DNA from: Pseudogymnoascus verrucosus
Taxonomy: Eukaryota
Strand: one strand, 5' to 3'
Assembly (NCBI GenBank): GCA_001662655.1
Contig: KV460213.1
Length of the DNA stretch: 64,000 nt
This document shows, piece after piece, positions 1 through 64,000 of this stretch. How positions within the stretch are numbered: position 1 is the stretch's first letter; every line of letters begins with the position of its first letter. Both the position numbers and the translations under genes were made by a program. The notes beneath the pieces were generated by a model, which did no database searches, was not told where the DNA came from, and saw only the letters and a program-made list of their open reading frames with translations.

Positions 1-661
1 CTCGAGCTCTCCTTCTTCAGCTCCGCGACCTGCTCCTCCAGCTCCTTAACATGTCGCTCCTTGCGCTCGCGGAATGCGCGTTGTCTGTGTCCGGACGACT
101 TGTCAGTACGATTCGAGCTCACCCACTCCTCGGCATTGAGCGCGGGGGGGTGTAGGTGGGTAGGGCGGGGTGAGTTGCTTACGCAGCGCGATTCTGAGCC
201 TTCCGCCGGGACTGCGCGGGTGTCATATCCTCATCATCACTATTACTCGCCTGTCGCTGCTCCGAATTGAGCGTCTCGGAGCCGCCATCATGGCTATCGT
301 TTGTGTTCCCGCCAGAGGACTGGTGCTGAGATTGCGGGGTCGGGGGTTGCGCTGCTCCGTGCGCATCGAAGTGATTGTAAGCGTCGAAAGTTTGGAACTG
401 CTCGAACGCCTCCTTGGGTAAACTGTCAGCGTGGCCCTATCCATCACATAGAGGGAGGATACTAACCGGTGGCGAGCCGTTGCCAAAGTCGTCGCCATTG
501 ATGTTTGAGCGGGAGGGCGTGGGTGGGAGGCCCATGAATTGGTACGGCTGCGGGTTCGCATTCGCATAGTAGTTGTAGTCCATGTTTGGTGGGAACTGGA
601 GGTGGCCGTTCAGCACCTTTGCTTTGTTGTCGTCGTAGCCTGCCATGTTTCCCATGTCCAC
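1..661 (-). CDS. Yap/AP-1-like bZIP transcription factor (Fcr3/RsmA-like), 3' end beyond window
   Basis: Spliced exons 661-467, 412-183 and 84-<1 give ...SRRKAQNRAAQRAFRERKERHVKELEEQVAELKKE, a Yap-type basic region and zipper start; GT..AG introns. Confidence 0.85.
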
Positions 662-1384
662 GGCGTAGGTGTGTAATCTCTTGATGAAGGCTTAGTTGTC
701 CGTATGGGGTGAGGTTTCGGCGAGATTTCTGTCGGTGTGGGTGGTGGTCCTGATCGATCGGGGCTTAAATCAAGGCGCCTACACGCCGACAAAACCTCTC
801 TTGGTTATTGGGCGAACCAGAACTTAAGGACGGCAGTCCAGAATACGGGATGTGCAACCTCTTATTCAGCCTATTCACAGGTCTATAATACAAGAAATAT
901 ACACTCTTTCTCTGTAGATCGGGGATTTAGATGCTGACATATACTTATTTCGTGGGGAAGCTCCACCAAGATACCAGATACAGTACCGCTATTCAGCACA
1001 GATACTAAACCGTCCCGCCCCAACGGCGGGTTACGGGTTACGGCATAAATGAATGTTTGTCATGTTTGAGGCGCAGCAACACACACAATAGAGCATCATT
1101 CAAGCAACAAGCAATTAACACTTTCAAAAAGTCTGGGTATTAATATTTCCTCCTATTAGTCCACCACCGTCCACCATTCCTCATCGCATAGTCGTAAAAA
1201 AGTGCATAAACCCATAGTTCCGTGCCGGCAACCAGAAAATCCTATCTCATGCCTTGCCTCGGTGGCCGAACACTTATCCAATCTGTAGTCTTACATGCTT
1301 CATCAACACAATACAGCCGCCGCATTGCCAATCATAACCAGCTCTCTATACAATCTTTGCATAACTGGCCCCCTCGCCCCCTCT

Positions 1385-2742
1385 CTACGACTGCTTCTTC
1401 AGCTCGTCGCCCTCATGATAGGGGTGCTTGATGGTAAGGCACCAGATATCAAGGTAATCGCAAATAGTGACAATCACATCAACCTGCACACAGATTAGTA
1501 CACCATCCTCCGCCAAGAAACCCCCACCAGAGAGAGTGAAAAAAAACTTACCACAAAGCTTCCATAAACCCCAATAGCACACCCAAGCATACAGAACAGA
1601 TACGCAACCTGGTACACCCCATCGCCCAGCGCGCTCGGCCACCCAACCCCAACATGCTCCTGCAGCACCGGTCCCAGCGAGTCAAACACCCCATACGCCA
1701 GCGGCAGTATCAGCACATTGTAGTACGGGAAGTCCAACTGCACCAAGTGCGCTGTGATCATCTGCCCGACGGAGTACGCATTCACCAGCCCAGCGAAGAA
1801 GACGAACGGCACGAGATGCTCGTTCAAGATCACCGGCTGCAGATACAGGTACGTCGGGATAAGCGTCCACGTCACAAAAAAGGGGATCAGTCCCAGCAGC
1901 GCGACGCGCGATCGCTGTCCGCGCTCCCGACGAATACGGACGACGTTCTGGGCGGCTGAGATGGTGTTGTAGGTTAGCACCAGCCCGCCTTGGACCATGT
2001 ACCACTCGTCCCAGTGCATGTTATAGATGATATCCGGGATGAAAGCGTACTTGGGGACGTGCAGCGCGGCAAACGTGGATTGTTGCCAGAAGCTGCCGCC
2101 GCCAACGTAGCCGGTGAATGCGTAGACGAGGCAGAGCATGACGAGGCCTTCGACGGGGCCGGAGACGAGGCCGAGTGTTAGGGTCTTGGTGTGGTACTCG
2201 TCCCAGGTTTGGACGTAGAAGGTTAGGAGAGCTGGGGTGGGAGGTTAGATAAATTGTAGAGATAAGGGGGGTGGGGGGGGAGAAGGCTTACATCCAAAGA
2301 GAACCATGACAGTCTTCCATCCCATCCCGAGATTCTGGCTCGCGGCGAAAACGAGAACTTCAAGACTGGTATTCACCGCGTCGACACCATGATCGAACAG
2401 CTCCCCCAACGGCCCGCTCTGCCTCGTGCGCCGTGCCTGCGTCCCATCAACCGCATCGAACGTCTGGTATAGGAACAACCCAACCGCCCACGAATAATAC
2501 ACCCAGCTCGGACAGTCCTGGTCGAGACTCGGCGTGTACCACAGCAGCGTCAGGACATTAACCACCACGAACGAAAACCCCGTCAGCGTGATCAGGTTTG
2601 GCGCCATCCATAGCGGGAAGCACTTGATGACGAAGTTGGTGTAGAAGGGCTTGAGGACGTAGCGCGAGAGGAGCGAGTGGTCTACGCCGTTGTACTTGTA
2701 TTTCTTGAGGCCGGGAAGCTTTTCCTGGCGCACGTACACCAT
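1385..2742 (-). CDS. EPT1: CDP-alcohol phosphatidyltransferase (choline/ethanolamine phosphotransferase)
   Basis: Motif FDAVDGTQARRTRQSGPLGELFDHGVD; N-terminal YKYNGVDHSLLS; C-terminal ICDYLDIWCLTIK; ORF pieces joined by 2 introns. Confidence 0.9.
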
Positions 2743-3481
2743 CTTGCAGGTATGGGACGGGGTTTAAGCCGTGGTACGATAGGGGAGGGCGATGTGGATG
2801 TTGAGGGGACGTTGGTTAGGGGGGGAGGGGAGAAAGCGCGTTCTGTTGACGACCTCGAGAGGTTTTTGTTTAATTTCTTGGAGACAGGTACGTCACTGTA
2901 CAGGGTCCTTGGTGGCTCTTGACCCACTCTCCAGGTCCAAGACTCGATCGATATCATTTTCTTGGAAGCTTTACCTTTTTGCCAACAAAGTAAATAGAAA
3001 CAATACTTTTAGATCAAGTTCCCCTTTTTGTATATTAGAATTTACATATATGCCCATTGTACATATACGAACGATAAAGGCATAAACACTCAGCACGCCT
3101 GTAGTTTCACAACTTCAAACCCCGTGTCATTGCTACATGCGGAAATTCCTCACCATGCACGTTTAATTTCTTTGGTCAACATCTAACAAAGCCAATATAA
3201 CCTTTTGTGACCCCCTAGACCAGCCGCATGCGGCCACCCGTCACCCATCAATCCAATCTGCCACCCCCCGGCGCTCAGACCCTATCCATTCTCACATCGT
3301 ACCCCTATAGTCATCCCCATTCCATATAAGACATAAAAACATCAAATTCGCTATCTACTCCATCCATCCATCCCTCCATCCGATTCAATCCCATTCCACC
3401 CCACCTCTCCAGGCTCACCTCCCATTACGAGAGAGCCCAAAAAAATCTAGACCCCCCTTCTTTTCCACCCCCACGCCGGGT

Positions 3482-6407
3482 TTAAGCCACACTCCCAATA
3501 ACCAGCGCCGCGACGCCCTCCTCCTCGGCGCGCACCGTCAGCTTCGAAGTCACGCCCGACTTAGTCGAGTACGCCATCCTGATATTCGCCACGACGCGTC
3601 CGCCCGTGACGGTCTTGCCGAACAGCTTGAGGGTGTGCGTGGTGGTGTTGACGGGGACGTCTGTGCCGTCGAGGGGTTGGAGGGAGAGGGTGCGTGTGAG
3701 TTGTTCGGTTGCGTCTGTTGTTTTGTTAGTTTCTCTTTCTCTCTCATAGATAGATAGGTGTAAGGGGTTTTGGTGGAAGGGGAGATAAACATACCAGCAA
3801 TACTCTTAACCCCACTAAACTGCAGCGTCTCCTCCTCCTCCTCCCCCGCCGCGCCCACCTGCTCCCAGATATGATTAAAGTTCCCCGCAAACGCCGGCGT
3901 CACATAATCCGTGCCCGTCAGCTCCAGATCCTCAACCTGGTACTCATCATCGTAACCCGTCTCCTCCGGCTCGCCGTTCGTGGGATCAATCTCCTTGGAC
4001 GTGAACTTGAGAATATTCGTAAAGCTGCTAGCCACGAACGCACTCTCCCCCGCCACCTTCCTGAACGACACGTAGACCGTGCCAGGCTCGTCCGTAACCA
4101 GCTTTGGCGCGGGGATAATGAAGTCCTCCTCCAGCTCGTCCTCATCCGAGGGCGTAGCCAGGACAGATACCTCTTCCAAAACCGTGTCGGGGAGCGTATT
4201 CTTGATCTCGTATTGTAAGACGATGTGCTCCTTGAAGATGTGCTTGATGACTCCAACAACGTATTCCGTCTCCGACTCCGTCAGCTCAACAACAGGCGAC
4301 GACTTGAGCAGCGGGCCGTAGCTCTTCATCTCCGGGATAGCAAGAAGCTGTTGCGAGTACTTCTGCGCCGCCTCCGTCGCCGACGCCAGAGCCTCCGCAC
4401 CAGACGGCGCGGTCTTCGTCGGTCCGGCCTTGGGCGCCTTGAGCGTCGGCGTCGCGGTGGTGAGTTTCTTAGTGCGATCTTCCGCATCGGCCTGCTCCTT
4501 GGTGACGACGGGGATGGTGGAGACGTCGAAGGGGTTATCGAATACCGACTTATCCTCCGCTGTCACGTACATCACAAGCTGGTGCTCAAAGTACGGTAAC
4601 GAGAACATATTCTCGTTCTTGATGAAGCGGTCCGCCATCTCGTCCGGCTCGGTCATAAGACGCAGGTTGAGCGCAGCGCGATCGCGGACCTCGTCGTCGA
4701 CGTCGTCTAGGCAGCGGGTAAGTAGAACTGTGACACTGCGCTTGACTTCTGGGTCCTTCTGTCCGACGCCGAACTTGGCTAGGGCCGTAACGGCAGCAGC
4801 GCGCACCACGGCGTTCTCAAGGACGACGCGGTTGTAGATGTAGCGGATGTACTTTGTCGGCTGGGAAGTCTTGGGACCCTCCAATCCGAGTAAGTGCAGG
4901 ATACGGACAGCTAGCTTCGTGAACTCGCAGTCCTCGATGAACTCGCAGAGGTGCGCAAGAGCATCCTCCTTCGACTCAGGGACGAACTTGATGAGGTCGA
5001 ACATACTCTCCACCACCGCACGCTTGAACTCATATCCGCCCTCATCGCGGAGGATGCCACTGAGGAAAGCAAGCATACCCGCCTGCTTATTCGGGAACTT
5101 CAAGCAGAGCGTGCGAATCGCCTCCACAATGGTAATCTTGAACTCATCCGTAATCTCCGACATGAACCCCGAGATCTGCTTCATCAACCTATCCACACTC
5201 GCCTCATTCCCCGTCTTCAGCAGCGTCGTAATAGCAAACGTCGCAATCGACCTATTGCTATTCGAGATAAGCAGCTCGATATCCGGGTTACACGGGTTAA
5301 CCGCCTGCGGCTTGAACGTCGCAAAGTTATGCAGAATGCGAATAGCCGCAAATTTCGTGACGGCCCTTGGCGAGGTGAGGAAAAGCTGTAACACATGAAT
5401 CGCCTGGATGCACTCCGCATCCGTAACATCACGCATATCGCAGATGGCCTTCGCAGCCTCGAAATTCACCATCTCGCTCTTATGCCTCAGCCACCCATCA
5501 AGCAGCACCATCATCGGCTTCCTCAGCGCCGGGTCCTCCTCCGCAAGCTGCGCAGCAAGACGAACCAGCATCACGATCGCAGCCTGGTTCTTGACCGCGC
5601 CCGCTACGCCAAACTGCTGCACCATCTTCACCAGCGCCATGCGGTCGTGAACGCGCATCTGGTACAGGAGGCCAATAGCATGGTACTGCGTCATGGTCGA
5701 GTTATTAACCGGCATCGCGGAAGCGGAGGAGCTGAAGCCCAGCGAGAATCCGCCGGACGACTTGGTCGTCGCTGCTGCCTCCTGAGTCTCGGATTGCCAG
5801 CGCCGCACGACGTCGCGGGCGATGGGGAGGAGGTGGTATGAGGAGACGAGTGCGGCGGCTGAGACGGAGGGGTTCTTATCGACGATTGCGGTCTTCATGA
5901 CTCGCTCGATGCTCTGGACTGTTGTGGAGTCGATGATGCGGCAGAGAGCTCTGATGGCGTTAGGGCGGTAGATGGCGTCTGTGCCGCCGCCGGTGTCCTT
6001 CATGACTGTGCTGGTGACCATGATGATGTCCTCGGCGGAGTTGGCGAGCTCCTTGATGACGAGGAGCACCATCTGGCGGAGACTGGCATCTTTGTTCTGG
6101 AAGAGCTTTGAGATGCCGAAGAAGAGCGTCGTAGCTTCGTTGGTGGGGAACTTCTCCCCCGTGTAGAGGAGGAGGGCGATCTTGGTCAGGAGGATTCGAC
6201 ATCTTCGCGGTTGGATGGGAGAGGAATTGAATAATCGTGCTGCGTGCGGCGGACAGTTGGTTAGCTAAAGGGGAAGAGCTCTCGGGGGGGTGTGTTCGAG
6301 GGGGGGGCTAAGCTCAAGCTGTCTTCCTCACCTTCTTGGAAGACGGAGGTGCGGTCCACCTTCATGAGGGCCTGGTCTCCATCTTCGTCTTTCTTGCTGT
6401 AACTCAT
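3482..6407 (-). CDS. SEC21: Coatomer subunit gamma (gamma-COP)
   Basis: MSYSKKDED...VDRTSVFQE start; conserved HLCEFIEDCEF and YIRYIYNRVVLEN motifs; appendage domain; introns ~6331-6240 and ~3795-3715. Confidence 0.95.
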
Positions 6408-6637
6408 GATGATGAGGTATGCTCCCCAGCGTCACGAATTGGCAAGTTTAGAGGGGTGTGTGAGGCGCCGTAAACTTGCGGAAATGGTCTGGCGGTATGG
6501 GCCGCCCTGGAATGTCGCGACGTCGCCAGTATCCAGTGGGCCACCCATAATTAGGCGAGGAACTCTTGGCATTTGGAGCTCTGGTTTTGTATGATGAATG
6601 TGTACTACAAATAGGCTCGTCTCTTTAAGATTATCCC

Positions 6638-6718
6638 TCCGGTATAGTGTAGGGGTTAACATAACCCGCTTTCAAATTTGGAGCCGGGTAGCCCCGGGTT
6701 CGATTCCCGGTACCGGAA
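6638..6718 (+). tRNA. tRNA-Glu(TTC) with 9-nt intron
   Basis: Acceptor stem TCCGGTA/TACCGGA, anticodon stem ACCCG/CGGGT, TTC at 6671-6673, intron 6675-6683, T-arm GGTTCGATTCC, downstream T-run; 72 nt after splicing. Confidence 0.92.
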
Positions 6719-8501
6719 TTATTCTTTTTTTTGCCTTTTTGATATAATTATATTTTTCTCATTCATCTGAAATTCATCATGGTCTGGTTTACCTTCTTTT
6801 CTAGCTACTACGCTACTTATATCTTGTTTTGGTATATCAATGCTTGTTTGTAGAGGTACGTAAATCAGCTTTTTTGATCCCACAATTCTAATAATCTATA
6901 AAAACCATCGGTCTAGAAAATACCCCTATTACAAAATATATATACACCTTATAATTATTTTAAAAACCAAGTACTTTAGCTAATAATTTACCATTAAAAT
7001 ATCCCCTTGTCTATCTTTCCCCTACACCCTACTATTACCCTGAGGTGACAATGATACCCCGATTAATCACACATCAGAATGAAGGGAACATGTCACAAAT
7101 GGTATGCGTCACACATCACATCACGCCACATCAATATCACATGCATCAAAACCACACACAAGTCAACAATAAAAACAATAAAAAGTATAAAAGCAATTTT
7201 TCAATTCAGCCACACCCAGAACCGTCAAGCAGTAGACAAACACACAGCGCCGCCACCCTCCCCCCCTTAAAAAAAGGAAGGAAGGCAACCACGCTTGCGC
7301 GACCCGCTCTCCAGCCCCAGGTCCAACAAATAACCCCTCCCTTCCCCTTCATCCTCTCGGAAAAGCATAATGGAAGTAGAGTAGCGTGTGTGCAAAAAAA
7401 ATATTCCCTGACAGAGCATTGATTGATTGATAGTTGCAAAAAGTCGCGAAGGGAAAAAGAAGAAAGCCAGTCGAGACAAGAAGGGCCATTATCAATCGAC
7501 TCTACACGCCAACCCGCCTCTATCCTACTCCCCCCCCCCTGGCGCCCCCCGCGCTACCCTCTCCCTTGCACCTGCCTCTCCTCCCTGATCGAAAACATAA
7601 AATGAATGGCTAGCTAAGGAAACGTTGTGCATGACCAAATAAAAAAGCAAAACAAATAAAGAGACCTCCCCACAAGCCGGCTGCCATTCCAGTAAATATC
7701 CGCGCTTTCCCCTCTTGATATTGACAAGCTCCACATATCCATATGTTCAAGTGAGTGGTGGGGGTTTGGAATGAGACAAGACGTAGGGTGGCGTGAATGA
7801 CAGTGTTGCTCCCTGTTGAATGCACCCCTTTCCTGGACGAAGTTCTGCTTTCCGCTTCCGTCGTATTAAAGTCAAGGGGCGGGGGAGCGCCACGCTGGGA
7901 AATAACTATTCGCGCAAAAGAAATAAAAAACATGAAAGAATAAAAACGAAAACTGTTTCTGGTGGAAAGCTGGTCGGTAGCTGGCTGCGCATCCGTGGCC
8001 GGGGATTGACAATTGTTATGGTCGTGTGCGTGTGCCAGGTCTAGATCCGAGCTTCTCCTGATTTCTTGTTTACGTATCGTTATATCGATGGCCATTCAGT
8101 AATAATGAAGTCGATGTTGCTCCAGAGTAGGAGTCAACAGTAACAATGATTGTGTCATTGCGAGCTGATCTTCAAAGTTGCAGACGCCATCGAAGTGCCG
8201 TTCGAAAGCTTGAAACTCATGGGGCCCAGTTCGTCGTTGTTAATTGCCCTGCCAAGTGCAGGTAACGAGCGAGCCAATAGCCATGAAGTCCAAAACTGAC
8301 GAGACATGTAATAATCGATAAAGTCGAGCCTGAGCCGATTGCGAAACAAGACAATTCATAAGATATGAGTAGCGTGTGCGTGTAATCGAGCTGTTACACA
8401 GGCCACACCGTGACAAGCGAATGCTAGCCACGAGAGTGACTCTGGGCCAAGACAAAATATCTCGAATTTGAGTCGTATAGAGTGTCGTCCAACGAAAACT
8501 T

Positions 8502-10199
8502 TCAGTACCATTGCTGCGTAGACGGTTCATCTCTCTTTACTCGGTAAGTGGCAGGTGCGCCTAGACCAGTGCTAGTCACAACACCCTTGGAGGCGGAGCG
8601 AAGCCTATTTGCGGAGACTGTAGCGTCAGCCATCCAGTCAGCATAGTATTCCTCTCGCGGCTAGCGACAATAAAGCACCAAACGCGAAGGAAAGGAAAAA
8701 GATTCCTTACAAGGAACCGGATTCGGCAAAGTCACTCACATCCTATCACTCCCACCAACGGCTCGGTTCGTCTCGGGGGTATCGGCTCCGCTGGCGCCAC
8801 GCTCCATGACCTTGCGGCGGGTGGTAGAGATAGCCCCGGGCTTGGAAGCGGTAGATGCCTGCTGAGGCGTCGGCTGGCCTGCAGTTGCGGCATTAGTGCG
8901 AGTACGGTGCTGCTTCTCATCTTCCTCCGCACCTGGGGTGTTACCAGCCGCCTGGGCAATGGCCTGAGCATTCTTCTGGTACTTGTACACAGTCCAGTCG
9001 AAGACGTAATCGTACTGGAAACCCTCACGGACGAAGAGGTCACGGAAGATCTTTCGGAGGTAGGAGTAATCGGGCTTGTCGTCGAAGCGAAGGGACCTGG
9101 TGTAGTTGAGGTAGATGGCGAACTCGTTGGGGAATCCACGGCAGAGAACCTCAGTCGGGGTGGTCATCTTCTTCTCCATAATACGGTCGTACTTCTGCTT
9201 CTTGGTGGCAGCCTTGAGTCCCTGCCATGGGAGGGATCCACGGCAGAAGTAAAGCATAACGTATCCGAGGGACTCCATGTCGTCACGGCGAGACTGCTCT
9301 TGGAGGGGGTTAGAATTGGACAGTAAAAGGGTTTGGATATATACATACCGACACCAAGATGGGTGTTGATCGAAGCATAACGGGCAGTACCAGTCAAGTT
9401 CTTGTTCTCTCTGTATGGGATGTGGAAATGGGTCTTGGGGTCACGGTACTTCTTGGCCAGACCGAAATCGATAACGTTGACCTGGTTGCCACGCTTTCCA
9501 ATGCCCATGAGAAAGTTGTCGGGCTTGATATCACGATGGATGAAGGACTTGGCGTGGATATACTCGATACGCGAGATGAGCTGATCCGCGAGGAGCAGGA
9601 CGGTCTTCAGCGAGAACTTGCGGTTGCAGAAGTTGAACAGGTCCTCCAGACTGGGACCGAGGAGATCCAGAACCATGGCATTGTAGTCACACTCTGTCCC
9701 GAACCAGCGCACGAAGGGGATTCCGACACCGCCGGCCAGGGACTTGTAGACACGAGCCTCATATTCGAGCTGGGGGTGCTTGGCCTTGACGCTCTCGAGC
9801 TTGATGGCGATCTCCTCGCCGGAGATGATGTTGGTGCCGAGATAGATGTCACCGAAGCTGCCGCTTCCGATCTTACGGCCGATGCGGTACTTATTACCTA
9901 CACGGAGATCCTATTGCACACACACCACAGGTTAGCCATCAGTCCACCAGTATGAGGAGATATAACACGTGTTGCAGCGAGCAGAAGAGAAGCACGACTG
10001 GGTCAGAGTCACGGTGAGGGTTTTGCCGTGTGCCTTCCTGAGAGGCAGAGAGCAAAGACACCACCACCGGCTGTGCAGCTCCGAGCCAGGCCCCACGTAT
10101 CGGGAAGGATTATTGCCCGTTTGGAGGGTGAGGAAAGGGAGTATAAACCAGAGGGTTGGATTTCGACTTGGAAGCGGGTGGATTCACCATAGTAGCCAT
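8502..10199 (-). CDS. HRR25: Casein kinase I (Hrr25/Hhp1/CK-1a type)
   Basis: Micro-exon MATM (10199-10188), then [47 protein letters not shown]; last exon LRSASK...QQWY*. Confidence 0.95.
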
Positions 10200-13100
10200 T
10201 TTGAATAACTATGGACTCTGTTGTACCGGATCTCTAGATCCAATACGAGTCTCGATATGCTGTTGAGGTGGGTGAAGTCGTGGTTGACTCAACGCGCATG
10301 AGCTCGCGGCGGGGGGTTCTGGGTTGATGGAAGATGGTTGTGGTGTGTGTGTTTTTGACGGAAGGTGTGATGGGAAGGAAGGGAAGTATTGTATCGGGAG
10401 GAAGAAGTTTTGGAGTTAGACGAAGGGGTGATGTTGTTGATGATGATGTTGTGGGAGAGTGAGGACCTCTAGAGCCTCGTTTTGGGGAGAGGAAGCGGTG
10501 AGGTTGACGATGTCAAGAGTAGTAGTCGATGGTAAGCAGAGGAGGAGAGTTGGATGGAACTAGAGTAGTGTGGTTGTAGTGTAGTGTAGTGTGGTGGTGG
10601 GTGAGGGTAGTAGCGTGGATGAGGGATGGGAAGAGAAGAAAGGAAGCGGGCCTGTGGGTATTGGGATCTGGGTGGTGGTGGTGGTAGTTTCTGTAAGTGT
10701 GAAAGAGGTGGGTGGTGGGTTTAGTGGGTGGCTGTAGTGGGTGGGTTTATGAGTTTAGTGGTGAAAGGGTAAGTAAGCGGCGGAGTGACTTTTTTTAGTT
10801 TTTAGGTGGGCAGAGGCAAGAAGGGAGGAGAGGAGGCAGGCAAGAGGCAAGAAGGAGGCTGTTTTAGAGGCTCAGGCGGTGTTCAGGCGGTGCTCAGGCG
10901 GCAGGAGAATAGTGGAGAGTGGATCAGAAGCGAGGAGAGGAGAGAGGAGAGAGGGAACGGTGAATGTATAGTACTGTCTATGTCTATAGTACAGTTACAA
11001 ACCCGGGGCTGTATGGATGGATGGATGTAACCTGTAACGAACGAACAACAGGCTGTGAATTGTGAATGTGAGATGTGAGAGTTATCTTTGTGTGTCTGAT
11101 TGTATTTGTTCGGAGAGTTTGAAATGCTCCGTTGGCGGAATGATTCTTTGTGTATTACAGTATTGTGTGTGCAGTGTGCAGTACCATGTGTATAGCAGTA
11201 CTATGCGTATAGAGGATTGTATGAGCGGTAAGTAATAACAAAGAGACTGTAATGCTACTAATTACAGTAGTGAATCTAGAGATGTCCTTTATTCAGAAAG
11301 TACATACAATATACGATACATACGTACATACAATACAATACAGTAAAGTAAGAGGAGGTTTTTTCAGGATTATGCGGCAAACTATACATACACCCACCCA
11401 GTAGTACTATTACTATAGCACCTACCATGGCTAGTAGTATATGCCATCGCATGTACCACTACACCCAGTTCTCTAAGTACAGTTACATCCCTCCGCACAC
11501 CTCCCTCAGCACTCGCTCGTGTCGTCTAGTGTGTGGTTGAAAGGGCGAGAGCAATACCATCCCATCCATACAACACCACCCACCACACAGGGCCACCACG
11601 ATGATGATGTATGTTACAGCGGCAAGCTACGTACGTACGGGTGCGGCCATTCCCCTTCCCCTACTCCTGTCCTATACGGTCACGGTCATGACCATAGTCC
11701 CTTAACAGCCTCTCCCCTATCCCCTTTCATCTGTCACTGTCATCCCATCCCGTTCATGGCTTTGAGGTTACATATTTACCCTGAGATTGAAGGATGAAGG
11801 GGGAGCCTTAAAGCCTTGGAGCTAGCCTTGCCGGAGTACAAAGCGTGGCTCCCACGACTACGGCTACGGCTGCGATGGTTGGGAGGGCGTGGGTTAGGAG
11901 GGGGTATGTATAGCCTCAACCTAGGTAGGCTGGGTATGTATGCCATGCCATACGGTATGATGTCAGGGTATGTATAGCCTCAGCCTACTTCTACTTCCAT
12001 CAACATCACGGATATCTTCATACCTTGCATCTGGTCATTATACTGCTGTACTGCATGGCAGACATACTACATCACCTTGCAGGTTAGTAGGTACATACGA
12101 TATATACTTTCGATATATACTTCAATATATACTTTCCCATATGTCCCCATTTTGCCGTGACAGTAGTAGCAGTGTACTGTTTTAGACGCCGCCGCGTCCG
12201 CGTCCATACATACACACATAAGCAACCCATCCCATCATCAATCACGCCCATCGTGTAAACCAAAGGGCTCTCTCTACACACACCCGACGGCGGGTGGCTT
12301 ACACATCTCCCTCCCTCCTCCCTCCCTAACCCACGAACCTACCAAACCACCACCACCACCACTACTTCCTCACCTCCTCACATGAGGGAGCTCACATGAG
12401 GGAATAAAAACCCACCCATACCCGCCCATCAAACCCATCCCTCACAAACCCCCATCTCCCCCCCATCATCCGCGCCTCCCCCTCCCCAAGTACCGTACAC
12501 ATACCATACCATACCAAACCCAACCCCTCCCATTGGGCCCCGCCACCGCACCGCACCGCCGCACCCAACTCCCCCGGTGGGTGCGGTGCGTCTGAGCCCA
12601 GCTGGGCCTGTCTGTCTGGCTGGGTGGTTAGCCAGCTGGGTCTGGGTCTACCGAGGGGTGGTCTCAAGTATGCGTCCTCGTCCTGTCCGCGCCTCCGTCG
12701 GTGATGCGTGGCGGTGCGGTGGTGGCGAACGGAGATGCCGTATATGATGTACGCGGCGGCGGCGGTGCCGTGGGTAGGACTTTTTTTACAGAAAAAAAAA
12801 AGCTTATACACATACGTATAAACCCCTCGTGATTCTACAAATACCGAAAATCCGATCCGTCTATACGTACGTAACGTACAGTCATCAGTCATCCCCCATT
12901 CCCCTATCGTCGCTGTACCTCGAATTCCAAACCCCGAAACATCACCCTCCTCCGCACCCAGCCCCAACCCAACACAGAGACAAGGACACAGGAGAGACAA
13001 AGGCCGAAGACCCCACTCCGGCGGCCCGCTCGCTACGATCTAAAACCACCACTCACCTACCGTCCACTGAACGCAACCCCCTCCCACCGCACCGCACGCA

Positions 13101-15010
13101 CGCGCCCATACCGTAGTACCACATATAACCACAACCACAAACCACATAACCACATGCAGACCCGCAGCCGCGCGCACTCGCTGGGCCCCAACCCAAGGCA
13201 TCCCACCCGGCTCCTCTGCGGGCGTCTCGCCGCAATGGCTTTAAATAGGTCGCGCTGCTGCGTATAGTGCGATAGGATGGTAGAGTGTAGAATGGGATAG
13301 GATAGGTAGGATGGGAAAGGATAGTTGGGGCCGACTTGGGGCCAAGGGCAACGGACACCGCTCCGGCGCTCAATGACGCTGGAACAGACCAGACCTGAGA
13401 CATCCCGGGGACGGGGGGCGATCGCGTCTCAGATGCGCCGCCGTCGGTCGTGAGGGGTTGGGTTGTGTTGGGGTTTTGGGTTAGCTTATCTATACAGCTC
13501 CTGCTTCATTGCGTATCCCGTGACCCCCTCTCCTGCTGAGTAGAGTAGAGTACAGTGGAGTAGAGTAGGGTGCATACAGCATTCCGAATTAGACCAGAGT
13601 AGCATCGATGATACACATATAGCACTCACTGCAGCTTAGACCAGAGCGAGTATTGATAACCCCCCCCCCGGGCGCACCCCACCAGGGCAGCACAGTTCAA
13701 GCACAACCAAGAACAAGCACAAGCATAAGCAGATCCGTTGGCTGCGGCGTTATCGACACTCCGCGGCTTGCGCTAAGGTGGTTGCGAGGTGGTTTGGCAG
13801 GTGCTTGGTGAGGGGAGGGAGTAGTAGGGATCATGATGAGAGCGGGGTATGTGAATAGGCCATCTATATAGTAGTGCAGTGTAGTGGAGTACGACGGACA
13901 GCTCGGCGCTTAACTTACAGAAAGAAAAGGAAGGAGGGAAGGGAGGCAAGGAAATAAGGCCCGTCTCGGCGGTGGGTTGGCGCTCATGACAGATGCGAGA
14001 GAAGCTAGGTTGTGGATAGGGAAGGGAGGCAGGAAGGAAAAAGGGACCTTGGCCTGGCTGGGCCGGCTGGGCTACGGGTTAGAAGTGTTAAAAAAGTATT
14101 TTACCGCCGCCGTACAGCTGCGGATATTTATAAAACCCCATATCATCCAAGTCATCTGGTCAGGTTGGCAGGGAAGCTCGGGGTAGAATCAAGAGGGGGA
14201 ATGAAGGGAGCACAAAAAAAATCCACACCAAGATAATCCACGGAAACCGAAAACACATCTCAGCTATTAAACCACCCAATTCAATTCACTCCCCTCCCAA
14301 TAAAAAATCTCTACCTCGCGGCAAGTGGTCATACGCGTCTGTCCAAATCCATTCATTGGGTCTTTCTTCGCATGCATGCATCCCTTGATGTGTGCTGTTG
14401 TGGTTTGTATGGTACATTTCATCCCTCCTCTCCCTCTTCCCTCTCCCCCTTCTCCTTCCTCCTCCTCCCCCTCTCTCTTCTTTGAATTCAAGTCCCAGTT
14501 TCAATCAGCCATAGCTATATAGCAAAGGACATATCCCCCTTCTCTCCGACCTCCACAAAACAGAATATAGAAACCCGATCGATCAAATAAACCTCAAAAC
14601 AAGCTCCGTTACGCTGTGTTCGTTCGCCCCTTGATGGGGGTGCGAGACGGGGGGGTAATGTGCAGTTGTTGGCGTTAGATCAAAGCATATCGAACAGAAA
14701 AAAGAGATACGAAAGGATAACAACAAATAGCAAATAACAAAAAAAAGGAAAAAGCAAGACAGAAACAGATCATGACGCCGGATATAATCGGAAAATCTCG
14801 AACAAAAACTCGAACAGTCGTCTCTCCCATTTTATCCCTACCCCCCATCATTCCCCCTCCCCTCCCTCAAACACGGGAGAGCGGGGTTCAAATATCTTCA
14901 ATATACAAACAAGGCAGTAGTGCGCGCAGCAGCAGCTCGATTTTCATGGCAAGAGGTATGCGTGCGTGGTAAACGTAAACATCATATCAGTCATCCCCCC
15001 CTTTCGCCGC

Positions 15011-18000
15011 TCAAAACACATTCCCCTTCACCCCCCCCGCCGTCGTCGGGGACAACTCATCCGCGCTCCCCTTCCTAACCCTCGTCTCCGCCTCCGCCGA
15101 ATCGAGCCTCTTCCTCCAATCCGCCAGACTATTGCTCAGGCCATGCTGTTCCTGGCCGCCGCTCTGTCCGTCGTCGTCGCCATCGGGCCTCTCGAGGTCA
15201 AAGTTCGTGGACTGGCGGTAGTTCTTACTCGTCGTCTCCCAGTGCGTGCGCAGGGTCTCGAGCTCGGATGCCAGGCTGTCGAGGGCCATGGAGTTGCGGT
15301 CGTTGGCGCGCTCCGTCGTGTCGCTGTATAGTGACTCGCCGGAGACGCTGTCGATGTCGCTGAGGTTGCGGGTGTGTCCGCCTCCCGCTTTGGCGCTGCC
15401 GGCGACAGCATCGCTGAGGTGGGACTGTCGACGGTAGTTGTCGACGGAGGACTCGACCTGGTCAAGCAGCAGAGAGACCTTCTGCTCGGCGTCTAGGGCG
15501 CGCCTCTCGAGATTCGCGTTCTCCTGCTGCAGCTGGTCGAGGTCGAGACGCGCTTGCTCGGACGAGGTGGTGATTTGGCGTTTCGCCTCGTCGTGGGCCT
15601 CGGTGAGGCGTAAGCGGTCTGCTTTGGTGGACTCGAGTTCCTTGCGGACGTCGGAGAGCTGGTTTTCCATTTCGGAGCGCGAGGTTTGGATCTCGGCTTG
15701 GAGGTTCGAGATTTGTTGGCGGAGAGCCTCTTTTTCTTGTTCCCACTCGGTTGGCTCGGCGGAGTCGGCGGCCTTGGATCTCGCTCCCTCCACTTCGGCC
15801 TTAAGGCGGCCATTCTCGCCCTTCAGTTTGGAGAGCTCGTCCTTCATGCGCTTGAGCATCTTCTCGGTGCCCTTCACGTAGTGGACGGCGGACTGGTAGT
15901 CGTTCTCGAGCTGAGCGAGCTTCTCGCGGTATGTGCTCTCAACCTCCTGTGACTGCGAAGCATGGAGTTGCTTTGTCTCTTCATGGGATTGCTGCGACGT
16001 CAGAAGCTGCTGCTCAAGTTCACGCAGACGGCTTTGCTCTGGTGAGTCTGAACGCATCTGCGGGCTATTCAAGCCACGAGCTCTTGCTGCAGTTATCGGG
16101 CTGATACCACGCTCTTGGAGCAGGTCCTTCAGGGTGTTATGTTGGACATGCACAGCGTTGGTCTCGAGCTGCTGGTTCGCAATCTGGTGCCTCATCTCCG
16201 AGTTGGCAGCCTGCAGAGTCTGGACTTCCTTCATGGTAGACTGGAGCTGCTTGCGGATACTCATGCCTTCACGGCTGACCTGCTCTTGGTACGCCTCAAG
16301 ACCAGCAATGCGCTCCTCTGCACTTCGGAGTTTCTCCGACGCATTGTCCGCAGCAGTCTGGTACTTACGCACCAAGACGTTAGCCGCTTCAGCCTGGGCC
16401 TGGAGAGTAGCGACCTTCTCGCCTCCAGAAGTTGGGCTCATCGACATATCCCTCGTTGACACCTTGTCGAGACCAGACATAACAGCTAGGCGAAGGCTTT
16501 GTGCTTCCGTTGCATGCTTGTCGGCAATTTCCTCGGCATCGCGCAGACGCTGGCTTGCAGTTTCGAGCTCGGAAGTTCGCTCCTCGTGCTCGGAGCGAAG
16601 GTTGCGTAGCTTGTCCTCAAGAGCTTCGCGCTGGCTGCGCTCTTCCTCTACCTTGCGTTCGAGGTGCTCCTTCATGTCGTGCGCAGCGGCGATAGCTGCC
16701 CTCAGAGACCCGAAAGTTTCACTGTGGTCCTTTGATGTCCCAAGTAGCTCGTTATGCTGTCCCTCCAAGGTCTCTCTATCGACCTGGAGGAGGTTCGCCT
16801 TAGCGACGGCCTCAGCACACAGGATAGACTGTTCCCTGGCCTCCATATGGACGTGGTGCAGTTCAGCCTTCAAGCTCTCAACCTCCGAGGAATTCTTCTG
16901 CTTGTAGCTCTCCAGCTCTGCGATGCGAGCTTGGGCAATATTCGCAGTCTCCTCTGCAAGTTTGCGGCCACTGGCCTCTGCTTCCACTTCCGCAGTCAGA
17001 CTGTCGATATTCTTCTGTAAGTTCGACTGCGCGCTTAATGCTTGTGCAAGCTTTCGTGCGACATCGGTTGAGCGATCACCAGATATCGAGTTTGTATCTC
17101 TCGAATCATTGTCCAGTTGCGGTGTGCTGGTTTGGCTACCTCCGTGGGCGGCAAGTTTTGCCTTTGCATACACTGCTTCACTGACAGCAGCATCGCGTTG
17201 CTTCTCTACTTCAGCGATCTTCTTAGCTGCAATAATTGCTTGCTGGTCGATAGATCCTTGCACTGAAGACAGTTCAGACCGCATGGCGATCAGAGCCTCG
17301 ATCAATGGCCTTTCGGCATCAGAGAATGACGTTGAGATCCGGTTGTCAAGGATTGAGCTTGGAGTACCACCTGGTGTGTATCCCGACTTTCTAGCGAGCT
17401 CGAGCTCCGAAGCCATCCAGGCATTGCGGTTCCTAAGGTTATCAAGCTCGTTGAGTAATGAGACGGTCTGGGAGTTCCTTGCCGATTTGTTCTTTGTCGC
17501 GTTGCTTCCTTGCCTCGAAGGAGGTGGCGGAGAACCAGTACGGTTGGTGACACTCTTCAAAGTCCCCTCGTTGATACTCCCCAACGAGCCCTGCGGACGA
17601 CGAGACTTTGACCCTGATCGAGGCAGCTCCACAGACGCTTGCTGCATATTTGTAGGTGGGGCCTCGGCGATTTCCTGCCTGACAACCTCCTGCTTGGCAA
17701 CAACAATCGGTGCAGTTATCGGTAGTCCGCGCTGTCCGTTGCTGGTAGGACTATCACGAGGAGATAGAGACAACCCCCTACTCCCCGGTCCGTTCCTCTC
17801 TTGCGACTGGCTTCTCATCGAAGTATCAATACCAGGGCCAAAGCCTCTACTTTGAGGCGGCGGCTTGCCACGGAATGGGTTTCCCTGTTGCGGTGCGCCG
17901 TTGGGCCTACTAGGAGCCATTCCTTGAGGAGGTGGTCCAGCGGGTGCCTGCATCAGCGATGCGCGAGGTAGCTTTGAGCCTATACCTAGGCCTTGCAGAG

Positions 18001-19760
18001 GCGCCGAACCAGGGCCTGGGCTATCTCTGCCCATATCCATTCCGTCGACTCCTGGAGGCCCATTCGGCCGGCCACCATACATATTCTGTTGTCCCATAAC
18101 GCTTGTACGTGCCGGTGCTCCATTGAGTCTCTTCATATCAGGCGGGCCATCCGCAGGGCCGCGCGAACCCATGAGTCTCCTATCTGCGTCGCTCGGCCTG
18201 CGGCCAGCCACCTGCTCCCCAGCTGGGGTCTGCTGGATCATCTGGTCGTTGGGGTATCGGATCTTAGATGTATCGAGCAGGAAAACCACAGACAAGTCAG
18301 CCGCATCTCGCGATGCCGTGCTAGGCTCTCCTCCGAGGACAACAATCTGCTTTCCATACGCCGTCATGCTGTGGCCGGATCGAGCGGACGGCGATGGGCC
18401 CATATTCTGGAAAGTATACCAACGACGACTTGATATCCTGAAGGCTGCCAGATCTCCAAGATCTGCGCCCTCTTCAGTGCGCCCTCCAAAAACGTACATG
18501 ACATCGTCTACTATTGTCGCAGCATGGCCTTCTCTAGGTGCTGGGATGTATCCTATGCAGTCTAATTGGGTCCAGGCGTTTGGTACTGGGTCGTAGCACC
18601 AAACATCGTTGAACCACTGGAAGCCGTTGGTGCCACCGAATCTGGCATCTATTAGTCTCGTAATTTATATGCAGAGGTTCTGATAACTTACAGGTAAAGA
18701 CATTCATTCCATGTGACAATGGAGTGGTTAGTACGCGGAGGTGGGATGCTTCCATCAGTTGCCATCTCATCATTTTGGATCAACATCTCCCAGCGGTTGG
18801 TCGGTACCTGAAGTAGGTTAAGATCGAATGCAACCAGGTCATTCATAAAGTAACCCTCCACTTGACCACCAAATACGTAGATTTTTGATCCGACAATGTT
18901 CAAGGAATGTCCATATCGTCCGGCAGGCCTTGGGCCGGCAGGCACAGCTCTGGACCATTGACGTGTAGCTGTATATCATAAGTCAAAAGGTTTGGTTGAG
19001 GAGTGGTTGAACCTACATGTGTTCAAAAGGTATAAGGTCTCATCCAACACATCGCTGTCATCCATCTTGGTATCACCACCGTAGACAATGAATGCATTCC
19101 CCACAAGTAAACTTGCATGACCAACTCTTGGCCCTGGTCCTTCTGCCGTTGTTGCCAGCGGGTAGCAGGCCATATTTCCTCCTCCACCTTCTACCAACCA
19201 TAAGTCGCCCTTAACAGTCGAGCTGTTGATCAAGCCTCCCATTATATATATGTCACCGTCCTTCGAGGACACCGAGTTAACTGCCGCGCCATATCTAGGG
19301 AACGGACTCGGATGCGACGACGTGAAGGTTAATTTCCTATACGTCCAAGGGTATAACGCTGTATTCGGAGCTGAATTTACAGGCTGGACAGCCGGCGCAG
19401 TTGCATTTCGTAGCTAAGTTCCGTGTCAGCTACTATCAGGGAACGTGCATCTACAATGCGACATTGTATCCAGGGAGAACTCACTGGCAAATCCGACTTC
19501 TCCAAACCTCCAGTTCCTCTCCTCACGGGTCCCTTGGGGTCCGGACTAGGCGCATTGCCATGGAACGAATTGATCGAATTATTCACACTCCCTGTCGGCG
19601 TCGGTGTTTGGCTCAGGGTCAACCCATCCTTCTCATCCTTCGATCCTCGCCCATTGCCATGTAGCGACGCCTGTGATCCCGCGACCGAACCCTTCTCATC
19701 CGCCTTCGTCGCCGCAGCGGCCTTCTCCTGGTTCTTCTTGCTCTTGAAGAGGAAAGCCAT
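15011..19760 (-). CDS. tea1: Kelch-repeat/coiled-coil cell polarity protein (Tea1/Kel1 family)
   Basis: N-terminal kelch repeats (PGPRVGHAS, RPAGRYGHS, PPPRTNHS, PSARSGHS) followed by a long coiled coil and C-terminal LASELETLRTHWE; about 3 introns. Confidence 0.88.
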
Positions 19761-22079
19761 TATTCGTGGTCGTCGCTCGGCGAGCGTTGGTGGTCGCTTA
19801 TCGTATTAAACTTGTTGCCGCGCCCGGGCGGACGAACTGCGTGAACTATGCCAATGCGCCGAAAAGGGGATATGCAGTATTCGAGGTTCGAGGATGCAGT
19901 TGATTCGATGTCGGAGTTCGGTGATATTGTTTGCGATGGGGGGATTCGCGGTGGTGGACAAGGAATCGCGAAAAAAATGTCGAGGGTTGGGTTTGGTGGT
20001 GGAAGATGGCTGGGAATTGGCACACGGGGTCCGAATTAGAGTGCGCGCACGCGTGGAGGGCGTAACAATGTCGGTAGGCGATCTGCAAGTGATTAGGTGA
20101 GTGATGTCTCCAATGTCCCCCACAGACTGGCAGTTTGATGTCTCTAACAAAACGGGGCCGTCGTCGGGAGGCTGGGAGGCTGGAGGAGAAAGATGGCGGA
20201 AGGTTCGTAAAAAGGTGAGGGTGACGGGCGGGCTACTACTCAGATGGATGGATGGATGGTCCAAGGGTGGCCGGTAACTCGCCAAGTTATAATTACCTTT
20301 CCAAGGAGGTCGATCACGAGAAACCACTTTACAAACACCAACAACGAAAGGGAATGGGCGACTGATGATTAGATATTGCGATAGAATTAAAGTACAAATG
20401 ATTTAATAAGCGCATTACGAGTCAACAATGAGCAAATAAGTCAATACTACTCTCCTGATTCTGGAATAATTTTTCTTTCTATCGATAGGGAGTCTACCCA
20501 TTCTACCCATAGTACAATTTTGTAACCCCTGAGCTGGCTCGTGTCGTTAACATTATGGGCGTTTCCCCCAGCTTTCTGAAACGCTATCAGCAAAAGGGAA
20601 AGGGTCAAAGTAGTCAAGGCAAGGGCGGCGGCCGTAACACGACCGTTTGCGTCTAGTGTAGCCCATCGTCGCATACTCTACAATTATCAACTATCAACGA
20701 TTCCTTCTACAGTACATATGGCCGACCTGGCTAATTCATCCCATATTCCTGCAGGCACTCCTCTAGAGTCAGTTAGTTACTGCTCATATGCACCAGAAAT
20801 TTAGAGACAGAGGATTGCTGCAGTGCGTGAACCGCTGTATGGTAATCTCAACGGGCGTAGATCACCATTCACGCACAGACTTCCTTGAAGCTTTGTATAC
20901 TTATACGTATAACAAAACCTCTGCTATTTCCCCCTTCCCAATTTCCTGCGCTATGTATATCCGTTCACCATCTCCCATATCTGCCACGGCACAGCATAAG
21001 AAACCTTCTGCGCTGCAACATCCAGTACTCACACACCAGTCTTCACACACACACACAAACCACTACTTGCCCGCCACAGTCCTGCAAAAGTCGCTCTCCC
21101 CTCCCAAATGTCATAACCACCACGTCGCCCATCCCTCCCAAACCCACCCACCACCAAACCCCTATAAGCCCGCCCGCCCCGCCCCGCCCGACAAAAATCC
21201 CAATGATAGGGGCATAACCCAAATCCTCCCATCCCCTCTCCACACCTCATGCACGCCTCGCCATTCCCATCACACGCAGCGCCGCTTAACCAATGACACG
21301 TCGCATGTTCGCAACTCCCGAACGTGCCTGCGTCTGCTTGGTGTAAAGCCACCACCATTGCTCGGAAAGAGATGGGTGCTCCGCATCTCTGCCTTGGGGA
21401 GGGGGGGACAAGAGAGGCGTGCAGGTGGTTGACAGCTCCGAGTAGCCGGGTATGGGTGGTGGAGGGTATGTAACCTATGTTGTACGCGGAGGATGGGGGT
21501 TGGGTACGAGTCTAAAGGTTATCGTCATGCCTGAAGGACCATGAAGTCGTGCTGGCTGTAAATGTTTTCAAGGTCGTTGTTACCCAAAGAGCTTGCAGCT
21601 ACCTCCCATCGCATACCCCACCCCCTACCAATAAATATGCAACTTATCTTGGGTGCTTATGCAAGCCTAATCGTGGATAGGAATGAGAGGACACTCATCA
21701 CACCCCGGATGCGCGACCTTATTGGCTGGTAGTAAACGATCATTCGGTCAGCCTGGCGGTAATATTTTTGTGATCATCCCATGGCTCAGATGTCAGAATG
21801 ATAGCTCGATGCGATAAGTGTGCAGATATATGATGGAATCGCTGCGATGACGATAATTGCTTCAGGCGGCGACGGGGCGGCTGGAGGGACAATAGGTAAC
21901 ATATAAAATTCGTAGTACTGGTGTCATCCAAAGGTCTCAAGAGGAAGTGCACATGACAAGCTGGTGTTTGCAGTAACAATCAGTGAAACAAAGCTGCTCA
22001 GTTTGAGCTACAATAAAAATCCAGTTGCCCGGAAATACAGATCTATATATTAATTCCGTCGATTCAAACTACACTGGTA

Positions 22080-23617
22080 TCAATCCTCCACCACCATCTC
22101 CCCCCCTTCAACCCTCTTAGGCGGAACACATTTCCAGCTACACCCCCTCCTCATAAACGGCAACTGCCTCTCTATAACATCCCTCGGTCGCACCGTCTCC
22201 TCCGCCGTAACCTTCCCCGCCGGCGACTGTTCAATCTCCCACCACTCAATCCACTCCGTCCTCGGCACCACAAACCTCCTCTCACAAATCGTACATTTCC
22301 TCCCCGGCACCTCTGTCTCGCGCAGCCTCCTCGCATCGTCCAGCACATGCTGCAGCTTCTCCGGGTAGTCTCCGCTCAGATACTCGTTGAGATTCGGCAT
22401 GTTCGGCGTGTCGGCCCAGGTCTTGACGCAAAGCTCTAGTAGCGAGGGCGTGTTGGAGGCGGGACGGGCCGTTGGTACTTCGGGGGCTTTGACGGGGGAG
22501 CCGTGCAGGTCGAAGAATTTGACTTGGGAGCGGCATTTGAATCTTCGTCTCCATTCGGAGTTTCTGGCGTGGTCGTGTTCGGGGTTGTCGCAGGTTTTGG
22601 AACCCCATGTCCTCTGGTCACTGTCCTCGTCTACGGGCAGCCCGGTCTCTGTTATGCCGTCGGCTGCGGGGGGTTCATAGAACGGGTTTGGGTGGAGGTG
22701 AAGTATCTTTATCCTGCTCGGGCAGGACAGCAAGTCTAGCAGCTCAAATGGAAGCGTGCGAAGGGCATTGTTCGAAGCGTTCAGCTCAGTGAGGCGCCGT
22801 AACCTATTGATTGACGTAGGGAGCTCCGTCAGCTCGTTGCTGCGTACACTCAACACGCTCAAGTTCTCAAGGTTGAATATTTCCCCAGGCAAACGCTTTA
22901 GTTCGTTTCTAGCCAAAAATATCCTCAATTTTGGGAGGAGGGTTTGGTAGGATCCTTGGGTCAGGACTGGGATGGATGAGAAGGAGGCGAGAGATCTGAT
23001 GGCTCCATTTGAGAGACTTGTTAGGCCCTTTCCACTAGAGTATCTCAGTCAGTATACAGTCTGTAGAGCGCCTTAAGTGAGGGGACAACATACGAGAGAT
23101 CCACATCCTCATTGCCTTCCTCCAAGCACTGCTGTATGAGTTGACGAGCCTGCTCTTCCTGAGACGGGTATTCCGCCGAAGGAATAATAACCCGACTCCT
23201 CAACGGCGACGGCCTCATCGCCACCGGCACCCCCCTCGCCAAAAACTCCGGAACCCTCGCCCCCTTCAAAAAATCATAATCCGCACCATCATCATCATCC
23301 GTACTATCGCTCCCCAACCAAACCCCACTATCAAACTGCCTCTCCAACGTCCTCTTCCCCTTCCTCTCCCCCGGATTAGTAGATCCCGAATTATCAGGCT
23401 CCTGCTTATACCACGGCCCCTTATACCTCATCTTCTGCCTCCTCTTCGGATCAGAGTAATTCTCCGCGCTGGGATCGTCATCGCTCGAAAATAGCGGGGG
23501 ATCGCTCGATATCGGCGCTGAGCTCAGGCGCGCGCGCTTTCCGGGACGGCCGCTGGTGCTGTAGAAGCTGGGGGCGAGGCCCGAGGGCAGGGAGGGGAGG
23601 GAGGGCTCGTCGGCCAT
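22080..23617 (-). CDS. Leucine-rich repeat protein (conserved fungal)
   Basis: Two ORFs joined by a short intron (~23093-23035); LRR motifs LARNELKRLP, VRSNELTELP, ASNNALRTLP, LHPNPF. Confidence 0.8.
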
Positions 23618-24270
23618 TTGCTCAGGTAAACTTATTTTTTCAGAGCATTATAGGTGCGGATGGGGGGGTGGCGTGAGGATGGGTGAGAAATGAGAAGTGT
23701 TATCCCTCAGTCACGTCGCGTGAGACACGCGTCTGTGCTTTGGACCCTTTTTCTGCCCCGCTGTTCAGCCTTGTCTTTCAGCCTTGGGCCTCTTTCAGAC
23801 ATAGCCATATTCTGGGCAAGAGCGGGAAATAAATAATACTTGTCTTCCCTTCGCTCGACATCTCATACGTAAATTTGTCACTGTTAATGAAACGGTCGCA
23901 TCTACTCCTTCGAAGGTACTTGTAACAAGGTATATATGACTACCAAGTTGGCGTTTCGGCCGCCCAGTTGGCCAACCAGTATAGTTGGTAGTTCGGCCGG
24001 AACACATATGATGGTGACGATGCACCAAACGCCGATTGCAACGTTCAATCATAGGGTCAACTGCGAAGATGGCTCTTCGAGCATAGTGCATGCATTATGC
24101 AAAGGCACTACTAGACTCCAGACCTCATTTCTTTCATTTCTTTCATTTTTTTTTTTTGAAGTTTACTCTTCTATTCTGGCGTGGGGTTCTGCGGCTTTCC
24201 CACGCCACAAGCTGAATAAGACATTGGTGAACATAGATACACTATTATATTAAACTACTCCATTACATAC

Positions 24271-25968
24271 TTATTGTCTAGCTAAGAAACGAATTCGTCC
24301 AGCATTGTCCCTCGTGGAGGTATTTACTAGAGACTCTTCCACGCCAATCAATAGTAGCTTGTCGCGGGCTTTTTTGTACTCCTCCTGGCTCTGACTAGGC
24401 GACTTTGATGCGATTCCTTCCACAGGACCACGGTTAGCTATCGCGGCAGGATCATATCCCAGAACCTCATCGTTTGAGCCAACGACCCATCTTCCCCACG
24501 TGCCTAGCAACGAACCTAGGAACGGCACTAGAAGAATCAGCAGCACAAGCTGATTATAGACATAGGCCCTTGTGGAGGTCCGAGTTGAAGTCGCCACATC
24601 GCTGGCGTTGGGCATTCTTGCGAAGGCCCCCATTGTCGCCCAGTCAAAGTTGTTCTCAATCTGGCGAGCGACATGTTCCGCGTTGTTGGAGGCATCGTCA
24701 CCGAGTAAGCCTGCAGCAAAGGGCTGCTGGTACATGTCATTCCAACCTGTGCCAACTACGCGGAGAGTGAAGTAGTACGGGGTTGTTCGAGCGTTCTCGT
24801 TCCAGATAAACGTACGCACGTTAGAGATTGGTGAATTATAGTTGCTTAGGGGGTATATCGACCGTTTGAAGGAGTTTCGTTCTACACGCGGCGGATTTTT
24901 GCCTGTTTGGGAGATCGAAATATTGCCGTACTCGATCAGACAGCTCACCGTGTTGATCAATTTGCTGTTGCCAATGCCAAAGTCTGCACCGCCTACCCAC
25001 GCTCCGAAGATCACGGCCCACGATCCGGGCGAATCGATACATGCGTTGGGGCCAGTCGAACCGGCCGAACCAGACTCGCAGTCCAAGTCTAAACCCGTCT
25101 TAAAATTGGCATAGATCGAGGGCGCACCACAGGTCAGGTTGACACACATGGAAGGGACGATATCGCTACAGAAATCCGTCGAAAGGTCCGAGGCAACAGT
25201 TGAAGTCGTGATTTGCTCTGGACAGACTGTTAATCCTCGGTTTTCTGTGTTGTCTATGGTACGGGCGTTGCAGGTGGCAAACAGAGCTGACGATCCCGTT
25301 GACACGCTGCAAGAGTCATCATCGCACACTGGAGCAACCGGAGCGGCGAAGTTCCCATTCGAGGCTTGCACGGCCATACCAAAGACAAGATCACCGGCGC
25401 TGCCTCCTCGAGAACGGAAGTTTCCTCTGTTAATCCAAGGAGCCCAATAGTCCACGGCATGAGAGGCGGAAGTGGAAGTGATTTTAACATGATCTGTCTG
25501 CGAGATTCCGGCCAAAAGAACGGGTGTGATGATGGATATAGAAAGGAGAAGTAGTCCGCTCGTTTTGATAGCCCATGATCGACCATTGAAGGCGTATGTG
25601 AGCTTCGATAACGGCGAGACGCTCCACTGAGCGAGGCGGGTGATTTCCCCCACAGTCAGTGGGCTACCAACATTGCCGGGCACGAGTTTGAGCCAGAATG
25701 AGTGTTCGACACAACGGGTGATGAGGGCAGACGTAGCAGCAGCTAACATAGCAGCAATCAAACCAACGGCCACGGTAGGCTTGATCGATCCTGTGTCGCC
25801 GTCGTTGACGAGAGATGGGATATGATAAAGATGTGCTTGAACATACAGAATAATGAGTAGAGCATAGCAGACTAGACAGATCACGGCCAACAAGGTGGTG
25901 AACAGCGCATTCAAGAGTCTCCCCCGCAAACTCGATGGTGCTTTAGGGGGCGTATAAGATTTCGACAT
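24271..25968 (-). CDS. Intronless membrane protein of unknown function (3-4 TM segments, Cys-rich lumenal domain)
   Basis: 565-aa ORF with hydrophobic segments near both termini and Cys-rich middle. Confidence 0.7.
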   Translation of the reverse strand: MSKSYTPPKAPSSLRGRLLNALFTTLLAVICLVCYALLIILYVQAHLYHIPSLVNDGDTGSIKPTVAVGLIAAMLAAATSALITRCVEHSFWLKLVPGNVGSPLTVGEITRLAQWSVSPLSKLTYAFNGRSWAIKTSGLLLLSISIITPVLLAGISQTDHVKITSTSASHAVDYWAPWINRGNFRSRGGSAGDLVFGMAVQASNGNFAAPVAPVCDDDSCSVSTGSSALFATCNARTIDNTENRGLTVCPEQITTSTVASDLSTDFCSDIVPSMCVNLTCGAPSIYANFKTGLDLDCESGSAGSTGPNACIDSPGSWAVIFGAWVGGADFGIGNSKLINTVSCLIEYGNISISQTGKNPPRVERNSFKRSIYPLSNYNSPISNVRTFIWNENARTTPYYFTLRVVGTGWNDMYQQPFAAGLLGDDASNNAEHVARQIENNFDWATMGAFARMPNASDVATSTRTSTRAYVYNQLVLLILLVPFLGSLLGTWGRWVVGSNDEVLGYDPAAIANRGPVEGIASKSPSQSQEEYKKARDKLLLIGVEESLVNTSTRDNAGRIRFLARQ

Positions 25969-26944
25969 GATGAAGAATATTCTCAGATAGAGCCTACGTG
26001 AAGGTAGCAGCGCGCATGCAGGATCTCAGGAAGACGAGTATTCTGAAGAGGGTTTTGGCAGAAATCAAGACCGTAAAGCATGAGGTTTAAGCTCCTTCCC
26101 ACGGTTCGCCCAGTAAGGTGGGATTATATACGGCATTTAAAAGAGAGTCTGTTGAAAAAAAGGCTCTCAGAGGCTCAGCTCGGGAGGTTGCACCACATTC
26201 CAGCCGCCCAAATCAATAGTTTCCCAAATCGGCGTGTGGCTGATGACTGATTGGGACATGTTCGTCAATATTGGCGAGTTTTGGTCGTGTGGCTGAAGTT
26301 CTGGCGTTTTATCAATTCTACACCTGTAGTTGTGAGGGGTATTTGCTGAAGCCTCATCTGGCCATGGTATAGTAAAGTTTGAAATCAGCTTTAGTTCTAA
26401 ATTCCGAATGATTTTATTTACGGCAAAAGAATAGAATACCCTGTACTTTACCCTATAAAGGACAGAATACTGGTGTGATACTACTCTTAGTCCTCCATCT
26501 TCCGAAGCAGTAATAGCCCACCACAGCCTGTAGTTAGTACTATACGCACTATATTCTAGCATGTACAACCCCTAATTAGTACTGTCCGCCACTGTACTCT
26601 AGAACGTACAGCCTGCATTTGTTCCGCGACGCCTACTGCATCCAGTCCCTCATTCAGCGATGCCCAGCACGTCAGACACGATCAGCATAGCAGCATCTCT
26701 GAATTAACCCCACTCCACTATTGTATCGTGGAGGAGAGAAAGCCGAACAGTACGCCATGTCTCACTTAGGCTAAGACATACTTCGAGCGCGGATTGGAGC
26801 TGTGGATCTGACAGATATATTTTCTACCAGTTCTCCATGAATCCCAAGTAAACTACAGGGTGTATATACTCCGCATTGTAGTCCAGCTCTTATAGACTTA
26901 GTAAAACCGACCAGGTTTCCCATCCCCCACTGGTATCATGGGTA

Positions 26945-27764
26945 TCATTCCCAGTCCTCATCGTCCTCCTGGTTCACCGGGCGAGTGCTGCCACGTAACC
27001 CCGAGCGTTTCGGAGCTTCATCTTGGTCCTCCGCCTCTCTCCTCCGTTTCGATATCCTTATATCGTTACTCTTGACAGCGCCGACTTCGAGGAGGATGCT
27101 ATCGATGTCGCTCATGTTCGTCCTTACTCCATTCAGCAAGACCAACGTCACAATCTGCTTAACCATATCTCCATCCTTGTAAATCAGGATCGTAGGGCAA
27201 TTTCTGTCCGGATACCCCTCAATACACTGATCCCCTCTCATCTCACAGAATTTGATCTCCCCAAACTCCCTCGCCGCATCCCTCCACAGCTCCGTCAAAA
27301 CCCTACTCTCCACGTTTGTCCCCAAGCCAGATGTGAGGTTCACGAGCACAACCTCGCTCTTCGATGCCTCCGTCACCTCTCTCGAGTAGTCGGGCTTGGA
27401 TAGCGGGTAGACAGTGCCGTGCTTGGACTTCTGTGCTAGTGCGTTCATCTCCATCACCCTTTGCATCCGGTATTTCTCCAAAAACGCGTCATCCTCATCA
27501 TCCTCAAGCTCATCCAGCTCATCCAGATCCTTTCCCTCAAGACGATTCTCATGTGCAAGTCGTCGGCCTTCGAGGATAGCCTCTTCGATCATAGGCGTTG
27601 GGGATGGGGGCTTTTCTGGTATGACGCCATGTTTCCGCAGGATATCGTTCCTGGAGAGAGGTGTTAGGAGGAGCTTTGAAAGGGCGAAGGAGAGCTTACC
27701 ATTCCGTGTCTGCGTTGGGGTCGTCTATGGGTACATTGATTCTCTCGTCCATGGGGGCCGCCAT
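26945..27764 (-). CDS. PLP2: Phosducin-like protein
   Basis: DPNADTEW|NDILRKHGVIPEK across an intron; thioredoxin-like domain CIEGYPDRNCPTILIY; acidic C-terminus. Confidence 0.9.
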
Positions 27765-28574
27765 TTTGGGGGTTTGTATGTGGTGGTTTTCTGTTGCCTG
27801 TCGCACACACAGTTGTGACGGAGATTCGGTGGTGGGCGGGCCATTAGGAGCCTGGCGGGGTAGCAGTTGGATGGATGAACCTCCCAAATATGGATTTTGT
27901 CATATGATTTACGAATTATTTTTCCATGGCTACAAAGTGATATTGCTATAGTTTCAGAATAGTTTTCATTGATTTTTAGACTATCTATGTCATGTTTTGG
28001 TCTTGATCACTACCCTGTTTGTCTAACCCTGATAAATGACGGGATATCACGGTTTTTCTACCTACGCGTCTGTACCCCTTACGAGCCTCCAATTCACTCC
28101 ATACCGACTAGAAATCGCCACACGTCGTTCACAAGCGTTGTTAATAGACGCGAAGAGGCAAAGGACACCGAGGCTGTAGAGTCACAGAAGTTGGTGGCGT
28201 CCGAAAGAAGGTTTCCGAGTCAGAGATGCTGTAGAGTCACAGAAGAATCCAAACACGATCGTTCCAAGACGGTAACTTCATCGGCATATCGTACTGTGTA
28301 TAGATAACTCTTCAATATTACCATTCTTTTCTCTTTTTATTCCATCTTGCCATCGTCGAAACTGGTGTTTCTACGCGCTTAGCTCATCTGTCGCCACCAA
28401 ACTTTTCTCCGCAATCGCCAACCGGCCAGTCTCCAGCGGCCTTCGCTTAACCCACTAGCTCCAAAATATCCCACAAGCATTTTCCAAACTTTCCACTATA
28501 CCACATCACCGGCAACATCAACGAGCCATCAATCACCGCCAACACGCCAAAATCACCAACACTGATCAGGCAAA

Positions 28575-28894
28575 ATGGTCCTCGCTGTTGATCTCCTCAA
28601 CCCTTCGGCGTCTGCCGAAGCGCGCAAGCACAAGCTGAAGGTATGAACGACTCTAGAAACACCACCGACAAAACTGGCAACTGGAACACCTCAACTAACA
28701 TTGCGATGCAGAACCTCGTCCCAGCGCCGAGATCCTTCTTCATGGACGTCAAGTGCCCCGGCTGCTTCACGATCACCACCGTCTTCTCCCACGCACAAAC
28801 CGTTGTCATCTGCGCCGGCTGCTCGACCGTTCTCTGCCAGCCCACTGGAGGAAAGGCCAGGCTCACCGAGGGCTGCTCTTTCCGCCGCAAGTAG
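28575..28894 (+). CDS. RPS27: 40S ribosomal protein S27
   Basis: [10 protein letters not shown]...KHKLK, intron 28641-28711, then [18 protein letters not shown]...[19 protein letters not shown]. Confidence 0.97.
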
Positions 28895-29638
28895 ACTTGA
28901 CGCCTCGCTACTTCTCCGACTCGCACCAGCACACTACCGGTGAAAACCTCCCCAAAGATGGGCAACAGCAACAGTGGGCGATGTAAGGGTGGAACTTGGG
29001 ATTGGGATGGAAAGCACAACGCCTATCTGCTGTATTCTTGGGGCCTAGGCTGGTAGCTTATGGTTCTGGGTAGCTGGTAGCTTACGGTTATGAATGAATA
29101 ACTGTGCTGGTAGCTTACGGTTCTGAGTAACTGTGCTGGAGTAATGATATTGCTTTGACTCAGTCGTGCTTTGAATGTCAGTAACCCTGGCAACTGTTTG
29201 TGAATACGGGCTTGCTTTCGGAGTCGTGCATTGAATGCCAGTGAACCTGGTGAATCCTGTTTTCCTCAGAGTCGTGCACTCAATACCAGTAAATCTATCA
29301 AATCTCTGTGATGACAGCTATATATTGCATTGAATGTTTGCCCGTACTATATAGTAAATGATGCGGCTAATACTGTGGCCTGCCGGCAAGCAAATTCGTC
29401 GGTGCTCCTCACGTGCTCCCAATCCACGCCCTTATCAACCACATCGTAGCCAAATTTAATCATAACCCCGAACCAGCCAGCCTTCACCCATCCGGTTTCA
29501 CCTGAACTCCAGCGCCAACCCCGCACCGTCATCCTCAACCTCTCCACTCCAAACCCCTCGAGCTCATGAAGTAATCCTCATCTCAATCCGAAAATACACA
29601 TTCCCTCACACCATCAGTCGTTTCCCTCACAAGCTACA

Positions 29639-30412
29639 ATGCCATCCTCAACCCACCAAGCCAAGCGGCCCTACGCCGGCACACACAGTCAACACCAGGC
29701 TTCGATAACATCCTACTTCCCCTCCCCCTCTGGCGCCGCTCCCGCCCCGACCACCGTCCGCAATGCCTCTTCGCCCCCAGTCCTCCCAGCGACCGTCCAA
29801 TCCAACCTCCTCAGTGTCGGAATGCGCGTCCGCAAATCCGTACCCGAGGGCTACAAGACCGGCTCCTACAGCTCCTTTGCGCTGTTCTCCGACCAGGCAC
29901 CTCCCACGAAGCCTCAGCAGCAGCTACAGCCGCAGCGCCGCGTGAAGCAAGTATCAGGCAGTGCAGCGAGGGAGCTCGCGCCATTCTGCGGGATAATGAA
30001 AGTTGGCGGGCTGGCAGTTCAGGCTCCACAAGCAGATGAGGAGTACATGGATGACGAGGACGAGGTTCTGGACGAAGATGACGTCCCGGGTATGAGCTCG
30101 CAGGGCTCAACGCTGAGTGCTTACTCCACTACCACGCATAAACGCCGTCTCTCGGCTTCTTCGGTAGGCTCTGATGATGAGGGGGGAGCGCCGTATAGCT
30201 GGGCCGACATGGGGATCAGTCCTAAGTCGCAGGCTCCGCAGCAGGGTCAGGCTTGGGCTGTCGCGGGGAACCGTGCGATGGCGCTGCCGAGGAGGATGAA
30301 GAAGGCTGGTGCCGGGGGAGCGATGGGAGGGCAGGAGAATGGGGTTGACTTTGAGGAGGCTGGGTTCTTGGATTATGCGGCGCTGGGGGAGGTGGATATG
30401 GGGGGATTGTGA
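29639..30412 (+). CDS. Ribonucleotide reductase inhibitor-family protein (Spd1/Dif1-like)
   Basis: Motif VQSNLLSVGMRVRKSVPEGYKT; PIP-like QASITSYF; C-terminal DFEEAGFL. Confidence 0.8.
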   Translation: MPSSTHQAKRPYAGTHSQHQASITSYFPSPSGAAPAPTTVRNASSPPVLPATVQSNLLSVGMRVRKSVPEGYKTGSYSSFALFSDQAPPTKPQQQLQPQRRVKQVSGSAARELAPFCGIMKVGGLAVQAPQADEEYMDDEDEVLDEDDVPGMSSQGSTLSAYSTTTHKRRLSASSVGSDDEGGAPYSWADMGISPKSQAPQQGQAWAVAGNRAMALPRRMKKAGAGGAMGGQENGVDFEEAGFLDYAALGEVDMGGL

Positions 30413-31095
30413 TATGTACAGTATTGTGTGAGTGGGATGGGATGGGATGGGATGGGATGGGCCTGGCGAAGCTTATGGCTGGGTGGGGGGATAATGTATG
30501 TTATTGGGCAGCGGTTTCGGTGTTATGAGCAAAAGGCGTTTACAGAGCGGGATTTTAGCAAAGATGCTTAGATTAATTTATGGAAACACTTCCTCGAAGA
30601 ATGGGTATTGTGTCTTGCTCATCGCTTTGTGTTTAGGCTATCAATGTTTTGTTTCTCAAGCTTAGTGGGCATCCAGGAACATATTTGGGATGATACCCAA
30701 GCTTTGGAAGTCATCTCCTATTTACTCTTTCTCATCCGCTTCGTCTCCTTGGCTCTCATTATTTTCTACCCTAGTTTGGTTTTTAAACCGCATCTTCCTT
30801 CGAAGAAGAAAATCGACTCTTTGCCACCAACACTGAACCATACGAAGCATCCATTCCCCATGGGTTTACGATGCCCCTCTCCGAGACCCCAAGGTATAAA
30901 AAGGCAGATACAACGAAGGGCCGGTTGCTCATTCTATCTTCCAATTGGCGGTTGTTGTTCCTTCTCACATTGAAAGACCAACCGTGCCTTCCCTAGTTCG
31001 GCGGGTTGGTCTTTCGTTCTGCTCTCAAGTAAAGAACGACGCTAACCAAAAATAGCAATGAAGCAAAAAGAGCAAACAAAAACATACAAACAAAA

Positions 31096-31158
31096 ACATA
31101 CAACAGTGGGTATTCGCTGGTGGTCACCCACCCAACTACTAATCCACCGATCTCAAGC
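31096..31158 (-). rRNA. 5S rRNA gene, 3' half (interrupted)
   Basis: Minus strand GCTTGAGATCGGTGGATTAGTAGTTGGGTGGGTGACCACCAGCGAATACCCACTGTTGTATGT followed by a T-run Pol III terminator; typical ascomycete 5S 3' half. Confidence 0.92.
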
Positions 31159-31328
31159 AAACATATGGATAATAGTTAAATCAGTGCCATCCGTCCTAGT
31201 GGGTGAGCCTTGCTGCCCTTGCCCCTTATTTTGTGATCGTTACTATCTCGACCACCTCAACCATCTAAAAGTGGGTCAATTTTTGACGACGCGTTGCACC
31301 GCGACATTAGATGCATGTAGGTTAGCTG

Positions 31329-31426
31329 GGTGAGTGGGTGAGCTGGGTGAGTGGGTGAGCGTGGTGAGCAAGGTGAGTAGGGTGAGTAAGGTGAGTAGGG
31401 TGAGCTAGATGGGTGAGGAAGGCGAG
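31329..31426 (+). repeat. Left subterminal GGTGAG array (10 copies, ~8-9 bp period)
   Basis: Copies counted directly in the sequence. Confidence 0.9.
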
Positions 31427-31698
31427 TATAGCTAAGCTAGGAAAATGGTATAAAGGGCTAGTCTCCTGCCTTCACATTTTAAGGTCCTCTGTCTGCAACT
31501 TTGTCTATTTTTTTAATATTTGCTATAATTGTAAGGATGCCTCCTCCCTCGCGCTCTAGGGATTAGACTGTTGGAGGTAATTGCGGTAAACGGGGAACTG
31601 CACACAAAATCGTGTGAGGGTCTCCGGTCACCGTAATCAGTCTCTACGGGCAGCAGAACAGAGGCTTCACAGTAGGATACAGTATATAGAATAATATA

Positions 31699-31935
31699 AT
31701 CAATTGAATTGCTCACTAAACTACGGGTCTACGTACGCTATTTGTAGGCATGGGGAAACCCCCAAACTCCCTGAAGAATTGCTTCTTCTTCTCGAGTTGG
31801 GGGTGTGAGACTGGGCCGAACGCCCAAACTAATACTCTGACTAACCGGGGAACCAGACAGTCCCATGGAGAAAAGTGGTCATTTTGGGTGCAAAAGGCCA
31901 CCGTATTCTCATGGGATTGTCCGTTTCCCCCAACA
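31699..31935 (-). repeat. Subterminal block X, copy 1 (inverted relative to copies 2 and 3)
   Basis: Reverse complement GTTGGGGGAAACGGACAATCCCATGAGAATACGGTGGCCTTTTGCACCC...GGGGGTTTCCCC...TAGCGTACGTAGACCCGTAG...AATTCAATTGAT aligns with 45160-45330 and 48717-49034. Confidence 0.8.
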
Positions 31936-33010
31936 TAGACTAGGAGCTGTCGCGGTCACGTGATGGGAGTCAGGGCGGGTCAGCCGAGTCGGACCTGCTT
32001 CGGATACCATGAGGGACTCAATAGGGTTCCCCCTTCATCTTTTTTGTATCCTTCGTAGTAGACCTATAGGATTGTACCGCAACCCATCCGACTCGCACTC
32101 CCATATGCTATTGATCGTGAGCTGGTGCCCTGTGTCCTTACATCGCGACTGGCCTAGAACATATGTGTGTCTCACACTCGTTGGAAACCTGCAGAACTTT
32201 TAGCTAAGTGGAACATTATGTACGCGAGCCGTGTATCGTCACACCACATGTCAGCTTATGAGATATTGATTGCAGAATATTTGATATTGCGGCAATTAAA
32301 AAGTAGAAGTAGTATAGCAGCCGCAGATCGAAGCTTCTGTTGTGTGGGTGACAACCGTAGTAAGCTTATAATAACTTTAATCAGATAAAATGACAGTTTG
32401 CAGCCACGGCGAACTAAGCGATTTAGCGCATGTGGCTTTCCCATTTATTTGTGATGAGGGACCGGAGGGGACGATAACGAATAATTCCCCTGCGTGTATG
32501 TGGTACAGAGTATGTTTTTAGGGGCTCGTTTATAGGCATCATTAAGCAAACGGAATAAACCCTACCAATACCTTGCATCCTGATCTATTTTCAATAATAA
32601 TCCGTAAGGTGCATCAATCAATATATGAGTACGCAGGTGACTAATACAGCCTTGGCAGGGCTCGGCTGACCCCCCTACTTAATAAGTAGAGCATTTCTAG
32701 GTCAGCCGAGGCTACACCCCATGGTTAGGTCACCTACGTTCTGTCAATATATGCCATGCGTCGGTGACTATTATCTTGGGGGCATACGGCTCCGTATTCG
32801 TTGGCTAGGGTCGCTAAGCTGCGGCTGACAGCCGTCACTAGATAAAGAACTATAGGCGACAGGAACGGAGGGGGAGGGGATAAATACAAGCTATAAGTAA
32901 TTGTAGTTAGCTGTTTCCATTTCTATTTCCATTGAGTAGGACTCCTTTGCCTGTAAGCTCACTGTTGCCATTTTTACGGCCTACATTCGTTAGTATCAAA
33001 AACCAACATT

Positions 33011-34498
33011 ATGCCTCGCCTATTATCTAGCCTTCTCCTTGCTTTGCTTGGATCCGTGACCAGCACGATAGCATGTACAATTCCTACCACGCCGCCAGGA
33101 AACACCATCCTTGACAAGTTCAGCATTGTTGTTCAGAACCCGAGCATTCCCACAGTGCACAACAAGGTTATGAGATTCAGGGCTAATGGCGACGACGAGC
33201 ATTTGGTGCTGCCCCCTATAGGCGTTGCGACCAACGACGTGCTGTATCTTCAAGACGGCCGTCTCATTTACAATGCGATTCATGCTGTAATCGATCTAGA
33301 GGTAAGATTTCCATAATTACCCCTAGGACGGTGAGTTGAGTAATGTTAAAGCTGACCCTGCTAGTACAACGACCAAGATGATACAACTAAGATGTTCATG
33401 ACTGCACGGGAATACCACCCATCAGCGGTTTTCAAGGGAGAGTATGCTTGCGATCCAGACACGGATGAGCTGCAGATCCAGCTGAAACTGGTTTCTCGCC
33501 TTACTGATCCGCCTGTGCTTGGTGGGCAGATCGGCATACGGGACGCGGTTGGGACATTGGAATTCCGATACTCGCCCCCTGGAAACACCAGTAAGTTGCT
33601 TCTAACCTTTCTTTACCCCACGGGAGCAATTCAAGACACTAGAAATGAGGGGCACATGTGTTGTGATTACTGACACTTATGTTTACCTTACTTAGAGATC
33701 AACAATGAATTTCTGCCCGTTGAGATGGTGATTTTCCGTAACAGCATAAGCCCTACTAGTACCGCTAAGCCTAGCACCTCTACGGCTGCCCCTCTAAGTT
33801 CGACTGTGATTCTAACAACTACTGCTGAACCGCCAACAACCACCGCGGCACTACCAACCAGCACCAGCGTTCCTACGACCCCAACCAGCCCAGTAAAGGT
33901 TGGTGACTACGACTTTCTGTACTGCTGGGCTGAGCCAGCTGCTGGTCGGGCATTTGCTGCTAAATCCACTGCCGCGGACGACATGACCCTCGCGAAATGT
34001 GCGGCCTTCTGCACCGCCTACCCATACTTCGGCACCGAGTGGAGCAAAGAGTGTTGGTGCGGCAACGATCCAGCAACGGGATCTGATTTTGCTCCATTAG
34101 GAGAGTGCGACTACCCCTGCGCTGGGGACGCATCACAATTATGCGGTGGCTCGCGCCGTCTGTCGCTCTACTACAATTCAGCCCTAACCGGTCCCCAGCA
34201 ACCTAAGACCGTTGGCAACTATGAGTTTCAAGGCTGCGTCACTGATAGTCATGGACAGCGTACGTTGACGCAGGATATGCTCGGGAGCGATTACATGACG
34301 CTAGAGACGTGCGCTACTTTCTGTGGTGGCTACACGTACTTTGGGACTGAGTGGAGTACTGAGTGTTGGTGTGGGAATACTCTTACTACAGGCGCTACAA
34401 TTGTTTATGCTGGCCAGTGCAGCATGACTTGCAGCGGCAATAGCGACCAGTTGTGCGGGAATGGAGATAGATTGAGTGTTTACAAGGTGAAAGCTTAG
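33011..34498 (+). CDS. Secreted protein with Ser/Thr linker and two WSC carbohydrate-binding domains
   Basis: Signal peptide; introns 33302-33364 and 33591-33695 keep the frame; two YFGTEWSxECWCGN...C.G.....CG...RLS motifs. Confidence 0.88.
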
Positions 34499-34739
34499 GG
34501 TGTGCGTGGTTGAAGCACAGCTCAGTAGCTACTCAGGTTAAACAGCAATATCTCGGGTCCAAAGATAGAATTAGATATTGATCGTGCCTTTATTTCCGGT
34601 GCCGACTATCCTACTACCATTGGAAACGTTGATAGTTCACTATTCAATTTCTATATAGTTGGCACAAAAAGTTTATAAAGCGTTCAATAGCGCACTTTCC
34701 TTACATTACGCGTAGGCAGAGTCTGATACTGCTTGAGGG

Positions 34740-35735
34740 GAGGAAGACATCCTCGCGCTGGATTGCTGTGAGATTATATGTAGAGCACTAAGAGGCAATG
34801 TACGGAGGAATTTGGATATTTCAAAAGCAACTAACTACTTCGTCCAACGGAAAAAGGTAGAAGGCTCGATGTTGCCTCCTAAACCGTCTGGCATGGATTC
34901 CAGCCAAAGGGGCCGATCAACCGCTGATACTATCAACCGAAAGAGATCATCTAGTTCACTTAACGCGCCCCTACTACCAAAGAAGCGCACTTGCTCCAGC
35001 TCCCCAACAAAAAGGGAGCAAACTCCGTCGACGCATAACCGAATCCGCCGTCGCGTCATTGTCCGCGACTACGGAACACCTATATACAAGGCAAGCTCTT
35101 ATGTCGCCATAATTGCTGCGTTGGAGAGATTTGCGGAGGTAAACAGTGCATTAGCTGACCAACGTAGGATACGAGTCTCTACACGACCGTGGTAGCATGC
35201 TCCAGCGCGACATGTCGATTGGAAACCTTATGATGAACGAGGATGTCGATAACCCTTCCTGGCCCTCATTCTCATCGATCTCGCAATTAAATCGGAGCAA
35301 GAGGAGCCTTCGGGAGCACGAAGCAAGACCGGCACGAAAGCTTTTATAGCTATTAGGGTACTCCTTGGCGAGAATCATTCCTTCATACACGATCTAGAAT
35401 CGTTCTTCTAGGTAGTCTTGTGGATTTGCATCCACTATAATGGGCCGGCTCAGAAACTGACAGTTGTCTATAGGTTTGATAAGTGGAACTTTTCAGATAC
35501 AGAAGAGTTAGCTGAGTCCAAGAAAGGGGCAGTGGTCCATGAAGGAGATTTTAAGAGGATGGTGGAGGAGAACATTAGGCCATACTACAAGTCACTTCAG
35601 CCTTAGCTGAATCGATTACGAAAGGTGGTATTTCCAAACGGCGGGAGATGGAAAAAGGAAGATAGAGGCCTATATTCTCGGATGAAGGAGGTTCTCCGTG
35701 AAGCACAGAGGGACTTGAATGTAGCAGCAGAATAG
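34740..35735 (+). pseudogene. Fungal-specific FunK1 protein kinase fragment
   Basis: HNRIRRRVIVRDYG, LQRDMSIGNLM, RTGTKAFIAI, HSFIHDLESFF*VVLWIC spread over different frames with stops; N-terminus missing. Confidence 0.8.
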
Positions 35736-36019
35736 GTACCACAATATATAAGCGCTCTCTTGAATATTGTTTCTGTGCATGATGCGCTATGTTTCATGAT
35801 ACACAACGTTGGCTAGATACCTCAACTTCTGCTGATGTACTTGGAGGATCAAACCTTCTAGGCCGCAGTCAAATGAAAATGGAGTCAAAAGAGCCTTAAT
35901 GGGCAGTGGGTCTGTTTCTAAACTCAATCTATTTCTGGAGTTCGCACCCCTGTCGCGGCCCTGTTCGTTTGGGGGAGCAAGGCCAGTGCGCACCTTCCCC
36001 AAGTAAAACAAAGATTTAG

Positions 36020-36240
36020 GTCTAAAGTAGGGGCTAAAGCTTAGTATCTTAATAACTATACTACTAGTTGCTTTAAAACTTAGATAAGAAGCTTTAAATG
36101 CCTATAAAAGGCTAAATATACATTTTTATAATTTACTAATAAATAGTTGTTAAGATATTTAGTTACAAAATTCATTATTTTAGGTGTAAAATGGAGATGC
36201 TAACTTGCTTATGGTGCTGACTTGCTTATGAAATACGTTA
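36020..36240. mobile_element. AT-rich relic of a pogo/Fot1-like DNA transposon end
   Basis: Ends in CTTGCTTATG..CTTGCTTATGAAATACGT followed by TA (TIR with internal repeat plus TA target); interior strongly TA-rich, RIP-like. Confidence 0.55.
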
Positions 36241-36909
36241 ATTTATAAGGACTAAGTTTAAATATCGCTCATTTAGTTTTAGAGGTTTAGTAGTTCCATC
36301 TATAAATCATGTAACCTTAGTAAAATGTAATCACCCTATGTTCTACCATTAAACTTAGCCTCTTATGGTTACTTTATAGCACCTCTACTCTTTTAGGGCT
36401 TAGATTACATAGCTCTAACTTATGGCTCACAAATGGCGAATCATCCCAAAAATAGGAGCAAAGCCGCGGGCAGTACTCTAGGGACTGGTAGGCCAGTTGG
36501 GGGGAAGGGGGGGGGAGGGGTTAGTGCTTTGTTAATATGGGAAAGAGAGCGATGCTGCATGGGTGTTTTTGTAAGCAAACAAAGGTGGTGAAACGCTCTG
36601 ATCGACTCAGCAGAAAGAGTCTTCGGGGTTCGCAAGGTTGGGATACATAGGTATATTGAAGGCTAGCCTACTTGAGGCACCTTTATTTTCTCTTATTTAA
36701 ACTTCCCAATACTCTCAAAAACACTACATATATCTCCTTTATCCTCTCTGCTGCCCATAAATATCGAAATCTAACCAAATATGCCCGGCACAATTATCAT
36801 AACGATCAGTTTATATATATATGAATTACAGGTATATAGTTCATGAACAACTTGCACCCTCCCTCTTTCCTGACTCCCTTCCTTTTCCAACTCCCTCTTC
36901 GGGACAGAT

Positions 36910-39900
36910 CTAACTACACTTCTTAATAATCTTATCGATCTTAGAGGTAAGATTATTAAGAAGTGTAAAGACATTCCCCAGCTTAGAGACATCATCGACA
37001 GTCATAGCACGACGCAGCTTTCCCAGTTTCCCAAACTGCTCCCCCTTACCTATAGTGCCACCGCCCCCAACACCGAGCAAATCGGCAAAGATAACCATGG
37101 GTGCGCTCTTGGGGTCCTTGACAATGCTAAAGATGTCCGCGGCGCCATTAGACAGCATGCCAATGAGTCCAATGGCGCCAGCCAGGTCAGCGAGCCCCGC
37201 GATATCCGCGCCGAGGCCGCCTACAAAGGGAACAACTATCAGCACTGCGGTGATGATCTCCAGGATCAGCTTCTGGCGGTCGGCGTTTGACTGCGCCTTG
37301 CTGATTACCTTGACCTGCGCAAGGGAGTCGATGGCCTGCTGGATCATGGCGATGGGCATGGCGAGCACCTGCGCTGGGTCCGTCCCCGAGCCTTGCCACT
37401 GCCCGAGTATCTGGTTCATCCACGTGGAGTCGATGGTGGACTGCAGCATGGTCATGTTGGGCAGAGCGGCAGTGACGATGTCCTTGGGGTTGGTGGGATT
37501 GACGTTGCCAGAGCCCTGGGGGAGGCCCTTCCAGTAGCTGTATATGCCACTCTGGTGACCATTCACCGTTGGCGGGGGGAAATCTTTGTCGCCGAAGGAG
37601 ACCCAGTCGGCAGAAATTCCGTAGTTGGCGGAGAGGTCCGCGTAGAAGCCGGTCGAGTTCTTGAGATCGAAAAGGCATGTAGCCTTGGGATCCGAGCTCA
37701 ATCTGGTCAAAGGGGCAGGTCTGTGTGGTGCGGTTTACTCCTTGGACTTGCCATGTGCAATCAAAGTACTTGTTACCAGGGCCGTCGACAGAGTTCATGA
37801 AATGGGCTATCGCGTTGGGCACCTCCTCCTTGATGGCCTCGACGTAGTAGCCAAAGAGACTGTCGTAGTCGTTGTCAACGCTGGTGTAGTTTGCAAGGGC
37901 GGCAGCGAGCTCCTTGGAAAGGGCATTCACAGTGAAGATCTCTGCGCACTGCTTGGCGATCGAGCCCACGGCAGCGACGACATCGTCAAGGTTATTGTAG
38001 TTCTTGGTGAAGTCGCAGGGGGGCACGACGCCGTCGTCGCCGTCGTCGGTGCCATCGGACTTGGAGCCCTGCGAGTAGTCAAAGACGAGGTCTATCGCCC
38101 AGTCCACCGATCCGCCGGTATGGTATTGCCCCCAGTAAAAAAGCCGCGCTGCATATGTCCTGTCCGCCACGTACGAGACCCACTGCGTGTCGTCGTACAC
38201 GAGGATGTCGCCGTTCAGGAGCTCGTTGTACCCACCCCTGGTAAATGATTCGCCTGTATGATCCTTAAGCAGCGTTATATTCCTGCTGCCGTAAAGATCC
38301 GGGGAGTTGGCTGAGCTGATGATCTGGTTGATTTCATAGTTGGATATATACCCGGATGTATTGGTGCAAGGCCCTGGCGTCGCGCCAGACTCTGGCCCTG
38401 TAGATAGGCACTGCGGACCTGTGCATCCAGCCTTTGCCATCTCGAAGCTTCGGCCATAGCGGGCCATACCGATCACGACCTTGTTCAGGGGCACGCCGGC
38501 CTTGGTGATCATAGAAATGGCGTAGTAGGTCTCAGTGGAGTTGGTGTGTGACCGCAGACAGTTGCCATTCTCGCAGTCCTCGTTGACGAATTTGTTGGCA
38601 TAGTCCCATTGCCCATGAAGATCGTATGTCATGTAGACAATGTAATCGACAACTTTGCTTATAGAAGCAATAGGGAAATTCCGCAGATACCAGTACGACG
38701 CCGGCGCCGCGATGCTTACCGTCCTACCCGCAGGCAGCGCCGCCTTCACGGACTTTAGGAACGCGAGGTAGTTGACGCCATCTTGAGGAGTTCCCGGTTC
38801 GGCTCCCTTGATATCAGTCGCACCAGGGTACTCCCAGTCGAAATCTAGACCGTCAAGGTTATACTTGTTAAGAAACTCAAGCAGACTTTTGACAAATGTG
38901 GCTCGTTGAGCATCCGTAACGCCCGCATGGAAGATTGGGGACGTATCGGCATCAGTTGAAAAAGACCAGCCGCCGAAGGACATGATACGCTTAGTGCCTT
39001 TAAGAGCGACAAAGTTGGCAAATTTCTCTGGGTAAGTGCTGACATCTACTTGAAAGTCTGCAGTAATAGAACCGAAGGCATAGTGGACGTAGTTGTAGAT
39101 GCTGGTGTCGATATCAGACGGGTTCATATGAAGGCAGGCCCGGTCGGCGCTAAACGCCTCAAAGTATGCAATCCTCCTGTATGCGACATCTGAAGAGGCG
39201 CCTTCAATAATGTCGACGCCGCAGTCAGAGATACACCCATAGGTCCCTACGGCAGCTGTTCCAGGGGCCTTTGTTGTCGAGTTGGTTATAGTGCAGAACT
39301 CTGGCGTTGTCCCGCACTGTCCCCATATATCGCAGCAGGAGTTCAGTGGACAGGGTTCAGACTGGCTAGTGTAGTCCCTTTCGCCGGGGCTTTGGTCCCA
39401 GGGACTTGAGGCCCGCAAATGGTGCCAGCAACAGGCGCCGGCATAGGCGGAGTTCCTGTGCTAAGACATATGTGCTGACCAAGCTGGAGGTCGCCACAGC
39501 CCATCCAACCCCATGTATTTTTGTTGACAGCCTCGATATTGGCTGTCGTAGTATGGTGGGCAGTGGCGATAGTGTTGCAGATATCGTGTTGCAAGATTGT
39601 GTAGGAGAAGCAAGAGCCGTCTGCGCCCGGCTTGGGCGAGAAATCTGGCAGGGTCCCGGTTGAGCAGCATACGTACTGGTTAAGAATGATAGGCTTGGTG
39701 CAGAACGATGCCCCGCCATTGTAGCTCTCCAGTTGGGCCTGGGTGATTGCGCAGCGTGCGGCCAACGCATAGCAACCGTCCCCAGCCCCTGCCTGTGTAT
39801 ACTTGCAGGTTGCGCGTGCGACGAGGCCACTGTTAGTTTCGCTTTCACCATCTGAGGGCGCAGGCGTAATTTTGATATTGGAGCCCGGGATCGTGCTGAG

Positions 39901-40734
39901 AGACACGTCGGGCCACGTAGAGCTCCTGTCAAAGCCATCGAGACACTGAGCTCGGCTCCAGCTTTTCAGAGCTTCTTGCACGGCCGAGAGACTCCCAGGT
40001 AGCATCTGCAAATACACCAAAGATATCGATAGCTGAGGAAGACGCTTCACCACCGCATAACTGGGCAGCAGAGCGGTCACGAGCATTTGGGGGTCTGGAG
40101 CTGGTATCTTTGGCGAACTTGTCGATGAGGCTTGCAGCACTTTCCTTCTCCACCTGTGAGCCAACGTGGACACCCACGATGGCTCCTCTGTAAGAAGATA
40201 GAATTATGCGCCCTCCGCACGTTGCGTCGCTGCTGAGATAGTGGCTCAACTGCTCGGCGGCTGCAGCGACATCCCTAGCGGTAGCAGCGTCCTCAGAGGG
40301 TCCTTCGCTGTCCCACCATCCCAGCTGGACGTTGACCCTAGTCTGCAGTACACTATTGCCGCATGGCGTGGTTACAGCGGAAACCGTGTGGAACTTGTCG
40401 TCATTGGAGGTGGTATTGTAGGAGAGCTGCTGTCTTGAAGTGAGCTGTCCACCCCGAGCCGCCACTGCAGCTTCGGGATTCGAACAGGCCCGGAAGGTGA
40501 GGTGGGTATTGGCATCATCCACTGGGTTGTGGACGTTGAGGTCTAGCAGGAACCTCTCGTCACAGCGGGTCAAGACCCTTGTGTTGTGGTAGTAGGTCCA
40601 GTTGCCCGGATTTGGCCCTGATTTACTACATGGTAAGGGACAGCGAGACCGCTGGGCATCAAATGTCTGGCCGTGCGCTGAGCCGGACAGGAAGACCACG
40701 GACAAGACCGCCAGGCAGGATGTTATCCGCCTAT
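36910..40734 (-). pseudogene. Killer-toxin-like (subgroup C) GH18 chitinase with LysM and CBM18 domains; frameshifted
   Basis: Signal-peptide-like segment lacking an in-frame ATG; two LysM; CBM18 CPLNSCCDIWGQCG; GH18 DGLDFDWEYP; hydrophobic C-terminus; frameshifts near 39975, 39355 and 37675. Confidence 0.85.
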
Positions 40735-42115
40735 AGGGGTTCGCAAAAAGTGATTGAGACCCTATAGTTGTAAAACAAAATGAAGTCTACTCCCACAATC
40801 CGAGATGAGGGGACGACAGATTATTATAAGAATGAGTTTAGAGTGTGTAGGTCAAAGAAATTGTCTTCAGATCTGCCTGGTAGGAGGGGAGTGGCTTTGT
40901 ACATACTAATAAATGAACGCCTATATAAACTTCGTTACCCACAGATAGACATTTGATTGGTAGTTGCTGTTACTTGCTGTCGCTGTTGGGGGCAAAGTAG
41001 TCTAAGTCTGCTCTACTGTTCTCACAAGGTGCTTGTCCCTGTCTGCAGTTCCTAGCCGACTTTTAGACCACTTATTACATTATTATCGCGCGAACAGAAC
41101 AGAATACGACGTAACCTCTACCTATTTGTTATACAAAGTGATAACTTTGCCACAATCGAGACGGTGAAGTGCCTTGAGCAGCTGCCTAGGTAGGATATAA
41201 CTCCGACTGCACCACACTCCAACAATAGATCGTTCTGTCGCGGAATAAAGAATTGACATGTGTTCTGTAGTACTAATTGTAAAAGAGACTTCGGGCCCGG
41301 AGGCACAGCACGCCGAATTGCTTAGTATAGTAGTGTAGTGCTTAATGCTTGCTACTATCAGTCGCAAAGTACTATTCTCGGCCGGCCCCACCTTCTTGTA
41401 TGGCTTTACCACATTAGAGTGATTGGTGGCCCTGATTCTTTAACCCAGCATAATGTTTTTGCAAGCGTTTTCATTGTGACAGGATCTCCAGGCGTCCAGT
41501 TGGTCGAACTGGGATATTCTACGCTAGTCCTAAGGCATGAGGGACCAGCTAACCTTAAAAAGCCAAGATTGCCAAGTGTTTGGAGCTATCCACTCTAGAC
41601 CCAACAGTGACGGAAACGTCAGGGGCCACGATCGTCCATCGCGTGAGCTAATCCACTCTCGGGCCAACAGATTACAAGGGCCCAAGATTGCCAACAGCTT
41701 AGGCTAGTCTACTTAGAAGGTTAAGCCCACATCAGGTGGGACTGATAGGATCACAAAGGATCACTGAGAGCTTAAATAGTAGATATGCCCGACGTAATGC
41801 TGCTTTTAAGCCGACTTACGAGTTTTACATAGGTATATACTCGAAATTAGAGAGAAAGAAATAGGAAGGAGAAGGGAACGGAGAGTGTTGGTTCAAAGGG
41901 TTACGAGCAACGGCATCTTATTTGCACGAAAGAGAAGAGGAAAGATGTGCCTGCCTTGCCTCCCCCCTCTCCGCTCAACTGTTTCTCACTTCTGTCCGCC
42001 TCTCACTCTCTCCCCCTTATCTCAACCATCTCCCCCACTCCTCCCCTCTGTTCTATAGTCAATAGTAGCCTCCCCTTGAGAGACACTCGAGAGACGAACT
42101 CTCAGCACGCCCACC

Positions 42116-43285
42116 ATGAAGCTACTGTATCTCTTGAATATCCTGTTCCTTGTTACTCTAGGCCTCGCGTCCACCCTTGCCGGCCTCTACTAAACTGTCT
42201 TTTTCTGGCATGCCTATTAGTTGGAAGTGCTTCAGTATGGACCTAAATCAACTCTTACTGTCAAGGGCTGCAAAGGGTCAGCGGCTGGGGGAGGTTGCTA
42301 CGTATGTTATCCATGCCCCCTAAGATGCCCCCTAAGAGGAGAAGAGAAAAAGATGAACATATAGGCATTTTGCTGTACCCCGCTGCATTGTTCTACCTTG
42401 CCTATAATGTTGCAAAAGAAATAGAGGCTGATAAACCTACTTAAGAGTTTAATGAATTTATCAAGTATATCGAGAGAACAGGAAAAAAAACTGGATTCTA
42501 GGGAAGCACTAGTGTAGGCATGAACCTGACCCCCGATGTTCTGGACACGGTGAAAAAGCTCAACGCGGCCGGTTACAAGAACCAGCTTGAGCCTGGAAAG
42601 CTGCTCCCAGATAACTTCAACATTGCCGACTCACCAAACTTCCAAAAGATGATGGGACCTATTATGAACAACATCGACGCTACGCGCCTGGCCATGAAGG
42701 ACGAGACAGGAAGTATACAGCTTGCCAATATACAGGTTGCCTATAAGTCTTCACACTCTCAATATTTGTCTCCTCTCTTCTCCTTAGAGAAGATGGCGGC
42801 TGTGACAGTGATAGTGACGGTGACTGTGGCTGTGACTGACTTTGCGTATTGCAGTGAAAGGGGTCTTAGATGGCTGACTGGAGGAACATAGAGGCCAAAT
42901 GCTCGAGGCATTCAACGGGTTCAAGGCTAAGCTGGGGCTTACATTCACCAACGAGTTTTCGGAGCACACGGCCCTAGACGGCCATAAATACCAGGTTATA
43001 GATCCAGAAAAGATGGTAAAAAGTAACCCGAGCATCACGCAAAATATCAAGGGTTTGATTTCTGGGTTCCCCGCATAGTAAGGCCCCTGTCCTCCCTCAT
43101 ACGTCTTAACCGAACAAGTCATAGACTAGGGTTTACTATTCTGTATCAACTAACCATAAAACTATCATAGCTATAACTCGCTGGAAACAAAGGTAGACAA
43201 GGGCGCCAGCCATCTCAACGCCATCCAAGCCACTTAAGGCTTCATTATCTGGGTGTTTGACGACCCTAAGGTGTGTAGCACTTGA
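42116..43285 (+). pseudogene. Small secreted Cys-containing protein divergent from the chitinase; multiple premature stops
   Basis: MKLLYLLNILFLVTLGLA signal peptide; introns ~42302-42446, ~2 more to 43170; in-frame stops at 42191, 42218, 42499, ~42875 and 43235; ends ...HLNAIQAT*GFIIWVFDDPKVCST. Confidence 0.7.
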
Positions 43286-43779
43286 AAACGGGTGAATATT
43301 GGAGGTATAGACGGGATTCAAAGTTTCGTACAGGGATCCATATAGTAGATCATAGTGTAATTATATTATGTGGATGATTTGAGGGAGGCGCTGTCGCCGT
43401 CTAGTGATACTTTCATTTCTAGATCGGCGCCGTTGGCTTAATTGAAACCAAAACTATAAGCTTGAACGCGAACATATCGGTAGACGAGGTGGAGTAATAA
43501 TTCCGGTGCTAGATTAGAAGAAAGATTAGAAGAAAAGTGAAGATAAATATTCAAAGTCGTAATGGTGGTGGTGATCCAATCTTGGGTCTCTAAGTTAGTG
43601 ATTGCTCCACTTAACCCCGCCTACCGTTTGTCCCCAGGTCTCATCCTTCCTTCTTTAACATTCACGACGGCGACAATATCACTAGGCTATTTCTAAAAGT
43701 ATCACATAATTAACCAGAATTAGAGTACCGTCGTCTCTTTCTGCTACACGCCAACTTACACTCACCAGCACCCGGGGTG

Positions 43780-44973
43780 ATGACTACGATTAGCTCCACA
43801 CAACAGCAGCTGCCTGTACAATCATTTCCCCTATTCCCCCGGCTTCCTGTCGAGCTGCAGCGCCGCATCTGGGAGCTGTGCCTACCCGCGCGCATTGTTG
43901 AGCTGGACCTGCAAGGCACCGACATAGTTCCCACGTCGTGCAGCCTACAGCAGACGTCGCAGATCAACAGTCGCGCCTCGCTAGCCACCCGGATTTGTAG
44001 GGAATCGCGCAGCGTTGCCTTTCTCGCTGGCGCCACGGAGCTATACGACGACGACTTCCAGCGCAGCGACACCCCAGAATGGGAGGCCATGAACGACATC
44101 CGGGATCTCTGGGCATCCCCGCCCACTGACGTGCTGCACCTCAACTACTATGGCGCTTACGATGGCTATTACCATTGGAGCGGCAACCCGGTGGAGTTTC
44201 TGATATGGTTAGCCCGCCGTTACCACATGCGCATGTCTATTGTTGCGTCGTTACTAGTGGGATTTGGCGATACCGAGGGCGCCGAGTATTTGTTCGGATT
44301 CGACAAGAATTTCGACTTGCTCGCCGAAGGTGGCGGGCCATACTTGACCACCCTGTGCGTGGTTAGCCTGCACGTCGGTTTAGAATCTGCGCTGTGGAAG
44401 GATGGGGGGATGTTGTTTGGGCGCTTGGGAGAGGAGCGCGTGAAGCTCATTAAGGTGGGCGATAAGGCCGCGCTGAAGGCGTATTACAACCTCTGGGCCG
44501 CGGGGCCGGTCGAGGATCGCGAGCCGGAGCAGTTTTTTGACTTGGCCGTGAGTAGGCACGAATCCGAGTGGCTACCCCGAGTGGCGCAGTGGAGGCGGAG
44601 GCTACTAACAACGTGGATGAATCACTGCTGGGCGAAAGCGGAGGAGGCGAACGAACTTGGGAGCATCCAAGACCACCAGGGGGTCTGGCGTGCGCCGAGG
44701 AACAATGAGGGGAGGATTATTCCAAAAGGCGATTCGGGTCCCTTTTCACATTATATGAGGCCGGGGCCTGGGTTGGGCGGTATGAGGACGCGTGTGCCAA
44801 ACGAGGAGCATCCGTGGGTCGCGGGGGGATTGAGAGACATGCCGTGCTTCGAGCCGGTGGTCATGTTCCGGCTCTGCGAAGATAAGTGCTACGCTCCTAA
44901 GCCACAGCGTACGAGAGGTTTGGGAAGAGGAGGGCTGGGTATTAGGGGACAATCGTCGCGAGGTTCTGTGTAG
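43780..44973 (+). CDS. 2EXR-domain protein
   Basis: N-terminal SFPLFPRLPVELQRRIWELCLPARIVEL and ...ICRESR motif; intact 397-aa ORF. Confidence 0.78.
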   Translation: MTTISSTQQQLPVQSFPLFPRLPVELQRRIWELCLPARIVELDLQGTDIVPTSCSLQQTSQINSRASLATRICRESRSVAFLAGATELYDDDFQRSDTPEWEAMNDIRDLWASPPTDVLHLNYYGAYDGYYHWSGNPVEFLIWLARRYHMRMSIVASLLVGFGDTEGAEYLFGFDKNFDLLAEGGGPYLTTLCVVSLHVGLESALWKDGGMLFGRLGEERVKLIKVGDKAALKAYYNLWAAGPVEDREPEQFFDLAVSRHESEWLPRVAQWRRRLLTTWMNHCWAKAEEANELGSIQDHQGVWRAPRNNEGRIIPKGDSGPFSHYMRPGPGLGGMRTRVPNEEHPWVAGGLRDMPCFEPVVMFRLCEDKCYAPKPQRTRGLGRGGLGIRGQSSRGSV

Positions 44974-45159
44974 TGCTCACTGCAATTACAATCTGAGTAC
45001 GTAACTGTCACAACCGTTATTATTGCCATAGCGGTGAATATTATGTCGCTGTCCAATCGCCCGAATTTACTAAAACGTCGCTGTCCAATCGCTCAGCCCT
45101 CGCTCAGTCGTCGCTGCCTTCGCTGGTGTCTCTCAGTCGTCGCTCAGCTGTCGCTCAAT

Positions 45160-45330
45160 TTGTTGCGGGAAACGGACATTCCCGTGGGATACGGTGGGCT
45201 TTTACGCCCAAGATAACGGGTTATCCCCGTGGGACCGTCCAACTTCCCATTTGAGACAGTGGCTTCTAATGGTATGGCGCCACACATCCAAAACCCAACT
45301 GAGCCTCGAAAGCCCAACTTATCAGGGTTT
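45160..45330 (+). repeat. Subterminal block X, copy 2
   Basis: GGGAAACGGACATTCCCGTGGGATACGGTGGGCTTTTACGCCCAAGATAACGGGTTATCCCCGTGGGACCGTCC...TTATCAGGG. Confidence 0.8.
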
Positions 45331-45408
45331 TGGCCAAACTTCGGTGTTGATACGAAAATGACGCGAAAGCGAAATTGACGCCAAACTGACAGGAAAATGT
45401 TGCTTGGC

Positions 45409-45480
45409 CTCACTCACCCCGCTCACCCCACTCACCCTGCTCACCACCCGGCTCACCCTGCTCACCCCTCGCCTCACCCT
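45409..45480 (-). repeat. Right subterminal CTCACC array (7 copies; inverse of the left array)
   Basis: Copies counted directly; ~9 bp period. Confidence 0.9.
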
Positions 45481-45551
45481 TCAGGCGGCAAGGGGCAGCG
45501 ATTCCACGCTATGCCTATTAGCACGATTGGGACTATTAGCTAGAGGATACG

Positions 45552-45612
45552 CAAGCTTGTGTATGGCAGAGCGGACGGGATGCCCAATTCTCTGCCGTCT
45601 GTGATCGCACCC
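45552..45612 (-). rRNA. 5S rRNA gene, 5' half (interrupted, partly diverged)
   Basis: Minus strand GGGTGCGATCACAGACGGCAGAGAATTGGGCATCCCGTCCGCTCTGCCATACACAAGCTTG with the conserved CATCCCGTCCGCTC; joined to 31096-31158 gives 119 nt. Confidence 0.85.
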
Positions 45613-46450
45613 GCGCTAAGACCACCACTAAAACCGTCCCCCGTTGTCAGCCTCCCGCTTCCGTGTTCCCGCTCTTAGACCATTGCTGCATTTTACTTGC
45701 ACTGCCACTAGGCACGTCCATCTTTCCTGTGGCGACCCCCTAAGCGACCTAAGAGCGATTAAAAACGCGAAACGGTTGGCTAATTCCGAAATCTGCCTCG
45801 GGCCTCTCGAAAGGCCGCATCCTGTGTATCCGATCACGACAGCGGCTTCGTGGCAACGGGGGATGGTTGACTGTGCTTCGATGCTTTTTCTTGTACTGCT
45901 CATCTAGTTCTGAAAACTATCCAAGGCCTAGAGTCTATGTAACCTCTGATCTGACACTAGAGCCTCGTAACCGACAGCAACCCGACAAGCGCGAAAACCG
46001 TTGACTTGTTCATACTATCGACTCAGCTTGATCTCATCTAAGATTAGTTCTCTAAACTTCTTCATTCTCTAAGTTTTACCACGATTATACGTAGCTAAGA
46101 GTCTACACTCCTGACAAAATCTGTCGGACTGTCTCAAAGTCAGGACTAGGTGTGACAACAACATGTCTGAGGCCATGGCGCTAAACAGCCGTCAATCTGC
46201 CTGACAAGTGCAGCTATTTTCGTCGATATGCCTTGCCTTGCAGTTCGCCTTACTTTTACGTTTTACACTTTCGCCTCACCGAAGTGCACGCTAGTTCTCT
46301 ATAGAACTGAAGCAGTTGCAGAGCGTTATGCTACCTACATAAGTACTTTGGCTCGCCCACTGCCAGCGGCGGTCAAGTGCAACATCTTGATAAGTTCACA
46401 GCGCATGTACATTTTCTCACGAACACATCAGTGAGATGGCAAGGTCAGCC

Positions 46451-48491
46451 ATGACAACCACTTCAGAATTGACATTCCCGGTTAGCCCCGAGTTCGACCC
46501 AAAGGAGCGAATTCTGGTATGCTGCATCTTTATCTTGGGTTAATCCGACTTGTGCCCAGAGTGTTAATAGTTGTTTTGTGATATGTTAGGATCACTTTAG
46601 AGTGATGCGAAAGTTCAAGGGTATCTTTGACGACACAGAGAAAGCCGGCGCAAACGAGGCTCTTTACCCAGCACCTCCGCCCGGCGATTTAGGACTGGAA
46701 AAGAACGCTGGGTGGAGAGCACAATGCCTTTTGATGAGCGCCGAAATCCGCTACCCGATGTATTTGCAACTTTTAGAAAAATGGGTAACCGCTCACGGCA
46801 CTGCAACTAAGGATGAGTGGCCGCTCCCACCATGGTAAGATTGATCCGGATTCCAGAACTACTTCTATATGTATTCATATTGGAGTTTTTGCTTATTCTC
46901 CTATGGCAGGGACGTGGCCATCATATTCTATGCGCATCTTCTTTCACCATTCAACTTTCAGCGCGACATAGAATCAAATTTCCCAAAGCTCTGGCAGGCA
47001 GAGATTGAATTTCCATTGGCAAGGATGGCATCGTCCAACACAGACGAGGCCAGCAAACGCGCATGGATGAAAGAGTACCCCAAAATTCCTTACGATATCA
47101 TCGCGTTCCGTGATGGAGGCAGCCAAACATACGTTACTTCGAAGAACAACATGGACATACAAGGCTACATATGCCGCTCATGGAGGTGCAACAAGAAAAA
47201 GACCTATGCGATCCCCATGGCAGACTGGGCCAGATACAGAGTCGCACAGACTAGCCTCACATGTCCAGGCTGTAGAACGAGCTTCTCTAGATATGGACGC
47301 AATCTGCAAGACAGGGTGGTGCGGTATTCCCGCGAGGAGTTTGGATACCCAGTCTTCAACTTATGGGAGAGCCCACAACGACAGTTTTGCAAGTCAGGCT
47401 TTGTGGACCGCATCCTAGACTTAGACGAAACTTATATCCTGGCGCCATCTACCGTCTCCCGCTACCTGAACTTCTTGCAGCTCATGAAGGAGAAGCAATC
47501 CATACTGGTACCGACGCTCGACATTGACCTTTTCTGGCACACCCACCAACTCTCGCCGGCTGCCTACCACGCCTACTGCAAGAGGCACATAGGACAGCGC
47601 ATTAACCATGATGACACAATCCGCACGGGGATGCGTTCTACGGCACAAGACATGACGGCCCATCTCTGGACCATGAAATACAACGAGTCATACTTTGCTC
47701 CGGGAAATGATGCGAAAATGGCTGATATCCAACAGCAAAGGGATGCATGCAAGCAGAAGAAGCTCGACAATGTAAAGGCGCTGGCCGCTTTCGACAAAAA
47801 CAACAAGCATATAAAAGATGCGCTAGACAACGCCTACAGCAGCATAGTGCAAGAAGAATCTGAATTGCGTAAGGTACGAGGAACGGCACGCGCTATACAA
47901 TCGGAACTTACTGCCGCCGAGGAAGCCCGAGATGCCGTCAAACCGACAATACGACTGTTTAAGCGGCGTTACTACCGTGGGCTACTGCGATTCCAGGTGC
48001 AACGGCACGAGGGTACGTGCCGTCGGCTGAAGGAAGACTATAGACTCAGGCAGCAGGAGATTGAGAGGCTCGATAATATCATCTGGGATTCCACACTTCC
48101 AGAACAAGAACGCTGCCAGAAGGAGTGGGAGGTCGTGAAGGAGAGACGAGGTACGTTGGAAAAGTCGCTTCAGGCCAGTTTGGATCGAGAGACATTGGCC
48201 ATTGGACATCCCAAAGACCCCAAAGATCGGTATAACGGATCATGGTGTTCTATCGTGCCATCCGAGGTGCAGCACAATAATTTCCCCATTATGAGCCCAA
48301 GCCACATGCACACGCATGCTGGTCACAGTTCTGGCGGAGATGGAGGTGCTTTTGGTTTTGGTTGTGGTTTTGGCTGTGGAACTGGCTGCGGGAGTGGATG
48401 TGGTGGAGGCTGTGGGGGAGGCTGTGGGGGAGGCTGTGGCGGAGGTTGTGGTGGTGGTTGTGGGGGCGGTGGGTGTGGAGGAGGTAGTTAA
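46451..48491 (+). CDS. Glycine-rich domain-containing protein (GRDP/DUF1399-like) with coiled coil and (GGGC)n tail
   Basis: Motif RYLNFLQLM...LVPTLDIDLFWHTHQLSP; introns ~46518-46589 and ~46835-46909; Gly/Cys C-terminal repeat. Confidence 0.82.
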
Positions 48492-48716
48492 GCCGCGTTT
48501 GTTCGTTGCGATTCTGACGATTTACCATGCTATTTATGCCTGAAACGTAGTAATATCTTTATTGGCAAATTTGTACACAGATTTTACAGAATAGCTATTG
48601 CTGTGTTCCATTGTTCATGTCTAAGGCCGCGGGTGCTAACGCTGTGGTTGAGTTCGTGTCTGTTCAATTGGATGTTGTAAAGGGGCGTCACGTGAGGACG
48701 CCTTCACGTGCAGGAT

Positions 48717-49034
48717 TGTTGGGGGAAACGGAAATTGTTGAACTAGCAAAAGTGAATCAATCCACTTCTGCTGTAGTTCTTATAGTCGGTTTTATTACAA
48801 CAGAAATCCGCGTGGGATACGGTCGGTTTTTACGCCCAAATGACGGGTTATCCCCGTGGGACCGTCCAGTTCCCAGTTGGCTTGCGAGTGAGACAGTGGC
48901 GCCATACTATTGGAAGACACTGATCCAAAGCCCAGCTGAGCCCGGAAAGCCCAGTTTATCAGGGATTTGGGGGTTTCCCCCAGGACTACAAGTAGCGTAC
49001 GTAGGCCCGTAGATTAGGTTGTAATTCAATTGAT
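48717..49034 (+). repeat. Subterminal block X, copy 3 (with ~70 bp insertion)
   Basis: CGTGGGATACGGTCGGTTTTTACGCCCAAATGACGGGTTATCCCCGTGGGACCGTCC matches copy 2; GGGGGTTTCCCC...TAGCGTACGTAGGCCCGTAG...AATTCAATTGAT matches copy 1. Confidence 0.8.
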
Positions 49035-49977
49035 CTGTAGAATTCGTGTGTGGTCCCCGTATTCCGGTCCTCCCACCAACAGACAAGGATGATATCCAAG
49101 TCCACGTGATAACGTGATAATCCAACTGACTGACACCTCTCTGGACAATCAACTTCTAGACAGCCGATTTACCGTTTCCGGGATTTGGAAAGACGACTTC
49201 CAACATTGGAAAACAGAGGACTTTATACGATAATTGTAATACTTACTACAGTAGTTGTCTACCTTGCAAAGCGCTAGCTCGTACATCTTCCCGTTTTGCG
49301 ATGGCCGTGTACGTTTGGCCGTTTCGTGCGGTGGTGTTGTCAGATAAAAGCAGCATTGGCCTCAGAACCGTTCACGCGATACAGCAATTGGTTATCAAGT
49401 TTCCATCAACAGAAGTCTCAAAGTTGTTGCATTCAGCGACCATCTCCGGCAGAAATGCCCAATTCTCTTGAGTCTATGGTCGTATGTGATTGTTCTTTGA
49501 GTTTGGCACAATATAAGGGGTGATAGGTTGGGACGTCAATGTGTAGGTATAGAAGCAGAGACATCGTTAGGCGCCGGCAAGAAGGAGGTTAGGGTAGTGG
49601 CAAGAAGGAGCAACGACAGGAAGGAGCAAACGACAGCATAAGTAACAAAGGGGAGGGGTTAACACGGCGAGATCTAGATGCTGCGTCTAACAGTACCTGT
49701 CTCCACAATGCCGCTTGCGATCCCTTATCGAAGGCATTTTTGCACCAATCCCGCGGAAATTATCGAAGCCACAACATCTTCCATCCCCTCTGTGCCGCTG
49801 TGCCACCACGTTCGTCAGGAACAGGAGCTTTGTCGTGCACGATGTTGATAAAAAAAATCGCGTGAGCGAGTTTTGAATTTTATAAGGGTGGAAGCTTGAC
49901 TCAAGACCCAGGTAGCGCGAGGCCTATAGGTGGTGCAGGGGGGACGATGGCATTCAACAATGATATGCTGTCCCTAA

Positions 49978-52852
49978 TTATTCACCATTTATGGTAGGGC
50001 TTGCAGCAGCCAGCCTTAAATCAAGCCCTGGCGCCATTTCTGGTGCCGCTCTTGATACCGATCTTGGTGTATTTCCTGTCGTCGCACCTAAAGAAAACAG
50101 CTGATTTATAAACTCTAGATCCTCTTCTAGAATAAATTCTCCGAGTTCCATACCCAACGGCGACGTGTTAGAAACGCTAGGGTCGGGAAGACATGCGAAC
50201 GTTTCGTTACCGTTATTGCCAAAGTGAAATTTTTCACTGGATAAAGGGTCTAGATTGAGCGGGAGAGGCATGAATGAGTTCGATGTTGCTGCTGCAAAGG
50301 TAGATACGTTAGCCACAGGGGGGTAAAAACAAACACAGCAAATTGAAAAATCCAGAAGAGGCTGGAGAGAAGGTCATCCATACCCAGTGTTTTAAATATC
50401 TCAATCAACTTTTCAACATACTCAGCACACTTCTTAATCGTTCGATTCTCTGTGTCGAGGCGACGTAGTACAACGCTCGCTTCCAACATAGCACGGTGCA
50501 TCTCCGCTGGTGATACCAGTAGCGGAATCCCACCCGTCGAACCGGAGTGCTGACTTTGCACAACAAGCAGGGCTGCGAAGAGTACGAGAGCAGCATTAAA
50601 GGTGTAGTATAAGGTGAACCACCAGGCTCCCAGCCAGGTTCGGCGTAGGCCTGTAGAGGCTACAATTGTGCTAATGAGTGAGATAATCTCAATGGAGGAT
50701 TGGACACATATTCTGCGATTGAAACTCATATTAGGCTTCCGCTCTCGTGGTTTAAATTTGGGCAAGTAGAAAAAAAAGTTTGGATTACTTACTGGACGCT
50801 GTTACCGCCAAACTGTTCCAGATATCTAGAGGTTTCCGGATCGTCCTGCGGCGAATTATTTCCCGCCAGGTCAAGAAAGCTAACGAGAATAGGACGGTGA
50901 AGAAGAACTCGTAGGTTATGGTGTCGTAGTGTAAGAATAACACGAAATTTTTCAAGGAAGAAATCCTGGGAATCGACCATCACAGATGGGGAGGGAGCAA
51001 CGTTAGCTGCTTGCTGTAAAGCCAGCGTCGGCGGAAGACGTCTTTTCCAGTCCACGAGCTGCTGTTCTATGGGAAAGATACGAGTGATCCTCTCAACGAC
51101 CCCAACATTACTCTCAGAACCGAGGTTGCTGCCATAAGCCGTTTGTATCACGTTCCACATTATCATGTATAGTGTGCTAGGGGATGTCAGTAATGTTGAA
51201 CAATGAATATAGAAGACTTGCAGATTTCTAACATAGTCGCGTTGAAAAAGCCCAAGCTGGCCTCTGTTCTTGGGGCAATCACGCCCGGTGGATTGCTCAT
51301 CCCAACATTGCACGGAAGGTCGAGCACTACATAGTCGCCTGGGATTGCTGATGGCCTTCCGAAGGTCATGCTAAGTGTACGGTCAAGTACTACACACCCA
51401 TACCATGTTCGCTTTCTGTACTCCTGCATTAGTGGAGAGAGATGTCCCGACACTTTGGGGCAATGTAAGCCAAGCTGCATGGCAGCTTTGACAGCGAGAC
51501 CATGAATTGACCAGGTTTCTACCGACCTTTGAGTACCTTGAAGGTACTGGCCCATAACGAGAAGAAATTGTACTAACCATGAAGTCAGCAATGAGACAAG
51601 AAAGATACTTTGATCTACTAACCAATTTCAAAACTAGTACCGCGCATCATCTGCTTTTCACATAATCCCATCGCTCTTTGGTAGTAAATATCACACTCTC
51701 GAAGCCTCTCTTCCGCGCTAGAGCCTGTGTCAATGGTTGTACTGGTTGCTAATGCCATAATAATGTTAAGCAAGCCCAGCCACGATCTTCTTGTTCGTGT
51801 GAAATTGCTGCTTTTCATTTCGTTGTACGATTCCCAAAAGGTCTCTTCGTGGATATAGGGAAAGAGAAGTCCAGTATCGCTGAAATAGCGAGAAATAAGC
51901 TCACAAGTTCGCTCTTCGGTTGGAAGCCTGTATATGTTGACAGCGGTTTCGTCTCCAGTACTGTTTGCTAGTCTAAGAGAGCGAGGGCTGGGGGATGATG
52001 GCCTTGAGGCGCTCATGATTCCCATCTCTGCATGCAGTCTTTGGCTTTCGTTATCAGTAGTATTGGAGAAGGTTTGGTGGGTCCGAGAGAGCCTTAAGAC
52101 AGCACGAGACACGTGACGGTTGAGGGCAATATTTGATGATGGTCCTAATTTCGGTCAGAAGAGTTACGTGTGGAGCCCGACAATACTTACCAAAAAAGCC
52201 ACAATTCTCTTCGACGCTGAAAATGACAGTTCCCAGCTCATTGGTTTCATCCTCTAGAGTGATGACATGAGTAGCCTCTGACCCATCAGCAGGTCGGGTA
52301 TTATCGGTAAGAGGTAATAACTCCTTATTTGTATTTCCACCATGGGCATCGTTCGGTACAAGTTCGTCAACGTCTTCGAAGCGCAAATGCTGCTGTTGTC
52401 GAGACTGAGATGTTTGGAGAGATAATATATTCTCCTCCGCAGCTTTCAGCCGTTCTTCAAGGCTAGTAAGGTATTCCTTTCCAACAATTACATTTGAACT
52501 CGATGCTGATTGAATGTACACGCAATCGAAGCTCAGCTCGTTGCATGCCGAACACTTTGGCCTCGCACCATCGCACTAATTCACATCAGTCACAAAAGCT
52601 TAGGAAAGGGTCATGTTGCTTCGTGCCTAACGAGCGGATGTATGGTATGGAAAGCGCCACTACAGCTAGGATACATGCATATGTTGAACATGAACCCATT
52701 GGACAAATGGCTTGCAAGTGTATCAAAAGCAAAGCTTGTAGGCTTACACGTGACTTTCTAGCTCTGCATGCACTACAGGCTAGGGAAATCCTCCGTCGTT
52801 TGGGCCCTGATGTCTCTGCCCCACCCTCGCATTCTGTCCACGATGCAGGCAT
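49978..52852 (-). CDS. Zn(II)2Cys6 transcription factor with fungal-specific TF domain
   Basis: ACSACRARKSR|CDGARPKCSACNELSFDCVY split by an intron; middle domain LAVKAAMQLGLH...RKRTWYGCVVLDR...FGRP; about 6 introns. Confidence 0.88.
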
Positions 52853-53211
52853 ACGGTTAAAGTGCCGGTATCAACATTCGGTTTGGTGGGGATGAAACTG
52901 TGCTGGTACAATCAGGTGAAAATCCGGGGAGAAGAAAAGATCATAGATATCGAGCGAAAATGAATAATGTCGTGCGTAGCAGTTTGCGGGGATAGGCCGC
53001 GTATATAACGGAATTACGAAGCATGTTGAGCGGGGCGCTAGTTGTCCCGCTGCTCCACATATTATGAAGGTGGAGATTCACTCCCAGGCCAGACCCGCAC
53101 GGCCGGTCCCCATACATTCAGAGACAAAAGACATCTCTAACGCGCTGCTTTTGGTTCCCTGGCCTTTTTGATGATTACGTCGTTCTTAAAACTCATGACT
53201 TAAAAATCCAC

Positions 53212-54421
53212 TTATTTATTCATCACCATTGTCTTCGTCTGTACGAGCTCGGCTAAACCCCACCCGGCTCCAAACCTGCCCCAACCGCTGTCCCTATAAC
53301 CTCCATGTAGCAATGTGCTCTCATCATGCACCGTTGCCCCGTTGATGTGTACAGCCCCAACCTGTAATTCCTTGGCTAAGGATAGTGCCCTGTAGTCATC
53401 CTTTGAGTGAACAGCAGCCGAGAGACCATACCTGCATTCGTTGACAATAGCAACAGCAACAGCTTCATCTGTTGTCTCAATAGGAATTAGTGATATCAAC
53501 GGCCCGAAACTCTCGTGGGAATATATGTCCATGTCAGGAGTCACACCTTCAACCACGGTCAGCACATTGGCTCTGTGCTTTGGGTTTTTGCTTCTGGCAT
53601 CGTGCTCAAATACTGCTGGGAGTTGCACCCTTGGCAGCTGCATCGGTCATCGAATGCCCAATGCGAGAGGAGGCCGTCGTTGTTATTAGATTTGTCATTT
53701 GTGATGTGGGACCTGGTTTTTGAAGGTGAGAGATCAGAGCTTCCCGGAACTTAGAAAACACCTGAGTGGCAATCAAGCAGGTATCCGTCGACATACAGAT
53801 CTGCCCGTTCTGTGAATGTCAAGTAAGCTTCGGATAAGTATTTGATCTTATGTGTATGTTTCTTACATTTAAGAAGGCGCCTTCTGCAACCAAGTTTGTA
53901 GCCTTTTCATGATCTGCATCTTCCAAAACAATAGCAAAGTTTTTACCCCCTAACTCTAGCAAGCACGGCTTTAATGCCCTTGATGCATTGCTTGCAATAG
54001 ATCTTCCGATTGCAGTACTTCCACTGAAATTACATTTTCGGATTTCCGGTCTCTCGATGATCGTATCAAATACTTGGACTGCGTCCTCTGCTCGGTGAAG
54101 AAGGAAATTGCAGACACCAGATGGGAAACTAGCTTCGCGAAACAATGCTGCGATGAAGCAATGAACACGTGGTGACAACTCGGTACCGTTAAGAATTGCT
54201 ATCTTTCCGGCTGCAATGGCCGGAAGGACGCTGCGTAAACCAAGTATGAGAGGGGAATTCCAGGGAGCAATCCTAAGTATAACACCCAATGGTTCTGTAA
54301 GAATCAGAACCTGCGACTCTAGATTTTGAGAGGCTGGTATGGTTCCGGAGAGAGTTGGAGAGGTGGTGAGCGATGCAGCTTCTTCAGTCATGAGAATACT
54401 GTCCTCGAAATTGATGTGCAA
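53212..54421 (-). pseudogene. Aromatic aldehyde dehydrogenase (salicylaldehyde/vanillin DH-like), probably pseudogene
   Basis: EPLGVILRIAPWN, LELGGKN, NGQICMST, ESFGP motifs; no N-terminus/ATG found; frame change ~53620-53560; G>R and K>N at normally conserved sites. Confidence 0.72.
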
Positions 54422-54777
54422 CTACAAAGATGTAGCTCAAAGGTACACTTATTTGTGATTCAGAACCCATTTTCCTAGTAATACGTTCAGAAGTCTCAAT
54501 GTCGGAGAAGAAACTTATTATGATAGCAGGTGACCTGTTATTGTATGTTGCAAATTAATCATATAATATATTCGTATTGTTAAAGTGGGCGTACCTTTAG
54601 GTGGTCGCAAATAGCCAAGACCGCACTTCGGAGTTGTTTGCTCGCATCCCGATATATACGCGGCCGCCGACAACTCGCAAATCGTCTATGTTATGAACGG
54701 AACTACACTCCTCATCTTTGATGACCTGGATGTAAAGTGTTTTGTCCTCTTCAATCGTGCAATCGTAGCAACCAAGT

Positions 54778-56241
54778 ATGGCTGTACGCACAGAACATCA
54801 GATAGGAGCATGGGTGGAAAACCCTGGTCCAGATGCCCGTGTAGTGATTCGGGATGACCTTCCAATTCCTAGTCCATCGGCAGAAGAGGTTCTCATTAAG
54901 TTGGACTGTACAGGTGTCTGGTGAGTCTTCTAGAACTAATTAGTACCGTGTGATAATGGTATACAATGACCACAAATGTTAACAATTCTTTAAGCCATTC
55001 AGACCTGTACAGCATTACAGGCAAGACGCCAATGAAAGTCAATATTGCCGGCCATGAAGGCATTGGACACATTATTAAGGGTAGGTCTCAACGCGGTTTG
55101 CGCATTTATCCTACCTCCAAATGGCTTTACACCGTCAATGTTACCGATTTAACTGTTGTAGCTGGCTCAAATGTTTCTCAGGATCTCATTGGCAAACGAG
55201 TTGGTATCAAGTACGCATTTTCTATGCAATTTAATTCCATATACAACTAACCATGTCACAGGTGGCTTTACAAGTACTGTGATGACTGCGAGATATGTTC
55301 CAAAGATGTAACATACTGTCCGAATCAAAAGAATCCAGGCAGGGTAAGCACTAAAGCTGTCTAAGTCTATAGAAAAATCAGGTACTTACCATATCATAGA
55401 ACGTTCTAGGAACATTTCAACGTAGCTATTCTTTAACTTTGTGTTTGCCTAAAGAACAACGCTTACTTTCGGTAGAATACATTTGTTCTATGGCTAAACC
55501 ATTGACTTTCATTCCTGATGGTATCAGCTCTGAGCTTGCTGCCCCTCTGCTGTGTGGTAAGTCATATTTTTTGTTACTATGATATCAAACTCACTAGTCA
55601 ATAGCTGGCATTACTATTTACTCTGCCATCCTAAAACTGCGTTTGAAGCCTGGCGAGTGGCTGCTCTTGCCAGGAGCCGGCGGCGGTCTTGGACATCTGT
55701 AAGCTTGACTGCCTGTGATAGCAAAAACCGAAGCTAACGTAAAAACTCGAAAAGTGGCGTACAAATTGCCCATGCGCTAGGTTTGAAAGTTATTGCTGTT
55801 GATAGTGGCGAGTCTAAGCGCAAATTGTGCCTAGAGCTTGGTGCGACTCGCTTTCTCGACTTCAAAGTAGATGACGTTGATAAAACAGTAAAGGAGTTGA
55901 CCAACGGGTACGGAGTCCACGGCGCAGTTTGCTTGGCTGGCAACAAGGCCGGATACGCGCAAGCAATAGCTCAACTTCGCAATACAGGCGTTTTAGTTTG
56001 TGTTGGACTCGCGATGGAGGAGCTACCCATCAGTCCATTCATGATGATTGTGCGAGGTATTAGCGTATTTGGTTCTTCTGTCGGAACTGAGCAAGAGATG
56101 AAGAGTTTATTGGAAATGGCCTCTGAAGGAAAGATAAAAGCTATTGTAGATGTCTTTGACTTCCAAGAGCTCGGTGAAGTATTGGAGAAGTTGCGAATCA
56201 ATGGGATTAGCGGACGAGCTGTAGTAAAACTCCCGATTTGA
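54778..56241 (+). CDS. Zinc-dependent (MDR) alcohol dehydrogenase
   Basis: GVC|HSD, GHEG, CDDCEIC structural Zn site, APLLC, GAGGGLGH; many short introns. Confidence 0.88.
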
Positions 56242-56518
56242 GTTACTGTGTACATGGAATGAGCATAAAGGACGGTTCAGAGGCCCACTATGTCCATTAT
56301 TCTTCCAAATTAGCCTAACAATGGGGCATTGGAAATTCTGTTGTGGGGCTGTTGTAAGCTGTTGCTTTGCCAGAAATAGCGCCAACCGGTAGTCCCGACG
56401 ACTCCCCGGATGCCATGGACACCTAGCAAGACACCAGTACGTAAGCAAGAGCTGCATTATAATACCACATCATTAAAAAAAGACACTCAGGGCTTTTAAT
56501 AAAATCAAAATATTTGCA

Positions 56519-57518
56519 ATGGTTGTCTGGAAGCGCTTGATCCGATTTGTAGCCACTGACGGGCGCGTGCTCCGGGGAGAGCCAATATTGCCATCAGCCG
56601 ACTTTGATCTTGGCAAGACAACAGCCGAGACCAAGCTTCAGGCGAAAGTTATCACTGGTGAAGATATTTACGATACGACTGGATTAACCAAGGTGTCGGA
56701 CGAAGTAGTCACTGTGGACGAATTGCTCGGACCTCTAGCTCAAGAAGATATCCCGATCCTCAGATGTGTTGGACTGAATTATGCAAAACATAGTAAGCTA
56801 TAAACACCAAGATTCGATCGAGACAATACTAACAGATACAGTCAAGGAGGCTGGCCGCTCGCCACCTCCATTCCCGTTCATCTTTTTTAAACCAGTGCCT
56901 TCTGTCATTGGCCACAACGAAGATGTAATTATTCCTAAAATTTGCCAAGACGACCAAGCAGACTATGAGGGCGAACTGGTATGTCTTTATGCTCTTTCCT
57001 CCAAGATGCTCCTAGCATCCCTCGTCTGACTGAGTCCCTAGTGCCTCGTACTCAACCGCGATTGTAAAGATGTCTCTGAAGCGGATGCACTGTCGTATGT
57101 TGGAGCATACACGTGTGGAAACGACATCTCCTCCAGAAAATTGCAAAGAGATCCTGCATTTGCTGGTCGCATCCCTCAATGGGGGTTCAGTAAAGGATTC
57201 GACACATTCGCTCCACTGGGTCCGGTTTTGGTGAACGCAGATTTAATCAAAGATCCTGCCAAGCTCCACCTGAAAACCATTATTAACGGAGAAGTGAGGC
57301 AGGACGAAAGTGTAGGAGATTTGCTCTTTGGCGTTCCATATTTGATCTCGTACTTGAGTTCTGGAACAACGCTACAGAAAGGCAGTGTGATTATGACGGG
57401 AACTCCAGGAGGGGTTGGGGCAGGTCTCAATCCCCCCAAGTATCTTGTTCCTGGAAACGTGATGGAAGTGGAAATATCTGAAATTGGTACATTGAAGAAT
57501 GGTGTCAAGTTCGCGTGA
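56519..57518 (+). CDS. Fumarylacetoacetate-hydrolase family protein (putative fumaryl/maleylpyruvate hydrolase)
   Basis: CVGLNY, DYEGEL, GNDISSR, KGFDTFAPLGP, TGTPGGVG motifs; 2 introns. Confidence 0.9.
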
Positions 57519-58038
57519 TAATAAGTACCATTATCTATATTATCATGATCAAGAATACGACGTTGCCGCATCTTATCCTAACATGGACGTGAATAAGCCA
57601 CTGCAATTTGAGGTTAAGAACCAATACACCTTGAGCACATGACCAGCGTCTATACACTCTATAGATAAACCATTCTCTTATACTCCATTTCCGATCCACC
57701 TTACGTCCAGAATCGACCACAATTAAGAATTGAATCCTTTTGCCGGAGTATAAAGTCGTCTCTTCGGTGCCATAGATAGTCTGGCGGAGCCCGCAATAGC
57801 CGACCACGGATTATAATCCAGTCATAAACTCCTTAGAGCCATATGTAGAGTTGGATTTGAAATAAGGATTACTAGTGGGATTAGTCCGCCAGTCTGCAAG
57901 TCTACTTAATACAATGATTTTAGATGGGCAGTGTTCTGTACTCCAATCATTTGTAAATAATATTCGTAGCTTTACAGGAATCACACGCCAAAGAATAATC
58001 CTTCTAATTAATATGCCTTGACTGTTTTTTAGATTTAT

Positions 58039-59587
58039 CTATGGATCCTTACTGGCATTTCTATCATTCCAGGCTGCCTCTACCGCTTCTTCCGCATCGT
58101 AGCCATATGCCCACCACTGCGTTACAGGGTCACTCCACTGGTTCGCGCTCCAGCTGAAACTTCTGCCTTCGACCTCTGGTTTCATAGATTCATCCCTAAG
58201 CCGTTGCTCAGGTCCATCTGGAAAGTGCCACAACGTTCCGTTCAATAAGCTGGCTTGTTGCATCTGGACAGAACGCTTCATACGCTCTGCCTCGAAGACT
58301 TCAAGAGCACGGGGAATTTCTTCAGGATCGCTGATAAGTGACAAGACAGTAGCAAGAGCCCCGCCGTCTTCAACAGCCATCGCTGCGCCCTGCGACATGT
58401 ATGGTACCATTGGGTGCGCAGCATCGCCCATAATCAGAACTTTCTTGCTCGGTGCGATCCAGGTCTTCAGTTCAGTGCCCATCATCAGCGGCCACTTGAG
58501 AGTGCTTTCAACTAGGTTGATAATCTTGACCAGCCTTGGGTCCCATCCCGAGAACTCTTTTCTCATGTCACAAATCGCGGTTTCTGGCTTCCAAGTTGAG
58601 GGATCCGTGAGGTCTACATGTGAAAGGACCATGTTGAATGATTTTCCTGCAGCAATAGTATACGTCATGACATGGCGATCCTCTCCAATCCATATGTTCA
58701 AAGATGGCTTTTCAAGTAGCCACGAGATAGCCGGATCCGACCTCATCTTTTCAACGTCAACAGTCGCTCTGTAGGCGGCAAAGCCTGTCGGCTGTGGTGG
58801 TTTATCCTCCCCTTCAAGGACTAATTTTCTTGCTGCCGATTTGACTCCTATTACTCGTCAACGAACTGTGTAGTAGCGCACACATAACATCGACGTACCA
58901 TCAGCAGCAACGATTAGATCTGCAAAGATTACCTCTCCAGACCGAAGTGTGAGACTCGGCTTGCTCAAATCATAATTTTCAACTCGACTTGCTAGTCTTA
59001 CTTCAACGCCAAGCTCTAATGCTCTCTGATAGAGTGCATCATGGAAGTGTGCGCGATGCACAACATAGTATGGGGCTTTAAAGTTCTTTCGGAAGTCAGG
59101 TACCAATTTCGTATACCCTATTGTGCTTCCATCCTCCCATCGTCTAAATGTCATCCCATTCGGTTCTACAACGTGAGGTTCGAGGAAAGTTCCCACGCCC
59201 CAGGAATGTAGCAGGCGGGCGGAGTTAGATGGTATTTGTATTCCTGCTCCAACCTAGATTTTATCAGCTCATTATTCAATACGCCAAATGAGGTGAACGT
59301 ACTTCTCCAAGTACCGCCGTTTGTTCATAGACTACAACTTCGTGTCCTCGTCGAGCCAATGCAATTGTGCATGCCAACCCCCCTAAGCCTGCGCCTACGA
59401 CGATTATCTTAAGTTTTACTTTAGCTTCCAGTGGGACCGTCACTTTAGTCGGTTGACTGTTCAATTCGTCCAGAAACTGCAGTGATCGAGTTGGATGTTT
59501 TGGCATATTCAGGGGTATTTGAATGCGCTTGGCTAGCTGATGATTGGTGCCATTGACCAGTAGCTGTTCTTCTAAGGTTTGTGACAT
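58039..59587 (-). CDS. FAD-dependent aromatic hydroxylase (salicylate hydroxylase / 3-hydroxybenzoate 6-hydroxylase-like)
   Basis: IVVGAGLGGL, GAGIQ, ADG, GDAAHPMVPYMSQGAAMAVEDG motifs; 2 introns; start codon uncertain. Confidence 0.88.
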
Positions 59588-60034
59588 TGCGCTTATAGTT
59601 TATGTTGTCTTGTTGGGTATCAGTGGTGTCGTGAATTTCGACCTGAATTCGGCGTCGATCGAGCGTCGACTTTATCGTTGATGCGTTTCTGGCCGCGATA
59701 TTATCTGGTGCTTTAATCGACCCCGCTCGACAGTAGTGGGGTTGATTCGCTGGAGCCTTCCTGTAAACCCCCGGCCATAGCACATACCTACAAATAATGA
59801 TGATTGAGGCGCCGATTTCCTGCTCCCCGAGGACATCCGATATACCCCCGGTATATACCTGCTCTCCGCTCTGTCCCCAACAAGCACAACCCAACCGCTT
59901 AGCGGCAAATGACAGCATGGGGTATTGCTACAGTTGCTAAAGTTGCCTTCTAATAATGAAGATAAATGCTCCCATAGACTCCTGATATCGGCTGTCACAA
60001 GTCAGTATCAATCACAACTTGAACACCAGCAATC

Positions 60035-61109
60035 ATGGAGAACAATGACACTTCTAATTCTGCGGGGGTGACGGACAATCTGCTCAGCGACCTTGAGAAG
60101 CAGAATACAAAGCCATTGTGGGCGCAGATGAGCAAACTGAATCCGCCCCTCCCAAATCCTACCGCGAAACCTCATCTCTGGAACTTTGAGAAAATCAGGC
60201 CCCATCTTCTTCGCGCGGGCGAGCAGATAACCGAGAAGCAAGCGGAGAGAAGAGTGCTTATGTTGGTCAATCCTGAAAGAGGTTTGTTCTACGTTTTAGT
60301 CCGATTTTCTCGTCATCACAAGGGGAAATCTATGTAAGGGATTCGTTACTGACGAGCTTCAAGTGGCGCCATATACAACGGACACCCTCTATGCGGGCCT
60401 CCAGCTCGTCATGCCAAATGAGACCGCACCTGCACATCGTCACAGAGCCTTTGCAATGCGCTTTATCATCGAGGGCACTGGCGGGTTTACGGCTGTCCAC
60501 GGCCGGCGAATCAACATGACCCGTGGAGATGTGATTTTGACTCCAACATGGAACTGGCACGATCACGGAAAGGACGGATCAGGACCAATGATCTGGCTCG
60601 ACGGCTTAGATCTACCTTCTTTCGTTCACTTCCCCGTTCATTTTGTGGAGCATTACAAGGAGAGCCGATATCCAGCAGAGAATGTGGACACTAGTGAAAG
60701 CCCGATTGTATTTCCATGGCCCAGAATGAAGGCAGCTCTCGATTCTGAACAGGGATACTACGTTATTAAGAGATATTTGAGGGGTGACGGCAGCGAAGTG
60801 TCCAAGTCATTGGGTGGATGTGCGGAGCGCTTGAACCCCGGAAAGAGTTCACCTGCGGTCCAGGAAACTGCTTCCTCTGTGTACCACATCATTGAAGGAT
60901 CTGGTTACTCGCGGATCAATGGCGAGAAAATTACCTGGAAGAAGAGTGACACTTTCTGTATACCAGCTTGGTACACTTATGAGCACTTCGCGGATGAGAA
61001 GGAGACAGTCTATTTGTACCGCTTTGACGACAAGCCCATGTTGAATGCACTTGGGTTTTACAGGACGAAGGATACTGACAGTGAGGGTCTAGCAACTGCT
61101 CACGTGTAA
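60035..61109 (+). CDS. Gentisate 1,2-dioxygenase (bicupin)
   Basis: AERRVLMLVNP, LYAGLQLVMPNETAPAHRH, TPTWNWHDH, WLDGLDLP motifs; one intron ~60282-60363. Confidence 0.92.
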
Positions 61110-61644
61110 AAAAAAACAAGACATAACCTGCAGAGGGAATGAATGTGACTTATTCCTTTCAATATATCTTTAACTGAGACCAAAAATGAAAATTGAGAAC
61201 TCAGTGTGATTTCAACTGGGTTAAGTAAATCCTTGAAGATTCAGAAATGGTAAATGAATCAAACTACGAATTTTGCTTGCAAAGTGTAATCGTCGTAACG
61301 ACGATTATCTTGTATTGCATATGTATCACGATATCAATCTCCGCGTTTTATTAAATGTGTACAGCCAACTGTGGGGCAATAACGGTCATGGACGAGTGTA
61401 TATGCGATAGACTAGATCTGTGCTCGTTAGTAAAACCACCCTACATTACACAGTTTACGCTCATAGGTTTACTAATTAGTTCTGATGTGTTAGCAACCGA
61501 CATTGACAGCATTCGGTCAATAACAGAGGTTAGTTGGGGCTCGGTCACATTGACTAGCACAAACAGTGGGAGAGAGTCTCACCCTACGGGACACAATGAC
61601 CCTTAAAATGGTCTCCACAAAACTGCCCAATCAAAACGAGTTTG

Positions 61645-61742
61645 CGGGGACGCAGATACAACCCAAGTATAGGGGAATATCAGATTTGTGGACTATTGAA
61701 TCCTAGATATTCCCCTATACTTGGGTTGTATCCGCGTCCCCG
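61645..61742. repeat. 37-bp inverted repeat (1 mismatch) with 24-nt spacer
   Basis: Arms 61645-61681 and 61706-61742. Confidence 0.92.
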
Positions 61743-61977
61743 TCCATTCCCCGGCTCGGGGAAACATTTCCTCTGTGTCGGCACAGTCTATCTGGGTCTA
61801 ACCTATATTATCTTCAACCGTGCCCTCCACGTCGTTAGCTGAAAATATAGTGCCTTTGTATTAAGCTCTGTTTAAGGCTTCCGGGTTCCTTCATCAAGCA
61901 TCTCATCCTCAACTCGTTTCCCTATGATTACAAGACGGTTCATATTTCGGACCCAACAAAAATTTCATACCTAAATT

Positions 61978-62852
61978 ATGGCTGCATCACATGATTACTC
62001 TGCAGCTTGCTGCTCAATCCCCCCCATTGTGGCTAAAGGTTATCAACCACACGGCAAATATGAGACTATTGGCGGGCTAAAGACCTGTAAACTTAAGCCC
62101 TTATAAGCACCCGGAAGACTGATGATTGACTCATTAATAGATGTCACTGGTTCGGAAACCGCTACAACTGGTATTCTCCTGATTTACGATATCTTTGGCT
62201 TCGCCAGCCAAACTCTCCAGGGTGCCGACATTCTTGCCACTTCAGACAAACACCACGAATACAAGGTGTTTATACCTGACTTCTTACTCGGTGAGTACGC
62301 GCAAAAAGAATGGTTTGCAGACGACGAAGGCAAGAAAGTGCACCTTCCAAACTGGCTTAAGTCCCATGGTCCTCCAACGGCGATCAAGCAGATGCCTGAC
62401 ACCCTAAACTCTCTCAATAAATCATACAATAAGATTGATAAATGGGGATGTATCGGCGTAAGTCTCATTCGGCGTTCTTAATCCCACCTCGCGGTGTCAC
62501 ATATGTTTCTAACGATTTCACGTAGTTTTGCTGGGGTGGCAAGGTCGCAACCCTGACGTCCAAAGAGGGCACGACTTGGAAGGCCGCCGCACAAGCTCAC
62601 CCGGCGATGTTGAATCCCGACGACGCAACGAGCGTCGTAGTCCCTTTCCTGTCTATCGCATCTAAAGATGAGTCGGCTGAAGATCACGCGAAATTCGCAG
62701 AAAATCTAAAAGTCGAGAAGCGTGTCGAGACCTTTGACGACCAGATACATGGTTTTATGACAGCTCGTGCGGATCTCGAGGCGGAGCGCAGCCGGGAGGA
62801 GTACGAAAGGGGCTACAAAATGTTGCTTGAATTCTTCGCAGCATATTTGTGA
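61978..62852 (+). CDS. Dienelactone hydrolase family protein
   Basis: SAACCSIPP, IYDIFG, G|FCWGG nucleophile motif, HP, HGFM; 2 introns. Confidence 0.88.
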
Positions 62853-63478
62853 GACTTCGATTGCGGGCATCTAGAAGTGCTTGGAAAAGCTGAAGCTTTA
62901 AACCCTACGAAAATAATAGCTTCATATAAAATACTATTCAAACTGTCGAGCAATAATCCCCGTAGTCTACTGATCTTATGATCAATACCATGGAATCTGA
63001 ACTAAAACTGTTCAACGTGATATCATTAGAAAACCTTAAAAGAGAGAAGGCAAACTATGCAATGACTTACCAGCGCAGATGACTTCTATTATCTGGTCAC
63101 TACATGAAAATATATTGAGGAAGTATGGTTTTGGTATAGCATTTCGCCCTCGTCACTCCCAATAAGTCCTGACGCGATCACACGTCTAGCTAGTAGGGTC
63201 GTTACTGTACACTCGGATTTTAGCCTCTTTTAGATGCAATAGCCAAATAAGTGTGAACCACAAAGCGTCCACTTGTATTATGTCACCATTATCTCGTATT
63301 AGGAGGTGGTCTACACTCTGTGTAATCAGCAGAGGCAGTCTTTACCGTGACAGGTGAGTCGCAGGGTTTATCAGAATGCAAAGCTCAGTCAAAATGTCCT
63401 TCACAGACCGTATATTACATTTATAGCCCGTCTTTATTGTACTAAGTACCTAATACTGATGAGGATCATATAAGATGC

Positions 63479-64000
63479 TCAGACGTGTCGAAGTTCCGCA
63501 ATCGCTTCCGTGGTAGCTGGTTTAGCACGCTTAACGATGTCACCCTTGGCTTCGGCTTCATTGAACGTGAGAACTGTAATATGGGTGCTATTGTCTGTGA
63601 CATGGTCTGTGAAGGCAACTCCGTTTGGAATGCTGATGAAATCTCCTGGCTCAAGAGTGATAATTCCCCGCTGTGTGATCACAGTGCGCGTACCGGAAAT
63701 CTGGCATTGGATCTCTTCGGCTCGACGATGGCGTCGATACTTTGGAGTACCAGTTGATTTCGATAATTCTGTATGCCCGATCCAGACATGCTTTGACTTA
63801 TACTTCCATTCGATGTCCCCCTTCGATGCCTCCGTTGGTCGTAGGATAGATATGAGCTTGTCCTCAGGAAGACCCTTTGCATGATTTAGGAGTAGCGTCT
63901 CATCAACCTGGAAGGAAGCAATGTCACATTCTGGTCCGCCCAAACATTCCGTCATGACCTCAGCGACCACTTTGCTCTCCCATCCCTCAAATGGGGGAAT
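63479..64000 (-). CDS. Cupin-fold protein (homogentisate-dioxygenase-like), 5' end beyond window
   Basis: C-terminal cupin motif HRRAEEIQCQISG...LEPGDFISIPNGVAF; lies within the aromatic cluster. Confidence 0.55.
   Translation of the reverse strand: MPPFEGWESKVVAEVMTECLGGPECDIASFQVDETLLLNHAKGLPEDKLISILRPTEASKGDIEWKYKSKHVWIGHTELSKSTGTPKYRRHRRAEEIQCQISGTRTVITQRGIITLEPGDFISIPNGVAFTDHVTDNSTHITVLTFNEAEAKGDIVKRAKPATTEAIAELRHV

What the first reader, a model, noticed from the sequence alone, without database searches (positions are those of the whole stretch)
31096..45612. A 5S rRNA gene split by a 14.4 kb cargo element with a CAAGC direct repeat
Seen: the 3' half of a 5S gene (31096-31158) and the 5' half (45552-45612) lie on the same strand in the right order. 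Removing the intervening DNA and one CAAGC copy restores a 119-nt 5S (...CCATACACAAGCTTGAGATCGGTGG...). Gene content also switches from core to accessory exactly at the left junction. Established: several Starship lineages (giant tyrosine-recombinase transposons of Pezizomycotina) target 5S rDNA and leave short direct repeats. Inference: 31159-45551 is one site-specific insertion into 5S.
Basis: partly seen in the sequence, partly recalled or inferred. Interest (0 to 1): 0.9.

Follow-up and report, generated by a model that had tools for sequence, protein, structure and literature searches.

The report
Captain-less Starship splitting a 5S gene
A fungal 5S ribosomal RNA gene is cut cleanly in two by a 14.4 kb gene-carrying mobile element whose ends and target site match known "Starship" giant transposons but which has no recombinase gene of its own, so it is a new example of a known kind.

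Summary
Two halves of one 5S rRNA gene lie on the minus strand (3' half 31096-31158, 5' half 45552-45612), each ending in CAAGC. In 4 of 4 related genomes, intact multicopy 5S contigs join the halves with exactly those 5 letters shared.

The Starship reading is partly supported.
- **For:** CAAGC aligns with the UAAGC site of 5S. Published Aspergillus Starships of captain families fam06 (Enterprise) and fam05 have direct repeats there, and some have GGGTGAG/CTCACCC inverted repeats 30-50 bp inside. This element has 8 and 6 inward-facing GGGTGAG copies at its two ends. The ends are multicopy in relatives.
- **Against:** no DUF3435 captain, transposase or conserved Starship accessory gene is detectable, even in a six-frame read-through. 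No empty site was found. The interior differs between relatives: a form lacking 36468-45331 (5.5 kb if otherwise colinear) versus the 14.4 kb form. So it is not simply "one insertion".

Cargo is a DUF7909/WSC gene, a broken FunK1 kinase, an intact GH18-LysM chitinase whose nearest relatives outside the genus are from Eurotiales, and a 2EXR gene.

Verdict: an old, captain-less member of a known 5S-targeting Starship lineage. Interest is modest.

The parts
31096..31158 (-). 3' half of a 5S rRNA gene, with a T-run terminator just downstream at 31092-31096
   Evidence: cmscan RF00001 26.1 bits; sequence; joint with intact 5S contigs
31154..31158 (.). Left copy of the CAAGC direct repeat
   Evidence: 5 letters fit both sides of the joint
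31159..45551 (.). Inserted element, 14,393 bp, with no recombinase gene
31201..31417 (+). Left subterminal array: 8 exact GGGTGAG, mostly at 9-nt spacing, the first 42 nt inside the junction. A GCTGCCCTTGCCCC motif lies at 31212-31225.
31699..31935 (-). Copy of a ~240-bp dispersed repeat (also at 45161-45331 and 48799-49034). Not an element-specific inverted repeat.
32957..34498 (+). Cargo gene with DUF7909 and two WSC domains
   Evidence: Pfam
34737..35408 (+). Fungal protein kinase (PF17667) pseudogene: C-terminal part only, spread over three frames
35950..36400 (.). AT-rich island (GC 0.26-0.33) with a RIP-like dinucleotide bias
   Evidence: TpA/ApT 1.46 for 35800-36460 against 0.84 for the window
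36468..45331 (.). 8.9 kb block that is skipped in a shorter form of the element in relatives
   Evidence: joint 36467->45332 in 4 of 4 runs
36913..40765 (-). Intact-looking cargo chitinase of about 1270 aa (GH18, chitin-binding, LysM) in four exon blocks
   Evidence: Pfam; relatives; tblastn
43714..44970 (+). Cargo gene of the 2EXR family
   Evidence: Pfam 2e-14
45332..45551 (.). Right end, conserved and multicopy in relatives
   Evidence: 12-17 contigs at 45530; joint at 45332
45406..45479 (-). Right subterminal array: 6 exact GGGTGAG facing inward. A GCTGCCCCTTGCC motif lies at 45487-45499.
45552..45556 (.). Right copy of the CAAGC direct repeat, part of the 8-bp palindrome CAAGCTTG in the 5S
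45552..45612 (-). 5' half of the same 5S rRNA gene. Its first ~20 nt are diverged from the usual 5S start.
   Evidence: cmscan 14.9 bits

Best explanation
A dispersed 5S rRNA gene of a Pseudogymnoascus-like fungus was split when a Starship of the 5S-targeting, Enterprise-type lineage integrated at the CAAGC core. This core is the equivalent of UAAGC in loop B/helix III and lies inside the palindrome CAAGCTTG.

Inferred mechanism: a DUF3435 tyrosine recombinase bound the inward-facing GGGTGAG repeats near both ends. It exchanged strands within a 5-bp core shared by element and target, which left one CAAGC on each side.

The copy seen here is old and is shared with related organisms. Its captain region has since been lost, probably at the breakpoint 220 bp inside the right end (45332). 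The interior was remodelled, giving a form without 36468-45331 (5.5 kb if otherwise colinear) and the 14.4 kb form.

What remains is a captain-less relic with both ends intact, carrying a working-looking chitinase and other accessory genes.

Shown: the split, the repeat, the end architecture, the absence of a captain, the multicopy ends and the interior variation. Inferred: the recombinase, the order of events and the loss of the captain.
For: Exact split:
- The two halves plus one CAAGC equal the intact multicopy 5S of 4 of 4 relatives.
- CAAGC aligns with UAAGC of RF00001.

Match to published Starships (supplement Tables S4/S7 of PMC11162782):
- Aspergillus Starships with DUF3435 captains have direct repeats ttaagccacac, taagc/ttaagc, aagccacacg (fam06, the family that holds the Enterprise captain) and gccgtacttaagccac (fam05).
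- Six elements have TIR strings holding GGGTGAG/CTCACCC, placed 30-50 bp inside the repeat. Four of the six have (T)TAAGC/AAGCC repeats.
- The paper's text says that 5S-targeting arose at least 5 times and that Enterprise has a 5-6 bp repeat inside a 10-12 bp palindrome.

End architecture here:
- GGGTGAG occurs 22 times in 64 kb against 8.9 expected; 0 of 100 shuffles reach 22.
- Eight copies lie on + at 31201-31417 and six on - at 45413-45479.

Relatives:
- The ends are multicopy: 8-13 contigs at 31194 and 12-17 at 45530 per run.
- Left flank (97.1-98.9% in X3, X4, X6) and interior (98.9% over 8.3 kb in X3, X4; cargo-A contigs of X6 similar) are about equally diverged, which fits vertical inheritance.
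- X2, filed under a different organism code, holds 0.96 of the words across the left junction.

Cargo: GH18/LysM chitinases recur as Starship cargo (aspjen1_s01490; Lamia h1).
Against: - No DUF3435 or any recombinase was found in 17 ORFs of at least 90 aa, in 150 of 153 stop-to-stop ORFs of at least 45 aa, or in six read-through frames at E up to 1.
- None of the conserved Starship accessory genes is present.
- No empty site was seen.
- The size (14.4 kb) is below the reported ranges: 27-393 kb in PMC9156397, and 19 kb for the smallest element in the table of PMC12153272 that I saw.
- The repeat is 5 bp, whereas 5S-targeting Starships are described with 6-16 bp, although taagc/ttaagc is on record.
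- The outermost ~50 nt of the two ends are not significantly inverted-repeated (z 0.9).
- The link to fam06 rests on a 7-nt motif, its position and the target site, not on a captain phylogeny.
- That the published repeat strings are Aspergillus 5S sequence is partly my recall.
Confidence: 0.5

Rival explanations
1. Same Starship lineage, but this copy never carried a captain. It is a non-autonomous derivative (ends plus cargo) that a captain encoded elsewhere in the genome inserted into this 5S gene in trans, and the short form has been copied several times in this way.
For: - Both ends with their GGGTGAG arrays are intact.
- The joint 36467->45332, with 23-30 related filler letters, is seen in 4 and 2 distinct contigs in X3 and X4 at roughly single-copy depth each. 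X3 and X4 also hold the long form.
- This is as expected if a captain-less short form exists at several loci.
- Relatives encode many DUF3435 genes (Table S3 of PMC11162782).
Against: - The joint is supported by only 37-48 letters on its shorter side. It could equally be the normal sequence upstream of a captain in autonomous copies.
- This locus looks old and fixed.
- No trans-mobilisation of Starship derivatives is mentioned in the five Starship papers listed, where the word 'non-autonomous' occurs 0 times.
Confidence: 0.22
2. A non-autonomous cut-and-paste DNA transposon with subterminal repeats and a 5-bp target-site duplication, unrelated to Starships, that happens to prefer this 5S site. 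It would resemble the small-RNA-gene-targeting Dada elements (recalled) or gene-capturing Pack-MULEs (recalled).
For: - Arrays of short subterminal repeats in inverted orientation and a short flanking duplication are typical of several DDE superfamilies (recalled).
- There is no tyrosine recombinase in the element.
Against: - No transposase domain of any kind was found either.
- The same 5S position and the same GGGTGAG motif occur in elements with DUF3435 captains.
Confidence: 0.08
3. Not a transposition: DNA was captured at a break in a fragile, Pol III-transcribed 5S gene, or there was a rearrangement between loci, and the 5-bp repeat arose from repair.
For: No empty site and no recombinase were found.
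Against: - The ends are multicopy in four genomes.
- Other, unlike sequences abut the 5S at the very same nucleotide: 5-8 contigs behind 31158/31160 in X3 and X4, and 6-10 before 45552 in all four runs.
- The ends carry organised inward-facing repeat arrays.
Confidence: 0.04

Closest known systems
Enterprise-family (fam06) 5S-targeting Starships of Aspergillus, e.g. aspjen1_s01490, aspacu4_s00331, asppar4_s02220 (supplement of PMC11162782); Osiris of A. fumigatus (PMC12153272)
   Same: - Insertion at the UAAGC-equivalent site of 5S.
- A short direct repeat inside a palindrome.
- GGGTGAG/CTCACCC inverted repeats a few tens of bp inside the repeat (seen for aspjen1 and aspacu4; no TIR rows seen for asppar4).
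- Accessory cargo that includes GH18-LysM chitinases.
   Different: - No captain and no conserved accessory genes.
- 14.4 kb against 28 kb and more.
- Long 9-nt-period arrays (8 and 6 copies) rather than the 1-2 copies in the recorded TIR strings.
- The host is a Leotiomycete-like fungus rather than Aspergillus.
Voyager of Macrophomina phaseolina (PMC9156397)
   Same: A cargo-carrying element that always inserts into a 5S gene and disrupts it.
   Different: Voyager inserts 20 bp from the 5' start of the gene. This element sits near nt 58-62. Voyager has a captain and demonstrated empty sites.
Degraded Starships ('Derelict', PMC9156397)
   Same: Starship-derived regions that have lost DUF3435 while cargo persists.
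   Different: Those are recognised by at least 3 conserved Starship genes (DUF3723, FRE, PLP, NLR) and lack clear ends. This one has none of those genes but has both ends and the target repeat.
Bacterial integrative elements in tRNA genes (analogy drawn in PMC9156397)
   Same: Tyrosine-recombinase integration into a conserved small RNA gene, with a short shared core.
   Different: Bacterial islands usually restore the RNA gene. Here the 5S is destroyed.

Membership tests
Starship (Pezizomycotina cargo transposons) | DUF3435 tyrosine-recombinase captain near one end | tested here: not met
   No hit in 17 ORFs, in 150 of 153 ORFs of at least 45 aa, or in six read-through frames at E up to 1. None in 30 flank ORFs either.
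Starship (Pezizomycotina cargo transposons) | Discrete insertion flanked by a short direct repeat that restores the target when removed | tested here: met
   CAAGC is on both sides. Intact 5S contigs of 4 of 4 relatives join the halves with 5 shared letters.
Starship (Pezizomycotina cargo transposons) | Presence/absence polymorphism with an empty site | tested here: inconclusive
   Flank contigs of X3, X4 and X6 stop at 31117 inside the repeated 5S. No contig bridges the two flanks in either form. Only four runs were laid.
Starship (Pezizomycotina cargo transposons) | Conserved accessory genes (DUF3723, ferric reductase, patatin-like, NLR) | tested here: not met
   None among the Pfam hits.
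Starship (Pezizomycotina cargo transposons) | Size in the reported range | tested here: not met
   14,393 bp. Reported ranges: 27-393 kb (abstract of PMC9156397) and 19,097 bp for the smallest in the table passage of PMC12153272.
Enterprise-type 5S-targeting lineage (fam06) | Captain falls in fam06 in a recombinase tree | not testable with these tools
   There is no captain in the element, and no genome is held to find the family's autonomous copy.
Enterprise-type 5S-targeting lineage (fam06) | Direct repeat over the UAAGC site of 5S, within a palindrome | tested here: met
   CAAGC aligns with UAAGC of RF00001 and lies within CAAGCTTG. Published repeats are ttaagccacac, taagc and aagccacacg.
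Enterprise-type 5S-targeting lineage (fam06) | GGGTGAG/CTCACCC inverted repeats a few tens of bp inside the direct repeat | tested here: met
   The first GGGTGAG lies 42 nt inside the left junction and the last 72 nt inside the right.
5S rRNA gene (RF00001) | Reaches the Rfam gathering score | tested here: not met
   The halves score 26.1 and 14.9 bits against 38. The rejoined sequence could not be given to Infernal. Its fold is no better than shuffles.
DDE cut-and-paste transposons | Transposase gene, or ends shared with an element that has one | tested here: not met
   No transposase domain was found. Ends shared with an autonomous DDE element could not be tested.

The most novel reading that the evidence does not exclude
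The element represents a non-autonomous Starship derivative: just the two ends, with GGGTGAG arrays serving as captain-binding sites, plus swappable cargo. On this reading it has multiplied in trans into many 5S genes of these fungi. Its end architecture is conserved between Eurotiales and a Leotiomycete, and its chitinase cargo block was moved horizontally between these classes.
Probability: 0.2. Interest if true: 0.7.

Novelty: new member of a known kind. Interest (0 to 1): 0.35.

Why it matters
- It adds a compact, clearly bounded example to the 5S-targeting Starships in a genus where the large published survey lists captains but, in the rows I saw, no bounded elements.
- Because both ends are only 220-260 nt and carry a simple repeated motif, it points to a candidate recombinase-binding site (GGGTGAG at 9-nt spacing). 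That could be tested with a mini-element.
- It hints that many 5S genes in these genomes are occupied at one nucleotide.
- It shows how an accessory chitinase with Eurotiales affinities came to sit between core genes.

Tried and rejected
- **Whole-genome search:** no genome is held.
- **Earlier findings of the scan:** nothing by place, sequence or words.
- **Metagenome scans:** two scans, one with an internal repeat motif and one with the right junction, gave 0 matches each, and the cap is now used.
- **Terminal strings in the literature:** a search of the PMC11162782 supplement for this element's terminal strings gave 0 occurrences. CAAGC is not recorded there as a direct repeat. The stored file is cut at about 4.0 million characters, so absence proves little.
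- **Outermost ends:** they are not a significant inverted repeat (z 0.9).
- **The 51+29-nt "inverted repeat"** (31856-31935 against 45161-45239): I first took it as an element TIR and then rejected that. It is two copies of a ~240-bp dispersed repeat, with a third copy outside the element at 48799-49034.
- **Composition:** it does not set the element apart from the flanks, apart from one small AT island.
- **Holes in contig cover:** X3 and X6 have no cover at 46428-48400, and X19 has little or none over much of the interior. I do not use these as evidence.
- **X19 identity gap:** about 99% on cargo A against about 93.5% on the right flank could mean a mixed sample, so no inference is drawn.
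- **Literature searches:** one for fungal site-specific 5S transposons gave 2 irrelevant papers. One on truncated 5S pseudogenes was seen only as a listing.
- **Fold of the rejoined 5S:** not canonical and not better than shuffles.
Full report
**1. The observation**

The two pieces of 5S lie on the minus strand.
- The 3' piece is 31096-31158. cmscan aligns 31095-31194(-) to RF00001 at 26.1 bits (E 0.1 for a 16 kb search; gathering score 38), with the well-fitting part ending at 31158. A run of five T follows on the sense strand.
- The 5' piece is 45552-45612. It appears only when a 221-nt stretch is searched (14.9 bits, E 1.3).
- At the gathering threshold the window holds only a tRNA.
- CAAGC stands at 31154-31158 and 45552-45556.

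The strongest check came from related genomes.
- A search with 26200-36100 found 23 runs.
- Logan contigs of four of them (X3, X4, X19, X6) were laid on 28500-48400.
- In 4 of 4, contigs of very high summed depth (671-1135, against roughly 19-41 for single-copy parts; 4, 4, 2 and 4 contigs) join 31153 to 45552 with exactly 5 letters fitting both sides.
- These are the intact multicopy 5S genes of those genomes. They show that the window's halves plus one CAAGC make the normal gene.
- They are not an empty site at this locus, because the shorter side of the joint is only 24-43 letters.

The 5S copy itself looks decayed.
- Behind 45593, 10-20 contigs per run run on unlike the window, so the first ~20 nt here are atypical.
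- The rejoined 119 nt folds at -37.9 kcal/mol, no better than shuffles (z -0.65).

**2. What lies between the halves**

The segment 31159-45551 is 14,393 bp.

Pfam hits and tblastn give:
- a DUF7909 + WSC gene (32957-34498, +);
- the C-terminal part of a fungal protein kinase (PF17667) spread over three frames (34737-35408), so a pseudogene;
- a GH18 chitinase with chitin-binding and LysM domains (36913-40765, -, about 1270 aa in four blocks), matching annotated relatives end to end;
- a 2EXR-family gene (43714-44970, +).

There is no DUF3435, integrase or transposase:
- not in 17 ORFs of at least 90 aa;
- not in 150 of the 153 stop-to-stop ORFs of at least 45 aa (three ORFs at the very edges were left out);
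- not in all six frames read through with X at stops, at E up to 1.

Thirty ORFs of the flanks hold none either.
- Left flank: coatomer gamma, a kelch protein, phosducin-like, a ribonucleotide-reductase inhibitor.
- Right flank: a GRDP-like protein, a Zn2Cys6 factor and a catabolic cluster.

**3. The ends**

- GGGTGAG occurs 22 times in the window (8.9 expected; 0 of 100 shuffles reach 22).
- Eight copies lie on the + strand at 31201-31417 and six on the - strand at 45413-45479. These are two inward-facing arrays, mostly at 9-nt spacing.
- A GCTGCCC(C)TTGCC motif sits 53-54 nt from each end in inverted orientation.
- The outermost ~50 nt are not significantly alike (z 0.9).
- A longer inverted match (31856-31935 against 45161-45239) is two copies of a ~240-bp dispersed repeat, with a third copy outside the element at 48799-49034. 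I do not count it as part of the element's own ends.

**4. Relatives**

- X2, filed under a different organism code, holds 0.96 of the sampled words across the left junction.
- X3 and X4 hold the left flank (30 and 33 differences in 2,618 nt). They also hold the interior 36463-45156 on single-copy contigs (88 and 86 differences in about 8.3 kb). Flank and element are therefore equally diverged, as expected for inheritance by descent.
- X6 and X19 have no cover over most of 36468-45099, and one contig each at single-copy depth (26, 18) joins 36467 to 45332 with about 25 other letters between. A form without this 8.9 kb block therefore exists (5.5 kb if otherwise colinear with the window).
- The same joint, with related but different filler, is also seen in 4 contigs of X3 and 2 of X4, which hold the long form too. 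Further copies with that junction therefore exist.
- The right breakpoint, 45332, is exactly where the dispersed repeat copy is truncated.
- The element's ends are multicopy: 13, 10, 8 and 9 contigs at 31194, and 17, 15, 14 and 12 at 45530.
- Other sequences, too unlike this element to align, abut the 5S at the same nucleotide. There are 5+3 (X3), 5 (X4) and 3 (X19) contigs behind 31158/31160, and 7, 8, 10 and 6 contigs before 45552.
- No contig bridges from the unique left flank into the element or into an intact 5S. The flank contigs stop at 31117 inside the repeated gene. An empty site was therefore neither found nor excluded.

**5. Comparison with what is known**

Starships that insert into 5S are well described.
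[quoted passage not shown] - Enterprise itself has a 5-6 bp repeat inside a 10-12 bp palindrome (PMC11162782, passages).

In that paper's supplementary tables (searched by string; the stored file is cut at about 4.0 million characters) I found Aspergillus elements with DUF3435 captains whose direct repeats are:
- ttaagccacac, taagc/ttaagc and aagccacacg, with captains in fam06, the family that holds the Enterprise captain;
- gccgtacttaagccac, with a captain in fam05.

These strings contain the UAAGC that aligns with this window's CAAGC in the RF00001 alignment. That they are Aspergillus 5S sequence is otherwise my recall, together with the paper's general statement.

TIR strings with GGGTGAG or CTCACCC:
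- Six elements in Table S7 have them.
- Four of the six have such UAAGC-site repeats (aspacu4, aspjen1, aspnig13, asptub6). One has agtaag (aspory12), and one was not looked up (fusoxy29).
- The TIRs lie 30-50 bp inside the repeat.
- In three of these elements the captain starts about 330-350 bp from the repeat.
- One of them, the 28-kb aspjen1_s01490, also carries a GH18/chitin-binding/LysM gene. GH18 and LysM are listed as cargo of A. fumigatus Starships too (PMC12153272, table passage).

Target site, repeat length, palindromic context (CAAGCTTG) and end motif therefore all agree with this lineage.

Captain-less "degraded" Starships are also on record (PMC9156397). They are defined by conserved accessory genes that this element lacks.

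**6. Mechanism and rivals**

Most likely (0.5):
- An Enterprise-type Starship integrated by tyrosine-recombinase strand exchange within the 5-bp core.
- The captain was later lost, plausibly at the 45332 breakpoint, which lies where a captain's upstream region would be expected.
- The interior was then remodelled.
- The small AT island with a RIP-like bias (TpA/ApT 1.46 against 0.84) next to the other breakpoint may be a remnant of lost sequence, but nothing identifies it.

Second (0.22): the copy was already captain-less and was moved in trans. The several contigs sharing the 36467/45332 junction fit this but do not prove it.

Less likely:
- A DDE transposon (0.08). No transposase was found, and the same motif and site occur in captain-bearing elements.
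- Capture at a break (0.04). This is contradicted by the multicopy, organised ends and by other insertions at the same nucleotide.

**7. Cargo and host**

- The best hits of the chitinase are three Pseudogymnoascus proteins (78-99% identity) and one metagenome protein.
- Next come Penicillium angulare (63%), Aspergillus niger and Rasamsonia emersonii (56%).
- Other Leotiomycetes are at 46-48% (120 listed of 1,525 hits).
- In a quick maximum-likelihood tree of the query and 43 of those 120 (the top 27 plus 16 named picks), the Pseudogymnoascus clade is sister to P. angulare and then to A. niger + Rasamsonia (SH-aLRT 100 and 90). Four other Leotiomycete genera (five proteins) fall elsewhere.
- This fits transfer between Eurotiales and this genus. 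In a large paralogous family, however, differential loss is not excluded.
- The published survey lists many captains in Pseudogymnoascus genomes. In the rows I saw they appear only in the captain table, not among bounded elements.

**8. Verdict**

The element is a small, old, captain-less member of a known 5S-targeting lineage, and it is not a single unaltered insertion. It counts as a new member of a known kind and is of modest interest. The trans-mobilisation reading is the one worth testing.

Noticed in passing
window 31699-31935 (-), 45161-45331 (+), 48799-49034 (+): Three copies of a ~240-bp dispersed repeat, one of them outside the element. The copy at 45161-45331 is cut off exactly at the 45332 breakpoint.
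   Followed up: partly
window 36913-40765 (-): Outside its own genus, the cargo chitinase's nearest relatives are from Eurotiales (Penicillium, Aspergillus, Rasamsonia), not other Leotiomycetes. This suggests horizontal transfer.
   Followed up: partly
runs X3, X4, X19, X6 at window positions 31158-31160 and 45552: Several other sequences, unlike this element, abut the 5S at the same nucleotide. Their first or last letters share a TGGAT(T)A-like motif with this element's ends. They may be diverged subfamilies using the same site.
   Followed up: no
run X19, window 32050-35251 versus 46182-48400: Cargo A is about 99% identical to the window, while the right flank is only about 93.5% identical. 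The run has about 107 Mb of contigs, so it may be a mixture.
   Followed up: no
window 36915-36967: A perfect 20-nt inverted repeat with a 13-nt loop lies inside the last codons of the chitinase gene. It gave a weak chance-level miRNA match.
   Followed up: no
window 6638-6718 (+): A tRNA gene with an 11-nt intron, next to a short AT-rich stretch at about 6700-7200.
   Followed up: no
window 50250-61109: The right flank holds what looks like an aromatic-catabolism cluster: a Zn2Cys6 factor, aldehyde dehydrogenase, zinc alcohol dehydrogenase, fumarylacetoacetate hydrolase, FAD monooxygenase and a bicupin.
   Followed up: no
window 45593-45612: The first ~20 nt of this 5S copy differ from the usual 5S start of related genomes, with several A-to-G changes that would still allow G-U pairs in helix I (hand comparison).
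   Followed up: partly

Follow-up and report, generated by a model that had tools for sequence, protein, structure and literature searches.

A 5S rRNA gene cut by two insertions

The window, i.e., the whole stretch of 64,000 nucleotides that was analysed, contains an insertion, here named E1, which occupies positions 31159-45551 (14,393 bp) within a 5S rRNA gene and is bordered on each side by CAAGC (Table 1). While the preliminary description assumed a single cut of this gene, it is actually cut twice, by E1 and by a second insert, E2. The three resulting 5S pieces display 0/64, 0/41, and 0/31 mismatches to an intact 5S copy, the 120-nt gene being thus undiffering from it. The CAAGC direct repeat matches the target, where it is found as a single copy in intact 5S genes, and the insertion site corresponds to 5S nt 57-61. 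Both ends of E1 had been described as recognisable, and its borders are indeed exact, with the repeats on either side. The terminal inverted match between the two ends is weak (about 20 bp, detected by eye and without statistics) but is clearer in some relatives, and the mirrored 9-bp repeats near the ends may represent recombinase arm sites.

Table 1. Features of the E1/E2 locus (positions in the window).
Feature	Position	Strand	Remark
5S rRNA 3' piece, nt 57-120	31095-31158	-	RF00001 match (Rfam), score below gathering
Left direct repeat CAAGC	31154-31158		last 5 window bases of the 5S 3' piece
E1 5' (captain-side) terminus	31159-31537	+	83% over 379 bp to C27 element
9-bp tandem repeats	31317-31406	+	mirrored at 45409-45480; present in family members
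367-bp dispersed repeat, solo-LTR-like	31569-31935		TG..CA ends, 5-bp target duplication
DUF7909 + 2xWSC protein gene, intact	33011-34498	+	two introns by eye; phases sum to 440 codons
Fungal protein kinase (PF17667) relic	34795-35730	+	split over several frames
AT-rich dispersed repeat fragment	36008-36241
3'-subterminal sequence piece	36341-36467	+
LysM + chitin-binding + GH18 chitinase pseudogene	36913-40770	-	killer-toxin-alpha-like
2EXR gene, intact	43780-44973	+	397 aa, 100% identical to P0273
Partial inverted copy of LTR-like repeat family	45161-45335
E1 3' terminus	45332-45551	+	short imperfect inverted match to E1 5' end
5S middle piece, nt 21-61	45552-45592	-	begins with CAAGC, ends with E2's 13-bp repeat
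Right direct repeat CAAGC	45552-45556		start of the 5S middle piece
E2, 3,862 bp	45593-49454	-	captainless, other terminus family; same 5S gene as E1
GRDP-like gene of E2	46845-48491	+	open frame
5S 5' piece, nt 1-33	49455-49487	-	with 13-bp direct repeat

The WSC and 2EXR cargo genes were confirmed to be intact, as announced, whereas the earlier list, limited to these two genes, missed the GH18/LysM chitinase pseudogene, the kinase relic, and the repeats. The product of the WSC gene is probably secreted, its N-terminus being judged by eye, and a paralogue of this gene is found on contig C11, adjoining an N-myristoyltransferase. Regarding the chitinase pseudogene, three frame changes were observed, two of which leave no room for an intron, and its expected start has no ATG. 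The 367-bp repeat has 40 other matches (71-91%), of which the best full-length one reaches 83%, and no full retroelement is linked to it; two long inverted repeats, I1 and I5, had been considered as candidate terminal repeats but turned out to be copies of this LTR-like repeat. Finally, since the counterpart of the 36341-36467 piece adjoins the 3' terminus in the relatives on C49 and C78, the segment 36468-45331 looks inserted behind this piece, and a joint between 36467 and 45332 was seen in the sequencing-run comparison.

The direct repeat of E2 is 13 bp long and lies at 5S nt 21-33, and the captain-side end of E2 shares 91% identity with an element on C61 that carries a DUF3435 gene. A 548-codon frame beginning at 46845 was tried as a captain of E2 and rejected, being GRDP-like instead.

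Loss of the captain

E1 lacks the DUF3435 captain as first gene that characterises an autonomous Starship. The earlier claim that no relic of a DUF3435 recombinase or other transposase is present in E1 held through four search routes, all of which came back empty. A six-frame search with PF11917 returned 19 matches genome-wide and 0 on the contig of E1, and a cognate captain used as tblastn query gave a best E of 2.2 inside E1. A profile built from 152 captain proteins and run in six frames, with stops read as X, detected 0 domains in E1 or E2, the stop-ridden captains of C27, C52, and C25 reaching 117-163 bits as positive controls. Besides, Pfam analysis of 102 open stretches of at least 45 aa from the non-cargo parts of E1 and E2 yielded only fungal-kinase matches above the curated cut-off.

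A search for a captain-bearing element with the termini of E1 had been proposed, and such an element exists on C27, which shares the 5' end. The match stops at the start codon of the C27 captain, whose N-terminus matches P0001. This comparison covers the 5' end of the C27 element, its 3' end not being located, and the C52 element has a whole broken captain together with a 41-bp match to the E1 3' end. Since the 5' homology stops precisely at the captain start codon, E1 is, at the level of sequence comparison, a Starship derivative whose captain has been deleted from its start codon on. The earlier view of a captainless Starship-like element, which neither of its two refuting conditions overturned, is therefore retained as a captainless Starship derivative; of the two origins it offered, a shuttle moved in trans is only slightly favoured over a derelict. 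The draft assembly, with its 151 contigs, yielded no cognate captain that is intact, those of C25, C27, and C52 as well as shorter relics all containing stops. As every cognate captain found in the assembly is broken, E1 is probably now stranded.

A family of small elements at the same 5S site

Twelve elements of 3.0-14.4 kb, namely E1 and eleven others of 3-13 kb, keep both junctions at the same 5S site. Ten of them have no trace of a captain and two have a stub, and the cargo is unique to each, the family cargo including NLR-like genes, chitinases, transporters, and enzymes. Among the 38 5' ends of the genome, a near-whole captain, always broken, accompanies 3, against 35 which remain collinear with a captain-bearing element for only 52-714 bp inward of the terminus; in none of the 38 does this homology break off between 715 and 2,243 bp. 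The captain remnants are graded (whole, partial, stub, none), and the C52 element, with its whole broken captain, measures only 13 kb. On C33, captainless units are stacked end to end via the 5-bp core. One-ended elements and mixed end subtypes also occur, and about half of the 5S motif matches in the genome are unjoined.

In terms of divergence, the 5S halves at the insertions differ by 3.8% on average, 9 of 29 showing no difference at all, while the 5' terminus nearest to that of E1 in the genome is 16% divergent and the closest pair among the 5' ends shares 91% identity. The interior of E1 is single-copy, no second copy being found in genome G000, and no pair of 5' ends in this genome has a common breakpoint and interior in the first 3 kb. 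Likewise, neither G000 nor the 22 metagenome loci showed any captainless unit in more than one place, although cut-and-paste movement need leave no second copy. The suggestion of a MITE-like amplified unit does not fit these data: E1 is 14.4 kb long, coding, and single-copy in its interior, and the breakpoints vary between elements.

E1 in sequencing runs and metagenomes

In runs X3 and X4, E1, E2, and both flanks are present at about 99%, with one gap of at least 300 bp (about 370 bp) over some 12 kb at 1.2% divergence. Run X6 has one such gap (about 820 bp) over 7.5 kb at 1.7% divergence, and contains 36463-45156 at about 98%, the WSC part reaching only 86%. Depth in X6 is low on the kinase relic, on E2, and on the flanking sequence, and in X22 on the WSC gene, most of the chitinase, and E2, and these uncovered parts prove nothing; the coverage of X6 and X22 gives a hint of between-species transfer, which was kept out of the evidence. 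The candidate empty-site joint 31153-45552 was recorded in 4/4 runs, in short contigs which are each compatible with any intact 5S copy and none of which is linked to the flanks of E1, and among the contigs listed for these 4 runs, out of 24, none spans the E1 junctions.

In metagenome contigs, the E1-type 5' junction pattern gave 0 matches and the 3'-end pattern 22 loci, including two duplicate pairs. Nineteen of these 22 3' ends abut a 5S middle piece, and one of the 22 is followed by a broken captain. None of the loci closed within the fetched DNA, where the E1 cargo is absent except for short kinase matches.

Movement in trans or deletion in place

E1 is explained here as a non-autonomous offshoot of a Starship lineage targeting 5S, which was moved later, with about an even chance, by a captain acting in trans. 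The captain would have been lost first, from the start codon on; a captain that was still intact, encoded by another element with termini of this family, would then have excised the E1 unit and placed it in its present 5S gene, the CAAGC core serving as the point of tyrosine-recombinase exchange. Such an exchange would regenerate the site and allow tandem stacking. Movement in trans is slightly favoured over deletion in place because of the perfect 5S halves and of the breakpoints crowded near the terminus. The twelve two-ended, mostly captain-free elements and the end-to-end stacks on C33 point in the same direction, and an engineered mini element has been described in which the captain acts in trans (10.1101/2022.08.04.502770). 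In addition, the insertion of E1 looks younger than its decay, since the 5S halves are perfect whereas the nearest 5' terminus is 16% away and the interior relics are old. On the other side, gene conversion of the 5S halves from intact copies could keep them perfect and void this age argument. Furthermore, the captainless units are each at one locus, the E1 interior is single-copy, the cognate captains are full of stops, and the presence of E1, E2, and flanks at about 99% in X3 and X4 fits simple inheritance.

Falling somewhat short of that chance, E1 could be a derelict that arose where it lies: an autonomous Starship of small size would have inserted with its captain, which would have been killed by RIP-type mutation and then deleted, the element never having moved captainless, while further loss would have been restrained by the host genes on either side and by the useful part of the cargo (WSC, 2EXR). 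Simple RIP indices computed along E1 were uninformative. The graded captain remnants resemble such a decay series, the variable breakpoints and unique cargoes agree with it, as do the partly decayed cargo and the one-ended and mixed-end elements, and the C52 element implies that one deletion of a few kb is enough. Captainless "Derelict" regions are moreover already published (10.1101/2021.12.13.472469). However, the 5S flanks are near-perfect, intermediate captain truncations are few, and large gaps between strains are rare. Given the low gap rate in X3/X4 and X6, few large losses are expected in the captain, with less than one such event for a 2.5-kb captain within the 5S-flank time, as estimated from two events. 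It is quite improbable, although compatible with either of the preceding readings, that E1 is a fusion of two stacked or nested elements in which recombination dropped the captain, one having contributed the 5' end with the WSC block and the other the 3' end with the chitinase-2EXR block. The mid-element position of the 3'-subterminal piece, the difference between the two parts in X6, and the existence of mixed end subtypes speak for such a fusion, but the internal joint shows neither a 5S core nor a second terminus, and a loss beginning at the captain start codon is left unexplained.

Relation to known systems

Starships targeting 5S rDNA are described in the families Enterprise, Arwing, and Voyager (PMC11162782). 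Like them, E1 lies inside a dispersed 5S gene, with a direct repeat matching 5S and a weak, candidate terminal inverted match that is short and imperfect, and its relatives have a DUF3435 gene lying some 350 bp in from the 5' end. In contrast, E1 is captainless and 14.4 kb long, with relatives down to 3 kb, where the reported family medians are 27-97 kb, and its repeat is 5 bp instead of 6-16 bp. Voyager of Macrophomina phaseolina has its insertion point 20 bp into the 5S gene (10.1101/2021.12.13.472469), which agrees with E2, whose repeat begins at 5S nt 21; unlike Voyager, described as autonomous and 74-124 kb long, E2 is captainless and 3.9 kb long, and E1 uses another site. "Derelict" Starships are also Starship-derived, without a working DUF3435 gene and with cargo partly retained. 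They are known, as described, by Starship-type cargo or degenerate recombinases, whereas the ends and direct repeat of E1 are preserved base for base, and a single terminus family here encloses many cargoes that are unrelated to one another. The engineered mini-Hephaestus, consisting of ends and cargo, was mobilised by a captain in trans; it is synthetic and belongs to another family with another target, while E1 is natural and its captain-free movement is proposed.

MITEs and Pack-MULEs similarly retain their ends, have lost the enzyme, and contain host-like sequence. E1 differs from them by its tyrosine-recombinase parent, its cargo of whole genes, and the lack of amplification of one unit.

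Captainless "derelicts" and 5S targeting are thus known from the literature, whereas a family of small two-ended captainless Starship derivatives was not found in the literature searched, preprint supplements being outside its scope. It is tentatively proposed that fungi carry a class of small, gene-bearing, non-autonomous Starship derivatives which would be moved by captains in trans, dock on dispersed 5S genes, and stack at regenerated cores. As the standard Starship finder is described, it begins from the recombinase and drops elements below 15 kb, and the published survey filtered out elements below this size (PMC11162782). Captain-anchored or 15-kb-filtered pipelines would therefore miss such small elements, leaving a layer of accessory genes uncounted. 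If movement in trans is true, a large number of small gene cassettes could be reshuffled by just one active captain; if it is false, the elements show how Starship cargo gets left behind in 5S genes. The genus has many sequenced strains, which makes the question of movement in trans versus loss in place directly testable.

Insertion site, origin and captain loss

The minus-strand 5S rRNA gene of the window is split by E1, a captainless insert of 14,393 bp whose interval in the preliminary description proved exact, with CAAGC flanking it on both sides. The cut falls at the CAAGC core of the gene (nt 57-61), which sits within the palindrome CAAGCTTG. The same gene has a second cut, made by the insert E2, and its three pieces match an intact 5S gene of this genome with 0 differences.

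Positions of the features in the window
Feature	Position	Strand
tRNA gene containing an intron	6638-6718	
5S rRNA gene, 3' piece	ends 31158	minus
E1	31159-45551	
Kinase relic	about 34.8-35.7 kb	
Stretch covered by run X6	36463-45156	
Stretch absent from runs X3 and X4	40587-40957	
Broken frames	42116-43080	
5S rRNA gene, middle piece	starts 45552	minus
E2	45593-49454	
Gene cluster right of the 5S gene	50250-62850	

The search for a captain-bearing element with the termini of E1 found the 5' end on contig C27: over its first 379 bp, E1 shows 83% identity to an element with a gene for the DUF3435 recombinase (the captain). That element adjoins a 5S 3' piece at exactly the base where E1 does, and the homology ends at the start codon of its captain gene. 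The reported lack of a captain near either end was borne out by PF11917, P0001, captain-profile and Pfam searches. PF11917 has 19 matches genome-wide and 0 on the contig of E1, while P0001, a cognate captain, gives a best match inside E1 of only E 2.2. A profile of 152 captain-like proteins detects no domain in either E1 or E2; its positive controls, three captains whose aligned stretches contain about 14-27 stops, reach 117-163 bits. Among 102 open stretches of the non-cargo parts, kinase pieces alone reach the Pfam cut-off. For E1, the target, direct repeats, termini and captain loss are shown. In its workings E1 resembles a 5S-targeting Starship, yet it does not qualify as an autonomous one. 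The closest named homologues, for the cognate captain and the 2EXR protein alike, come from Pseudogymnoascus.

In the accessible parts of the literature, 5S targeting at at least five sites (PMC11162782; 10.1101/2024.06.28.601215) and captainless derelicts (10.1101/2021.12.13.472469; 10.64898/2026.05.11.723792; PMC12506042) are already published, and one Starship survey discarded elements below 15 kb (PMC11162782). Searches of this mostly open-access literature turned up no description of naturally occurring small captainless Starships that keep both ends. The initial observation was real and correctly located; E1 as a single element is modest, and the interest lies in the family spread across the genome and in whether such units move in trans, a question open to testing.

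Cargo of E1

The WSC and 2EXR genes are intact, as first described, whereas a chitinase, a kinase relic, a solo-LTR-like repeat and a 3'-subterminal piece had been missed. A paralogue of the WSC block on C11, 82-90% identical, adjoins a housekeeping gene and has no terminus match within the 20 kb examined; it is compatible with capture of the block from the chromosome, giving no direction. The LysM/GH18 chitinase gene, 3.9 kb long, changes frame three times, in two cases with no space for an intron, and lacks an ATG at the expected start. The solo-LTR-like repeat, with its 5-bp duplication, begins 31 bp past the breakpoint, where homology to the captain-bearing element stops. Since the 3'-subterminal piece stands mid-element, the chitinase-2EXR block appears to be a later addition. 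The broken frames, with a signal-peptide-like start and no Pfam match, are probably another decayed secreted-protein gene, as read by eye. Among the aligned sequencing runs, X6 covers its stretch at about 98% apart from a gap of 820 bp, and about 370 bp that include the chitinase 5' end are missing from X3 and X4.

A genome-wide family of small elements

A 5S 3' motif has 91 matches; at least 44 have the middle piece attached and at most 47 stand unjoined, given that 17 of 117 middle-piece matches lie outside those listed. Both junctions are kept in 12 elements including E1 (3.0-14.4 kb; one with worn repeats), with no captain trace in 10 and a stub in two; this count leaves out C17, C30, C33c, C13, C15a and C57, in each of which an end is ambiguous or lacking, as well as C52 (13 kb), with a whole but broken captain. 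Cargo is distinct in every element (93 frames scanned), and comprises a GMC oxidoreductase, HeLo-ankyrin, a second GH18 with LysM, MFS, a sugar-kinase cluster and others. On C33 (L090 189-9101, L091), three captainless elements are stacked inside one 5S gene via the regenerated 5-bp core, the third without its 3' end. The C2 element (L094 204-9211) is inverted, which is possible because the core is palindromic; its 9 kb hold a compact cluster of an anhydro-N-acetylmuramic-acid-kinase-like gene, a sugar transporter and a Zn-cluster regulator.

With a terminus motif, 38 5' ends were recognised in the DNA examined: the captain is near-whole at three (all broken), partial at one, marginal at one, reduced to a stub of 20-85 aa at eight and absent at 25, of which three were judged on less than 1.4 kb and one is a possible false match. 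The family 3' end occurs in 22 metagenome loci, 19 adjoining the 5S middle piece.

Movement in trans or deletion in place

According to the accessible text of two reports, captains are tyrosine recombinases able to mobilise an engineered mini element in trans (10.1101/2022.08.04.502770), and Starships go through a circle form (10.64898/2026.09.21.753150). E1 had been proposed as either a trans shuttle or a derelict; it is a captainless Starship derivative. Movement in trans after captain loss has an even chance. In its favour count the perfect 5S halves of E1, set against a nearest terminus 16% away and an interior with old relics; family flanks differing by 3.8% (71/1,856 bases; 29/38 ends, the others having a 5S piece missing or too worn) or, in another set, 4.4% (88/2,009; 33/48 ends); breakpoints crowded at 52-714 bp from the terminus in 35 of 38, with none at 715-2,243 bp; and few large gaps between strains. 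Against this, gene conversion could hide how old the 5S halves are, and the crowding might equally stem from repeated deletions confined by host genes.

Against movement in trans, no captainless unit was found twice in the genome comparison of 38 breakpoints, the cognate captains found are all broken, captain remnants make up a decay series, and runs X3 and X4 match E1, E2 and the flanks on either side at about 99%. Sharing past breakpoints within 3 kb is confined to two pairs, an LTR-like relic and a captain 3' relic, and X3 and X4 show no bridging of the E1 junctions among the contigs listed. Deletion of the captain in place is a serious rival, its probability falling somewhat short of one half, while a chimeric E1 is quite improbable; whichever of the three applies, E1 can probably no longer move in this strain.

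The second insert and other features

E2 (3,862 bp) lies between 13-bp repeats at 5S nt 21-33, a site coinciding with that published for Voyager, which inserts 20 bp from the 5S start according to the part of the report available (10.1101/2021.12.13.472469). At its far end, E2 shares 91% identity with an element on C61 that bears a DUF3435 gene, which places E2 in a second family, in opposite orientation. A 4.5-kb relative on C20 has HET and kinase frames, tandem end-to-end junctions occur on C61, C48, C9, C4 and C46, and at L186 1470-1938 (C19) about 360 bp of the E2-family captain-side end alone interrupt a 5S gene.

To the right of the 5S gene, a Zn2Cys6 regulator, aldehyde/alcohol dehydrogenases, an FAA hydrolase, an FAD monooxygenase, a cupin and a dienelactone hydrolase form what looks like an aromatic-catabolism cluster.

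Follow-up and report, generated by a model that had tools for sequence, protein, structure and literature searches.

What are the two mirror-image termini that lie 14.4 kb apart near the middle of this stretch of DNA, and what do they do? The stretch, referred to as the window, comprises 64,000 nucleotides of contig KV460213.1 of Pseudogymnoascus verrucosus (assembly GCA_001662655.1). A sequence-only reading of the left terminus (31159-31426) and its right counterpart had proposed core and arm-type recombinase binding sites of an element family targeting 5S rRNA genes. Our analysis identified the region 31154-45556 as a captain-less derivative of a 5S-targeting Starship. With a probability of roughly 0.8, the feature is the end pair (attL and attR) of a derelict Enterprise-like Starship in a 5S gene, the interpretation of its outer repeats as core sites included.

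A captain-less element in a split 5S rRNA gene

The main element interrupts a dispersed 5S rRNA gene on the minus strand, which it breaks at about +57 to +61. Comparison with an intact 5S copy of the same genome revealed three identical pieces on the minus strand, namely the 3' half on the left flank (31095-31158, core repeat included), which also gave a partial Rfam 5S match, a middle piece (45552-45593), and the 5' end (49455-49487). This bears out the 5S context assumed beforehand. The split gene was missed by Rfam at the gathering score and was recovered at an E-value of 0.4 and by identity to intact copies. Two other small features of the window are a tRNA gene with an intron (6638-6718) and a near-perfect 38-bp inverted repeat resembling a MITE-like hairpin (61645-61744), with Rfam miRNA matches below the gathering score.

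The pentamer CAAGC is found on the plus strand at both element junctions (31154-31158, corresponding to 5S positions of about +57 to +61, and 45552-45556) and once in the intact 5S gene, as is characteristic of the direct repeat of a Starship. It presumably represents the strand-exchange core. Sequencing runs contained joints from intact 5S copies, which overlapped by 5 letters for the main element (four of four runs) and by 14 letters for a second element. These empty-site joints stem from the multi-copy 5S genes; an empty allele specific to this locus was not seen in the runs. Cargo of the locus was present at about 99% in three other runs and partially in a fourth, which argues for an old insertion. 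Cover of the chitinase cluster was missing in one run, and contigs cannot turn missing cover into absence. The window copy is an immobile relic, whose captain was lost at some time after its ancient insertion into the dispersed 5S gene.

We ruled out that the two flanks are different 5S variants, because the 5' part of a single gene is interrupted by the second element. This unrelated, captain-less Starship-like element (45594-49454) is bounded by a 14-bp direct repeat (45580-45593 and 49455-49468, 5S +20 to +33). Its cargo includes an ORF of 548 aa (46845-48491) with a GRDP-like match and a 12-bp tandem repeat at the ORF end. The second family occupies the same position, which is that of Voyager, at six further loci (L124, L127, L129, L138, L114, and L151) and shares 5S genes with the main family at other loci as well. 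It has its own tandem junctions, subterminal repeats of about 90 bp, and linkage to a different DUF3435 captain. A stop-free DUF3435 segment (L113:2845-3597, G000:C46), adjoined by a DDE-type transposase ORF, is identical to a database protein of 592 aa; judged from this predicted reading frame, the captain of the second family may still be intact in this genome.

Family members and their outer ends

Genome pattern searches detected at least 46 left and at least 67 right ends of the main family, with no match of the control patterns; these counts are lower bounds, since some ends detected by BLAST miss the patterns. An automatic rule placed 34 of the 46 left ends next to the 3' half of a 5S gene, 7 directly behind a right end, and 5 in the category 'other'. 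By eye, the latter comprised two ends in degraded 5S genes, two without a terminus, and one that was unreadable. The 67 right ends comprised 49 abutting the 5S 5' half, 8 preceding a left end, 3 beside an intact 5S 3' flank, 6 'other', and 1 unreadable case. The genome thus contains 7 to 8 right/left tandem junctions. Insertion into 5S always occurred in the same orientation. A right end on the same strand within 35 kb was found for 20 of 46 left ends and one on the opposite strand for none; most of these paired elements span 3-15 kb. An RNA-family search gave 43 5S matches among the 47 candidates scored, from which it follows that broken 5S copies are about as numerous as the intact ones found. 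The postulated 5S-targeting family does exist, and its recombinase is the DUF3435 captain encoded behind sister left ends.

Several loci deviate from the simple arrangement. In one 5S gene (L084-L085, G000:C33:132729-145122) three captain-less units with alternating arm types and different cargo follow each other in tandem. At four loci (L083:5404-5606, L093:5829-6016, L092:90-290, and L145:494-690) right ends of one type are followed by the 5S terminator flank and a 3' half, leaving the junction 5S intact. Related cases are L106, L098, and L196. For two of the 5S-restored loci the matching left end follows a further 3' half, and no part is missing. The intact junction 5S reflects either a 5S-restoring variant or a repair that gene conversion has propagated from one right end to another. 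At a further locus (L184) the arm is partly replaced by 5S sequence.

The motifs previously noticed in the window ends were located where they had been placed. On the left these are TAATAGTTAAATCAGTGC (31170-31187) and GCTGCCCTTGCC (31212-31223), and on the minus strand of the right end TAATAGTCCCAATCGTGC (45538-45521) and GCTGCCCCTTGCC (45499-45487). Their distances from the CAAGC repeats, 11 versus 13 nt and 53 versus 52 nt, hold as well. The delimitation of both motifs had to be revised. The true inverted arm begins further out than motif 1 (31160-31174 and 45534-45548), TAATAGT being its inner part. Motif 2, of 12 or 13 nt, is present in the window, but family-wide only GCCC(C)TT is common to both ends.

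Anchored comparison of the window ends and a family consensus of 37 left and 47 right ends revealed an imperfect TIR of about 31 bp, an optional feature of Starships, which is offset by 1 and 3 nt from the direct repeat. The segment 31170-31190 (plus strand), which includes motif 1, is its inner part on the left. A conserved left block (31184-31223, plus strand; 46 genome matches, control 0) contains one GGTGAG (31202-31207) and the GCCCTT motif. Its right counterpart (45487-45538, minus strand; 67 genome matches, control 0) contains motifs 2 and 1. The outermost 15 bp form the core-site arms, which were defined from the geometry of right/left junctions and an arm table. The left arm (31160-31174, plus strand) is of an A2-like type and the right arm (45534-45548, minus strand) of type A1, with 10 of 15 positions identical.

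Seven right/left junctions consist of a 15-bp arm, a 9-bp spacer holding CAAGC (or CGAGC/TAAGC), and the inverted arm. The spacer length refers to arms drawn by eye, and 5 bp of the spacer, 3 of them invariant, are common with the target. Folding of one junction produced a stem closed by a 9-nt loop (z -2.86), and 2 of 200 shuffled sequences folded equally well. Judged by its sequence, such an arm-spacer-arm arrangement is how a circle junction would be expected to look.

The outer, variable 10 nt of the arms fall into four types, which were assigned by eye. The two ends of one element agreed at 7.2 of these 10 positions compared to 4.5 of 10 after shuffling (14 pairs, p = 1e-5), in a test that counts related copies as independent and that started from 16 paired elements, of which two were dropped because the right end abuts 5S flank and two were registered by hand. 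Typed by eye, 12 of 14 elements carry the same arm type at both ends, the window copy being one of the two mismatches. Since its own arms differ in type, the window copy may be a chimera, i.e. a fusion or a converted copy. Several tandem junctions also unite different arm types, which speaks for integration at a pre-existing att site rather than for duplication. With the arm-9 bp-arm geometry at tandem junctions and the co-variation of arm types between ends, the outer inverted repeats show the behaviour expected of core sites.

Hexamer arrays, captain and cargo

Further inside, motif counts and TRF confirmed ten exact GGTGAG copies on the left (31329-31417, plus strand) and seven inward-facing copies on the right (45413-45478, minus strand), with a period of about 9 at both ends, in addition to the single copy at 31202. 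In the whole window the hexamer occurs 52 times compared to 33.75 +/- 6.0 times in shuffled sequences, none of 100 shuffles reaching 52. A triple-GGTGAG pattern had 151 matches genome-wide and a control pattern 39. Among the 100 matches listed of these 151, we distinguished 46 clusters. An end motif is found within 400 bp of 23 of these clusters (71 matches), a zone that makes up about 0.3% of the genome, and all 23 face inward. Three further clusters among the matches listed were recognized as end remnants on inspection, and most of the remainder resemble simple repeats of other periods. The arrays are therefore enriched at element ends, unlike a common simple repeat. Two remnants of left ends consist of arrays and a TATA box without arms (L196:5700-6170 and L144:300-700), one of them just upstream of an intact 5S gene.

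Three or more exact hexamers are present in 23 of the 46 left ends and in 27 of 66 right ends; the other 23 left and 39 right ends have fewer than three, many of them being truncated or mutated. Copy number varies from 3 to 15, and 125 of 209 array steps measure 9 bp. Hexamer positions are 83-97% conserved compared to 42-71% for the spacers, figures that were obtained by anchoring on one half of the hexamer and scoring the other and that contain some circularity because array extents were set by exact hexamers. Two subfamilies with captain genes of only about 65% likeness have both retained the hexamer arrays. In most copies the right array starts 80 or 92 bp from the junction. Among 15 left ends, the array precedes a TATA box by 22 bp in seven, by 11 bp in six, and by 31 bp in one, and in one no TATA box was found. 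The proposal of core and arm-type sites is supported for the core. The arrays are not established as arm-type sites; among other things, the left array is phased to the TATA box of the captain. Splice donors as an explanation of GGTGAG were set aside, the left array being located upstream of that TATA box.

In the window element, a domain scan and a search for captain matches detected no captain, the first gene of an autonomous Starship. This absence, like the second element in the same 5S gene, had escaped the sequence-only reading. A TATA box (31449-31454, plus strand) is left 22 bp behind the array, with the same spacing as in sister ends leading into a captain. Alignment to the captain-bearing left end of subfamily A from a metagenome (320 of 374 columns identical) stops two bases into the start codon (31528-31529, plus strand), beyond which the gene is gone. 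The following LTR-like repeat (31530-32142) has 7-bp inverted termini and unmatched flanks, and within it a solo-LTR-like repeat (31569-31935) with TG..CA ends and a 5-bp duplication is nested; both have many genome copies. These sequence features suggest that LTR-LTR recombination removed the captain. Copies or fragments of one multi-copy LTR-like repeat are found at the captain breakpoint (31569-31935), at the edge of an 8.86-kb insertion (45161-45333), and in the second element (48799-49039). They may have mediated both the gain of cargo and the loss of the captain.

The genome contains 19 DUF3435 matches, three of which begin directly behind sister left ends and face inward. A DUF3435 captain as first gene was found in these three sister copies and in two metagenome contigs. 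The three sister captains carry many TAG/TAA stops and have a TpA/ApT index of 1.09-1.50 compared to 0.66-0.85 in a host gene and two cargo regions, a pattern as would be expected from RIP. Every cognate captain found in this genome carries stops. Homologues of the sister captains are named Pseudogymnoascus proteins. Summed HSPs gave 61-71% identity of one sister captain to four proteins listed as fam06, including 70.5% to KFY94199.1. According to the cited part of the starfish supplement, KFY94199.1 is among four fam06 proteins in Table S4, and fam06 is the Enterprise family (PMC11162782). By predicted protein identity, the sister captains match Enterprise-family proteins.

A metagenome scan yielded 5 loci from 155 pattern matches. 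Two contigs of one public metagenome assembly show the 5S junction, arms, arrays (10 and 8 hexamers), and a TATA box before captains of subfamilies A and B. The B captain, on contig RCNJ01000714.1, has open exon frames and keeps the H-x-x-R motif, which is altered in the A captain. A captain named from Claussenomyces (P0009 versus P0004/P0008) is 72.5% identical to the subfamily-A captain and nearly as close as Pseudogymnoascus proteins, a likeness compatible with possible horizontal transfer. Directly upstream of the start codon of a more distant captain (L203:1-325 and L204:1-157) lies a 39-bp tandem repeat of the 5' leader, the element end not being on these contigs.

At their C-terminus the captains carry a conserved module of three C2H2-like units with invariant Cys/His residues. 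It was found in the sister captains and in 631 relatives, several of them fused to DUF3435, and agrees with the zinc finger of the Enterprise family. Pfam scans found nothing in the C-terminal part and no CHROMO domain. The fold of a natural homologue of the module was predicted with confidence (pLDDT 84). Foldseek returned no match at E <= 0.001 for this model, its weak top rows being C2H2 arrays, and the best VIA-align result (ZIC3 fingers, Z 3.5, rmsd 3.6, 74 aligned) was too weak to be used. Canonical C2H2 fingers read G-rich DNA with an Arg/His/Lys pattern. This pattern is missing in the fingers of three close sequences, and the positions concerned vary across 60 relatives. Three fingers cover a footprint of 9-10 bp, which would fit the array period.

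Accessory cargo, another trait of Starships, is present in the window element. It comprises a DUF7909 and WSC-domain gene (exons within 32957-34498, plus strand) with an 82% paralogue elsewhere, a fungal protein-kinase fragment (34737-35195, plus strand), a LysM/chitin-binding/GH18 chitinase cluster (36910-40786, minus strand), and a 2EXR-domain gene (43714-44973, plus strand), all identified by domain scan. A piece of the right subterminal region of the family (36247-36467, plus strand) lies 8.86 kb away from its continuation at 45332. The joint 36467-45332 was found in four of four runs, and 8.86 kb of the window element thus sit within the right subterminal region. Sister elements carry other cargo, including NLR-like, MFS, GMC oxidoreductase, SDR, and sulfatase genes (Pfam, 100 of 143 ORFs scanned). 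In this genome no cargo was shared between any two of 37 segments compared, and neither amplified captain-less copies nor one captain-less unit at two or more loci were found among them. The sulfatase/hydrolase cargo of a captain-less type-A unit (L101:2956-4494 versus L206) is 77-90% alike to that of a captain-bearing type-B metagenome element, which indicates cargo exchange between subfamilies.

Mechanism, alternative readings and related systems

In the mechanism we propose, the DUF3435 tyrosine recombinase would join both ends into a circle with a junction of arm, 9-bp spacer with CAAGC, and inverted arm. This geometry is taken from the tandem junctions observed here, and the captain presumably binds the arms. 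It would then recombine the circle junction with the matching 5S spacer in a single orientation, resulting in CAAGC at both sides as observed. Hybrid sites would stay usable, so that further elements, also of other arm types, could insert in tandem; the junctions were observed, and their order is our inference. The inward GGTGAG arrays would provide repeated sites for one sequence-specific protein as part of the mobilisation apparatus. With cognate captains stop-ridden or deleted in this genome, what remains would be relics of 3-15 kb, each carrying between one and a few accessory genes.

Subterminal repeat arrays are typical of CACTA/hAT/Mutator-like elements. The ends could on this ground be assigned to a DDE-type transposon or MITE, or the arrays to generic simple repeats, but we regard this as next to impossible. 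DUF3435 follows the left end wherever a gene is kept, and this captain linkage already refutes the assignment. The arms are moreover offset by 1 and 3 nt from the junction, insertion is one-directional and into one site, and the arrays are end-specific. A Crypton was ruled out likewise, the linked recombinase being DUF3435 and inverted arms being present. Rather unlikely is the view that the captain-less elements of 3-15 kb are mobile non-autonomous cassettes moved in trans instead of relics decaying in place. At least 20 elements have kept both ends, intact genes with Pfam matches are found inside, captain-less units form tandem arrays at one 5S site, and trans-complementation by a captain is known for Hephaestus from the cited part of PMC10104507. 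Yet no captain-less unit occurs at two loci, the 37 segments have no cargo in common, breakpoints vary among copies, and the window copy is fixed in related organisms. Besides, the cargo of one cassette is 89% alike to that of a captain-bearing element elsewhere, a likeness that a deletion product would show. The simpler interpretation is that the elements decayed where they stand.

With respect to the arrays, we tentatively assume, at a little less than even odds, that they are accessory arm-like sites for the captain and that the left one also overlaps the captain promoter and gives autoregulation. It is also possible, at somewhat longer odds, that they represent upstream activating sequences for a putative host transcription factor. 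The left array would drive the captain, and the right one would join in only in the circle and boost expression for reintegration. The distances of 22 or 11 bp to the TATA box equal one or two helical turns in two subfamilies, the variable copy number suits an enhancer, and the captain zinc-finger residues do not indicate binding to G-rich DNA. Right-end DNA also raises captain promoter activity in the Hephaestus circle, but this effect, in the cited part of the report, required at least 699 bp of right-end DNA (10.64898/2026.09.21.753150), and here the array is located at 80-150 bp from the junction. A recombination scaffold would be equally consistent with the constant starting position of the right array. 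An explanation with neither captain nor host transcription factor as partner is doubtful. The larger share of this probability falls to arrays that are structural or neutral, in themselves an improbable case, in which slippage-expanded G-rich minisatellites, possibly forming G-quadruplexes or excluding nucleosomes, would descend from an ancestral long inverted repeat without any specific protein. Copy number does vary freely, tandem turnover homogenises units, and the canonical four-G-tract motif occurs in 22 of 53 arrays, including the left one of the window. It is missing in 31 of 53, including the right one, conservation of the third G of the tract reaches only 66% compared to 83-97% for the hexamer, and the hexamer is kept although period (9 versus 10) and spacers differ between subfamilies. 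A single long inverted repeat as common ancestor of both ends could by itself account for the inward symmetry of the arrays. A more far-reaching version of the captain-site reading is, as a whole, unlikely: the captain zinc module would bind the arrays both as arm-type sites and as an autoregulatory operator, in the manner of bivalent integrases such as lambda Int, and dispersed 5S genes would be genome-wide att sites that gather captain-less 3-15 kb cassettes in tandem, some right ends restoring 5S like bacterial tRNA-targeting islands.

The repeats and TIRs of Starships presumably act in excision and integration, which the cited part of the starfish paper describes as not yet demonstrated (PMC11162782). 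More than 100 diverged ends and natural right/left junctions in one genome amount to a base-level map of 15-bp arms, 9-bp spacer, conserved block, hexamer arrays, and TATA phasing. Natural arm variants in the genome lend themselves to swap tests, and the question of Starship cis-sites becomes one of specific mutational tests. With the mapped end anatomy, a minimal system for 5S-specific integration in fungi would be defined, and the way in which captain expression is coupled to excision could come to light. Annotation that relies on captains overlooks many small gene-carrying relics within 5S genes. The surprise is limited in that the family, the 5S target, and decayed ends were known and the window copy is dead.

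Att sites of lambda-type integrases and of tRNA-targeting elements have inverted cores that enclose a short overlap, accessory sites repeated more internally, and tandem accretion at one small-RNA gene. The family described here shares inverted cores, inner repeats, and tandem accretion, with arm-type binding being putative. Unlike in those systems, the arrays are long, variable in number, and inward at both ends, and the target gene is normally broken, not restored.

Within the Starships, the cited portions of the literature already cover 5S-targeting Enterprise-family elements, short repeats, TIRs, orphan or decayed ends, circles, and captain-less Derelicts. Hexamer arrays in a subterminal position, arm types that co-vary, and ends that restore 5S were not found described in the literature searched; curated end alignments in bioRxiv supplements may bear on this. 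Term searches in the accessible parts of PMC12289983, PMC13465315, and PMC12256816 gave nothing on subterminal arrays. The cited accounts of 5S-targeting Enterprise-family Starships do not contain subterminal hexamer arrays, arm types, or tandem junctions (PMC11162782, PMC12153272), and a search for CAAGC as a direct repeat in 5S was negative in the portion of the starfish supplement that precedes the manually curated tables (PMC11162782). One tandem Starship is on record in the part cited of 10.1101/2025.02.28.640899.

According to the cited sections, Enterprise of Podospora and its orphan ends bufo and schoutedenella resemble our family in multi-copy ends after internal deletion, small degraded copies, reinsertion beside an older copy, and a captain zinc finger, and differ in having no TIRs, a palindrome target, and no arrays reported (PMC8092012). 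Hephaestus, the only element for which the cited part demonstrates the circle (10.64898/2026.09.21.753150), is alike in its tyrosine-recombinase captain, the circle at the direct repeat, and the right end meeting the captain promoter (PMC10104507; 10.64898/2026.09.21.753150). It belongs to another family, targets TTAC, and in the same part its cis-sites are not mapped below kilobase flanks. Two elements of Macrophomina are comparable in the portion cited (10.1101/2021.12.13.472469). Voyager inserts 20 bp from the 5S start, like the second element of the window and unlike the main one at +57 to +61, and Derelict is a Starship without a captain, like the window copy. The 5S Starships of the Enterprise family, e.g. 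Osiris of Aspergillus fumigatus, agree with our family, as far as the cited sections describe them, in an inward DUF3435 captain as first gene, fam06 homologues, one-orientation insertion into 5S, and a short direct repeat, and GH18/LysM-type cargo as in the window element is listed there for other Starships too (PMC11162782, PMC12153272). The window copy differs from them in its length of 14.4 kb, its lost captain, and a 5-bp repeat compared to the 6-16 bp published in these sections.
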